From positions 124,001-188,000 of the forward strand of contig NIVC01000245.1 in NCBI GenBank assembly GCA_002269645.1: DNA of 64,000 bases. The letters run 5' to 3'. This DNA is from Macrostomum lignano (lineage: Eukaryota). A model generated the notes under the pieces. It was not told where the DNA came from. It worked only from the letters and a program-made list of their open reading frames with translations, and did not search any database. The stretch's first letter is position 1; every line of letters begins with the position of its first letter. Positions 1-64,000 of this stretch are shown here, in pieces. The position numbers and the translations under genes are program-made.

Positions 1-1400
1 CAGGTGGTTCTAGTAGTGAACAGGTGGTTCTAGTAGTGAACAGGTGGTTCTAGTAGTGAACAGGTGGTTCTAGTAGTGAACAGGTGGTTCTAGTAGTGAA
101 CAGGTGGTTCTAGTAGTGAACAGGTGGTTCTAGTAGTGAACAGGCAGTTCTGGGAGTGAACAGGTGGTTCTGAGAGTGAACAGATGGTTCTGAGAGTGAA
201 CAGATGGTTCTGGGAGTGAACAGGTGGTTCTAGTAGTGAACAGGTGGTTCTAGTAGTGAACAGGTGGTTCTAGTAGTGAACAGGTGGTTCTAGTAGTGAA
301 CAGGTGGTTCTAGTAGTGAACAGGTGGTTCTAGTAGTGAACAGGTGGTTCTAGTAGTGAACAGGCAGTTCTGGGAGTGAACAGGTGGTTCTGAGAGTGAA
401 CAGATGGTTCTGAGAGTGAACAGATGGTTCTGGGAGTGAACAGGTGGTTCTAGTAGTGAACAGGTGGTTCTAGTAGTGAACAGGTGGTTCTAGTAGTGAA
501 CAGGTGGTTCTAGTAGTGAACAGGCAGTTCTGGGAGTGAACAGGTGGTTCTGAGAGTGAACAGATGGTTCTGAGAGTGAACAGATGGTTCTGGGAGTGAA
601 CATGTGGTTCTGGGAGTGAACAGGTGGTTCTGAGAGTGAACAGGTAGTTCTGAGAGTGAACAGATGGTTCTGAGAGTGAACATGTGGTTCTGGGAGTGAA
701 CAGGTGGTTCTGAGAGTGAACAGGTAGTTTTGAGAGTGAACAGGTAGTTCTGGGAGTGAACAGGTGGTTCTGGGAGTGAACAGGTGGTTCTAGTAGTGAA
801 CAGGTGGTTCTAGTAGTGAACAGGCAGTTCTGGGAGTGAACAGGTGGTTCTGAGAGTGAACAGATGGTTCTGAGAGTGAACAGATGGTTTTAGTAGTGAA
901 CAGGTGGTTCTAGTAGTGAACAGGTGGTTCTAGTAGTGAACAGGTGGTTCTAGTAGTGAACAGGTGGTTCTAGTAGTGAACGGGTGGTTCTAGTAGTGAA
1001 CAGGTGGTTCTAGTAGTGAACAGGTGGTTCTAGTAGTGAACAGGTGGTTCTAGTAGTGAACAGGTGGTTCTAGGAGTGAACAGGTGGTTCTGAGAGTGAA
1101 CAGGTGGTTCTGAGAGTGAACAGATGGTTCTGGGAGTGAACAGGTGGTTCTGGGAGTGAACAGGTGGTTTTGAGAGTGAACAGGTGGTTCTGAGAGTGAA
1201 CAGGTGGTTTTGAGAGTGAACAGGTAGTTCTGGGAGTGAACAGGTGGTTCTGAGAGTGAACAGGTGGTTCTGAGAGTGAACAGGTAGTTCTGAGAGTGAA
1301 CAGGTTGTTCTGGGAGTGAGCAGGTAGTTCTGAGAGTGAACAGGTGGTTCTGGGAGTGAGCAGGTGGTTCTGGGAGTGAACAGATGATTCCGAGAGTGAG
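1..1400. repeat. 20-bp minisatellite (caggtggttctagtagtgaa and variants), runs off the window start
   Basis: About 70 tandem copies in exact 20-nt register. Variants carry TG/CA/TA at the same dinucleotide. Confidence 0.98.
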
Positions 1401-2310
1401 CAGCTTTTTAAATTTATAACCTATTTGTTATATTTTGTTAAACCTGGTGATGGAATGGACAGTGAGCTTTACTTAGCAGTCAATCATTAATATTGCAATT
1501 GTTATAATTTTTTAGAGTTGATAATTTTATTGGCGTACTAATTAATATTAATAATATTAATAATACTAAAATCATGACTTTATTTTTTGGCACATGAACT
1601 TGCACTCTTTTCACTATTTTTGGTGTTGTTTTTGATAATATTTTCTAGCCATTCTCTAGCATACGCAATCACTGTCACTAAATTAGTCAACCAATATGAC
1701 CACTAAGTTTTATTCTAGCATCCAATGCATTGTTGTGCAGCAATTGTAGGGGTTGAGCTATTTTATGATGATACTGAAATAAATTTGAATTTATTTTTCT
1801 TCTACTATGTCCATATTTTTGCAAAGCAATTGCAAAGCAAAGCAATTTTCAAATAATTACAGTAGCTTGAAAGCGAATATCTGTCTTGTATATTGGATAT
1901 ACTTGAAAACTCGATTAAAACGCCAATCGTTAATCACACCATCTTTTCTGGGGCAATATTCAGTTGGCAAGCAATTATTCATTTCCGCTCTAAGTCTGAG
2001 GATCGTCTTTTAAAACTGAAACTGTTGATAATGGGAACGTAAAAGATTCTTAAAAGGCGGAAACAGTCCGCCAAGCATCCCGCTTTGGTCTGTGTCAGAA
2101 ACACATGGCCAAGTCATTCAGTCGGTGGTTGCAGTGCCGCAGATTTTCTTTCTTTCTTTTCCTTTCGCCCGCCGTTGATTTATTATCCCTGAGGCGATGG
2201 TGCCCCTGGTTGCGCAATGAGCTCCGCGGGCTAATCTATGATTTGTGTATCGATATCATAAAGGAATCGATTGATACGCTCGTAAAATTGATCTACAGTA
2301 CCACAAGACA

Positions 2311-2560
2311 CGAGACAAATAGAGATTAGACACGAGACAAATAGAGATTAGACATGAGACAAATAGAGATTAGACACGAGACAAATAGAGATTAGACACG
2401 AGACAAATAGAGATTAGACACGAGACAAATAGAGATTAGACACGAGACAAATAGAGATTAGACACGAGACAAATAGGTTAGACACGAGACAAGTAGAGAT
2501 TAGACATGAGAGGGATAGAGATTAGACACGAGACGAGTAGAGATTGGACACCAGAGAATA
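2311..2560. repeat. 22-bp minisatellite (agacacgagacaaatagagatt)
   Basis: About 10 tandem copies read directly. Confidence 0.95.
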
Positions 2561-3036
2561 GATATCACAGTCTAACCCACTGCAAAACACGCGCTGAGGA
2601 AGCAATCGACTGGAAAAAAAGGTTTCGCATTTGCTGTGTTCCAAATATTATCTGTTTTGCCTGTTGCACAAGCTTTTCTATTAACAGTTTCTGCATGGAA
2701 CTGGGTGTCTCTCTCTTCTGCATGTTGCAAGAAAACTTTTCAAAGTGTCTTCAAATCCAATTAGTGTCAGCAACCGCCTGGTGCGCTCTTCTCGCATGCG
2801 CTGATTTATGATGCCGCATCCCGCCCGCCACTGCTGCGTCTGTGGAGTCTTGAAGTCATTAAAAATGTTGCTGTAATATTTAGATTTATGACTGTTTCTG
2901 AAATGCTGGTCCGGTATTGTGCCACGATGGCCTTTGTTGTGCAATCCTCTATGGTGACACTGGCCAATGCAGCTCTAGTCTCAATCAATTTTTTCTCATT
3001 TAGACCAGTTTCAGAGTATAACACTTTAAACTCTTA

Positions 3037-3790
3037 GATGTGTCTAATCTACTCTCAGGTGTGTCTAATCTACTCCTAGGTGTGTCTAATCTACTCTCGT
3101 GTGTGTGTGCCTAATCTACTCTCGTGTGTGTGTCTAATCTACTCTCGTGTGTGTGTATAATCTACTCTTAGGTGTGTCTAATCTACTCTCGTGTGTGTGT
3201 GCCTAATCTACTCTCGTGTGTGTGTCTAATCTACTCTCGTGTGTGTGTCTAATCTACTCTTAGGTGTGTCTAATCTACTCTTAGGTGTGTCTAATCTACT
3301 TTCGTGTGTCTAATCTACAGTACTATCGTGTATGTGTCTAATCTACTCTCGTGTGTGTGTCTAATCTACTCTCAGGTTTGTGTCTAATCTACTCTTGTGT
3401 GTGTCTAATCTACTCTCAGATGTGTATCTAATCTACTCTCATGTGTGTCTAATCTACTCTCATGTCTGTCTAATCTACTCTCAGGTGTCTATGTCTAATC
3501 TACTCTCATGTGTGTGCCTAATCTACTCTCAGATGTCTAATCTACTTTTATATGTCTAATCTACACCCAGATGTCTAATCTACACCCAGATGTCTAATCT
3601 ACACCCAGATGTCTAATCTACACCCAGGTGTCTAATCTACACCCAGATGTCTAATCTACACCCAGATGTCTAATCTACACCCAGATGTCTAATCTACTCT
3701 TAGTTGTGTCTAATGTACTCGTGCGTGTCTAATCTATTCTCATGTGTGTATCTATTCTACTCTCAGTTGTCTATTCTACACTCAATTGTG
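3037..3790. repeat. ~20-26-bp variable minisatellite (gtgtctaatctactctc core)
   Basis: Tandem copies with a variable (gt)n spacer. The core resembles the reverse complement of the 2311-2560 unit. Confidence 0.93.
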
Positions 3791-3983
3791 TATGTCTAAT
3801 ATTACTCACTGTATATGTGTCTGCACATCACATGTAGGAATTCAGTGAAAACAATCATATAAGACAGCATAAATGATGCAAATTGCTAATTCACCAATCG
3901 GCTTGCGCTTGTGCGGGTATATTCAATATAGCGCAAAAATGGCATGATGTACGCAAAGACGTGCATGAACTGAAAGGATTTGT

Positions 3984-6898
3984 TTAATAAAAAGCTGTTC
4001 CAATTGTTTTCAACGGAATAACTGGCGGATTGCTAGACCATGGGATTGCGGCGGCGGCGGCGGCGTTGCTGCCGCTCACCGATGATGCAGATCCAGAGAT
4101 CATCGCCGCTCCAGCTTCCAGTTGCTGCTGATGAAGCTTCGCCTGTCGGCGGTCCTTGGCGCGACGATTTTGAAACCAGATTTTTATCTGAAATTGAAAC
4201 GGTTTTATGAGAACTATTGATAGCTGTTGCCGATACTTTCCTATAAATGTATGCCATTTTGAGATTGGGGTGCCATTTTGAGATGGGGTGCCATTTTGAG
4301 ATGGAGTGCCATTTTGAGGTTTTTGGTGCCATTTTGAGATCCATTTTGAGATGGAGTGCCATTTTGAGATTGGGTTGCCATTTTGAGATGGAGTGCCATT
4401 TTGAGATTGGGGTTCAAATGTTTTAGAATAATGTGTTGCGGGGGTGTGCCCCTCTGACGATGACTATGATCGTTGATGTTTCTGTTGAATCAAATAAGTC
4501 GGAGGTTCGATTTGTTTCTCTCGATCTCTAACCTTCAACAAGATGTTTATTACTAATCAATGTTAGTAGCAATTCCTAATAGGATATTGATCACGCAATT
4601 ACGCAAATTTGTTAAGCAATTCAGTGAAAATGGAGCCACAGGCTACTTATCGATATTGTTGCACGAATTGACGTTTGTCCGGATTTATCTCTGTTAAATC
4701 GGGATATTAGAGTTCAGGCCCGATTGTTGGGGCAAGCTAGCGGAGCAGTTGAGGAGGCAAAGAGGCGGAGAGCCGAGAACCGGGAAAAAACTGGAGAGAG
4801 GCTTCATTCTCACTGAACGCTAGTATATATATGATTTCTATAACGCATTTCATTGGTGTTCGCTTCACGCAATAGGATCTTTACTGGCGCACAAGCATGT
4901 GCTGTACTTTCCTGATAGAAAAACCTTCTGAAGTTCGCATTAGACTAAAAAAAACATTGGGCATAACATGCTTAAATTAAGATCACTTCAGGGTGCCATT
5001 TTGAGATGGGGTGCCATTTTGAGATGGGGTGCCAATCTTTCTTCAAAATCGGTTTCCACTTTTATCAAGATTGGTTGCCTTTTTAAAAAATTGTTGGCTA
5101 TTCAAAATCGGTTGCCACTTTTTCATTTTTCATTCATTTTTCTTTTTTCAACGGTTGCCATTTCTCAAAATCAGTCGCCATTTTTCAACATTGGCTGAAA
5201 TTTTTCAAAATCGGTTGTCATTTTTCAAAATCGGTTGTCATTTTTCAAAATCGGTTGCCGTTTTTCAAAATCGGTTGCTGTTTTTCAAAATCGGTTGTCA
5301 TTTTTCAAAATCGGTTGTCATTTTTCAAAATCGGTTGCCACTTCAAGAGAGCTGAAGCTACCAGAATTTTAGAGACAGCTGTAATTATTTATTCAATTAA
5401 TTTACGAGGAAACCTGGCACAAACTGATTACCATGACACCAACCTGTCTCTCAGTAAGCTGCAGCAGCAGGGACAGCTCCTTCTTCCGTTTCGACCCGAT
5501 GAACCTCTGATAGTGATATTCCTTCTCCAGCTCCAATCGCTGCTGAGGCGTGTACACCTGCCTGTAGGTGTCCTCTGTGCGAGTCTTTTGGTTGCTCTCT
5601 GTACGTTGGGAGTTGTTAGAGGTAGCATTGATGTATTTTACCTACCAGTGTGTCTTCTGTCTATCTACCAGTGTGTCTTCTGTCTATCTACCAGTGTGTC
5701 TACTGTCTGTCTACCAGTGTGCCTACTGTCTGTCTACCAGTGTGTCTACTGTCTATCTACCAGTGTGTCTACTGTCTGTCTACCAGTGTGCCTACTGTCT
5801 GTCTACCAGTGTGTCTTCTGTCTATCTACCAGTGTGTCTTCTGTCTATCTACCAGTGTGTCTACTGTCTGTCTACCAGTGTGCCTACTGTCTATCTACCA
5901 GTGTGCCTACTGTCTATCTACCAGTGTGTTCTACTGTCTATCTACCAGTGTGTCTACTGTCTATCTACCAGTGTGTTCTACTGTCTATCTACCAGTGTGT
6001 CTACTGTCTGTCTACCAGTGTGTCTACTGTCTATCTATCAGTGTGTCTACTGTCTGTCTACCAGTGTGTCTACTGTCTATCTATCAGTGTGTCTTCTGTC
6101 TATCTACCAGTGTGTCTACTGTCTGTCTACCAGTGTGTCTACTGTCTATCTACCAGTGTGTCTACTGTCTGTCTACCAGTGTGTCTACTGTCTATCTATC
6201 AGTGTGTCTTCTGTCTGTCTACCAGTGTGTCTACTGTCTGTCTACCAGTGTGTCTACTGTCTGTCTACCAGTGTCTACTGTCTATCTACCAGTGTGTCTA
6301 CTGTCTATCTACCAGTGTGTCTACTGTCTATCTACCAGTGTGTCTACTGTCTGCCTACCAGTGTGTCGTCTACTGTCTATCTACTAGTGTGTCTACTGTC
6401 TGCCTACTAGTGTGTCTACTGTCTATCTACCAGTATTTCTACTGTCTATCTATCAGTGTATGTCTACCGTGTGTCTACCAGTGTGTCTACTGTCTATCTA
6501 CCAGTGTCTACCCTCTTTACCCTGAATCCACCCTATCTTTCTACCAGTATGTTTATTTGCCATAATATTTCTGACTATTCTATCATCTATCTCTAGAAGC
6601 CCGATACAAGCCGATCCATATCCATCCATAAGCTACCACAGTCTCTATTTTGCAGCCAACCAACCCAAGCCCCGTCAGACTCACTTCTGCACTGATGCAG
6701 TGCGCAGAGGCGTTGCTCCTGTCTGGTGTACGCGGTCGCGATATGATTATTACTAGTGTTTCTATTAACATTAACCGACACTTGTTGATGTTGCTGCTCC
6801 CAATTTATGTTATTGTTGTAACCATGACAACATAGACAACAGCTATCCAATCCGATCAATCTATTCTGCAGACAGTGTTGCTGAGGTTGAGACTGCAT
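3984..6898 (-). CDS. Cdx: Cdx/caudal-type ParaHox homeobox protein (~190 aa, 3 exons: 6898-6685 tentative, 5598-5444, 4187-3984)
   Basis: Manual translation: exon 5598-5444 gives [51 protein letters not shown], then a GT donor. Exon 4187-3984 gives [15 protein letters not shown]...stop. This matches the Cdx signature KTRTKDKYRVVYT...EKEFHYSRYIT and the Cdx intron after homeodomain Q44. Exon 1 (MQSQPQQHC...HQCR) ends at a GTGAGT donor in the required phase 1. Confidence 0.82.
4252..5342. repeat. Intronic arrays of tgccattttgagatgggg (4252-4412, 4990-5035) and ttttcaaaatcggttgcca (5045-5342)
   Basis: 18-20-bp tandem units read directly, inside Cdx intron 2. Confidence 0.9.
5640..6510. repeat. 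23-bp minisatellite (ctaccagtgtgtctactgtctat) filling Cdx intron 1
   Basis: Tandem copies read directly. It explains the 436/280/245-aa pseudo-ORFs. Confidence 0.97.
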
Positions 6899-7149
6899 AG
6901 TGAACTACTGTATGGTCGATGGTTTCTCTGAGAGAATCTCCCGCCTTTGCATGTCAATTACGTCTTTTAGTTTAACGAAAATTTCAACACTCAGGCTGTT
7001 TTTATTGATAAGAATTCATACGCTGGTTACTCTTATTGGCCAGTTTCAGTATTTGCTCTTGGCCAATCAGAATTGACCAAAGATCCAGCAGAGACCTTCG
7101 AGCGCTTGGGTCAGGTTGATTAGTGCAAACTGTTTTGTTCCCTGCAACT

Positions 7150-7432
7150 GTCTACCACTGTGTCTACTGTCTATCAGTGTGTCTACTGTCTGTCTACCAG
7201 TGTGTCTACTGTCTATCTACCAGTGTGTTCTACTGTCTATCTACCAGTGTGTCTTCTGTCTATCCACCAGTGTGTCTACTGTCTATCTACCAGTGTGTCT
7301 TCTGTCTATCTACCAGTGTGTCTACTGTCTGTCTACCAGTGTGCCTACTGTCTGTCTACCAGTGTGTCTACTGTCTATCTACCAGTGTGTTCTACTGTCT
7401 ATCTACCAGTGTGTCTACTGTCTGTCAACCAG
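7150..7432. repeat. Second array of the same 23-bp minisatellite, upstream of Cdx exon 1
   Basis: Same unit and orientation as 5640-6510. Confidence 0.95.
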
Positions 7433-8699
7433 TGTCTCTTGCTTGTACATGGTACAGCGACTCTTACCTATAGCCATAGCCTTAGGAAAAAAGTTAGTTA
7501 GCCTAAGCTATAGCTCATTTCTGCTCTCTTACGGCGTGTCATGACACATCAATTTTAAAACTTTGGCATCCTGAATGAATGATGTCAGACTGTAATTCAG
7601 TTTTTTCAACGCTGGATATTTTATTTGAATTGCATCAGTAATTTTACAAGTTATAGGGATTATTGGGATCTCAAGACTTCTCTTAATTTACAATTTTGTA
7701 GCCAAATCTAAAATAAAACACCTACAATCTAAGTTGTACATTACAGATCTGGAAAATATCAATTTAAATGTATATTTTTAATTGTTTAAATTTACTATCT
7801 GTCTGTCTACTAAACTGGCTGCTGCATCCAAATTATGATTTACAGCTTACAGGCGCCGAAACCCCATTCGAATGCAATAAAATTTATGATAAGGACAATT
7901 AAAATAAAGCCATTTATGCCTTATTATCTCGTAAGAAGCGACTCAATATTTTTTAAATTGTTTATTTCATGATTTAACCAAGTTAAAAAACTTGATATCG
8001 ATTAAAAATCAACAAAACCGAATTCAAAAGAAAAAGTTTTTTTAAAAAGCATTGCACAAACACTTTAAATTACTGAGGTAATGCCATATTAAAAGTAGTA
8101 TGCATAATTTTTGACTAGAATTTTTAATAAACAACAAAGAAAATAAAACTAAATTTAAAGTTTCCCAGATTAATTTTTGTTTTAATAAATGAAGGTCGAA
8201 AAACCGACTGACTAGCAAAGCGATTACCGATATGTATCGAAAAATTGATTTTTAAGTGGGAACAACAATGAGCTATATTAGGAAACATTGAGAAAATATT
8301 ATATACAACAATTGCTTCTTAGCCCAGAGGAAAAGTGAGGCAAGCAAATAAGCAATTATAGAAAACATTTTTAGACGATTTAAAAAACATCAACTACTGA
8401 CTATTCAGTAGCAATTATAGGATAATAACAACACAAAGATAAGTTGAATACTGCGCTAAGGTGCTCGTAAAGAAATATCAGTTAGAACAGCAGCTTGTCA
8501 GACAACGAAATTTGTTTGTTATAATCGGGCTGGTGCATTATAACAATTTTATTACAGCATAAATAAACAAACAGGAAGAAAGTAGCAGTTCAAGATACGA
8601 AACACTGGTTTTATTTGAAAGGAATTCAAACTTTTGCTGGTGCAATTCAAGAATTGATAATCCTCCATAGGGATCATTTTGGTATTATCAATACGAGCG

Positions 8700-9050
8700 T
8701 AGGGATCAAAATGGGATTATTAATAGAGATCATCAATTGGGATTGCAATGGGATTATTAATAGAGATCATTATGAGATTATTAATAAGATTATCAAGGGG
8801 GATTATAATGGGATTACCAATAGGGATTATAATGGGATTATCAATAGCGATCATTATGAGATTATCAATAGAGATTATAATGGCATATCAATAGGGATTA
8901 CAATGGGATTATCGATAGGGATTACAATGGGATTATCGATAGGGATTTTAATGGGATTATTATTATGGATTTTAATGGGATTACCAATAGGGATCATTGT
9001 AAGATTATCAATAGGGATTATAATGGGATTATAAATAGGGATTATCAACT
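8700..9050. repeat. Degenerate 24-bp repeat (aatagggattataatgggattatc)
   Basis: Repeated gggatt motifs in a 12/24-nt register. Confidence 0.85.
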
Positions 9051-9183
9051 TAAGATATTGCGGTAATCTTATCTGTTCTACACTAATTTGCAAACACCAA
9101 TTTGTTTACAAAATAGAACTAGCAGCTGACCCTAAAAAAAACAGACAAAAAGAACCCCGAGAGCGACCTACACGAGCCCAGCA

Positions 9184-12180
9184 TCAATAGTTATCGTCAT
9201 CATCTTCTCCGAGCACATCCTTAATCCCCGGTGCCGATCTCGCGGCTGGCAAAGCTGGCGAGACGTGAGTAGAGCCGGACTCCAACTCGGGACTATCAGC
9301 TGCTGAGTTGTTGGCGTCGCCATGGCGACCAGGACTAAGAGCGGCGGCGGCGGCATCCTCCGGCGTTGTTAAAGGCGGAGTCGCTTGCGGTTGCTGCTGC
9401 TGAGCCCGAGTAGTTGGTTGCTGCTGTTGACCGAATTGAGCAGTTCTGTGATGAAATATCGCCTGCTCAATGTAGCTGTTTGCTATGGGTCTGCGCCGCT
9501 TCTCCGCTCTGCGGAACAGAGTGACCTCCTGCGGTGCGGTTAAAATTAAGAGATTTAAAAATTCAGCTGACTCGCTTGACTCCTTGCATGACCTGACAAA
9601 CCTACTGACCCCCCCCCCCAAATTACCTCCTACCTGATCCCCAGATGACCACCTTACCCTGACCCCCACATGACTACCATATCCTGACCGCCACATGATT
9701 ACCTACCCTGACCCCCGAGTCCACGACCACCCTACCCTGACCCCCACACGACCACCCTACCTGACACCCACATGACCACCCTACCCTGACCACCCTACCT
9801 GACCACACTACCTTGACCCCCACCTGACCACCCTACTCTGACCCCAACATGACCACCCTACTCTGACCCCCACATGACCACCCTACTCTGACCCCAACAT
9901 GACCACCCTACTCTGACCCACACATGACCACCCTACTCTGACCCCAACATGACCACCCTACTCTGACCCCCACATGACCACCCTACTCTGACCCCCACCT
10001 GACCACCCTACTCTGACCCCCACATGACCACCCTACTCTGACCCCCACATGACCACCCTACTCTGACCCCCACATGACCACCCTACTCTGACCCACACAT
10101 GACCACCCTACTCTGACCCCCACATGACCACCCTACTCTGACCCCCACCTGAACGACCTACTCTGACTCACACATGACCACCCTACTCTGATCCCCACAT
10201 GACCACCCTACCTGACCCCCACATGACCACCCTACCTTGACCACCCCACCTGACCACCCTACTCTGACCCCAACATGACCACCCTACTCTGACCCCAACA
10301 TGACCACCCTACTCTGACCCCAACATGACCACCCTACTCTGACCCCCACATGACCACCCTACTCTGACCCCAACATGACCACCCTACTCTGACCCCAACA
10401 TGACCACCCTACTCTGACCCCAACATGACCACCCTACTCTGACCCCCACATGACCACCCTACTCTGACCCCCACCTGACCACCCTACTCTGACCCACACA
10501 TGACCACCCTACTCTGACCCCCACATGACCACCCTACTCTGACCCCAACATGACCACCCTACTCTGACCCCAACATGACCACCCTACTCTGACCCCAACA
10601 TGACCACCCTACTCTGACCCCACATGACCACCCTACTCTGACCCCCACCACCCTACTCTGACCCACACATGACCACCCTACTCTGACCCCCACATGACCA
10701 CCCTACTCTGACCCCAACATGACCACCCTACTCTGACCCACACATGACCACCCTACTCTGACCCACACATGACCACCCTACTCTGACCCCAACATGACCA
10801 CCCTACTCTGACCCACACATGACCACCCTACTCTGACCCACACATGACCACCCTACTCTGACCCACACATGACCACCCTACCCCGACCCCCACATGACCA
10901 CCCTACTCTGACCCCCACCTGACCACCCTACTCTGACCCACACATGACCACCCTACTCTGACCCCCACCTGACCATCCTACCCCGACCCCCACATGACCA
11001 CCCTACTCTGATCCCCACATGACCACCCTACTCTGACCCCCACATGACCACCCTACTCTGACCCCCACATGACCACCCTACTCTGATCCCCACATGACCA
11101 CCCTACCTCGTATAAAAGCAGCATGACAGACGTGAATGAAAGCTCTACCTGCTGTTTAAAATATCTTCTTTCCTCCTCGTCCACAAGCACCAGATTCAAA
11201 TAGTATTTCACCGAGAACTTCTTATTAACGTCTCGCATTGATGGAGTCAAATCGTAGCCGCTCAGAAACAATCGAATAGGGATAGACTCCCCTCTGACTG
11301 GGGCTCCGTCCATGATCTCAAACTTAGCCAGAGTTTCGCTTTCATTCAGAGCGGCCGGACCGGAGCCCGCTAACTCTCTCCGAATAATCTGCACCTCCAT
11401 GTGGCGAATTTTAATTCGAACCAATAGGAAAAAGATTTTACCAACTATGACATCTTTCAGGTGATATTTTGATTTGTTATACTCGAACTCGATGTGCAAA
11501 CAGTCCTCAATGCCGACTTCCATTTTAATGCTACTATTCAAGTCAGGATATTGGGCCAGTGTGTGCACGCAAATGTCCTGCTCTTTGACTAAATCGCTCA
11601 GGCGTTTGACTACTGTGACTCGTAAGTAGCATCTGCGGTTAAGGAGAAATTTTTAGTCGATACAATTCTCGATCTGGGTATTTTGAGAACAAAATGGATA
11701 TAAACTTACCTCAGTCTAACATTAGCTCCAGAGTAGCTCTCGTATGGCTTCTCAACGTTGACAAATTCGAAGCCATAACAGACCCCCTGGGTAAGAATGC
11801 CGGGCCTTGCCAGCTCTCTGACCATCGAGACGAATTCGTGTCGATTGCCGCGGTCAAAGTAGAGATCTGATAGAATTTGTTAATTTAACTACTTAGAGTA
11901 GAAATATAGGATTTTTAACTGAAAAAATCTAATATACTACTTAAAGTAGCTCACCAATCTGACCAACGAATTCTATTTTAATGCCCTGGTGCTCCAATTT
12001 TGTTCCAGACTTCTTCACTAATATGTTCACTTTTCCGCTAACTGTTTCTCCATCGTAATAGAGAGGCAGGCGCTCTTTTCTGCCATCTTCTAGTTTCAAT
12101 TCGGCAGTTTTTCTGCTCTCCTGGCCATCGAGAACGATATCGATCTCGGCGCCTTGGCTGACAAGACCAAAGAAGCTCAT
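9184..12180 (-). CDS. VPS26: Retromer subunit VPS26, 403 aa, 4 exons (12180-11955, 11866-11710, 11632-11149, 9528-9184)
   Basis: Motifs YYDGETVSGKVNI, LEHQGIKIEFVGQI, EKPYESYSGANVRLR, SIKMEVGIEDCLHIEFEYNKSKYHLKDVIVGKIFFLLVRIKI and EEERRYFKQQ|EVTLFRR. All introns are GT-AG (88, 77 and ~1620 nt) and the exons sum to 1212 nt in frame. Confidence 0.96.
9640..11107. repeat. 25-bp C-rich minisatellite (acatgaccaccctactctgaccccc) in VPS26 intron 3
   Basis: About 58 tandem copies read directly. Confidence 0.97.
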
Positions 12181-12732
12181 GAATTAATTATTAAACTAAT
12201 AATTTACTTTACTGCTAAATTTGTTTTTTTATTAACAGGTACCAACTGCTTTTTGTAATAAATAGGATTCTATATCAACTATATTATTATATCAAATATG
12301 ATAGTATAAAAATAAGTTATAAAACTTTAGTTTTTTAACTTGCTTCTTTAAAAGTTCTTCAACTTGTCTGTTTGCTTTATGTTGAAATTTGCTACTTTGT
12401 GTGTCAAAAGTGAACACTAAACTCTAGCAAGGGGTTTTGCACCTCCTTTCTGAATGTTGAGTACATGTCTATACTAAATGTATAACAAAGGACATACCAA
12501 GAGCTTCATTAAAACATTTTTGTCTACTAAATGTATGCCAGTTATATTAAATATATGCTGGATAAAGAGAAAGCCGAATATCAACATATAGGTTGTTATG
12601 ACACATTTTGTACTCCAAAGTGCATTGTCAGGCATATTGTTTGGAATGAGAGAAACAGTGAACAAAGCAAATTTAGAAATTATTTTTTGTCAATGTAACT
12701 AATAAGTAAATATTTTTTGTAAGCAGTTAAGG

Positions 12733-13450
12733 TCAGTGCTCTCTAACTTTGAATATATGGAGAACATGGCCTGCACCACTATGCTGAAGTACATGCATAT
12801 TAAAGGTGGGTGACTGGTTTTTTATGTAAAAGGCTTCTAAGATCTTGAGTTTGTAATCAGATGGGCATTGGTCGATGATTTTAAAGCATTCATCAGGTGT
12901 GCAACTAGAGCAGCTGTTGCATTCCAAAAGGTGGGTTTGGATGGCCATTGGTTTGAGCCAGTGCTCCCTGATTCTAGTGTGCAAGTGTCTTGGTTCTTTC
13001 CACATAGCAGACGCCACGTAAGACAACACCTGCATGTAGAGCATGGGGTACAAGCGACTTTAACCAATTGACAAAACTGCCAACTTTAGAAGAGAGGTAA
13101 ATAATGCAAATTTGCCTTTTGAACAAGTTGTGGAATAATTTTCAAATCCTGTTTTTGAAAGGGAGAATGCCGATTAGTTCACTTAGATCAATGTGATTAG
13201 GTGAAGATCACATTAAAGAGTAACCATTTTGTTTGAGCACTTTGGTCAAAAACCTGATTTCTTGGTCAAAGTTGATCCAGGATTTGCAGATGGTGTAGGC
13301 TCTGTGAAGCAAGCATCTGATCAGACCAGATTTCTACTGTCGGAGTCACAAGGCATGAAAGTTAAGATTGAGGAAGGTTTTTTGGAGAAAACTAGTGGAG
13401 AGGGTCCATAGACAATGAAATGGATGTTGGGTTGCTTTTATACACCAATT
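12733..13450 (-). pseudogene. Decayed Penelope-like element fragment (GIY-YIG end, possible RT thumb remnant)
   Basis: RHLHTRIREH...AIQTHLLECNSC...FKIIDQCPSDYKLKILEAFYIKNQSPTFN parallels the GIY-YIG C-terminus of the intact PLE at 19694-21673. QPNIHF near 13420 resembles HPNIKFT. Confidence 0.72.
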
Positions 13451-16169
13451 CAATAGCAAGGTGAATAGCAAGAGACTGAGCCCTTGGTGCTCTCCAATGA
13501 ACCTTGGATGTGCTCCAGAATCTGATTGTGGTGTTGTGCATTATATTATAGAGCCTGCTGACAAGCATGGTTTGTAAGAGTTCATCCTCAGCTGCTTGAT
13601 AAGTCTTCCACATCCAGCTTGTCAAACTTGCAAAAGTGGGCCATATCATGGAGTCTTTAGGCGAAGGTCTGCACTGGTTCAGTTGGCTCCTGATGCATTG
13701 ACATGAACTTCAACCATTCAGCAATAAGAAGCTTCTTTTTTGGGAGACTCTTCTCAATGATGAGCTTGATGAGATGATATGCCAGCTTCAATGCCACCAC
13801 TGCCAGAAGCTCCAGCATTGGCAGCCTTGTCAGCACCCTCATTGGCGGCCTTATCAGAAGCTCCACAAGCAGCCCCGAGGACGAAGTGCCGCTTGGTGCA
13901 ACTTGAACACGCAGTCTTGAGAACAAGCTGCTGCAACAAGCGCCTTGCAGTTGCGCATTGACAAATCTACACAACAAAAGTGTGCGCCATCATCAATGCC
14001 CAGGCTGCGGCACCTGTACAGCAGTAGGTACCGCCAAGCAGCCACCGCCACAAGCCAGGAAAGGCACACTGTGCAGCTGCCGACATCATAAAAGGTGCCA
14101 AAACGGACAGCATGCAGCCCTTGGCTAAGCGCAGCCTTATCAGCTCCAGCACTAGCTCCGGTAGGATCAATGGTTGACAGAGAGCACATTGAGAACACTC
14201 AGCGAGAGGCGATGCATGCTCCTTTGTGTCAACATAGCAAGCAACTCAAGAAGATCGCCTACACAATCCACTAGTATCTGATGCGGATTGGCCATCTACG
14301 ATTGGATCATTAGATCAGGTCCAAGAGGAAAGTCTCTACCCTTTAAAATGTCCCACACAAAAGTACTTGAATATGGAATAGGCATTCATATTATATAAAT
14401 TTGCTTTTCATATATTAACCCTTTTTGTCTAAACTATTTTCTAGTGCAGGCATATTGTGTTGTAGTTATTCAATAGATTGATGTCTCCTAATAACTTAGC
14501 TTAATTTGCTTGAAAATCCCATTTGGCTGACAATAATAGTTTATCTCATAAACATTGATAGTGTCATAGATCTTCTCCATGGTAGGTCTTTTACACAACA
14601 TTGATAATGTAATCAAATTTGTCCTTGTACATTTCATCTGCTAATTTGCTAGGTGATAAGTCTATTGCCATGGATAGTCCATTCTCAACTATCTCCCTCC
14701 TTTCCTGTTGCTATTAGTATTGAATTTTGTCCCTGCTCCACAAGTTGTATGCATAAGCAGGATGCTCTTCTAGTTCATCCAAGGCCTGCTTGCTAATTGT
14801 TCAATATAGTAGCTTCCTCTGCTGCAGTGCCATTCTACTTGGGTCTATTAGTTGGAGATTGGGCAAGAAAACAGATTCCTCCGGGTTTTGGAACTTTTTT
14901 AATCTATTGATATGTATTCAGATTGGTTTCTTGTTATTGTCTTTTAAAAAGTTATTTGTTACATTTATTATAAAAATTATATTTTCTTAACTATATAGTA
15001 TTATATCTTATATCTAAAGCTAAGCAGACTAATCAATTGATAGACTAGTAGGCCAGGTTTAATGTGTATCTCCTAGATGGCAGGAAACTTAAATGCAAAA
15101 CATATAATATAGAATTTTCCTATGCAACAAATAGGCTATTTTAGTGTTGATATTTTTAATATTAAGTTTGTGAAAAAAGCAGAAAATACTTTTCTTAACC
15201 TTCTTTGGCCACTTTGCTTGTCCAGTGGAAGGGAAGTGGCATGTTTGTAAAAACAACCTCCCCAACCTTAGCTTGCAGGTTGCTATATATTAGAAGGGGT
15301 AGGTGACACATTTCCTAGGTTTAATGCAAATAACCTTCCATGCCATATTGGGGCTGCAATTGAATTTTAATGATTCCCCTAGAATAGGGAAGGTCAGGCT
15401 GAGTGTACATAGCAATGTACAGTATTAATAAAGGTTATAGATAGCTAGGACCCAGTCCAATATTTTTTATTTTAATCTATATTTTTAGAACTAGAACTAA
15501 AATGTTTACAACTTCTAAGGTTTCAAAAACATATGTTATAAAGCAACACTCAGTTGGAAAACAAAGTATAAACTATAACAGTTTCATTTGGGTAGGCACA
15601 AAAACATTTTTGAGCTTCTCATCAATCACTGGAGTAAGTAAATTATTTTATATTCTTTTTCAACTCTTTTTTCTAGTAAGAGACATTTTTATAGTCTTGA
15701 CTGTTTTATTTATTTACCAAGTAAGTATACAATTATTGACCTATGATTGTTCATTTGATTGCATGCATTCAATTTATTCAGCCCATGGTATGGTGTTGTA
15801 TATATTTATCAAGCTCCTAATTTTACTTTTTGCTTAAGCAAGAGCATTTTAATAAAGAAGTTAAATTTTGTGCCAGTAAAAATAAAAATATAGCTTAATT
15901 GATTATAGACATTGCCTATGCTAATTGAATAATTTTAAATAGCAGTGGAAAAAGCAATGCAAATGAAAATTCAATAATGGTCTTCTTATTTTTGGTATGT
16001 ACTAATATTCTATGACTACCTTTACGTGGTTATATTTTTAGAAGCCATGATGCTGATTAGGCAGATAAAGAACCCATGGAGCTAAGTTCATTATTGCATG
16101 AAACTGAATCTATTGATTTTCTAAACTGTTCTAGCTATAAAAAAGCAATTGCGGGACTGCTTTGATAGC

Positions 16170-17440
16170 TAGTAGCAAAAACATCAAGAGCTGCTTGATT
16201 GCTTTGATGAAATGCAGAATCAACAAGGAATTTACCAACTGTGTGCCAAAGCAAAAAGCTCATACCAATGCTACATGTGTGGTCTAAATGAGGTTTGTGC
16301 CAAGTGCCTTGCTAGGCATCATTAGGAGCAGCCTTTCCACCCAGTTGAAAAATGGAATGTGGGTTTGTAACTGGGTTTTAGCAGCTTGCATTGTCTATTC
16401 TAGAGTTGTACAGGGCCAATACTTCTAACAAGTCAATGAGAAGACAAGGCACCATATCTTATGCCTATGTACAACTCTAGTAATAGCTTCAATGGATATA
16501 ATTTTCATCACTGAATAAGGTGTATGATTACGCTATATAGTTTGTATAGCTTTTTTTCTATTGGATACTAGTGATAACAATATATAAATTTGAGATGAAG
16601 GAGAAGTAATTTTTTATCATTTTATCTATTTTTAATGAACATATTGTGTTTTAATTTTTGTTCAAAGTTAAACCATCTTAACCAAAAGTGTGATCAGTGT
16701 GTATGGAATTCTGGACATCAAATTCAAAAGGTCTATTTAATCTATTATGACTATTACAAGATGAAAAATCCATCACCATTTCATAATTAATTGTGTTCAT
16801 TTATCTTGTATACTACTCATCCTACTAATTATTTGAATTGTTCCATATTTCTATTATAGCTAAAGAGCTAAATGTCAAGTTGCACTTTTTCAGCTGCATT
16901 TCAATCTACTAGGCCTTGATTAGTCTTGGGTATTGGCTTGCAAAATCCATTCCTAAGAAGGTTTATAGGCCAAAAGCTATGTCAATTCACCTTATGCTAC
17001 TTATAGAGTTGCTCAAGCAGTGCACCAGTGCCTCACTATTTTCTATTTGCAAGGCACTGCACTTACACAAAACTGCAATGTGAAACTTTAGGCCAGTAAG
17101 TCATGCTTTGCTTTACTTTCAAGTATAATGTTTACAATTTGTTAGACTCCATTGCACTATAGCATGCTACTTTAATTCATTCAAAAAGACTTATATGAAT
17201 TTTTTGTATGTATTGCTGCTATCTAATGTTTATATGAATAGCCACAGTTTTATATTTATATGGATTTATACACCATATTTTTAATACAGTTCCTATTTTT
17301 CATATCAAGAATATTCTTTCAAATGACAAATTTTATCACCCTTATTTAATAGGTGAACATCTATAGACGTCTAAATACATTTGGTACATTCAGGGCATTT
17401 GAGCATCAAGTCAATGACATTTGGTCTATTAGAAAAGTAA
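16170..17440 (+). pseudogene. Decayed, intron-containing CxC2/CxC3-type cysteine-cluster gene of a KDZ (Kyakuja-Dileera-Zisupton)-like DNA transposon
   Basis: 16264-16358 reads YQCYMCGLNEVCAKCLARHH*EQPFHPVEKWN (C..C.....C..C...H...PFH..E.W). 16915-17080 reads LISLGYWLAKS...LLIELLKQCTSASLFSICKAL. Exon-like blocks have GT/AG ends and there are in-frame stops. No DDE catalytic domain is visible. Confidence 0.6.
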
Positions 17441-17669
17441 GCTGCCTTGCTTTCTTTGTGGTGAGACATTTAAAGCAAATAGTTTGTAGTTTTTTTATTA
17501 GCAAATGGCTTTTTATGTTTTGTGTTTATTCCACTAGAATGCATATACAAATTGTGTTGTCAAATGTTCCATTAAATATAAGCTAAACATTTCTAAAAAA
17601 TTCAAAAAAATATTCCTGAAAAATTTCCATGCTATATTTGAATAGACTGGTATGTTGAAAACTAATAGC

Positions 17670-17940
17670 AAAGTTACTTCAACTACAACTACAGCTGAGA
17701 GCATTGCTAGTTTGACTATAACTACTAGAGCTAAGTACATGGCTAGTTTAACTATAACTATTAGAGCTAAGAGCATAGCTAGTTTGACTAGGCCTATAAC
17801 TAATAAAGCTAAGAGCATAGCTAGTTTGACTATAACTAGAGCTGAGAGCATAGCTAGTTTGATTATAGCTACTATAGCTAAGAACACAGGTAGTTCAACT
17901 ACAACCACTACAGCTGAGAGCAAAGCTAGTTTGACTATAC
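17670..17940. repeat. Degenerate ~39-bp repeat (gagcatagctagtttgactataactagagct)
   Basis: About 6 imperfect copies, CpG-free and rich in TAG/CTA. Confidence 0.85.
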
Positions 17941-18779
17941 TTTATTTATAACATAGGAAATTTATAGTACAACCAATACTTTATGAAAGGGCATTGCCTT
18001 CAAAGTTTTTCTAAGTAGTTTTGCATTTTGATTTGTAAGAAATGCATCAAATTGGTATATGTACTAGTTGTTTTTGCTCTTACTTTATAAATCCAACTGT
18101 TATGCCAATACCACCAAGTTGTCACAGCTAGGCATCTTTCCTCTCTAATTATATATAATCTTATTCTATTAATTCCTACTCTTTCTAGTAGCTTAATTCT
18201 AGTAACTTTCTGGTAGCATTCTAGTAGTGTTTTATAGTAGCTTTCTGGTGGTGTTTGTTCTGGTAGCTTTCTGATAGCATTTATATATTATTGCTTGAGC
18301 AGTCTAAAGGTACATGTATTCTTTCTAGTCTCTAAGGCATTACCAGGATTAAAGGGTTATAGCAATTACTCTTATTGTGCCATAGACATTTGTGTCCTTG
18401 ACAAAGGTAGACAGAAAATGTGAGTAGAAAAGGGGGTGTGGGGGCAAAGCCCCCACCAAAAGCCATGACAAAATACCAAATAAGATTTTTAGCTGTGCCT
18501 GTAGTACAGTACTAACTTAAGAAGAGAAGAGAAGAGATTAGACTTATCATACCACAGACTGCATACGGTTTGACTAAGACAAACTAGATCTAAAAGCATG
18601 ATCAACTATATAACAATATCACAAAGGGCGAGATAAGTGGATTGAATGCTGATGAATTAGAATTTGTATTTGTAACTCATCAATCTACTAGACGCAGTCA
18701 TGAATCGGCTGTCTCATAATATGATGAACTTCTATTGGTTGACTCAAGACGCATCAACAAGTTCCTTCTAAACATGAGT

Positions 18780-19130
18780 TTCCTGAACTAGACAAGATAG
18801 ACCTCCAAGAGATAACTAATCTGGAGAAGGCTGCTGTTGTACAATCAATAGAGAAGCAGACGGATGCCTACTCTGGAAGACTGAAGGCTTTTCTGAGTGA
18901 AAGAGGTCTTTCCACTGACATAGAGACTATGCCATCAAGGTATTTATGCCAGTAGGCCTACCTAAGACTCTGAGTCTGGTTTTCTATTGTATAGAAAGCT
19001 GACAGCTACGCCTATAGTTGCAGCACACTAGTTTGCATGAGGGCTGCTATTCATCGTTTTCTGCTGGCCAAGTGGGGTTTGTCTCTGATTAGGAATCCCA
19101 ACTTTGTTGAGCTTGGACCTATCGCCTGCT
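18780..19130 (+). pseudogene. Decayed Crypton-type tyrosine-recombinase (DUF3504/KCTD1-ZMYM-like) N-terminal fragment
   Basis: One continuous frame: EITNLEKAAVVQSIEKQTDAYSGRLKAFLSERGLSTDIETMPS...FSIV*KADSYAYSCSTLVCMRAAIHRFLL...LIRNPNF. It matches the remembered consensus VRK.DG..YS.S.L..MRAAI.R.L...I..DP.F and has three in-frame stops. Confidence 0.62.
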
Positions 19131-19443
19131 TCTAGCTAGTGCGTCCAAGGGCGAGTTAATGTCATTAACTGCCTGCTAATTTGCATTAAATTAAGTTTGA
19201 CATAGACAGTTTGTTTGATATTTCGGTTATCTTCAAGTTTCGTTCGTTTAATTCCAACACCCACAAGCAAGCGGGCTTAAATGTAGTCTATGGCATTAAA
19301 AGGCAAGAATAAGTGCCCGGCGGGCACAAAGGTCATGGTACAATGAATATTGAACATCTACTAAAATGTCTAAATCTACTAAATAGAATTGCGGTAGAGA
19401 AGCACTCTTAACAGATAATAGTAAGACGAAACTCAATATTATT

Positions 19444-19481
19444 TGCGACGCGTTTCGGCTAAAACTAGCCATCTTCAGGCA
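19444..19481 (-). ncRNA. Minimal type I hammerhead ribozyme (PLE pLTR, left arm)
   Basis: Exact reverse complement of 22611-22648. Confidence 0.8.
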
Positions 19482-19622
19482 CTATCGAACAGAATTTATT
19501 TCAACTTATTAAATACTGTGTAGACGACAAAATCAGGTATTGAAAAGATATAAAAGGACTAAAGGATCAATGTACAGTATAGCAATGTTCATAATATTTT
19601 TTTGTGGAATGACAGGACAGAG

Positions 19623-19666
<44 letters not shown>

Positions 19667-19693
19667 GCGTATGCGCCCCAAATGTACTCTAGC

Positions 19694-21673
19694 TTAGAAC
19701 ACCAACAGCCGTTCACTCGCACCTCCTCCAGATAGTTGGACATTGAGAATGGGTTTGTGTAACTTAATGTGCAGAGCTTCAAGAATGTTAAGTTTATGCT
19801 CATTTTTGCTGTTGTCTATGACCTTGAAATGAGAGGTTATGTCTGGCTCATCACAACAACCATGGCATTGCAGCAAATGTTCCTGAATCGGAGAGTTTCG
19901 TTGTCTATGTTCCTTGGCTCTCGTGAGTAGGTGTCGCTTGGTTTTACCAATGTAGGTAATGCTCTGGTCAACAGAGCAACGAAAACGATAGATGACACCT
20001 GCCTTGAGAGCACATGGAACACGAGACTTTAAACTGCCAACGAATTGACTGACTTTATGAGTACGGAACACTACATGAATCTTAGTCTTAAAGAATTTTT
20101 GGCAAGTTTTGCGAATTTGCCTCTTAAACACAATCGAAGAGTTGCCCAAAAACGGAAGAGTCAAGATTGGTTCTCCTGGTTCTCTATCTGGCCGTTTAGG
20201 TTTAAGCTTTTTTTCAATTTTTTCATCTAAGAAATTACCAATAACCTTCATGATGTAGTTAATAGGGTATCCATTGGCAGTGAGAATATTGATAATGTTG
20301 GTAAACTCGTTGTGCAGCAACGACCAAGAGCAACATACTGTATAGGCCCGATGAAGCAGACAACGAATGACTCCCGTCTTCCATTCCCTGGGGCACAACG
20401 CCTGGAAATTAAGCATCAAGTTAGTGAATGTGGGCTTGCGATACACTTCGGTCTCAATAGCGCAGTCCTTCAGATGGATCTCGATGTCAAGAAACGGAAG
20501 TTTCTTTCCACCATATTCCACGGTGAATTTAATGTTAGGATGGGTGGCGTTTATTGTGTTGAGAAATTGCAGAAAGTCTTCCTCGTTATCAAAAATAGCG
20601 CAAGTGTCATCGACATACCGTTTGTAAAATTTCGGAGCACAGCTTTTTTCCATCCAGGTTTTCTCCCAATGCGACATGCAAACGTTAGCAAGAGTGGGGG
20701 CAAGAGGGCTGCCCATAGCGCAGCCGTCAATTTGCTGGAAGTACTTATCGCCGAATTGGAATATCCCAGACGTGGCAATAACCAACAATTTCTTAAACAC
20801 TTTCTCCGGGATTGGTGGCGTTGGGTTGTCTTTGAAGACCAAATTGGTAGCAATGTCGATCGCCAGATTCAGCGGAACATTGGTAAATAGAGAGGTGACA
20901 TCGAAGCTATACAATTGATCTTCATGAGATGGGGTGTAATTGCTGATGGCTGTTATGAATTCCCTATTGGACCGCAAACTGAAATCCTGAGGGATGCATG
21001 GCTTGATAAGTGAGTCTAGAAATTTAGCCAGCTCATATTCAGCCGTGTTCAGCATAGACACAATGGGTCTCAATGGTTTGTCTTCCTTATGGACCTTGCA
21101 CGAGCCATAGAGTTGGCCAGGTTGACTCCCACACGGCATAATCTTCTTGTACACATGGTCACTTATGTGCGGTCTGACATAGGTTCTAATATAGTTTTGG
21201 ATAGAGCGTTCAGATTTAAGAACAGGGTGTGACACGGTAACCATTTCATCGGCAGGTCCTAAGCATTTAAATTTGGTTTTGTCTTGAATTAAGTTGGTCA
21301 TTTTGGCCTCATATTCAGCACTGTCTAAAATAGCAACGCCATAGCCCTTGTCAAAGCTCAAAATCTTGATTTGTTCATTATTGCGGATGTCCTTAAGGGT
21401 TCTGTGAAAAAAATTGTTCTGTTTACTGTTGATGGACATGAGAGCACGTGAGCAGAAGTGATCAGTGTCAGAGATAATTCTGTTCTTGCAACCATCGGGA
21501 AGGAAGTGCGCGTCATGGCTACCGGTATTACTAAGAGGTCGAGTACACTTACCAATGGCATTCTCTAATTCAGAGAAGAGGTGAAACTTGTTGAGCTTGG
21601 AAGGAAGAATCGGGTGTTTCAAACCAAATTGCAGTGCATGTAGCTCATTTAGAGAAAGCTCATGCCGGGAAAG
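19694..21673 (-). CDS. PLE reverse transcriptase + GIY-YIG endonuclease, 5'-truncated at the inversion junction
   Basis: PLRPIVS, FDVTSLFTNVP, QIDGCAMGSPLAPTLAN, YKRYVDD and GVIYRFRC...YIGKTKRHLLTRAKEH. The frame is open back to LSRHELSLNELHALQFGLKHP at the junction (21675), with no native ATG. Confidence 0.95.
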   Translation of the reverse strand, partial: LSRHELSLNELHALQFGLKHPILPSKLNKFHLFSELENAIGKCTRPLSNTGSHDAHFLPDGCKNRIISDTDHFCSRALMSINSKQNNFFHRTLKDIRNNEQIKILSFDKGYGVAILDSAEYEAKMTNLIQDKTKFKCLGPADEMVTVSHPVLKSERSIQNYIRTYVRPHISDHVYKKIMPCGSQPGQLYGSCKVHKEDKPLRPIVSMLNTAEYELAKFLDSLIKPCIPQDFSLRSNREFITAISNYTPSHEDQLYSFDVTSLFTNVPLNLAIDIATNLVFKDNPTPPIPEKVFKKLLVIATSGIFQFGDKYFQQIDGCAMGSPLAPTLANVCMSHWEKTWMEKSCAPKFYKRYVDDTCAIFDNEEDFLQFLNTINATHPNIKFTVEYGGKKLPFLDIEIHLKDCAIETEVYRKPTFTNLMLNFQALCPREWKTGVIRCLLHRAYTVCCSWSLLHNEFTNIINILTANGYPINYIMKVIGNFLDEKIEKKLKPKRPDREPGEPILTLPFLGNSSIVFKRQIRKTCQKFFKTKIHVVFRTHKVSQFVGSLKSRVPCALKAGVIYRFRCSVDQSITYIGKTKRHLLTRAKEHRQRNSPIQEHLLQCHGCCDEPDITSHFKVIDNSKNEHKLNILEALHIKLHKPILNVQLSGGGASERLLVF

Positions 21674-22425
21674 GCATGCTTAATTTCCAGGCGTTGTGCC
21701 CCAGGGAATGGAAGACGGGAGTCATTCGTTGTCTGCTTCATCGGGCCTATACAGTATGTTGCTCTTGGTCGTTGCTGCACAACGAGTTTACCAACATTAT
21801 CAATATTCTCACTGCCAATGGATACCCTATTAACTACATCATGAAGGTTATTGGTAATTTCTTAGATGAAAAAATTGAAAAAAAGCTTAAACCTAAACGG
21901 CCAGATAGAGAACCAGGAGAACCAATCTTGACTCTTCCGTTTTTGGGCAACTCTTCGATTGTGTTTAAGAGGCAAATTCGCAAAACTTGCCAAAAATTCT
22001 TTAAGACTAAGATTCATGTAGTGTTCCGTACTCATAAAGTCAGTCAATTCGTTGGCAGTTTAAAGTCTCGTGTTCCATGTGCTCTCAAGGCAGGTGTCAT
22101 CTATCGTTTTCGTTGCTCTGTTGACCAGAGCATTACCTACATTGGTAAAACCAAGCGACACCTACTCACGAGAGCCAAGGAACATAGACAACGAAACTCT
22201 CCGATTCAGGAACATTTGCTGCAATGCCATGGTTGTTGTGATGAGCCAGACATAACCTCTCATTTCAAGGTCATAGACAACAGCAAAAATGAGCATAAAC
22301 TTAACATTCTTGAAGCTCTGCACATTAAGTTACACAAACCCATTCTCAATGTCCAACTATCTGGAGGAGGTGCGAGTGAACGGCTGTTGGTGTTCTAAGC
22401 TAGAGTACATTTGGGGCGCATACGC

Positions 22426-22469
<44 letters not shown>

Positions 22470-22610
22470 CTCTGTCCTGTCATTCCACAAAAAAATATTA
22501 TGAACATTGCTATACTGTACATTGATCCTTTAGTCCTTTTATATCTTTTCAATACCTGATTTTGTCGTCTACACAGTATTTAATAAGTTGAAATAAATTC
22601 TGTTCGATAG

Positions 22611-22648
22611 TGCCTGAAGATGGCTAGTTTTAGCCGAAACGCGTCGCA
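22611..22648 (+). ncRNA. Minimal type I hammerhead ribozyme (PLE pLTR, right arm)
   Basis: tgc-CTGAAGA-t-GGCTA(gttt)TAGCC-GAAA-CGCGTC-gca: catalytic core, 5-bp stem II, palindromic ACGCGT in place of stem III, GUC cleavage triplet and a 3-bp stem I. Confidence 0.8.
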
Positions 22649-24529
22649 AATAATATTGAGTTTCGTCTTACTATTATCTGTTAAGAGTGCTTCTCTACCG
22701 CAATTCTATTTCGATATCAACAAGCGCTACAATGACGTGACTGTCCCCTATCTTCGTAAATCTACTAAAACATGAATACATTTAATGGCGCTAGAAAAGT
22801 TAGTAATTAGGCCTAGCTTAGTTAAAATAGTAACAATCATTTATCAATAAACCAGCAAGCTGAGACAGCAACCAGCATGCTACCATAGTGTAAATAAATA
22901 ACTGTAGTCGTGCTGTCAATTCTACATTTTAAGCAAATGTGGCAGGCGAAATGCCATACTGACTTTGCTATATCATCGTTTAACTAAATTTTTCATTAAT
23001 TGCATGCGATTTTTTTTTCATTTTTCCATTCGCTGTCATTATTCATGTCACTCGTCCTTTAAATGTTTAATTCCCTTTGCTTGACATGGACTTTTTTCTT
23101 TCTTTTTCTGGTTTTTGCTATCCCTTCTTTGGAACTTTTGTTTTTCTGCGCGCTGTATTAACGTATTTGCGCCTTGTCCACCCCGTTAATTTTTGTTGCC
23201 CATTGCTCAGCCCAGTGCATGTCCCCAGCGTTCGAACAGTTTCTCTGTGTTATTTAAACCGCTGTTCTGAGCCCGGTCTTTTTCATTACTCTTGCCCTCT
23301 GCCTCCCCACCTCCGCTCTACGTTTTCTCCCGCTCGTTTAGCGTTAAATTTGTGACTGTTTCGTTTAATAACCAAGCTTAATCAGCCAACTGCAAGTTTT
23401 ATTAATTTAGTTTAGTTTTCTTTGTAATTAGCACCCCGGTGCCGCTGCAAATTAATCTTGGTCGACAAATATAATTTACCCTAACCTACCTGCTGCTCAT
23501 TATCGGACATTTAGTCACCTACTAGTTAATTTAACTAAAATTAAAAATTAATAAGTTACGCTAATTATTTATTCGTTGACGTTAAGCCATAGCCTATCTT
23601 GAGTTATTTGTCCGTGGGACGTAAAACAACCAAGTTCTCATCTCAAAGAAAGCTCTGAGACTTATACGTTCCGTAATACGAGAATTACGGTGGTGGCAGC
23701 TCTCTCTACCCTACTGCACCCGACGACAACCGGCTAGCCGGGCCAAAAGCTTACAAAATCATCGGGCTAACCGGCAGGAAAGCGCGCTCTCGAGCTCTCG
23801 CTTCTCCCGGCTAGACGGGCCCAAAGCGCGCTCCCATACAATCAAATGGGAGTGTATCAATTGAAAGCTTTTAACGGGTGTTTAATAACAATTTGCAGTA
23901 TAAAAATCGACGTTTGTTAATATTAATTCGCTTGCATGTAATTTGAAAACAAAATTTACAGGAATGAGCTAGGGTTCCTGTGTTCAACGTTCAACAAAAG
24001 CTTTTAAGGCATATTTGTTGTGCTACTGTGCATTGCTGTGCTGGCCTATGCACTAGACTAAACAAGTGAAGGCTTCGTGTACAAGATAAATGAAAGGAGC
24101 TTTTCTGAAATTTCTTGTGCATTATTATGTTATTGCTTAAGTAATTTTGTTCTATCGACTATAGTTTAAGCTTGTCACGTGTCAGTTAATTAATAATACA
24201 GGCATTTGAAATATAAATGTAGGTCTAATATTTTGAGAAGTAACTTATAAGCTGCTTTTATTCAATTATAAAAAGGCTTCAGTTCAATTAAATTCTATTT
24301 ATTTAGCTATAGCCCTATGTATGTAGGAAAGCCTATTGAGCACTAAGCCTGGGCCTAGCTTATTGACTGACTTGGACTTAATGAATAGATTTAGCTAACT
24401 TACTAGATAAGAGCCTTAAAATTTTTGTTTTTTCTATCTATCTACTTTATGTATACCAATAGGCCTAGACTAAATAGCAAACTATAAAACTAAGCCTACA
24501 ATATTTTATATCAAATACCTGATGTTTGA

Positions 24530-26100
24530 CTTATTTTCCTTTCCTTAGTTCCCCTCTCCCCTAACCTTGGATTTCCTCCTTCTAACCCTGGCTTCCCTTC
24601 CTTGACCTTGGCTTCCCTCCCCCTGACCCTGGCTTCTCTCCTTACTGACCCTGGTTTCTCTCCTCCCCTGACCTTGGCTTCTCTCCTCCCCTGACCTTGG
24701 CTTCCTTCCCCTAACCCTGGCTTCTCTCCCCTTGACCCTGGCTTCTCTCCACTTGGCCCTGGCTTCTGTCCCCCTGACCCTGGCTTCCCTTCCCTGATCC
24801 TGGCTTCTCTCATCCCCTGACCCTGGCTTCTCTCCTCCCGTGACCCTGGCTTCTCTCCTTCCGTGACCCTGGCTTTTCTGTGCCTAGCCCTGGCTTCTCT
24901 CTCCCTGACCCTGGCTTCCCTTCCCTGACCCTGGTTTCTCTCCCCCTGACCTTGGCTTTCCTCCCTTGACCCTGGCTTCTCTCCTCCCCTGACCCTGGCT
25001 TCTCTCCTTACTGACCCCTGGCTTCTCTCTCCCTGACCCTGGCTTCCCTCCCCTGACCCTGGCTTCTCTCCCCCTGACCTTGACTTCCCTCCCTTGACCC
25101 TGGCTTCTCTCCTCCCCTGACCCTGGCTTCTCTCCACTTGGCCCTGGCTTCTCCCCCTGACCCTGGCTTCTCTCTGCCTGGCCTGGCTTTTCTCCTTACT
25201 GACCCCTGGCTTCTGTCCCCCTGAACCTGGCTTCCCTTCCCTGACCCTGGCTTACCTCCCCTGACCCTGGCTTCTCTCCTCCCCTGACCCTGGCTTCTCT
25301 CCCCCTGACCCTGGCTTCCCTCCCCTGACCCTGGCTTCTCTCCCCTTGACCCTGGCTTCTCTCCACTTGGCCCTGGCTTCTCTCTCCCTGACCCTGGCTT
25401 CCCTCCCTTGACCCTAGCTTCTCTCCCCCTGACCCTGGCTTCCCTCCCCTGATTCTGGCTTCCCTCCCTTGACCCTAGCTTCTCTCCCCCTGACCCTGGC
25501 TTCTCTCCCCCTGACCCTGGCTTCCCTCCCTTGACCCTAGCTTCTCTCCCCCTGACCCTGGCTTCCCTCCCCTGACCCTGGCTTCCCTCTCTTGACCCTA
25601 GTTTCTCTCCCCTGACCCTTGCTTCTCTCCGCCTGGCCTGGCTTTTCTCCTTACTGCTGACCCCTGGCTTCTCTCTCCCTGACCCTGGCTTCCCTCCCCT
25701 GACCCTGGCTTTTCTCTGCCTGGCCCTGGCTTTTCTCCTTCCCTGACCCTGGCTTCTCTCCCCATGACCCTCGCTTCCCTGCCCTGACCCTGGCTTCCCT
25801 CCCCTGATCCTGGCTTCTCTCCCGCTGGCCTTGGCTTCCCTCCCTTGACCTTGGCTTCTCTCCCCAGACCCTCGCTTCCTTCCCCTGACCCTGGCTTCCC
25901 TCCCTCCTGTCCCATGGCTCCCTCTCTCCTGAACCCTGGATTCCCTCACTCCTGACCCTTGTTTCCCTCTCTCCTGACCAATGGCTTTCTCTACTGACCC
26001 ATGGCTTCCCTCACTCCTGACCAGTGGCTCTGCCTCCTTGCTCTTTCCCCCCTGGTCTGCCTCCTGGTTTTCTGCCCTCTGCTCTGTCCGCACGGCTTTG
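24530..26100. repeat. C-rich minisatellite (ccctgaccctggcttctct) in the left foldback arm
   Basis: Variable 19-24-bp units read directly. Confidence 0.95.
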
Positions 26101-26697
26101 CTTCCTGCTCTGCCCTCTGCTATCTGCTCTACCCTGCTTCTCCGCCCTCTGCTAAAGTAGTCTCGTATTAGTACCAAGCAGCACAGCTTATTGAAAGCAC
26201 ATTCTTCCTTCAGAAAAAGCTACCGGTGAAGCCCAGCTGCTGTACCATTGGCACCTTTGCTTTGGTCACCGTCTCGAACAACGCTGCTGCGGCCGGGACT
26301 GCCGCTGGTTCTGCTCGAACAGCCGCCTCGAACGCTACAGTCGGTGCAAAGCGTACCATAACCTTCAGCAATGCGGTGATCGTATCAAAGTTAGCTCAGA
26401 ATGGAACGGTCGTTGAAAGCATTTTGTCTTGAGCTGTCAGCAAATGGAAATTCGTATCATTGACAGTTCATGTTAGCTTTATTTACAGTCAATTTTTTAA
26501 CTTTGTTTATCTGTACCTTTTACCCTTGCTCTACTTTTATCCATAACTTGTTAGTTTCTTGCTCATGTACTCTATGCATGCACATATACATGCATTAGTA
26601 CTTCCGATCACCGTTAGTGAGGTTTCACAAATCACCAATAGCCATAACACAAAAGCCATGCATTGACAAGCCATATCTAATTTTGGCGGAGGCGAGG

Positions 26698-27132
26698 AGA
26701 GCGGGAAGGTGGCGGGAGCTGAGAGCGGGAAGGTGGCGGGAGCTGAGAGCGGGAAGGTGGCGGGAGCTGAGAGCGGGAAGGTGGTGGGAGCTGAGAGCGG
26801 GAAGGTGGCGGGAGCTGAGAGCGGGAAGGTGGCGGGAGCTGAGAGCGGGAAGGTGGCGGAAGCTGAGAGCGGGAAGGTGGCGGGAGCTGAGAGCGGGAAG
26901 GTGGTGGGAGCTGAGAGCGGGAAGGTGGCGGGAGCTGAGAGCGGGAAGGTGGTGGGAGCTGAGAGCGGGAAGGTGGCGGGAGCTGAGAGCGGGAAGGTGG
27001 CGGGAGCTGAGAGCGGGAAGGTGGTGGGAGCTGAGAGCGGGAAGGTGGCGGGAGCTGAGAGCGGGAAGGTGGCGGGAGCTGAGAGCGGGAAGGTGGCGGG
27101 AGCTGAGAGCGGGAAGGTGGCGGAAGTTGAGA
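26698..27132. repeat. 24-bp minisatellite (gcgggaaggtggcgggagctgaga), ~18 copies
   Basis: Tandem copies with CG/TG variants at ggCGgg. Confidence 0.97.
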
Positions 27133-27499
27133 GCTGAGAGGTTTGACCAAAGGACTGTCGTCGCGCTCTAACAGTGTGGCTGAACTGACCACTTGTACCT
27201 TCTGCATATTTTATATTTTGGTCAAAAAATCATAAGTTGACTTGTAGGTGTTCACGTCGTGGTACGTTGGTTTTTGCGGCTGTTGCTAAGTCTTGTGGAA
27301 TTGTTAAATCGAATTGTCCGTGTTCTTTTCTCGTTTTTTATTATAGTGTGCCATTTAGTGTACCTGAATTGTGCCATTTTTTGACAAACGACAGAGAAAA
27401 TACTAGCAGCTGACAATGGAATGTGCGATAAGCGAGAAAAAAATAAAGGATATGTTGTACGAAAACTGAGAAATAATTGTTCTTTTTTGCTTGCAATAA

Positions 27500-27950
27500 T
27501 AAAAAAGCCAATAAAAGGAAGAGAAGTTGAAGTGGATGAGTCCAATTTTTTCATCGCAAATACCACCAGGGAGCTTACCGCGAGGGCCACTGGGTGCTTG
27601 GGATGGTCGAGCAAGGTACACGCAAATGCATGATGGTACAAGTACCCAACCGTTCTTGTTGAGTCAGATTATTCAGCAGTGTGTTGCCTGGGACACGCAT
27701 TTTAACTGACGGCTGGCAGGTATATAGTGCGCTTCCCCAGGTGTTTGTCAATCACCGTCTGCATTTCGTTGATCCGAACGATCCAACTGTGCCCACAAAC
27801 AACATCGAAGGCACCTGGGCACTCGTGAAGGCGAAGTTTTGCAGCCAGCATGGCGCTAGTGACGACCTTTTTTGAGTCCCATCTTAGCGAGTTCCTCTAG
27901 CGCCAACTCTAGCCAGAGAAGTGCTTTGGGAACTTCCTGTACTAGGGAAT
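27500..27950 (+). pseudogene. Merlin (IS1595/ISXO2-like DDE) transposase remnant
   Basis: Frameshifted blocks GREVEVDES, KYHQG...GHWVLGMVE, LPGTRILTDGWQVY, VNHRLHFVDP...TNNIEGTW and HLSEFL*R. Confidence 0.85.
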
Positions 27951-29204
27951 ATAGCTGTGTGACGCTATTTTTAAGACCTTAAGTATGCTCTAATAAACTT
28001 GTTTTAGTTCGTTTGTTTAAAAAACTAAGACATGCTAAAAAGCCTTATTGATGAAAGCGCCACATACAATTACGTATGTACCCTTGTACATGTACGAGTT
28101 ACTGTCGATTTCTAACAATTTAATAAATATTTCTTCCAGCGTTTATGTGACTTCTGCGATATAATGTACCTGCATTGAGTAATGTGGTGTGGTGGGTGCT
28201 GAGTGGTGTGGTGTACAATAGGATACATTCTAGAAACTGGTATAAATCGATATACATGCACTATACACTGTAGCTCGTCGGTATATTTGATCGAGTTCAT
28301 GTATTTCGGGCTGTTAGAAAAGGGATAGAATTTTGAGATTATTATATCGATAGTAACTTGCGTTACTCGTACAGTACTTTATCACGCATAGCGCTATGCA
28401 ACTCATTAAAAGATGAGGTTAGGTGTTAGTGTGTTCTGTGTAGGTGCCAATGTTGGGGCGTAGCGAGGAGGTGTCATTAGCACTTGGGAGAGCACCAATA
28501 AAGTACGGAAGCGATTCTGAATGGCTTCAATGGAATTTCTTATATACGTACATGTAGAAGTACACGGAAGACAGAACGGACGTCCGCATGCGACTCCTGC
28601 CGTTCCCTGAATTTAGTGCGTGCACCTCTGGACTGTTAAGAAATTTGGTTAAGAATCTTCTTTAAAATAAGAATCACAGCTTCATGCACATGTGCTACGA
28701 TGAGTAATTGCTTTCCAGGACGTGAACTCTACGACTATACATGTAAGTGCAAAATGTATTGACATACAATAGAATATACCTGAACACAGTTTCTACCTAC
28801 AATAAGGCGCATACATGTACATGGCCATGTTTATCATGCCATATTGGTAACATTATTTATGACTTGTGGAACACACAAACTGTGATCTACACATGTATCA
28901 TATACGTACATCCCATGCATCATTTATACAGTTACATGAGCTAGAAATTACATGTAACAGAATAATAGCCAAGTGACTTGACCATACGTACGTACGAAGA
29001 AGTACAATTGCGATTACACACTGATTCCAGTGAAGACTCCCTAGAACTCGCTCTCTATAGTATGCATCCTGCTGTAATTTAGTTGAACACTCTCGGCTGT
29101 TGATAGTGTATGCTTGATTAGTGGTCAAGCTCCCCTGAACAAAACTAGCGGCTGATCCGGGTTTTTTATAGGTACACGCCAAAAGGCATAGCCGCCACGT
29201 ACCA

Positions 29205-29508
29205 GAACAACAACAACAGAATACGCAGTCAGCGTCACACGGCGCGCCTCAAGGCCAGGTCGCGAATGAACGCCACGCCGCCGGCTCCGGGGCGCCAGCA
29301 TCAGCCAGCAGGCAGCTAGTCGAGTCGAAACGCCGAGTGCGCGCCTGTCCCCGCCGGTAGGGCCGGTGCCTGCAGCGTCAGCAGCAGCACCTCCTGCACC
29401 GGCTTTGGCCAGTACGACTCGGCGCGGATGATGTGGCCTGCCAGCTGGAGTCGCCGACGGCGCAACAGGTCGCTTGGACGCACCAGGCCGGCGCGGTGAT
29501 ACAAATTT
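29205..29508 (-). mobile_element. 5'-truncated 3' end of an RTE-like non-LTR retrotransposon
   Basis: LYHRAGLVRPSDLLRRRRLQLAGHIIRAES resembles the RRLRW.GH..R C-terminal motif, followed by a (GTT)n tail at 29205-29220. Confidence 0.7.
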
Positions 29509-31999
29509 GTTTTAATTATTGTTTGTTTTCCCGCGAGACCGAACCACCGCGGTCCCCGCCGGGAACCCCAGCTTCATTTCCTATAGAGTCGCCCACCAAC
29601 TAAAGATCCCCCTTATGCAAAAGTCTTTAAATTCCTCATTTCCAGCACTGATTACAAGTAAACCGTCCCTTGTATGCCTCCTCGCATAGAGTCCATTAGA
29701 GTGTTACATGTACATGTACGTGCCATTTCTAGTAGTGTCGAGTTTTTCGGGTGTACTCCTACACAAGTGACTGCAGAGGCGGCCACGCCCTTCGGCAAAC
29801 AAACAACCCGGGCCCGCGCTGTCGAGATAATTGAAACTTGACCGCAACGTCAGCTACAGAACAGCATCCAGAGGTGGAGAAGTCCATGTGAGGCATGCAT
29901 GGCGGCTGGTAATTTTCAGCGCTAGAGCCCAGAGGTTTACACAGATATTCTCAGGCAGCCCCCGGGTTTCGTCACATGACTTGGATCGAGCGGAAAAACT
30001 TAATTTGTAGTTTGCTCCTGGCAGCGCGAACAGGTTGGTAGGCGACTGAAGCAGCATCGGCAGCTGGTGCAGTGGTGCACCGCGCATCGGCTGTTTTGAC
30101 AGCTCCCCAGACTAGCAGTCCGACTGAATCAGTAGACTGCTGCGAGCCCCCGCCCTTATTTTGCCGCTTCCCCTGCGTTGCTGAAGCCCAATTCGACCCT
30201 ACATGTATGAATATGCGTAAATTTTTAATACACAATAAGTGAGTCTTCCTTGCTAGACCCCTGCCTCAGGTTTGCTCCATGCAACCACTATAGCCGGAAT
30301 ACCCATGGCCCACCAGGGTGAGCGCTCATCAGAATCGCATGAAGATTTCTCTCTTGAGCACTTTTACCAAGACACCATTAACAGACATTTCATGGTCTAT
30401 ATTCAGGAGCACCAAGCTTGCAACCAAGACCTTATATAACAATGGTTGTCAAAGGGCACAGTGCATATTCTAGCATGCGGGAACTATTCAACTACATCGA
30501 ATGTGAGAAGCAGAACTCTCACTCCAGAGTACTCTGAGGGCTTCTCAGAAGCAGGAGCACCCACTCCCTCCTTCATGACGCCGCCTGGACTGCAGACCCC
30601 TCAAAAAAGCGTACGTCACCGCTCAGCACAAAACTGAATGCCCATGCAGCAAATGTGCACCGCTGACGATCGAGCGCACTTTTGTTCACTTCAGCGCCCT
30701 ACACCAAGGCAGCGTCCTTTCTTGCCAGTGCAGGAACTCTCGGCAGCTTGCTGGGAGCATTCGAAACATGCTTAAGCTGCACCACTAAGAGCGAAATAAA
30801 ATGTGAGTTCACTGAGAAAATTTTACTTCTGGAGTGTAAAGCTAAATCAACAAAATTTTGCGGAGCGCATGCTATTTAAGAAATACTCCAGAAACACAAA
30901 ACCAAGTATTCGACAAAATTATATGACCAACTAAAATCGGAAAGCTCCTGGTCATAACTGTATGTAACATGAAAGTTTATATCTGTATTTTTTGCACGCG
31001 TCTTCATGAAGAGCAGTAATGTTTAAAAAAATAACTGGCGGTAACAACAAAAGACACCTGTCAGTTCCTAGTAGAAATATAAGAACCTGTAAAAACAACA
31101 GGATTTTGACAGTATAAGGGGTTGGTTATTGTTGGTCCACAATGGTACAGCCGAAATTATTTTGGATTATTTGCTTAAACTGAAAGCCTGACACTGAAGT
31201 CTAGGGGCACTTGCTCCGAGCTTTGTGATCAAGGATTGAATTAAAATGGCACACGTTGAACACCACCCTGTCACAGAGCAGTATCGTCTCGAAAAAATGT
31301 CTCCCAGAAATCACAGCAAAAATATATGAAACTCCGATGCTACAAACTGCATTGAGTCGAAAAATGCTTTTACAAATGGAAAATCCACCCATAAACAACC
31401 TAAAAACACGACACCAAAAACATTGAGTGTGGCTCCCATTGCACAGGGAGTAATGCGAGTAGCAATATTGGAAAAGGGCGATGACAAATGGGTGCTTTTG
31501 TTGAGCTTTACAAGATCTGAACATGTATTAACAGAATTCGGTGATCTAAATGTTAAAAGAATTGTCGAATTAAAAAATAGCTTTGGCGGAGCCAGCTTCA
31601 GTTTCGGCTGCAGCAGCGATGTTTGAGGCGGCTGCTTAAGCGGAACCAGCGGCAGACCCGGCCGTAACGGTTGCACCAGATGTCAGCGTATCAGAACTCA
31701 TAGTGGCGGTACGTACAAACTAATTTCAGCTCAGTGTGCACACATAGTAGAAAGCTCGCGCTTGGATAGCTTTTGTGGGTGAACAGCTGCTTGTGAACAA
31801 GCAGCTGCTTGTTTGTTGCTAGGCCAATCGCACCAGAGGCAAAAGCAAAGGTGCCAATGGGACAGCAGCTGGGCTTCACCGGTAGCTTTTTCTGAAGGAA
31901 GAATGTGCTTTCAATAAGCTGTGCTGCTTGGTACTAATACGAGACTACTTTAGCAGAGGGCGGAGAAGCAGGGTAGAGCAGACAGCAGGGAGCAAAGCA

Positions 32000-34890
32000 G
32001 CGGGGGCAGAGCAGGGGGCAGAAAACCAGAGGACAGAAAAGCAGGGGGCAAAGGAGCAAGGTAGAGCAGACAGCAGACGTCAGAGCAAGAGGGCAGAGCA
32101 GGGCAGAAGTTACGGGTCAAGAGGGGTCAGGAGAGATGTTTAAAAAAGAAGGGAGCGAGCCATGGGAGAAGGAGGGCCATGGGCGAACAAGAGAGGGAGC
32201 CATGGGTCAAGAGGGAAGGAAACAGGGGTCAGGAGGGAGGGAATCCAGGGGTCAAGAGGGAGGGAAGCCAGGGTCAGGGGAGGGAAGCCAGGGTCAGGGG
32301 AGGGAAGCCAGAGTCAGGGGAGGAGAGAAGCCAGGGTCAGGGGAGGGAAGCCAGGGTCAGGGGAGAGAAGCCAGGGCCAGGGGAGGAGAGAAGCCAGGGT
32401 CAGGGGAGAGAAGCCAGGGTCAGGGGAGGGAAGTCAGGGTTAGGGAGAGAGAAGCCAGGGGTCAGTAAGGAGAGAAGCCAGGGTAAGGGGAGGGAAGCCA
32501 GGGTCAGGGAGAGAAAAGCCAGGGATCAGTAAGGAGAGAAGCCAGGCCAGGCGGAGGGAAGCCAGGGTCAGGGGGGGAGAAGCTAGGGTCAAGAGAGGGA
32601 AGCCAGGGTCAGTAAAGAGAAGCCAGGGTCAGGGGAGGAGAGAAGACAGGGTCAGGGGAGGGAAGCCAGGGTCAGGGAGAGAGAAGCTAGGGGTCAGTAA
32701 GGAGAAAAGCCAGGCCAGGCGGAGAGAAGCCAGGGTCAGGGGAGTGAAGCCAGGGTCAAGGGAGGGAAGCCAAGGCCAGGCGGAGAGAAGCCAGGGTCAG
32801 GGGGAGAAAAGCTAGAGTCAAGGGAGGGAAGCCAGGGTCAGGGGGAGAGAAGCCAGGGCCAGGTGGAGGGAAGCCAGGGTCAGGGGAAGGAAGCGAGGGT
32901 CTGGGGAGAGAAGCCAGGGTCAGGGGAGGGAAGTCAGGGTTAGGGAGAGAGAAGCCAGGGGTCAGTAAGGAGAGAAGCCAGGGTAAGGGGAGGGAAGCCA
33001 GGGTCAGGGAGAGAAAAGCCAGGGATCAGTAAGGAGAGAAGCCAGGCCAGGCGGAGGGAAGCCAGGGTCAGGGGGGGAGAAGCTAGGGTCAAGAGAGGGA
33101 AGCCAGGGTCAGTAAAGAGAAGCCAGGGTCAGGGGAGGAGAGAAGACAGGGTCAGGGGAGGGAAGCCAGGGTCAGGGAGAGAGAAGCTAGGGTCAGTAAG
33201 GAGAAAAGCCAGGCCAGGCGGAGAGAAGCCAGGGTCAGGGGAGTGAAGCCAGGGTCAAGGGAGGGAAGCCAAGGCCAGGCGGAGAGAAGCCAGGGTCAGG
33301 GGGAGAAAAGCTAGAGTCAAGGGAGGGAAGCCAGGGTCAGGGGGAGAGAAGCCAGGGCCAGGTGGAGGGAAGCCAGGGTCAGGGGAAGGAAGCGAGGGTC
33401 TGGGGAGAGAAGCCAAGGTCAAGGGAGGGAAGCCAAGGCCAGCGGGAGAGAAGCCAGGATCAGGGGAGGGAAGCCAGGGTCAGGGCAGGGAAGCGAGGGT
33501 CAGGGGAGAGAAGCCAGGGTCAGGGAAGGAGAAAAGCCAGGGCCAGGCAGAGAAAAGCCAGGGTCAGGGGAGGGAAGCCAGGGTCAGGGAGAGAGAAGCC
33601 AGGGGTCAGCAGTAAGGAGAAAAGCCAGGCCAGGCGGAGAGAAGCAAGGGTCAGGGGGAGAGAAACTAGGGTCAAGAGAGGGAAGCCAGGGTCAGGGGAG
33701 GGAAGCCAGGGTCAGGGGGAGAGAAGCTAGGGTCAAGGGAGGGAAGCCAGGGTCAGGGAGAGAGAAGCCAGGGGTCAGCAGTAAGGAGAAAAGCCAGGCC
33801 AGGCGGAGAGAAGCAAGGGTCAGGGGGAGAGAAACTAGGGTCAAGAGAGGGAAGCCAGGGTCAGGGGAGGGAAGCCAGGGTCAGGGGGAGAGAAGCTAGG
33901 GTCAAGGGAGGGAAGCCAGGGTCAGGGGGAGAGAAGCCAGGGTCAGGGGGAGAGAAGCTAGGGTCAAGGGAGGGAAGCCAGAATCAGGGGAGGGAAGCCA
34001 GGGTCAGGGGGAGAGAAGCTAGGGTCAAGGGAGGGAAGCCAGGGTCAGGGAGAGAGAAGCCAGGGCCAAGTGGAGAGAAGCCAGGGTCAAGGGGAGAGAA
34101 GCCAGGGTCAGGGGAGGGAAGCCAGGGTCAGGGGGAGAGAAGCCAGGGTCAGGGGAGGAGAGAAGCCAGGGTCAGGGGAGGTAAGCCAGGGTCAGGGAAG
34201 GGAAGCCAGGTTCAGGGGGACAGAAGCCAGGGGTCAGTAAGGAGAAAAGCCAGGCCAGGCAGAGAGAAGCCAGGGTCAGGGGGAGAAGCCAGGGCCAAGT
34301 GGAGAGAAGCCAGGGTCAGGGGAGGAGAGAAGCCAGGGTCAAGGGAGGGAAGTCAAGGTCAGGGGGAGAGAAGCCAGGGTCAGGGGAGGGAAGCCAGGGT
34401 CAGGGAGAGAGAAGCCAGGGGTCAGTAAGGAGAGAAGCCAGGGTCAGGGGAGGAGAGAAGCCAGGGTCAAGGGAGGAAAGCCAAGGTCAGGGGGAGAGAA
34501 ACCAGGGTCAGGGAAGGGAAGCCAGGGTCAGGGAGAGAGAAGCCAGGGCTAGGCACAGAAAAGCCAGGGTCACGGAAGGAGAGAAGCCAGGGTCACGGGA
34601 GGAGAGAAGCCAGGGTCAGGGGATGAGAGAAGCCAGGATCAGGGAAGGGAAGCCAGGGTCAGGGGGACAGAAGCCAGGGCCAAGTGGAGAGAAGCCAGGG
34701 TCAAGGGGAGAGAAGCCAGGGTTAGGGGAAGGAAGCCAAGGTCAGGGGAGGAGAGAAGCCAAGGTCAGGGGAGGAGAGAAACCAGGGTCAGTAAGGAGAG
34801 AAGCCAGGGTCAGGGGGAGGGAAGCCAAGGTCAAGGAAGGGAAGCCAGGGTTAGAAGGAGGAAATCCAAGGTTAGGGGAGAGGGGAACTA
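32000..34890. repeat. G-rich minisatellite (agaagccagggtcagggg) in the right foldback arm, with ~500-bp internal duplications
   Basis: Reverse complement of the 24530-26100 array. Block 32413-32912 recurs at about 32913-33400. Confidence 0.95.
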
Positions 34891-35929
34891 AGGAAAGGAA
34901 AATAAGTCAAACATCAGGTATTTGATATAAAATATTGTAGGCTTAGTTTTATAGTTTGCTATTTAGTCTAGGCCTATTGGTATACATAAAGTAGATAGAT
35001 AGAAAAAACAAAAATTTTAAGGCTCTTATCTAGTAAGTTAGCTAAATCTATTCATTAAGTCCAAGTCAGTCAATAAGCTAGGCCCAGGCTTAGTGCTCAA
35101 TAGGCTTTCCTACATACATAGGGCTATAGCTAAATAAATAGAATTTAATTGAACTGAAGCCTTTTTATAATTGAATAAAAGCAGCTTATAAGTTACTTCT
35201 CAAAATATTAGACCTACATTTATATTTCAAATGCCTGTATTATTAATTAACTGACACGTGACAAGCTTAAACTATAGTCGATAGAACAAAATTACTTAAG
35301 CAATAACATAATAATGCACAAGAAATTTCAGAAAAGCTCCTTTCATTTATCTTGTACACGAAGCCTTCACTTGTTTAGTCTAGTGCATAGGCCAGCACAG
35401 CAATGCACAGTAGCACAACAAATATGCCTTAAAAGCTTTTGTTGAACGTTGAACACAGGAACCCTAGCTCATTCCTGTAAATTTTGTTTTCAAATTACAT
35501 GCAAGCGAATTAATATTAACAAACGTCGATTTTTATACTGCAAATTGTTATTAAACACCCGTTAAAAGCTTGCAATTGATACACTCCCATTTGATTGTAT
35601 GGGAGCGCGCTTTGGGCCCGTCTAGCCGGGAGAAGCGAGAGCTCGAGAGCGCGCTTTCCTGCCGGTTAGCCCGATGATTTTGTAAGCTTTTGGCCCGGCT
35701 AGCCGGTTGTCGTCGGGTGCACCCCTACTGATAGCAATCAGCCTCGCAAATCGATGTGCATCAAATTATAACGGTGTCAGAAACTTCGGTGTCTACCATT
35801 TAAACGACCGTGCCGCTAAAAACTGCTCGCCTACGATTACAACTACCCTCCCCCTGGAATTGGAGGACCCCGGCAGTCGGAGTAATTAAACAGGAGAAAA
35901 AAAATCGTTGTGATATTCGTCTGCTCAAT

Positions 35930-37230
35930 TTTCGCGAAATTATTTTTCATTTGAATTTAGCTAAACTAATAATTTTAATTTTATTTGCAATTCTTGGGAG
36001 TGCAAAAAACTGTTGTAACATGTAAAACTTTTGTTGGCTGGTTTATAACAATAAACGTAACTGTAAACCGGAAAATGAGTTATTAGTTTATATCTATAGT
36101 TACGAATCAATCGTTACTAGTAATAATGACGGATCCAGTACACACATTGTTGGCAAATGCTGCTTCCGGATCTCCACCCGCACGCCGCCACATGAACTCC
36201 TGAATACGGCCCGAAGAGCTTACCCGAAGTCCCCTTAAGCCACCGGAACTTGGCCTTGCAATGAGCCCATGTGCCCTCTTTGGTGTTCATATGCAGGGTC
36301 GTGTCATTTTGGGTCCACAAAATGTAGGCGATGGTTGACAAACTGATGGTTGGCAAGCTGGTTGTAAGCTTGCCAGCCGTCCGTGAGGATTCTAGTACCT
36401 GGCAGGACAGGCTGCTGGATGATGGGCCGCATATAGTGTTGGCAGTCCTCAGGCACCTTGACTATCACGCGCACTTGTTGGTCCCTCTCCACCATTCCAA
36501 GGACCAAGGACCCTCCCGGCCTCCAGGCACCCTGATGGTATAAATTAATTCCTATGGAAGAATTTGCTCTCGTAGATTTCAACGGTTAATTGAACCAGGT
36601 CCGCGCCCAGTTGCAAGGTTGGTCGAGGAAAACCTGTCTGCAGATATCTCACACAAAGTTAAGCCAATTGACAGCAGTGTGGTCGGCCACCTTGCACTCG
36701 TGTATCACCATTGTCTTGCTTTCATCTCTGGCTCAGTAGTACATGTAGATCAGGGTAATGAGCTGCTGGAGTTCCAGATGGCTATACTACGTTAAAAGAA
36801 ACTCGATCCCCTGCACCAACAAGGCCAGCCACATACTCGTTGATTGTCAATTAGGCCATACTTCGCCAACCACTGCAAGTGGCTTCCGTCGTTGTTGTCA
36901 CCATAAAAAGTTCGCGAGCGTCGAGCCGCAGTTGAAGAATGGCATCATATGCGGTAGTACTTCGTTCGGTGGCACTATTCAAGTTGGCCTAGGTAGACGT
37001 CCAGCCATTTTTGGTCGCAGTGGTAAAATATTCTTATAAGAATACCTTGTGCTTTAGAAAAAATACATTTGGTAAAAAATGCTTTTTGCTATCCCCCCTA
37101 TACTTAGCAATTATCAGACACCATCCTTTTGGGCCATAGATAACTCACAGGGAGACTTTGCCACGTCAACATTATCGATTCAAATCCTCGGCAGTGGCGC
37201 GAATTCAAATTCAAATGAAAAATAATTCAT
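35930..37230 (-). mobile_element. Decayed Merlin DNA transposon
   Basis: Minus-strand blocks SHLELQQLITLIY, HECKVADHTAVNWLNFV, TVEI.ESKFF, YHQGAWRPG...VLGMVERD, LPGTRILTDGWQAY, VNHRLHFVDP and EFMWRR.GGDPEAAFAN. Short terminal inverted motif aattatttttcatttgaatt (35939) / aattcaaatgaaaaataatt (~37207). Confidence 0.82.
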
Positions 37231-37241
37231 GCGTGCGCATA

Positions 37242-37501
37242 TGGAGATCCGGAAGCAGCATTTGCCAACATCCTGTACGCTCGTACTGGATCCGTCATTA
37301 TTACTAGTAACGATTGATCCGTAACTATTACATATAAACTACGAACTCCTTTTCTGGTTTACAGTTTTACAGTTACATTTATTGTTATAAACAAACCAAA
37401 AAACGTTGTAAATGTTACAACAGTTCCTTGCTCTCCCAGGAGTAAGAAAATAAAAATAAAATTATTAGTTTAGCTAAATTCAAATGAAAAATAATTTTGC
37501 C
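37242..37501 (+). mobile_element. Second Merlin 3' end in opposite orientation
   Basis: GDPEAAFANILY...WIRHYY-like coding end plus 3' terminus. It is an inverted homolog of 35935-36176 and ends ...ataattttgcc (terminal GG on the other strand, as Merlin TIRs do). Confidence 0.7.
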
Positions 37502-37920
37502 AACGAAACTGCACTAGTGCCACCTGTGGCTCCTTTAGGTTGATGTCGAGATGTTAATGAGATTGGTGTTTGGCCTCGTATCAGCTTCATGGACGATTTT
37601 GGTTGGTGCTCTGGGCCTTCCAGCCATTGCAATAAGAGTTGGCAAATCGGCCGAAAAGTTTGAAAAAACTGAAAAATCGCAGTAAACTAGGAGATTGCCG
37701 TTCTCTGAAAAATGTGAAACTATAGGTTCTTATACGGAATAATATAATAGGTCTAAGTTCACGTATAACCTATAAGATAACTTATAAGAGAGACTACTTA
37801 AATCACAGATTATTCTGACTTAAATTGAGAGAGACAGCTAGTAGAATGCTCCGTTGGACTCTATACGATTAAAATTGGCGAAACTGATAAATTGAAGTCG
37901 GGTTGCCGAATTTCCACTTG

Positions 37921-38625
37921 AGCAACAGTAAGATATTTTGGTGTCAGAGTCAGATGTCAGAGTCAGAGTCAGAGTCAGAGTCACATGTCAGAGTCAGAGT
38001 CAGATGTCAGAGTCAGAGTCAGATGTCAGAGTCAGAGTCAGATGTCAGAGTCAGAGTCAGATGTCAGAGTCAGAGTCAGATGTCAGAGTCAGAGTCAGAT
38101 GTCAGAGTCAGAGTCAGATGTCAGAGTCAGAGTCAGATGTCAGAGTCAGAGTCAGATGTCAGAGTCAGAGTCAGATGTCAGAGTCAGATGTCAGAGTCAG
38201 AGTCAGAGTCAGATGTCAGAGTCAGAGTCAGATGTCAGAGTCAGAGTCAGATGTCAGAGTCAGAGTCAGATGTCAGAGTCAGAGTCAGATGTCAGAGTCA
38301 GAGTCAGATGTCAGAGTCAGAGTCAGATGTCAGAGTCAGATGTCAGAGTCAGAATCAGATGTCAGAGTCAGAGTCAGATGTCAGATGTCAGAGTCAGAGT
38401 CAGATGTCAGAGTCAGAGTCAGATGTCAGAGTCAGAGTCAGATGTCAGAGTCAGAGTCAGATGTCAGAGTCAGAGTCAGATGTCAGAGTCAGATGTCAGA
38501 GTCAGAGTCAGATGTCAGAGTCAGATGTCAGAGTCAGAGTCAGATGTCAGAGTCAGATCGATGTCAGAGTCAGAGTCAGATGTCAGAGTCAGATCGATGT
38601 CAGAGTCAGAGTCAGATGTCAGAGT
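37921..38625. repeat. Compound microsatellite (agtcag)n/(atgtcag)
   Basis: Read directly. It explains the SESESDVRVR pseudo-ORFs. Confidence 0.98.
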
Positions 38626-39809
38626 GGGGCAGAAGTGCATGGCAGGGCATCATATATACATAACTCTTGTCGGATACTCTAAAAGCCGGAAACTTCAAAG
38701 GCACAGTGCTATACTGTACATGTGCTGCGTATACATGATCAGTGATATTACATGTAGTCAGTGGCTTTGATCTGTATGCACCCTGTGCGCTGTGTGACAA
38801 CGAGACAGGACCAAAACTTCTCAATCTCCTTTGGTCTAGCTAAGACACACCTCTGACTACTAGCTACGGATGTAGTTTAGATCCACATGCAGCTACATGC
38901 CTCTAATAATCTGGCAAACAGAAGCATATATCCAGCCCATTAGCACCCAAAATTGCCCTTCCTATTCGCCTATGGCGTTCAACACGCGCAGTAAAGAGAA
39001 AGAATCATAAAAGAAAATTTCCGTCAACAACTGCAGCTTTTGTTGAAACATGTGGGATTAACTTCTTATCGAATTACGTAAAAAAATTTCTCGATAAAGA
39101 CTTACGATTCTAAAAGCATGAGTGAAAGCAGGAAATTGGAGAAAGCAATGTTGCTTCTGATCTACACTCTCCCAAAAAGAGACATTACGATGTCTGCTGA
39201 CGCTTCCCAATAAACCCGCGTCGATGCTATGGCTAAATAGCTAAAAATGACTATTTTTATGTCGTTATCTACATGCCGGCCAAACGTCAGTGTGATGCAA
39301 AAGTACACATTTTCCAGTTACGCACATCAACGTCGGAAAAATATGAAGAAAGAAAAAGAGAAAATATCTTTCTTTAAAAAGATGTTCATGCTTGGGAAAT
39401 GCTAAAAAAACAAAATCTTGCAACCAATTAGCAGTTAAAGGCAGAAAATTGTTCGAATAAAGTTAAGCCAATTTTTTTCGCTTTTGATCACACCAACTAA
39501 ATTGTGCAGGCTTTAGGCTTGATTATTGTCCAAACAAAAATTAGGAAAAAAATTGTCGAAATTGCGCTACCGAAACCCGAGCTCGAAGACGTCCCGCAGG
39601 ACGGCCAATGATTTTTGGAATGCAATTAATTGCCCGTTTGGAAAAATTTGCTGCTTCAAACGCTAGACTAAATCCGCCAAACCCCTTGGGGACTCGAAAC
39701 CCCGGCCACCCACCGGACTCAGCATTCGAAGCGTCAATAAAAGACAGTCAGGAAATTCGCCCGAAACAAAAAAAACATCAGCGCTAGCTTTCATTTAAAT
39801 GTAGCTTCT

Positions 39810-39816
39810 TATAAAA
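39810..39816 (+). promoter_or_regulatory. Candidate TATA box of the neuropeptide gene
   Basis: TATAAAA 84 nt upstream of the ATG, followed by a possible 46-nt 5'UTR intron (GTAAGT 39843 to GCAG 39888). Confidence 0.4.
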
Positions 39817-39899
39817 TCGGCACTGATTTACACCTCCAGAAGGTAAGTTTACCAGATCGTCCATATCAATAGTATCGTCCCACCGCAGAAACTATAAGC

Positions 39900-40400
39900 A
39901 TGTCCGTCAAGCTCATTCCGACTCTCCTGTTTCTGGCATTTTTGTCGGATTATTTCTGCAACGCCTGTTTCATGGAAAACTGCGCGCCCGGTGGGAAGAA
40001 GCGATCCAATGAACAGTTGGAGCAGCATAAACAGTTTGAGCGGCACAGCGTCAGCGGTCCCTGTCTGAGCTGCTCTCACGGCTGGGGCCGCTGCTTTGGC
40101 CGCGCCATCTGCTGTCACCCGCGCGGCGGATGTCGCGTCGGGTTCGGCCCGGACACCGCCGCCTGCCGCCGTCTGCCAGCGAGCGTCCTCGGCTGCGACC
40201 GCGTCGCCACCGCCTGCCATGGTGGCAAGGGGCACTGCGCTGCCACTGGCATCTGCTGCACTGCTGGTAAACAAAGGTGTAATAGATGCAATTTCTCCGC
40301 AATTTCAATGACCTACACAGTAATTGTTTATTTCTTAATTTTAGATTCCTGCAAAACAACCAATGAGTGCAATGATGTCAAGTTTGAAATCAACTACTAA
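39900..40400 (+). CDS. OT/VP: Oxytocin/vasopressin-type neuropeptide-neurophysin precursor, 140 aa (exons 39900-40266, 40345-40400)
   Basis: 22-aa signal peptide, then CFMENCAPG (39966-39992), G-KKR amidation/cleavage site and a neurophysin with all 14 Cys (PCLSC...RCFG..ICC...GC...C...C...C...CAATGICCTA|DSC...EC). A 78-nt GT-AG phase-1 intron lies at CCxx-D/E-SC. AATAAA at 40422. Confidence 0.95.
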   Translation: MSVKLIPTLLFLAFLSDYFCNACFMENCAPGGKKRSNEQLEQHKQFERHSVSGPCLSCSHGWGRCFGRAICCHPRGGCRVGFGPDTAACRRLPASVLGCDRVATACHGGKGHCAATGICCTAGKQRCNRCNFSAISMTYTVIVYFLILDSCKTTNECNDVKFEINY

Positions 40401-40782
40401 TGCGAGATTTATACATTCCTAAATAAACAAATCTGCGCCAACTTTTATCCAAGGACTACTTGGGTACAAGGAGTTTATTAGACTAACTCCCTAATGAACG
40501 CAGGAAAACACGAAAAATAAAATGAAAAGTACTTTTTGACTTTTTTACTTCTGGCAAGTAGAAGAAGTTTTTATTCTGGGATTGTTTTAATTGCAAATCC
40601 TGCGCGATCCCGCGGGTCCACAGAACTGGACAATTTGGGAGGGAGCAGGTGCGACAACCAGGAAGAAAGCAGAGATGAGGAAAGTGGACAATGAAACTGC
40701 GAGCTAAAAAATGGATGCCGGGGAGGTTCATCCTTCCGGAGAGATTATTCGTGACTATGATTTAGAAACATGACGCTAGACT

Positions 40783-40838
40783 TTAGGTTTAGGTTTTAGG
40801 TTAGGGTTTTGGTTAGATTTAGGGTTAGGGTTAGGTTT
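40783..40838 (+). repeat. Degenerate interstitial telomere-like (TTAGGG/TTAGG) tract
   Basis: ttaggtttaggttttaggttagggttttggttagatttagggttagggttagg. Confidence 0.7.
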
Positions 40839-41061
40839 GATGGTTGAATGGTCGCTAATCAATCGTCGTAAGGCCCCAATAATGGAATTCGCAGTAAAGC
40901 TCATGGGGAGTTACTGAGATGCTAAGGCCATAGGCCATAGAGGGGTTGCTGAGAGGCCAAGGGAGTTTTTGGTAGGCCAATAATCAAAGTGACATCCCTT
41001 ACCGCCTAGACTGCGTTATTGAGTTTCATGCTTGCCGTGTCTTTAGTGCCCAATGAGTCAA

Positions 41062-41256
41062 GGACCACTAGAAGCTACCGTTGTATCAGGACGCAACGCG
41101 CGTAAATATTGCAAATTTATTTGAAGGCCGCTTGATGCAATATATTTTTTGCAGACAAAAAGAATAAAACTGAGTCATTTAAACTATTTTTGTTAATAAA
41201 ATTTCGCAATATTCAAGAGTGTTGCGTCCTGATACAACGGTAGCTTCTAGTGGTCC
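41062..41256. mobile_element. 195-bp MITE with 36-bp perfect TIRs
   Basis: ggaccactagaagctaccgttgtatcaggacgcaac ... gttgcgtcctgatacaacggtagcttctagtggtcc. No clear TSD. Confidence 0.8.
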
Positions 41257-41501
41257 CAGCTCTGGTCAAGATCAGAAGCCGAGCCTCAAACCGGATTTGC
41301 CGCAACCCGAGCACTGCTATTGAAGCTGTGCGGTAGGACTAATGGTTCAGTGTGGCAAGAGTTCGAAGATCTTCAGCTAGTGAAGTACCATCACAGCTGG
41401 AAGGAGGGATGGGGGCTTTGATGCCAAAGTTCACAGGGGATGCTGATGATATCTTCAAGTTGCGCATATCGGACCGAATGATTTTTTGCTTGAATGATAT
41501 T

Positions 41502-41805
41502 AATAATTGATTACACCTGTCCCAATTGGGCCAGATGTGCAACCGACAGCTCAGCCGCAGCTATTGCGCGGCGCATCTGAAGGCTGCGTACGGCTGTCCA
41601 GTCCAAGGACTGAGGGGTCGCCACACACCCTCAATTACCCCAGCTAATGCTGGCACCCATTTTACAGCTGGGTGAACTGAAGCAATGCAAAGTTAAGTGT
41701 CTTGCTCAAGGACACAATTTGTTCCAATGGGATCGGAGAATCGAACCCCCGACCTTCAAGTCGTGAGTCCGACGCTCTCGACCATTGGGCAAGCCCCCTG
41801 GCCCC
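41502..41805 (-). mobile_element. tRNA-headed SINE, copy 1
   Basis: The minus-strand head has A-box-like and B-box (GGTTCGATTC) motifs. The body is shared with 62555-62840 (gccagatgtgcaaccgacagctcagc; ccccagctaatgctggcacccattt). Confidence 0.85.
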
Positions 41806-42254
41806 TTGGGATTCAAACATTTAAACAAATAAGTGACTTTTACAACGTCAAAAGCTACATGTAGTTTATTCAATAGTTTTTATTCCTTCTTTGTTGTCTA
41901 CCCAAAAAGGGGCCGAAGATTGCTATAGTTTTTTATAATTTTATAATTTATTAGTACGAAAACTAATCACTATTGCTGTGATAGTTATGTTGGGACCCGA
42001 CATTCGAGAAAAAAAATTAGTCAAAGAAAAGGGTAGAAAATTATTTGGGATTAAAAAAACACATGCACTGTAGCAGCGTCTCTATGGATGAGGAAGACTG
42101 CCGTCCTTGAGAAGGAAGCTGCAAGCTGCATCGACTTCAAAGCGGCAGAAAATTTGTCGAATTTATTTTCTTTAGTCCTCGTGCTCCACCTGTTTAAACA
42201 AAATACAACATATCACATGCCTATGCATAACACTTCTGTGCTTGGCACGTATCA

Positions 42255-44005
42255 GCCCCCACTCCAGCCAGCACCCCTCAACCCCCACTCCAGCCAGCAC
42301 CCCTCAACCCCCACTCCAGCACCCCTCAAGCCCCACTCCAGCACCCCTCAACCCCCACTCCAGCCAGCACCCCTAAAGCCCCACTCCAACACCCCTCAGC
42401 CCCCACTCCAGCCAGCACCCCTCAGCCCTCACTCCAGCACCCCTCAAGCCCCACTCCAGCACCCCTCAACCCCCACTCCAGCACCCCTCAGCCCTCACTC
42501 CAGCACCCTCAGCCCCCACTCCAGCACCCCTCAGCCCCCACTCCAGCACCCCTCAGCCCCACTCCAGTACCCCTCAGCCATCACTCCAGCCAGCACCCCT
42601 CAGCCCCACTCCAGCACCCATCAGCCCTCACTCCAGCACCCCTCAAGCCCCACTCCAGCACCCCTCAGCCCCACTCCAGCACCCCTCAGCCCCACTCCAG
42701 CACCCATCAGCCCTCACTCCAGCACCCCTCAAGCCCCACTCCAGCACCCCTCAGCCCCACTCCAGCACCCCTCAGCCCCACTCCAGCACCCCTCAGCACC
42801 ACTCCAGCCAGCACCCTCAGCCCCCACTCCAGCACCCCTCAGCCCTCAGTCCAGCACCCCTCAGCCCTCACTCCAGCACCCTCAGCCCCCACTCCAGCAC
42901 CCCTCAGCTCCCACTCCAGCACCCCTTAGCCCCACTCCAGTACCCCTCAGCCATCACTCCAGCCAGCACCCCTCAGCCCCACTCCAGCACCCCTCAGCCC
43001 TCACTCCAGTACCCCTCAGCTCTCACTCCAGCACCCCTCAAGCCCCACTCCAGCACCCCTCAGCCCCCACTCCAGCACCCCTCAGCCCCACTCCAGCACC
43101 CCTTAGCCCCACTCCAGCACCCCTCAGCCCTCACTCCAGCACCCTCAGCCCCACTCCAGCACCCCTCAGCTCTCACTCCAGCACCCCTCAGCCCTCACTC
43201 CAGCACCCTCAGCCCCCACTCCAGCACCCCTCAGCTTCCACTCCAGCACCCCTTAGCCCCACTCCAGTACCCCTCAGCCATCACTCCAGCCAGCACCCCT
43301 CAGCCCCACTCCAGTACCCCTCAGCCATCACTCCAGCACCCCTCAGCCCTCACTCCAGCACCCCTCAGCCCCCACTCCTGCACCCCTCAGCCCCCACTCC
43401 AGCACCCCTCAGCCCCACTCCAGCACCCCTCAGCCCCACTCCAGCACCCCTCAGCACCACTCCAGCCAGCACCCCTCAGCACCACTCCAGCCAGCACCCT
43501 CAGCCCCCACTCCAGCACCCCTCAGCCCCCACTCCAGCACCCCTCAGCCCCACTCCAGCACCCCTTAGCCCCACTCCAGCACCCCTCAGCCCTCACTCCA
43601 GCACCCTCAGCCCCCACTCCAGCACCCCTCAGCTCTCACTCCAGCACCCCTCAGCCCTCACTCCAGCACCCTCAGCCCCCACTCCAGCACCCCTCAGCTT
43701 CCACTCCAGCACCCCTTAGCCCCACTCCAGTACCCCTCAGCCATCACTCCAGCCAGCACCCCTCAGCCCCACTCCAGTACCCCTCAGCCATCACTCCAGC
43801 ACCCCTCAGCCCTCACTCCAGCACCCCTCAGCCCCCACTCCTGCACCCCTCAGCCCCCACTCCAGCACCCTCAACCCCCACCCCAGCACCCCTCAGCCCT
43901 CACTCCAGCACCCCTCAGCCCCCACTCCAGCACCCCTCAGCCCCCACTTCAGCACCCCTCAACCCCCACCCCAGCACCCCTCAGCCCTCACTTCAGCACC
44001 CCTCA
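42255..44005. repeat. 21-22-bp C-rich minisatellite (cccctcagcccccactccagca)
   Basis: Read directly. It explains the 543-aa Pro/Ser pseudo-ORF. Confidence 0.97.
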
Positions 44006-44253
44006 GCAACCCAACTCAAACAAGCACTTTTGCATCGCATTGGTCGCCTATAGTTCTGAACGTACTCATTACAAAGACAAATATGCATGTACCAGGAGCT
44101 TTCAAGTAGAGATAAAAATGGCTGACGTGTTCAATGCAGAACTCAAACGAGGGAAAGATAACTCGATCGTGTGTTACGAATTCAATTAAGCTTTTTTAGT
44201 TTACAAAGCTTTAACACACCTGATACTCTGCCGTCAACCCCCCCCCCTAACAG

Positions 44254-46808
44254 TCACGATGAGGCACTCAGGAAGCTGTGCCGCAGCAGCTCCGCGGTGT
44301 CCGCTCGCTTCCTCGGCTCATAGTCTACGCACCTGAGGTAGAAGTCCTTCAGGCCGGCTGAGAACCCGTCCGCAATCCGAGGCATCGCCCGCCCTCCGCA
44401 CCTCAGCACGGCGATCCTGAACTGCTGAACGTTCGCGTCAGGAGGCTGCATGGCCGTCAGCTCATACACGGTGCAGCCGAAGGCCCACACGTCGGTCTTG
44501 GCTGAGTACGGAATCGAGTCACAATCGCCCATGAACAGCTCGGGCGCCATGAAGTAGGAGGTGCCTTTGGGATCGACGCCTGTGCTCAGTCCGCTGGTGC
44601 CGACGATCTCCTTGGCGAGACCGAAGTCGATCAGCTTGATGACGCCCTCGTTGGTGAGCATTACGTTTGAGCACTTGACGTCTCGATGGAGAATGGCTCG
44701 TTTAGGTTGGTAATGAAGAAAGTTTAAGCCTGAGCAGATCTGCGTTTCAGATTAAGGCAGTTTTTAGCAGTTATGGAAAAATTGATTGACAGCGAATAAA
44801 ATCAGCAGAATAAAACTATGGGACATTCGCCTAGAGATGCACCTGTCTGGAGAAGTCCCTGACCCCGGACTCCTCGAACGGCTTGTTCTGACGCTGCATC
44901 AGCTCAAAGAGGCTGTGTCCGGAGACCAGCTCGGTGAAGATGTACAGCCCATCCGACTTCTGCTCGCACTTGAGGAACTGCAGAATGTTGGGATGCGAGA
45001 GTCGCTTGAGGATCTCAACTCCCCGCTTCTCCATCTCGACGGCTTTCTGCAGCTTCCCCGCTTCTCCAGGTTTTCCTAGAGGCAGCACCTTGACAGCCAC
45101 GATCTGGTTCCGGTCTGTGAGGGCCTTGTACACCTTGCCGAATCCGCCTCTGCCAATCAGTAGCTTTTTGCTGCTGTCTTGCAAGATGAAGTCCCAATTG
45201 ATAAATCCCGGATCAAGGGACTTCTTGGGGCTGAAACGGTTGTAGGGACGGACGGTGTATAAATGAATCTTTCTGTCCCATTGATTCGAATCATCATTGA
45301 CAGGGCTATGCAGCTACGAGTATTTAGAGCTCACAACATTACTCAAATCGGGTGGTAGTCTCTCACCTTCAATTATAAAATACCTACCGTGACTGTTGCG
45401 AGACCATCGCGCTTCTATGTCACATACCGACGCTCCTAAGTCTATCGTGAGTCGTGAAAAATGAAAGAGTTTCATTCTCCAAATATTTCAAATACTCCAA
45501 ATACTATAAATTCCTTAATTAGTTGAAATCACTATCCAAGAGTTCAAGCTAGCGCTGAAGGTGCCCAAATGCTGCAACTATTGTAAAGGCTGCTCCAGTA
45601 TTTGGGGATGCAATAGCTCTCATCCAGGACTCACTTAGCTACATTAAATACGACATCTTGCACTGAGTTGCCAGCGAGCGACTGAGAGGCTTCGAGCCGC
45701 TGCTGCGCGTCAGAAATCCAGGACAGCTTTGCTGACCGGTCAGCGCTCAACCTCGAATGATATTTTACGAAATCGGCCACCGTCTCGCCGTCATTTTATT
45801 TTTCAAGCCGAACATTTCCGCTCCAATTTGGTGAAAAATAAACTCCAGGGAGCCAACTGATTGATGCTGAGCGGCCAAATGGACGGCCGTGTCGCCGTCT
45901 TCGTCAGGAACTGTGAGACAGTCGGTGCCGACCTCCTTCACCAGCCACTTAAGATTTGAATCGTTAGAATTCTCGGCGGCATAGTGAAATGCAGTTCTAT
46001 CACACCTTCCACTGAGCCGAAAGCAGTCAGTTCCGATCTCTTTCTTGATTAATTCCAGCGACTCGACGCCCTGATACTTTGCAACCAAATGGACGGCCGT
46101 GTTACCCCATTTGTCAGGAACTGTGAGACAGTCGCTGCCGATCTCCTTCACCAGCCACTTCAAATTTAAATCGTCAGATGTTTCGGAAGCAACGTGAAAA
46201 GCTGTTTTATCACACCTTCCTCTGAACCGGAAGCAGTCAGTTCCGATGTGTCTCTTGATCCACTCCAGCGACTCGATGCCCTGATGTTGAGCGGCCAAAT
46301 GGACAGCAGTGTCACCGGAATAGTCAGGAACTGTGAGACAGTCGCCGCCGAACTCCTTCACCAGCCAGTTGAGACACGAATAGCATTTTCTGTTCATAGC
46401 AGCAAAGTGAGCGACTGTCTGTCCGCTTTGATCCGCAATCCTCAAGCAGTTTCTGCCTCCCTTCTCTTTAACCAGCTGCAACCAAGATTCGTCTTGATGC
46501 ATGACTGCCAGGTGCACTGGAGTTTCACACCTCCAATCATTTTTACACATCAGACAGTCGGGTCCGAATCTGTCAATCAGCAGCTCCAGGCACGACAACC
46601 TCACCGGCTTGCAGGCAACGTGATGAGCCAGTGACTGGTGCAGCACTTCGGAGCCATTCAGACGTTTATCATACCCGCCAACAGTCAGGCAGATGTTGCC
46701 GTCAACCCTATCGCAGAGTCGCAGCAGCTCCTTGCTCTCTCCAGCCTCCAGCGTCACTCTCAGCTTCCGCTTCATTTCTCGTTGCCTCAGGATTATTTTC
46801 TCATGCAT
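44254..46808 (-). CDS. Ankyrin-repeat + Ser/Thr kinase (STE11/MAP3K-like) protein, ~707 aa; exons 46808-45635 (one-base frameshift near 45795), 45305-44843, 44739-44254
   Basis: About 8 ankyrin-like repeats (ETPVHLAV, QTVAHFAA, GDTAVHLAA, KTAFHVAS...). Kinase motifs GRGGFGKV, VAVK, HRDVKCSN, DFG, GTSYFMAPE and DVWAFGC. Introns are GT-AG (329 and 103 nt) and phases fit once one A is restored. Confidence 0.8.
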
Positions 46809-47882
46809 CGAACGAATTTTGAAAGTCTAGCTGGTTATCTAACACAAATGGTCCAGGCAGTGTAGTTGAGTAGCTGCAAACCGATAAAAATCTAATTACG
46901 AGCGTATGTACGGTACTTTTATTTTATCATGACGTGCCATTTATAGGTAATGTCGAGCATTTAATGCTGGCATAAACAGATTTTTCGACGTTGTCTCAGT
47001 TTTGACGGTTTCGTCTTCTGCTAATATCTTATCCGAGTGGCCCTACCTTGAAAGCTAGTGCAGAAAAACTTTACTGGGCCGAGAGATCTTTTAACTTTTT
47101 TGCGCAACAAAAGCAGAAAAATATGTGACTGTCAGTTGGGCCCTAACCAGACAGCCGAAGTAGACAAACTGCTGACACTGCTGACATTCCAGCAGTAACT
47201 CCATCATCTGTCCGTTAGCGCCTCGGGTGGGGTATGTTTGCTCTCACATTCTTCACATTCTTATTTTACTGTTAGAGCAAGGATATTTTGCTCTCGAAGG
47301 CCTCAAAACGTGGGACCTAATTATGACCAATTTAACCAACTACAGTTGTACCGCGTATATGTAATTAGTTGATAAAGCAATCCAACTTGTTAGATTTTGA
47401 AAAACAAAAATAAATATTAATTTCGACATGTGCAGCGTTGATTGCTAAGTACACAGGGTTAAAATTGATCTAGCTAGCTATCTCATAAAATTATTAAGAA
47501 TGATCAAGATCAGTTCTACAATGTGCTTTATTAACATCAATATCCAACACAATCAAAAGGTCCGAAGTTGTTATTAGGTCATTGCATCAATATATTTATT
47601 AGTAACTAGCTAAAAACTGGTGTTAGTTTAAAGTCAACAACAAACGACACCAACAATGGGAAATCCATGCATCAGCAGATTGGAATGTACATGCTCCATA
47701 GAGAAAAGTGCTTTTAGTTTCGCACTAGACAGGTGAATCTAAAAAAAATAAAACTACTTAAAATTTAAAACACAGAGCTTCATTAAAACAAAATAGGAAA
47801 ATCGACATGTAAAACATTGATACACATAAGATAAGATACAGTTTTGATCGTTGTTAAAATTTGATTGATAAACTTGGCACAC

Positions 47883-50800
47883 AATTGCTACAGAACTGGT
47901 ACCTAATTTGTTACAGAACTGGTACCTAATTTGTTACAGAACTGGTACCTAATTTGTTACAGAACTGGTACCTAATTGCTACAGACCTGGTACCTAATTT
48001 GTTACAGAACTGGTACCTAATTTGTTACAGAACTGGTACCTAATTTGTTACAGAACTGGTACCTAATTTGTTACAGAACTGGTACCTAATTTGTTACAGA
48101 ACTGGTACCTAATTTGTTACAGAACTGGTACCTAATTTGTTACAGAACTGGTACCTAATTTGTTACAGAACTGGTACCTAATTTGTTACAGAACTGGTAC
48201 CTAATTTGTTACAGAACTGGTACCTAATTGCTACAGACCTGGTACCTAATTTGTTACAGAACTGGTACCTAATTTGTTACAGAACTGGTACCTAATTTGT
48301 TACAGAACTGGTACCTAATTTGTTACAGAACTGGTACCTAATTTGTTACAGAACTGGTACCTAATTGCTACAGACCTGGTACCTAATTGCTACAGAACTG
48401 GTACCTAATTTGTTACAGAACTGGTACCTAATTGCTACAGACCTGGTACCTAATTTGTTACAGAACTGGTACCTAATTTGTTACAGAACTGGTACCTAAT
48501 TTGTTACAGAACTGGTACCTAATTTGTTACAGAACTGGTACCTAATTTGTTACAGAACTGGTACCTAATTGCTACAGACCTGGTACCTAATTTGTTACAG
48601 AACTGGTACCTAATTTGTTACAGAACTGGTACCTAATTTGTTACAGAACTGGTACCTAATTGCTACAGACCTGGTACCTAATTGCTACAGACCTGGTACC
48701 TAATTTGTTACAGAACTGGTACCTAATTTGTTACAGAACTGGTACCTAATTGCTACAGACCTGGTACCTAATTTGTTACAGAACTGGTACCTAATTTGTT
48801 ACAGAACTGGTACCTAATTTGTTACAGAACTGGTACCTAATTGCTACAGACCTGGTACCTAATTGCTACAGACCTGGTACCTAATTTGTTACAGAACTGG
48901 TACCTAATTTGTTACAGAACTGGTACCTAATTGCTACAGACCTGGTACCTAATTGCTACAGACCTGGTACCTAATTTGTTACAGAACTGGTACCTAATTG
49001 CTACAGACCTGGTACCTAATTTGTTACAGAACTGGTACCTAATTGCTACAGACCTGGTACCTAATTTGTTACAGAACTGGTACCTAATTGCTACAGACCT
49101 GGTACCTAATTTGTTACAGAACTGGTACCTAATTGCTACAGACCTGGTACCTAATTGCTACAGAACTGGTACCTAATTTGTTACAGAACTGGTACCTAAT
49201 TTGTTACAGAACTGGTACCTAATTTGTTACAGAACTGGTACCTAATTGCTACAGACCTGGTACCTAATTTGTTACAGAACTGGTACCTAATTTGTTACAG
49301 AACTGGTACCTAATTGCTACAGACCTGGTACCTAATTTGTTACAGAACTGGTACCTAATTTGTTACAGAACTGGTACCTAATTTGTTACAGAACTGGTAC
49401 CTAATTTGTTACAGAACTGGTACCTAATTGCTACAGACCTGGTACCTAATTGCTACAGAACTGGTACCTAATTTGTTACAGAACTGGTACCTAATTGCTA
49501 CAGACCTGGTACCTAATTTGTTACAGAACTGGTACCTAATTTGTTACAGAACTGGTACCTAATTTGTTACAGAACTGGTACCTAATTTGTTACAGAACTG
49601 GTACCTAATTTGTTACAGAACTGGTACCTAATTGCTACAGACCTGGTACCTAATTTGTTACAGAACTGGTACCTAATTTGTTACAGAACTGGTACCTAAT
49701 TTGTTACAGAACTGGTACCTAATTGCTACAGACCTGGTACCTAATTGCTACAGACCTGGTACCTAATTTGTTACAGAACTGGTACCTAATTTGTTACAGA
49801 ACTGGTACCTAATTGCTACAGACCTGGTACCTAATTTGTTACAGAACTGGTACCTAATTTGTTACAGAACTGGTACCTAATTTGTTACAGAACTGGTACC
49901 TAATTGCTACAGACCTGGTACCTAATTGCTACAGACCTGGTACCTAATTTGTTACAGAACTGGTACCTAATTTGTTACAGAACTGGTACCTAATTGCTAC
50001 AGACCTGGTACCTAATTGCTACAGACCTGGTACCTAATTTGTTACAGAACTGGTACCTAATTGCTACAGACCTGGTACCTAATTTGTTACAGAACTGGTA
50101 CCTAATTGCTACAGACCTGGTACCTAATTTGTTACAGAACTGGTACCTAATTGCTACAGACCTGGTACCTAATTTGTTACAGAACTGGTACCTAATTGCT
50201 ACAGACCTGGTACCTAATTGCTACAGAACTGGTACCTAATTTGTTACAGAACTGGTACCTAATTTGTTACAGAACTGGTACCTAATTTGTTACAGAACTG
50301 GTACCTAATTGCTACAGACCTGGTACCTAATTTGTTACAGAACTGGTACCTAATTTGTTACAGAACTGGTACCTAATTGCTACAGACCTGGTACCTAATT
50401 TGTTACAGAACTGGTACCTAATTTGTTACAGAACTCGTACAGAACTGGTAATTTTCTACAGAACTGGTACATTAATTTGCTACAGAACTGGTACACAATT
50501 TGCTACAGATCTGGTACACAATTTGCTACAGATCTGGTACACAATTTGCTACAGATCTACACTACAGATGGTACACAATTTGCTACAGATCTGGTACACA
50601 ATTTGCTACAGATCTGGTACACAATTTGCTACAGATCTGGTACACAATTTGCTACAGATCTGGTACACAATTTGCTACAGATCTGGTACACAATTTGCTA
50701 CAGAACTGGTACATTATTTGCTACAGATCTGGTACACAATTTGCTACAGATCTGGTACACAATTTGCTACAGAACTGGTACATTATTTGCTACAGATCTG

Positions 50801-52195
50801 GTACACAATTTGCTACAGATCTGGTACACAATTTGCTACAGAACTGGTACATTATTTGCTACAGATCTGGTACACAATTTGCTACAGATCTGGTACACAA
50901 TTTGCTACAGAACTGGTACCTAATTGCTACAGACCTGGTACCTAATTTGTTACAGAACTGGTACCTAATTGCTACAGACCTGGTACCTAATTGCTACAGA
51001 ACTGGTACCTAATTTGTTACAGAACTGGTACCTAATTGCTACAGACCTGGTACCTAATTTGTTACAGAACTGGTACCTAATTTGTTACAGAACTGGTACC
51101 TAATTGCTACAGACCTGGTACCTAATTTGTTACAGAACTGGTACCTAATTTGTTACAGAACTCGTACGAACTGGTACATTATTTGCTTCAGAACCGGTAC
51201 ACGAGTTGCTACGGAACTGGTACATTATTTGCTACAGAACCGGTACATTTTTTGCTACAGAACCGGTACATTATTTGCTACAGAACCGGTACATAATTTG
51301 CTACAGAACTGGTACATTATTTGCTACAGAACTGGTACACAATTTGCTACAGATCTGGTACACAATTTGTTACAGATCTGGTACACAATTTGCTACAGAA
51401 CTGGTACATTATTTGCTACAGATCTGGTACACAATTTGCTACAGATCTGGTACACAATTTGCTTCAGATCTGGTACACAATTTGCTACAGATCTGGTACA
51501 CAATTTGTTACAGATCTGGTACACAATTTGCTACAGATCTGGTACACAATTTGCTACAGATCTGGTACACAATTTGCTACAGATCTGGTACACAATTTGT
51601 TACAGATCTGGTACACAATTTGCTACAGAACTGGTACATTATTTGCTACAGATCTGGTACACAATTTGCTACAGATCTGGTACACAATTTGCTACAGATC
51701 TGGTACACAATTTGCTACAGATCTGGTACACAATTTGTTACAGATCTGGTACACAATTTGCTACAGAACTGGTACATTATTTGCTACAGATCTGGTACAC
51801 AATTTGCTACAGATCTGGTACACAATTTGCTACAGAACTGGTACATTATTTGCTACAGATCTGGTACACAATTTGCTACAGATCTGGTACACAATTTGCT
51901 ACAGAACTGGTACATTATTTGCTACAGATCTGGTACACAATTTGCTACAGATCTGGTACACAATTTGCTACAGATCTGGTACACAATTTGCTACAGAACT
52001 GGTACATTATTTGCTACAGATCTGGTACACAATTTGCTACAGAACTAGTACACAATTTGCTACAGAACCGGTACACAATTTGCTACAGAACTGGTACACA
52101 ATTTGTTACAGAACTGGTACACAATTTGTTACAGAACTGGTACACAATTTGCTACAGAACTGGTACATAATTTAATTTCTACAGATCTGGTACAT
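47883..52195. repeat. 4.3-kb 22/23-bp minisatellite with two subfamilies (ctaatttgttacagaactggtac; acaatttgctacagatctggtac)
   Basis: Read directly. Identical 81-aa pseudo-ORFs 1063 bp apart (48931, 49994) show higher-order duplication. Confidence 0.98.
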
Positions 52196-52525
52196 AATTT
52201 GCTACACAACTCGGTAAATAATTTGATACAAAATTTGGTAAGGAATTTGGTGCCGAAAATCGGCTCATTTTGCAAATTTCATCCCATAATCTGACAGAAA
52301 CACATTATGATACGAAAAACAAACGTAAACAAACGGACACAGCACTGAGTTAAGTGGACCTTCTCATGGCCCTGAACACAGTGCTAAACTCGGGAATAGA
52401 TTTAAATTTAAAACACGAATAAGGTTAAAATTTATCGGATCAAAGCAGAATAATATTTCTAGAAATACTACAAGTATTTAAAAACCCTTGGGGCGCAACA
52501 CCCCAAGGGTCTCCAATATTTTGTG

Positions 52526-52740
52526 TCTTGGTGGGCGTCCCTGTCTCTTGGTGGGCGTCCCTGTCTCTTGGTGGGCGTCCCTGTCTCTTGGTGGGCGTCC
52601 CTGTCTCTTGGTGAGCGTCCCTGTCTCTTGGTGGGCGTCCCTGTCTCTTGGTGGGCGTCCCTGTCTCTTGGTGGGCGTCCCTGTCTCTTGGTGAGCGTCC
52701 CTGTCTCTTGGTGGGCGTCCCTGTCTTGTTGTGGGCGTCA
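52526..52740. repeat. 20-bp minisatellite (gtgggcgtccctgtctcttg), 11 copies
   Basis: Read directly. Nine copies have GTGGGCG and two have GTGAGCG. Confidence 0.96.
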
Positions 52741-53211
52741 ACCCCTGTCATTTGTCGAAGAGATCTACGTGGTAGATTAAAAAGAAGCGCGAAAACAATC
52801 AGTCGGTCAAGATGATAGCAAGAGGGTCTAAAGGTAGATATTGAACCTAAAAGTACTGCAAAGCTTATACAGATGTACACTTACGCTCGCATATCGATAA
52901 CAAGAGGATTTACAGTTAAGTGTTGACTCGTCTGGCTCTTAAGCCAGGGTGCTCCTGTCAAAGAGCCTCAACGAGTGTCATAACATAAACATAACTGGAA
53001 AGTACGAGCTATGATGACCCAAAGGCTCTAAGCCATTGACTTGACACCAAGAATTAACAATACAGAGCCTAGAAAACAGTGCAAGACGTTTGACCCAGGA
53101 GTACTACTAAAATGATATAGTCAAGATGAAGAAAATATTTAAAAAATCAATTTGCCATTGTAATTTTCCCGTAACCGAACGTTTGACTCCCACACAGCGG
53201 CAGATCGCACG

Positions 53212-54131
53212 TCAACCAGAACTTGGGTCGCTCTCTCGCTTTGGTTCTCTCAGTTTCCTATTGGCGTCGCGTAGGTGGCTCTTCTCGTGCCGGTTGCGCT
53301 CGTCCGATCTGGCAAATTTCCGGTCGCAGAATCGGCACCGGTAGGGCCGCTCCCCAGTGTGAGTTCGTTCGTGCGTTCTCCGATGGTCGCTCCGGGTGAA
53401 GGCCTTCTGGCACATCCGGCAGGCGAACGGACGGCAGCCAGTGTGCGTGCGGATGTGGCGGGTCAACTCGTCAGATCGGGTGAAGGTCTTGGAGCAGGGG
53501 GCCATCGAGCAGACGTAGGTGCGCGGTCGGGAGGGTCCGGCTTGGTTACAGGTGTTGGGAAGGTGCTGCTGATGCTGACATTGTTGATGCTGATGCTGAC
53601 GTTGTTGATGCTGATGCTGACGCTGTTGCGGTTGCTGATGTTGTTGTTGCTGATGTAGATTAACAACGGACCAGTTAACACTGGGGAACATTTTGGGTTG
53701 GTATATTTTTAAAAATCTATGCTGCGTTATTGATTTTTTTCATTAAAAATGTTTATGATTGTGAGGATGTTACTTTTCGACAGCCTATTTTTAGAATTGG
53801 TATTTTTGTGGAAGCGAACCATGCAGGGGTCAAGAATTGCAATAAAATGAAACATTGAATTCAGTAGCTCCAAACTTTGCGCTATCGAACCTCTCCATAA
53901 CCGGCTGTTGCATCTGCTGGTAGTGATATTGATGCTGCAGTTCGTGCGGCACCTGTAGCTGCTGCGGCACTGTCGCCTGCTGATATACTTGGTGATGCTG
54001 CTGCTGCTGCTGCTCCGAGGGCAGCACAGGAAGAAACGACAAATTCTGTACCGTCTCAGCATTGCCGTGACTTTCGACGCCGGTCCCAGAGGAGCTGAGC
54101 ACCGCGGACTGGACACGGAATGGCTGCTCAC
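53212..54131 (-). CDS. egr: EGR/Krox-family C2H2 zinc-finger transcription factor (finger exon 53680-53212; Q-rich exon from 54131; further 5' exons likely up to ~54480)
   Basis: Three fingers with helices [16 protein letters not shown] and RSDERNRH, matching EGR1 RSDELTR/RSDHLTT/RSDERKR. A 41-nt GT-AG intron lies at 54172-54132. The donor ending the Q-rich exon is uncertain. Confidence 0.88.
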
Positions 54132-54862
54132 CTGTAGTATAGAAAGATTATTTGTGCAGCAACTATACTTACAGTAGAAGAACAAGCTAATGTGCTGTAA
54201 AAACTGAAATAATATTCAAGCGTTAAAGCAGAGTCGCACACGATCGCTCGCCCCCGCTGGCAGCTACTGCCTTGCCCGCATGCTAATTTTCTTGTTGTTT
54301 TTGCAGCCTACCTTCTTTGGAAATGGAGTAAATATCCTGCGGGATACCGGATGCAGGGCCCGGGGGATCGGGTAATGCGATACCGAGCTGCCTACTAGCT
54401 GGCTTCGACAGTTTCTGGGGATTTTTCTCAAACGAATTTATGCAATAGAACCCGAGAAAAAATGAAGGATGAAAATGCATTTAAGTCAATGGTTTATTCG
54501 AAACACTTCATTCACTCACTCGCACATCCACTCACCCACTCACTCACTCAGTGAGAGCAGATCAAGTTTTCTATTTTGTGCCCGAGCGTCCCAAGCACGC
54601 GGATCACCATATTAGGCATAAATGAATAATTGGTGACTTTGGTGAATTGGTAAACTGAAAGGCTGATGAAAAGAAAATTCGTTTCTAAGCCTCTTTGTTG
54701 TTAATCAATCGTCCCCAGTGCACATGGGGCCACAAAGAGCTTTGGAGGTTGGTGCAGTAACAATTACTAATTCTTTCCCAAAAAGAGCTTCTAAGCAAAA
54801 GTTGATCCGAAATTGAATTTGCAGGAAAATGCAGGTGGTTTCTTGGTCTAACACACGACTCC

Positions 54863-55937
54863 TCCGTGTTTATAGGTGACTCCTCCATGTCTATAGATGA
54901 CTCCTCCGTGTCTATAGATGACTCCTCCGTGTCTATAGGTGACTCCTCCGTGTCTATAGGTGACTCCTCCATGTCTATAGATGACTCCTCCGTGTCTATA
55001 GATGACTCCTCCGTGTCTATAAGTGACTCCTCCGTGTCTAACAGGTGACTCCTCTGTGTCTATAGGTGACTTCTCCGTGTCTATAGATGACTCCTCCGTG
55101 CCTAACAGGTGACTCCTCCGTGTCTAACAGGTGACTCCTCCGTGTCTAAAGGTGACTCCTCCGTGTCTATAGGTGACTCCTCCATGTCTATAGATGACTC
55201 CTCCGTGTCTATAGATGACTCCTCCGTGTCTATAGGTGACTCCTCCGTGACTAACAGGTGACTCCTCCGTGTCTAACAGGTGACTCCTCCGTGTCTAACA
55301 GGTGACTCCTCCGTGTCTAACAGGTGACTCCTCCGTGTTTAACAGGTGACTCCTCCGTGTCTAAAGGTGACTCCTCCGTGCCTAACAGGTGACTCCTCCG
55401 TGTCTAACAGGTGACTCCTCCGTGTCTATAGGTGACTCCTCTGTGTCTATAGATGACTCCTCTGTGTCTAACAGGTGACTCCTCCGTGTCTATAGGTGAC
55501 TCCTCCGTGTCTATAGGTGACTCCTCCATGTCTATAGATGACTCCTCCGTGTCTATAGATGACTCCTCTGTGTCTAAAAGGTGACTCCTCCGTGTCTAAC
55601 AGGTGACTCCTCCGTGTCTGAAGGTGACTCCTCCGTGCCTAACAGGTGACTCCTCCGTGTCTAACAGGTGACTCCTCCGTGTCTAACAGGTGACTCCTCC
55701 GTGTCTAACAGGTGACTTCTCCGTGTCTATAGATGACTCCTCCGTGCCTAACAGGTGACTCCTCCGTGTCTAACAGGTGACTCCTCCGTGTCTAACAGGT
55801 GACTCCTCCGTGTCTAACAGGTGACTTCTCCGTGTCTATAGATGACTCCTCCGTGCCTAACAGGTGACTCCTCCGTGTCTAACAGGTGACTCCTCCGTGT
55901 CTAACAGGTGACTCCTCCGTGTCTAACAGGTGACTCA
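54863..55937. repeat. 21-22-bp minisatellite (gactcctccgtgtctaacaggt)
   Basis: Read directly, with ccgtg/ccatg/ctgtg variants. Confidence 0.97.
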
Positions 55938-55949
55938 TCTATCGGCATG

Positions 55950-58440
55950 CAATGGTGATCTCAGCACGCCTGTGTAGTATGAGACATACCAGGCTTACGA
56001 GCGATCCTACCCTCTATTCTGGTGCAGGGATGACAGGAGAACTCTTCAAGCTGACTCACAAGCCGACCTAGCTGGGTTCACGCCCCGCATGTGTTCAAAG
56101 GAAACTCTAGGCCTGCTGGACTGACCGAGCTCCGGCAGCGGCAACCCATCCATGGCATTGGCTTCTGTCTTGCTCGCTTTGGGTACGAGCTCTGCCAGGC
56201 AGTGAACCTGTGCACCTGTGAACCTCTGACCACGGCTCTGAGGAACAGGGATCACTATCTGACCTCAGCTCGACTGGGGTATGGAGCTGGAAAACCTGTT
56301 TATCTACAGGGAGGACGAGCGACCCCGGACACACCGGCACCGTGCCTGGATTCCGGCTCGCAGTTCCATCACCAAAGCCCACGAGCTGCGTCGCCGGCTA
56401 GTGGCTACCAATCCGGAGCTGCCGGCCAGTGGCGTCGTAGTTGACGAGACCATCTCCAAGCCGGGTGGAGACGGTTTCACGGCAATCCTCGGACTCTCCT
56501 CGGAGTTGTCAACGCCCACCACACCCACTGGGGCAGTAATACCTCCAACAGCAGAGGCTAGGAACTCCTTGCTTACATCTGCACCGCCAATACTGAGTTT
56601 TGCAACATTGGTGGAACTCCCACCTTTGACAACGGGGCCCTCGACGTAACCCTCGTCTCCCATGGTTTGGCTCCTCTGGTCAAGGACTGGGAGGTGTGGG
56701 ACGAAGAGGAGTCTCTGTCGGACCATCGCTTCGTTCGTTTTCGGTTGCATTCCTCTTGCCCCAAACCAAACATCCTGTGGAAAAGGAACTTCCGGAACAC
56801 TGACTGGACGGCTTTCGTGGAAACCCTGAAATGCCAGACAGATAATCCGCCCCTTGTGGCACCCATTAGATCCCTACGGTGCAGGGCAAAGTGCCTCTAA
56901 CGGAAAGCTCGCAAGAGCAAGGACCCAGCTGATGTGGTCGCTTATCAGGACGCGATTTGCGACTTTAAGCGTGAAACCAGGAAAGCCAAGTCCGACAAAT
57001 GGCGCCAATACTGCGCGGAGTTAGAAGGCACCCGCCCTACTTCACGCGTGGTAAAGGCTCTGACCCTCGACAAAATATCAAAGCTCTCAGTCATTAAAAG
57101 ACCGGACGGCCGGCTCGCTGAGAACCCCGGGGAATCGCTGGACATCATGCTCACCAGCTCTTTCCCCCGTGCCGCACCGCACGAAGCCACAGATCCTGGC
57201 TTCGACCATCATTACCAGAGAGGACGGCGCCGCAAAATCCTTTTCTCCCTTCCAGTCACCGTGACCTAAGAACATTTATCCTGCCTTCCTTTATGAGGCA
57301 GTTAAAAATGACAGGTTTCTTGGTCTCCTCTGCAACCTCTTCAAGACCAGCATTATTCTCGAGTACGTGCCAAAAGCCTGGCAAGAGGCCACGGTGGTCT
57401 TCATACCCAATCCAGGCAAGGGAGACTATCATTCTGTCAAAGCTTACCGCCCAATCAGTCTGACGTCTTTCTTCCTCAAACTGATGGAACGGCTGGTGCT
57501 CTGGCGTCTCCTCTTCGTGGAGTTAAGGAACTCCCCGCTCTCCCCCAATCAGCACGCCTTTCGTCCTGCACGCCATTGTCGACAAGCTGGAGCGCGCCGT
57601 GCTTGGCAGTGGATACGCGCTCTCGCTTTTCCTCGACATTGATGGTGCTTTCAGTAATGTGCTCTTTGAAGCCTTTAGGCGGGCCCTGGAATCCCGGGGC
57701 ACGCACGAGCACCTTATCCGCTGGATTATGTACATGGTCACCCATCGTACAGCCAACTCGCACCGTCTGGGACACTCCCGCTCCGTCGAGGTGCAGAAGG
57801 GCGGACCGCAAAGTGGAGTCCTCAGCCCGATTCTCTGGAACTTGGTCATGGACGAGCTGCTTTGCAGCCCGCATCCGGACCCGGTTTAAAAGGTCGGCTA
57901 TGTGGACGATGTTACTGCCACTTTGGCTGGACCATCACCCGCGGTCCTCAGAGACCTCCTCCAAGCCTTCATCCACCGTGCCGAGCGCTGGGCACACAGC
58001 TGCGTTCTCAGGTTCTCTGAGTCTAAAACCGTGGCTATCATTTTCACCAGCCGCCGAAACTGAGGAATCGAACCGCTCTCCCTCTATTGCAACTCCGTTG
58101 CCTCAAAATGCCCCTTCTGCCTCTCTGGTGTCGAGAACGCGGAGCACTTTATCTGTGAATGCCTCGTCTTTACTCAGGACAGGCTCATCTACCTCGGCCC
58201 AAACCCGGACCTCTCCGACGTCTTCAGGCCCGAGAATCTCTGCCAGCTCGTCCGCTACCTAAGGGCTACCGGGCGAGCGACAGTCCACCTCCTGGACTCT
58301 CCGGAGGGGGGGGGCGCTGCGAGCACCGGCACCACCGGATCTCCCTGCGCGACACCGAAGCAATAGCTGCCCGTGGTCGCCAGGGGTTAACGAAATGAGC
58401 GGCAACGCCTTCTGCAGCTGAGTCAAGTATGTCAAGTAAG
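55950..58440 (+). pseudogene. Decayed R1/LOA-like non-LTR retrotransposon (APE, RT, C-terminal zinc knuckle)
   Basis: APE end: GGTPTFD...LDVTL...WEVWDEEESLSDHRFVRF. RT: PKAWQEATVVFIP.PGK...YRPISLTSFFLKLMERLV, FLDIDGAFSNV, KGGPQSGVLSPILWNLVMDELL and YVDD. CPFC...NAEHFICEC and a tcaag-repeat tail. Many frameshifts and stops. Confidence 0.9.
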
Positions 58441-59398
58441 ACTTATTTATCGAGAAAATGGCTCTCGTTTAACAAATGATTAATATGTCTAACACCGCTC
58501 TCCATTTCGAACAGCCAGAAGCACATGACTTACCGTGAGGTGGCTGAAATTGCAGCTGCTGAACAGTAGGGTCGCACACGGGCGGACTGTGAGACTGAAC
58601 AGGTGTTCTCAGACCGCTTTCGTTGCTGTCGGCAATTGGCAATGGCGCGGCGCCTGCAGAGTCACCCGCCCTTGTAGCTGATCCCAGTTGCAAATCAAAG
58701 TTGGCCTCATTCTGAAAGTTTACCGGGGAGCGTTTAAATTTAGTTAGATATTCGTATAGGTTATCCTGTTAGTAACTGATCTGTTCACACTCATCTAGTT
58801 CTTGTAAGAACTCTCTTCACAACTACAATATCTAGTTTTCTTGATTCACGGGAATTTAACTGGGGCATATTCACTCGCATCTCTCATCCACCGCACCTCC
58901 TCCTGTGCTTGCTGAAAAACCGCCTCAGAATCTCTTAGCGACTGTCGTGTTACCTCCTCGATCTGTTCCGTACTCAGGCTGAAAGCAGAAGACTGCCCCA
59001 GTTGCTGTTGTCCCGACTTATCCCGGTCCATTCTTGCAGAAGTTGCAAATGCTGTAGTGAAGCTAGGCGTAATCGCGCTGGGTTTGAGAAATCCTGATAT
59101 TCTCCTTTTAAGCTGAAGAAACCCATTTGGATGCCGCTTTTTCTGCTTTGCAGGAGCAGACTACACGAAGATTCTTTGTGATTGGGCAAAAAATATTTAC
59201 TCATAATTGCAATTTTCCAGAAAATTTTTCTCACTTTGCTTTTACTGAGTCAGGAATAAATGTTTATTTTTCAAGACTGAAAAAATGGTGAATCTGATTT
59301 GGGGATAACTCTCGGTGTAATTTAGGGATAACTCTAGGAAAGATATAGAGTCTATTAGATTCGTGATATGGTTAGGTTGATTCTTGGTGGACCTTGAA

Positions 59399-60190
59399 GG
59401 TGGGGGGTCTTTCTCGAAACTCACGTAACTTCTATGGTAAGTTAGATCGTAAGAAAGAAATTTACGTGTAGCGTAAGTTTGCTCGTAAGACGCTTTCTCA
59501 AAACTCACTTAGACTTTGCGTGGCTTACGCTGTTCGTAAGTCGTATCTGAAACGAAAAGTTGCCTGTCTATGGTCATAAATCTGCAAATATCTTTACTTA
59601 GTCTATCGTAAGTTGCTTTCGAGAAAAACCCCCCAGTGTTGCTGAAAAGATGTAGACCAGGGGGGTCTTTCTCGAAAGCAACTTACAATCCACCATAGAC
59701 ATAAGTTGGGTAAGCTACACTTACGGGTTGCTCGAAGGGCTCGCAAGTTAGCTATGCGTAAGATTGATCGCAACTTTACGAGTTCGTAACTTTGCGCAAA
59801 AGACTGTTTTTCGAAACGTTCGTATGTCTATGGTCTTTCGTAAGGTTGATCTTAACCCTACGACTGCTCGGTATCAGTCGTAAGACGCACTTAAGCACTA
59901 ATCGCATAGTGCGTGAAGCTTTAGTCAAGCCAAGTCAAGTTAAACTTTATCGAAGGTGGGTCTTTCTCGAAAGCAACTTACGATAGACTAAGTAAAGATA
60001 TTTGCAGATTTATGATCATAGACAGGCAACTTTTCGTTTCAGATACGACTTACGAACAGCGTAAGCCACGCGAAGTCTAAGTGAGTTTTGAGAAAGCGTC
60101 TTACGAGCAAACTTACGCTACACGTAAATTTCTTTCTTACGATCTAACTTACCATAGAACTTATGTGAGTTTCGAGAAAGACCCCCCACC
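59399..60190. mobile_element. Inverted MITE dimer (two 235-bp units 59399-59634 and 59956-60190 around a third partial unit), Harbinger-like termini
   Basis: Each unit starts ggggggtctttctcgaaa and ends tttcgagaaa.acccccc. The two units are near-perfect reverse complements. Confidence 0.82.
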
Positions 60191-60194
60191 AGAT

Positions 60195-60665
60195 TATAGG
60201 AAAGTTATAGAGATGATTCTAGGAAAGGTATAGAGACGATTCTAGGAAATTTATAGAGACGATTCTAGGAAAGGTATAGAGACGATTCTACGAAAGGTAT
60301 AGAGACGATTCTAGGAAAGGTATAGAGACGATTCTAGGAAAGGTATAGAGACGATTCTAGGAAAGGTATAGAGACGATTCTAGGAAATTTATAGAGACGA
60401 TTCTAGGAAAGGTATAGAGACGATTCTAGGAAAGGTATAGAGACGATTATAGGAAAGGTATAGAGACGATTCTAGGAAAGGTATAGAGACGATTCTAGGA
60501 AAGGTATAGAGACGATTCTAGGAAAGGTATAGAGACGATTCTAGGAAAGGTATAGAGACGATTCTAGGAAGGGTATAGAGACGATTCTAGGAAAGTTATA
60601 GAGACGATTCTAGAAAAGGTATAGAGACGATTCTAGGAAAGGTATAGAGACGATTCTAGGAAAGA
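60195..60665. repeat. 23-bp minisatellite (tagagacgattctaggaaaggta)
   Basis: Read directly. Confidence 0.96.
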
Positions 60666-60899
60666 TAGATGTAAATACAATTCCAGAAAAAATTTGCATA
60701 GATTTCATAAGTGCTTTAAGTAAGAATATTTGCAAATTGATTTTTATGGCTCTTATTTCTGCCACGAGTGTACCGCACTGGATTTCCGGTAGCTAAAAAG
60801 GGCTGCAGCATAAAAGCACAAATAAAACGAACCGATTAGAAAAACTAAAGATCTGAGCCATTACGTTCTTTTTGGGCCCAACAAGAGAGCAGAGACAGC

Positions 60900-62540
60900 A
60901 TCCTAACTTAACAGTCACAGACTGAAGCAATTTTTGGAGGGTCGCAAAATATGTTTACGGCTCGGAGAGTCTTCGCGACCAGTTTGTAATTGTTTGGTCT
61001 CCACAGCAAGAAAATCTTGCGAAAATTGCTGTCCGAGAAAGTAAACGGTCTGACCTGGCCGAGTGTCACTGCGGTCGCTGCGGCGGGTGAGGCTGTATGT
61101 ACAAAGCGGTGAGATGGACACGAACGTCCCGTGTTTTTCATAGCCTACAAGCCAGTCTCCCTCAACGGCACTGGAAAGATCAAAGGAACAAAAACTTACA
61201 AACACACCAAGCAGGAAAGAGGGGGAAAAACAGCCACTTGCTTTTGCTGGGAAAAATCGGGCCGCACCAAGAGTGAAAACCGGCACAAAGCGCGCTTAAA
61301 TAAGATAATTGCAGCAAGACAGCCACCTGAAGACGGTAAGAAAGATCTCAAAACCCCAGCGCAGAACACAGCAGGTAAATTCAAGGACTCGACTCGTGCA
61401 GCAACAACTTGTAGTGAACAAAACAAAGGCTGGTTGATGAGCAGTAAAACCATTTTTCCCTGTTTCGCCAACATAGGATTCTCGATTTGCATCAACGGAA
61501 CCGCAGATGATGCGGTGGTTGACACTCGAGCGGATGCTTCATCACTCATCTAACAACTGACATTATAGTGCCTGTCAATCATCCCCGAACTGGTCAAACA
61601 GAGCTGGAGAAGAACGTAAATGTCTACTTCACAAAAGAGTCAACCAGAAGCAAGCAAATATATAATTTCTGGGATTGAAAATTACTGGAGAAGGAAGCTG
61701 CCCAAGCAGTTGAAAAGATGGACATCAAAGCAGAAAGATGAGAAGTGGAGTTGGGACGTGGAGGAGCGGTCTACATTTAGCAAAAACAAAATCAAGACGA
61801 TTTCCAAGTCAGAAGTGACCAAGTCGTTCGCCTCGGATGGGCGCAAGTTCACACTGTTGACTGACCACCATCCTTTTAAGTACATCCTTGATCCGGCAAA
61901 AATGCCTCAGAATCAGATCCCGGTGGTCGATGCTTTATCAAGGCTGCAGTCAGCATGCGCCGAGTCACAGCAGTTTGATGTAAGCTCTCTGCAACACATG
62001 ATACTAGATTTTCCATTGAACGAAGGGGGATACTTCTATCAAAAGTAGGAGCTGCCTATCAAGGGTGCAATTCTGCTTTGAGGAATCAGAATTGTGGTCC
62101 CAATCTCGCGTGGTCAATTATCATAGCAAACTTGATGATGGACAGCTAAGATGATAAAATCTATAGCTCGACAGTGTGTTTGGTGGTCTTCGAATCGACT
62201 GGGACTTTGAACTCAAGGCCAAAGCATGCAGTTCAGGTGACAACAGAAAAGTGAAACCGCGAGCACATTAACAGCAAATGTTTGGCATAACTGATGCCTA
62301 CAACAAGTGGGTGGAGGTCCAACTGATGAGCCCAATCAGCCACCGAGGACACGATTATTCAACTCCGTCGCACATTCGCACAGGAGGGATTGCCGCCTGT
62401 AATTGTCTCCAACAACACAGTATGACATTATTTCTCAAATGGCACAGTAGAAAGATTCGTCCGGGATCTAGAAAATCTTCTTCGTACAGCCCTGGATCAG
62501 AATTAAATTCAAGCTAGCACCGACAACAATCATTTAATGC
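60900..62540 (+). pseudogene. Heavily decayed Gypsy LTR retrotransposon (gag knuckle, protease, RNase H, integrase remnants)
   Basis: ATCFC.EKSG.TKSE (knuckle remnant), VVDTRADAS (DTGA protease), FTLLTDHHPF...VVDALSRL (RNase H), ELPIKGAILL*GIRIVVP...KMIKSIARQCVWW and TDAYNKWVEVQLMS (integrase). No LTR pair was recognised. Confidence 0.82.
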
Positions 62541-62554
62541 TCGTACCAATAAAA

Positions 62555-62840
62555 AATAATTGATCACACCTGCCGAATGGCCAGATGTGCAACCGACAGC
62601 TCAGCTGCAGCTATTACGTGGCGCATCTCAAGGTTCAGTCCAAGGACATGGGAAGTCGCCACACTCAGCCTCAAATACCCCAGCTAATGCTGGCACCCAT
62701 TTTACAGCTGTGTTAAATGAAGCACTGCAGAGTTAGGTGTCTCGCTCAATTTACACAAAATGTTCCTCGTGAGTCGAGAATCGAACCCCTGACCTTTCAG
62801 TCGTGAACTTGACACTCTTAACCACAAGGCTACAGGCCCC
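62555..62840 (-). mobile_element. tRNA-headed SINE, copy 2
   Basis: Homologous to 41502-41805, with TAGCCTTGTGG A-box and GGTTCGATTC B-box on the minus strand. Confidence 0.85.
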
Positions 62841-63204
62841 ATCATTCAGCAAATGGAATGTCGCCAGAGAAGTTCGACAGAGAATTAATGAGGAAGCACC
62901 TCGGACAGACAAAACACGCGAATCTCAAAAAAGGCAGTGGTGGTGAGAGATGGCGAGATGGAGCAGCAAGAGCAGTTGCTGGAATCTGAATTGCAGGAGA
63001 TCAAGGAGACTAAAAAACCTACAGATGGCCTGAGCGCTGGACAGACTCAATTCTAAGTGGCTTGGGAAACCAGCGCATTCTCTCACAGATAAGCCAAAGG
63101 ACACACGGGATTTCATTTTGAATACGAATACTTATACTCGTACTTGGGCTTAAAATAGTTATACTTGTAAATTGTGTTCTCTACCGCATTTATTCAACGC
63201 CTCT

Positions 63205-64000
63205 AGGAGATATTCTAGGAAATATGTAGAGACGATTCTAGGAAAGATGTAGAGACGATTCTAGGAAGGATGTAGAGACGATTCTAGGAAGGATGTAGAG
63301 ACAATTCTAGAAAGGATGTAGAGACGATTCTAGGAAGGATGTAGAGACGATTCTAGAAAGGATGTAGAGACGATTCTAGGAAGGATGTAGAGACGATTCT
63401 AGAAAGGATGTAGAGACGATTCTAGGAAGGATGTAGAGAAGAATCAAGGAAAGATGTAGAGACAATTCTAGAAAGGATGTAGAGACGATTCTAGGAAGGA
63501 TGTAGAGACGATTCTAGGAAGGATGTAGAGACGATTCTAGGAAGGATGTAGAGACAATTCTAGAAAGGATGTAGAGACGATTCTAGGAAGGATGTAGAGA
63601 CGATTCTAGAAAGGATGTAGAGACGATTCTAGGAAGGATGTAGAGACGATTCTAGGAAGGATGTAGAGACGATTCTAGGAAGGATGTAGAGAAGAATCAA
63701 GGAAAGATGTAGAGACGATTCTAGGAAGGATGTAGAGAAGAATCAAGGAAAGATGTAGAGACAATTCTAGAAAGGATGTAGAGACGATTCTAGGAAGGAT
63801 GTAGAGACGATTCTAGGAAGGATGTAGAGACGATTCTAGGAAGGATGTAGAGACAATTCTAGAAAGGATGTAGAGACGATTCTAGGAAGGATGTAGAGAC
63901 GATTCTAGAAAGGATGTAGAGACGATTCTAGGAAGGATGTAGAGACGATTCTAGAAAGGATGTAGAGACGATTCTAGGAAGGATGTAGAGAAGAATCAAG
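63205..64000. repeat. 23-bp minisatellite (tagagacgattctaggaaggatg), sister of the 60195 array; runs off the window end
   Basis: Read directly. Confidence 0.97.

Follow-up and report, generated by a model that had tools for sequence, protein, structure and literature searches.

A strongly diverged platytocin-type precursor with a remodelled neurophysin loop in the flatworm genus Macrostomum

A 64 kb stretch of Macrostomum DNA (the window, taken at its full length) contains a gene for a precursor of the vasopressin/oxytocin (VP/OT)-neurophysin family, which among known family members is nearest to platytocin. Flatworms were believed to have lost VP/OT signalling before platytocin was described from polyclads in 2022. 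Our preferred reading, held at a probability of about 0.6, is that this is an intact two-exon Macrostomum gene encoding a functional, strongly diverged (rewired) platytocin-type precursor. It is an unusual member of a well-known family and not a new kind of system. Both the sequence of the predicted hormone, CFMENCAPG, and the remodelled loop of its neurophysin carrier appear to be undescribed.

Gene structure and family membership

Positions 39900-40400 of the forward strand form an open frame of 166 codons when read through, in which a signal peptide, CFMENCAPG, a GKKR site and a neurophysin follow one another as a first-pass annotation, made from the letters of the window, had described. 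The frame contains an intron of 78 nt (40267-40344, +) with GT..AG ends and phase 1, which splits the codon of Asp123 as G/AT. Because this intron is in frame and stop-free, the earlier reader saw a single continuous ORF. Splicing yields a protein of 140 residues in which exactly 14 Cys follow GKKR, and the unspliced ORF has 166 residues and 16 Cys; a retained intron would add 26 residues and two Cys to the precursor. The earlier description of a "textbook" precursor with a 14-Cys neurophysin holds for the Cys scaffold, which is canonical, and fails on the overlooked intron and on the hormone-binding loop, which is non-canonical. The signal, the hormone and 12 of the 14 Cys are all encoded in one exon, and the intron that usually precedes neurophysin has presumably been lost from the window gene. 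The neurophysin intron (after ..CC-x-x) may match the vertebrate exon B/C boundary at bovine residues 76/77.

A TATAAAA box-like motif that may act as a promoter element is located at 39810..39816 (+), 90 bp 5' of the start codon; the interval between it and 39900 is free of ATG and has an in-frame stop at 39870. The precursor begins with MSVKLIPTLLFLAFLSDYFCNA, where residues 1-22 (39900..39965, +; MSVK/LIPTLLFLAFL/SDYFCNA) are a predicted signal peptide and residues 5-22 are a helix in the AlphaFold model. Judged by the -3/-1 rule and by alignment, cleavage is predicted after Ala22, which would make Cys23 the first residue of the hormone. In the homologues too, the hormone Cys comes right after the hydrophobic leader (two alignments). 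The predicted nonapeptide CFMENCAPG (39966..39992, +; codons TGT TTC ATG GAA AAC TGC GCG CCC GGT) is followed by the putative Gly amidation donor and the Lys-Lys-Arg cleavage site (39993..40004, +; GGG AAG AAG CGA). From the cleavage site, a 19-residue spacer, SNEQLEQHKQFERHSVSGP (40005..40061, +), longer than in the aligned homologues, leads to the first Cys of the Cys-rich domain. The exon-1 part of neurophysin, supported by Pfam, PDB and Foldseek comparisons and by dN/dS, extends from Cys55 to Ala122 and holds 12 of the 14 Cys (40062..40266, +). Within it, the remodelled hormone-binding loop, C89-RRLPASVLG-C99, occupies 40164..40196 (+). Exon 2 (40345..40400, +) supplies the C-terminal end of neurophysin, DSCKTTNECNDVKFEINY, with the last two Cys and the TAA stop at 40398-40400; it has no copeptin-like extension, and the protein ends nine residues past the last Cys. 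A probable polyadenylation signal, AATAAA, is found 22 nt past the stop (40422..40427, +).

The Cys-rich domain matches Pfam PF00184 (Hormone_5/neurophysin) with E=6.7e-15 and 56.1 bits, against a cut-off of 27.2, and the match spans residues 55-131, corresponding to profile positions 3-79 of 79. In the PDB it matches bovine neurophysin II (E=6e-8). The AlphaFold2 model, made from 50 sequences, has a mean pLDDT of 77, with domain blocks at 75-87, and bovine neurophysins are its only significant structural neighbours: each of the top ten Foldseek matches is to bovine neurophysin I or II (lowest E 6e-7), and the predicted fold superposes on bovine neurophysin with TM 0.74-0.78 (rmsd 2.2 Å at TM 0.78). 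In the 50-sequence alignment, the 14 Cys are in register with those of 49 homologues, in columns that are invariant or nearly so. Bovine neurophysin II bound to oxytocin (1NPO, 2BN2) has the same fold, disulfide Cys in register and 38-43% identity over ~80 residues.

The hormone part also has the architecture of the family, namely a Cys1-x4-Cys6 ring within nine residues, then Gly and a dibasic site, with Asn27 (hormone Asn5) and Gly31 (Gly9) in nearly invariant alignment columns. In its domain, 14 Cys, fold and layout of signal, nonapeptide, Gly and dibasic site, the precursor is a structural member of the family. The attribution to a flatworm OT/VP-type precursor made from the bare sequence is confirmed by the Pfam and PDB matches and by the neurophysin relatives in Macrostomum lignano. 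Two hallmarks of the family are missing, Pro7 of the hormone (here Ala29, codon GCG) and Glu47 of neurophysin (here Leu92). A hormone arising as a chance ORF 5' of a spliced neurophysin exon was considered and rejected: the signal peptide runs in one unbroken frame into C-x4-C-x3-G-KKR and the neurophysin, and the motif C-x4-C-x2-3-G-[KR] has a single occurrence in the six frames of the window, directly after the signal-like segment and in frame with the neurophysin.

The predicted hormone

Homologues were sampled by an exhaustive HMMER search of 1.84 billion cluster representatives and a profile search, and 75 of the matches include the hormone. The searches returned canonical VP/OT precursors of molluscs, brachiopods, nemerteans, annelids, tardigrades, arthropods and fishes, along with two polyclad platytocin precursors. 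Position 7 is Pro in 75/75 homologues and Ala in the window. The homologues have R, T, Q, S, I or K at position 4, with Asp or Glu in 0/75, and I, V or L at position 3, with Met in 0/75. Pro occupies position 8 in 31 of the 75, and the GKKR site is present in four, most having GKR. By these counts, the predicted peptide is an outlier at positions 3, 4 and 7, with position 8 ordinary.

The first-pass annotation had called the hormone non-canonical at positions 4, 7 and 8. The first two are indeed outliers, joined by position 3, and the idea that Pro8 is unusual was rejected, given its presence in 31 homologues. Its view that an acidic residue 4 is rare is sustained, as Glu4 is absent from all 75 hormone-bearing homologues sampled, and to our knowledge no natural family member carries it. 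Its further claim that Pro7 is almost invariant agrees with the same homologues. Ala7 nonetheless has a precedent in the VP/OT-type peptide of Saccoglossus kowalevskii, CFISDCARG-NH2 (Odekunle & Elphick 2020, PMC7181382). That peptide resembles the window peptide in Ala7 and in carrying an acidic ring residue, and differs in that the acidic residue is Asp5 rather than Glu4 and that position 8 is Arg. Given that Saccoglossus is a deuterostome, the change to Ala7 arose independently. Pro7 is not obligatory for receptor activation, since [Thr4,Gly7]-oxytocin is a potent agonist. Neurophysin binding uses the aromatic and hydrophobic hormone positions 1-3, as in the complexes 1NPO and 2BN2, and these positions in the window (Cys-Phe-Met) retain their aromatic and hydrophobic character.

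Platytocin, the VP/OT-type peptide of polyclad flatworms, is CFIRNCPPG followed by GKKR; its receptor has been demonstrated, as has its role in antidiuresis and egg laying (Kobayashi et al. 2022, PMC8896804). The first reading of the window had named it correctly. Its precursors were retrieved from Stylochoplana pusilla (BCO16375.1) and Notocomplana humilis. They belong to the same phylum as the window gene and have the same layout of signal, nonapeptide, Gly, Lys-Lys-Arg and 14-Cys neurophysin, with Pro8 in common and the GKKR site present in both. The comparison with published flatworm precursors that had been proposed at the outset gives 11 identical residues out of 14 between the hormone and site of the window, CFMENCAPGGKKRS, and those of platytocin, CFIRNCPPGGKKRS, against 37% identity for the whole precursors. 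Cys1, Phe2, Asn5, Cys6 and Gly9 are kept, together with the amidation Gly and KKR, and the hormone departs by Ile3Met, Arg4Glu and Pro7Ala. The Ala7 codon is a single base change away from the Pro codon CCG, and because Pro8 is common to platytocin and the 31 homologues, CAPG differs from CPPG by that single-base P7A change only. At the level of sequence identity, the predicted hormone is the best-conserved part of the precursor between the two flatworm orders, which argues for long-term constraint on it. Relative to the platytocin precursor, the spacer of the window is longer and the C-terminal tail much shorter.

A search of ~15 billion predicted proteins, with Logan assemblies of public sequencing runs among the sources, gave no identical or near-identical protein and hence no transcript support. 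The string CFMENC was not found in the searchable literature, a collection of ~8.3 million papers. Exact look-ups of the 166-aa ORF and of the adjacent Ank ORF in a gene-position index gave no record, and JGI metagenome contigs scanned with the exon-1 protein and a Macrostomum-only alignment gave no relatives.

The neurophysin loop and the copies in Macrostomum lignano

All sequences agree in the length of the loop between the equivalents of bovine Cys44 and Cys54, so that the alignment is anchored there without gaps. In this Cys-anchored alignment, Glu is the third loop residue of 94/95 neurophysins from outside Macrostomum, and Leu that of all five Macrostomum sequences. One alignment includes 48 non-Macrostomum sequences, of which 44 have Asn after the loop Glu and 42 have Pro before the closing Cys. 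The neurophysin of platytocin retains this C-x-x-E-N-x-x-x-P-C loop; its counterpart is C-RRLPASVLG-C in the window and RRLPAKVLG in each of the four M. lignano proteins. Leu92 (40173-40175) takes the position of bovine Glu47, and bovine Asn48, Tyr49, Leu50 and Pro53 are replaced in the window as well.

In the crystal structures 1NPO and 2BN2, Glu47 contacts the alpha-amino group of the hormone. A salt bridge between bovine neurophysin Glu47 and this group is attributed to Yuasa et al. 1993, as cited in PMC3932059, and the same citation links deletion of the residue (deltaE47) to human familial central diabetes insipidus. With Leu92 at the Glu47 position of RRLPASVLG, the canonical salt bridge to the alpha-amino group cannot form, and loss of the Glu47 equivalent might mean loss of carrier function. 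Given that the replacement is common to the window and M. lignano and that the new loop is conserved, the change predates their divergence and looks selected. The conserved loop RRLPA[S/K]VLG indicates a selected new state and not decay. All 14 neurophysin Cys are kept in the five Macrostomum sequences. Over 86 alignable neurophysin codons, the window and one M. lignano copy (that of locus L001, below) give a dN/dS of 0.25 at a dS of 0.37, which places the neurophysin under purifying selection.

Close relatives among the ~15 billion predicted proteins are limited to four M. lignano entries (A0A1I8IKP1, A0A1I8I0Z5 and A0A1I8I2P0 in UniProt, PAA80927.1 in NCBI), whose neurophysins have 81-84% amino-acid identity to that of the window. 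The locus of PAA80927.1, on contig NIVC01000558.1 and here called L001, is 78% identical to the window in the DNA of its neurophysin part. The M. lignano copies have the same 14 Cys, the phase-1 intron, the RRLPA-x-VLG loop, the short C-terminus and adjoining Ank-kinase genes; the L001 intron is identical to that of the window in position and phase and measures 87 nt. Unlike the window gene, all four M. lignano models are limited to neurophysin, with neither signal peptide nor hormone.

The neurophysin exon of L001 lies directly 3' of a satellite array and opens at a splice acceptor located 13 codons ahead of the first Cys; nucleotide similarity to the window begins at ~40051, about the first neurophysin Cys. 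The annotated first exon (10001-10228), 10 kb upstream, encodes a non-secretory, probably chimeric N-terminus. When 30.5 kb of the locus were searched by motif patterns, by a relaxed pattern of Met, hydrophobic run and CxxxxC, and by three-frame reading around the annotated first exon, no exon for a signal peptide or hormone turned up in the 20 kb upstream. Two readings fit this: incomplete M. lignano models, or loss of the hormone from the L001 copy.

Proposed function and alternatives

If the gene is functional, the 22-residue signal peptide would, by homology, be removed in the ER, and Cys23 and Cys28 would close a 6-residue disulfide ring. A prohormone convertase would cut after Lys-Lys-Arg, a carboxypeptidase would trim the basic residues, and Gly32 would be converted to the C-terminal amide. 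This would yield cyclic CFMENCAPG-NH2 together with a free neurophysin of 105 residues and 14 Cys, expressed in a few neurons and stored in their dense-core vesicles for secretion. The hormone would be derived from the spiralian/polyclad CFIRNCPPG via I3M, R4E and the single-base P7A. Lacking the Glu47 salt bridge, hormone and carrier may associate via other contacts, or weakly. The acidic position 4 and the loss of Pro7 should leave the peptide with little action on canonical VP/OT receptors; for any signal it gives, the receptor is probably strongly diverged or non-orthologous. Among ORFs of at least 150 aa in the window, no GPCR-like ORF was found.

Features counted in favour of a functional precursor were the ORF, the GT..AG intron, the TATA-like box, the AATAAA and the upstream in-frame stop, all of which are present. 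Counted against it were the loss of the Glu47 equivalent, the missing near-identical protein, and the L001 copy (paralogue or orthologue), whose upstream 20 kb yielded neither a signal nor a hormone exon, along with the published report of no clear VP/OT receptor orthologue in M. lignano (PMC8896804). A more specific proposal, which we put forward tentatively, is that hormone and carrier were rewired together, the carrier losing the Glu47 bridge and gaining the loop Arg-Arg while the hormone gained Glu4 and lost Pro7, and that the peptide acts via a receptor unrecognisable as a VP/OT orthologue or has none.

One alternative concerns novelty and not mechanism. VP/vasotocin precursor genes were stated for M. 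lignano in 2022 (PAA85176.1, PAA50340.1, PAA46766.1 and PAA87831.1; Kobayashi et al. 2022, PMC8896804), so the presence of the family in Macrostomum is not new, and the first-pass claim of a new, divergent family member stands for its divergence and for a peptide missing from the searchable literature. The window gene could be one of these four or an orthologue of one, in which case its peptide would be present in public databases, albeit undiscussed. In favour of this, the window is from Macrostomum, and a 175-nt stretch at the 3' end of the neighbouring kinase is 98% identical to M. lignano. Against it, word-indexed and exhaustive HMMER searches of collections that include M. lignano NCBI proteins (e.g., PAA80927.1) returned no protein with this hormone and no Macrostomum neurophysin beyond the hormone-less cluster, and the significant matches of the window Ank ORF, all from M. 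lignano, reach only 73% identity. Taken with the 81-84% of the neurophysins and the 98% of the kinase stretch, this makes the window either an older M. lignano locus paralogous to the known ones or the locus of another, related Macrostomum species. On this balance, prior cataloguing is possible, though we lean against it.

Somewhat less probable, and in our view rather unlikely, is a decoupling of hormone and carrier, in which the VP/OT receptor was lost, neurophysin no longer binds the hormone and the Cys-rich domain is kept for another secreted function; the gene would be expressed, and CFMENCAPG would be a drifting relic and not a signal. Such a history would account for a Glu47/Asn48/Pro53 motif replaced throughout the Macrostomum neurophysins, for three departures among the nine hormone residues, each of a kind that none of the 75 homologues shows, and for the receptor report cited above. 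A neurophysin-only function needs no in-frame, cleavable nonapeptide, yet every processing feature is retained in the window (ring Cys, Asn5, Gly9, amidation Gly, KKR and a signal peptide abutting Cys1), and 79% identity to platytocin in hormone and site against 37% overall is unexpected after long neutral drift. The neurophysin-only M. lignano models, and the missing hormone exon at L001, the one locus examined, fit decoupling as well, but these models may be incomplete, one of them having the chimeric first exon 10 kb upstream. Neurophysin domains are reportedly attached to other peptides in the NG-peptide precursors of deuterostomes (Semmens 2013).

A non-functional copy or artefact, meaning an unexpressed pseudogene or sequencing or assembly errors producing A7, E4 and M3 in a canonical CFIRNCPPG precursor, might be suspected where no identical protein or ORF is on record and minisatellites and inverted duplications make the window hard to assemble, but it is very improbable, with an open frame of 140 codons, joined at correct splice sites and flanked by a TATA-like box and a poly(A) signal, a neurophysin dN/dS of 0.25, an equally odd loop independently confirmed in four M. 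lignano sequences from two annotations, and three deviant residues that need at least three independent substitutions in non-repetitive sequence with the frame undisturbed, which is atypical of assembly error.

Beside the polyclads, Macrostomum is the other flatworm lineage known to keep a VP/OT precursor. Few natural nonapeptides of the family would be as divergent as CFMENCAPG-amide, should it be made, and its carrier lacks the disease-linked Glu. The genus then poses the questions of whether the salt bridge between neurophysin and hormone is dispensable, which receptor, if any, reads such a peptide, and whether the osmoregulatory and egg-laying role of platytocin is kept in an intertidal macrostomid. 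If the rewired triad is true, the gene would be a natural experiment on a neurophysin precursor after the canonical hormone-carrier-receptor triad breaks; if the hormone is vestigial, the gene would record an intermediate stage in the flatworm loss of the VP/OT system. M. lignano is a laboratory model with RNAi and transgenesis.

Further along the window, genes for Ank-repeat/protein-kinase proteins are located at 44251-46808 on the reverse strand, and L001 is flanked likewise, in the other orientation. The window as a whole is rich in 19-25-bp minisatellites and inverted duplications, and minisatellites at such density are typical of published M. lignano assemblies.

Frame-preserving neurophysin intron

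The neurophysin intron is 78 nt long in the window gene (40267-40344) and 87 nt long in L001 (20419-20505), the M. lignano locus that carries the neurophysin gene of PAA80927.1. Both lengths are divisible by three and neither intron contains a stop codon, so the reading frame would be kept in both copies if the intron were retained. Retention would add 26 residues, including two extra cysteines, to the window protein and 29 residues to the L001 copy. This preservation of frame may be a coincidence, or it may reflect an isoform that is either tolerated or used.

The second-best HMMER match to the window protein is a vasopressin/oxytocin-type precursor of an environmental eukaryote (proteins P0005, P0043, and P0048), found in metagenome and Logan contigs. 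The GKKR site, which joins the amidation glycine to a Lys-Lys-Arg cleavage site, is common to the window and environmental precursors. The hormone of the latter appears to be split by an intron, with CYIT.. on one side and ..SCPWG-GKKR on the other.

Neighbouring genes

A gene encoding ankyrin repeats and a protein kinase, a member of a large Macrostomum family, lies at 44251-46808 on the minus strand. No M. lignano protein shares more than 73% identity with its ankyrin part. The final 175 nt of its kinase part, by contrast, are 98% identical to L001 1-175, the 3′ end of another member of the family. Such a match could be the product of gene conversion, or it could be a clue to the species from which the DNA comes. 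Two stretches on the minus strand represent ordinary neighbouring genes: a VPS26 exon at 11053-11568 (Pfam E = 5e-72) and, at 53212-53691, a C2H2 zinc-finger ORF with three fingers and an N-terminus of poly-Gln/His.

Repeats and inverted duplications

Approximately 30 arrays of 19-25-bp minisatellites, among them 1-1403, 9615-11106, 42268-44007, 47885-52230, and 54846-55936, make up a large share of the 64 kb and generate long spurious ORFs. The family of the array at 54846-55936 recurs in L001 at 2447-2955 and 28457-28701. A short, degenerate TTAGGG/TTAGG-like tract at 40776-40845, ~380 bp 3′ of the precursor gene, looks like interstitial telomere-like repeats.

A large inverted duplication has 2.3-kb arms (23715-26029 and 33411-35721) that are 96.5% identical, lie ~7.4 kb apart, and consist in bulk of 20/41-bp minisatellites. 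Each arm holds an identical spurious 208-aa ORF (24511-25137, minus strand; 34299-34925, plus strand). Either this palindrome is genuine or the assembly created it.

A Penelope-like retroelement with reverse transcriptase and GIY-YIG endonuclease occupies 19381-22711, where a 642-aa ORF (19694-21622, minus strand) encodes both domains. The element contains a perfect 1036-bp inverted repeat (19381-20416 versus 22711-21676), which gives rise to a second, partial GIY-YIG ORF (21634-22398, plus strand) head to head with the first.
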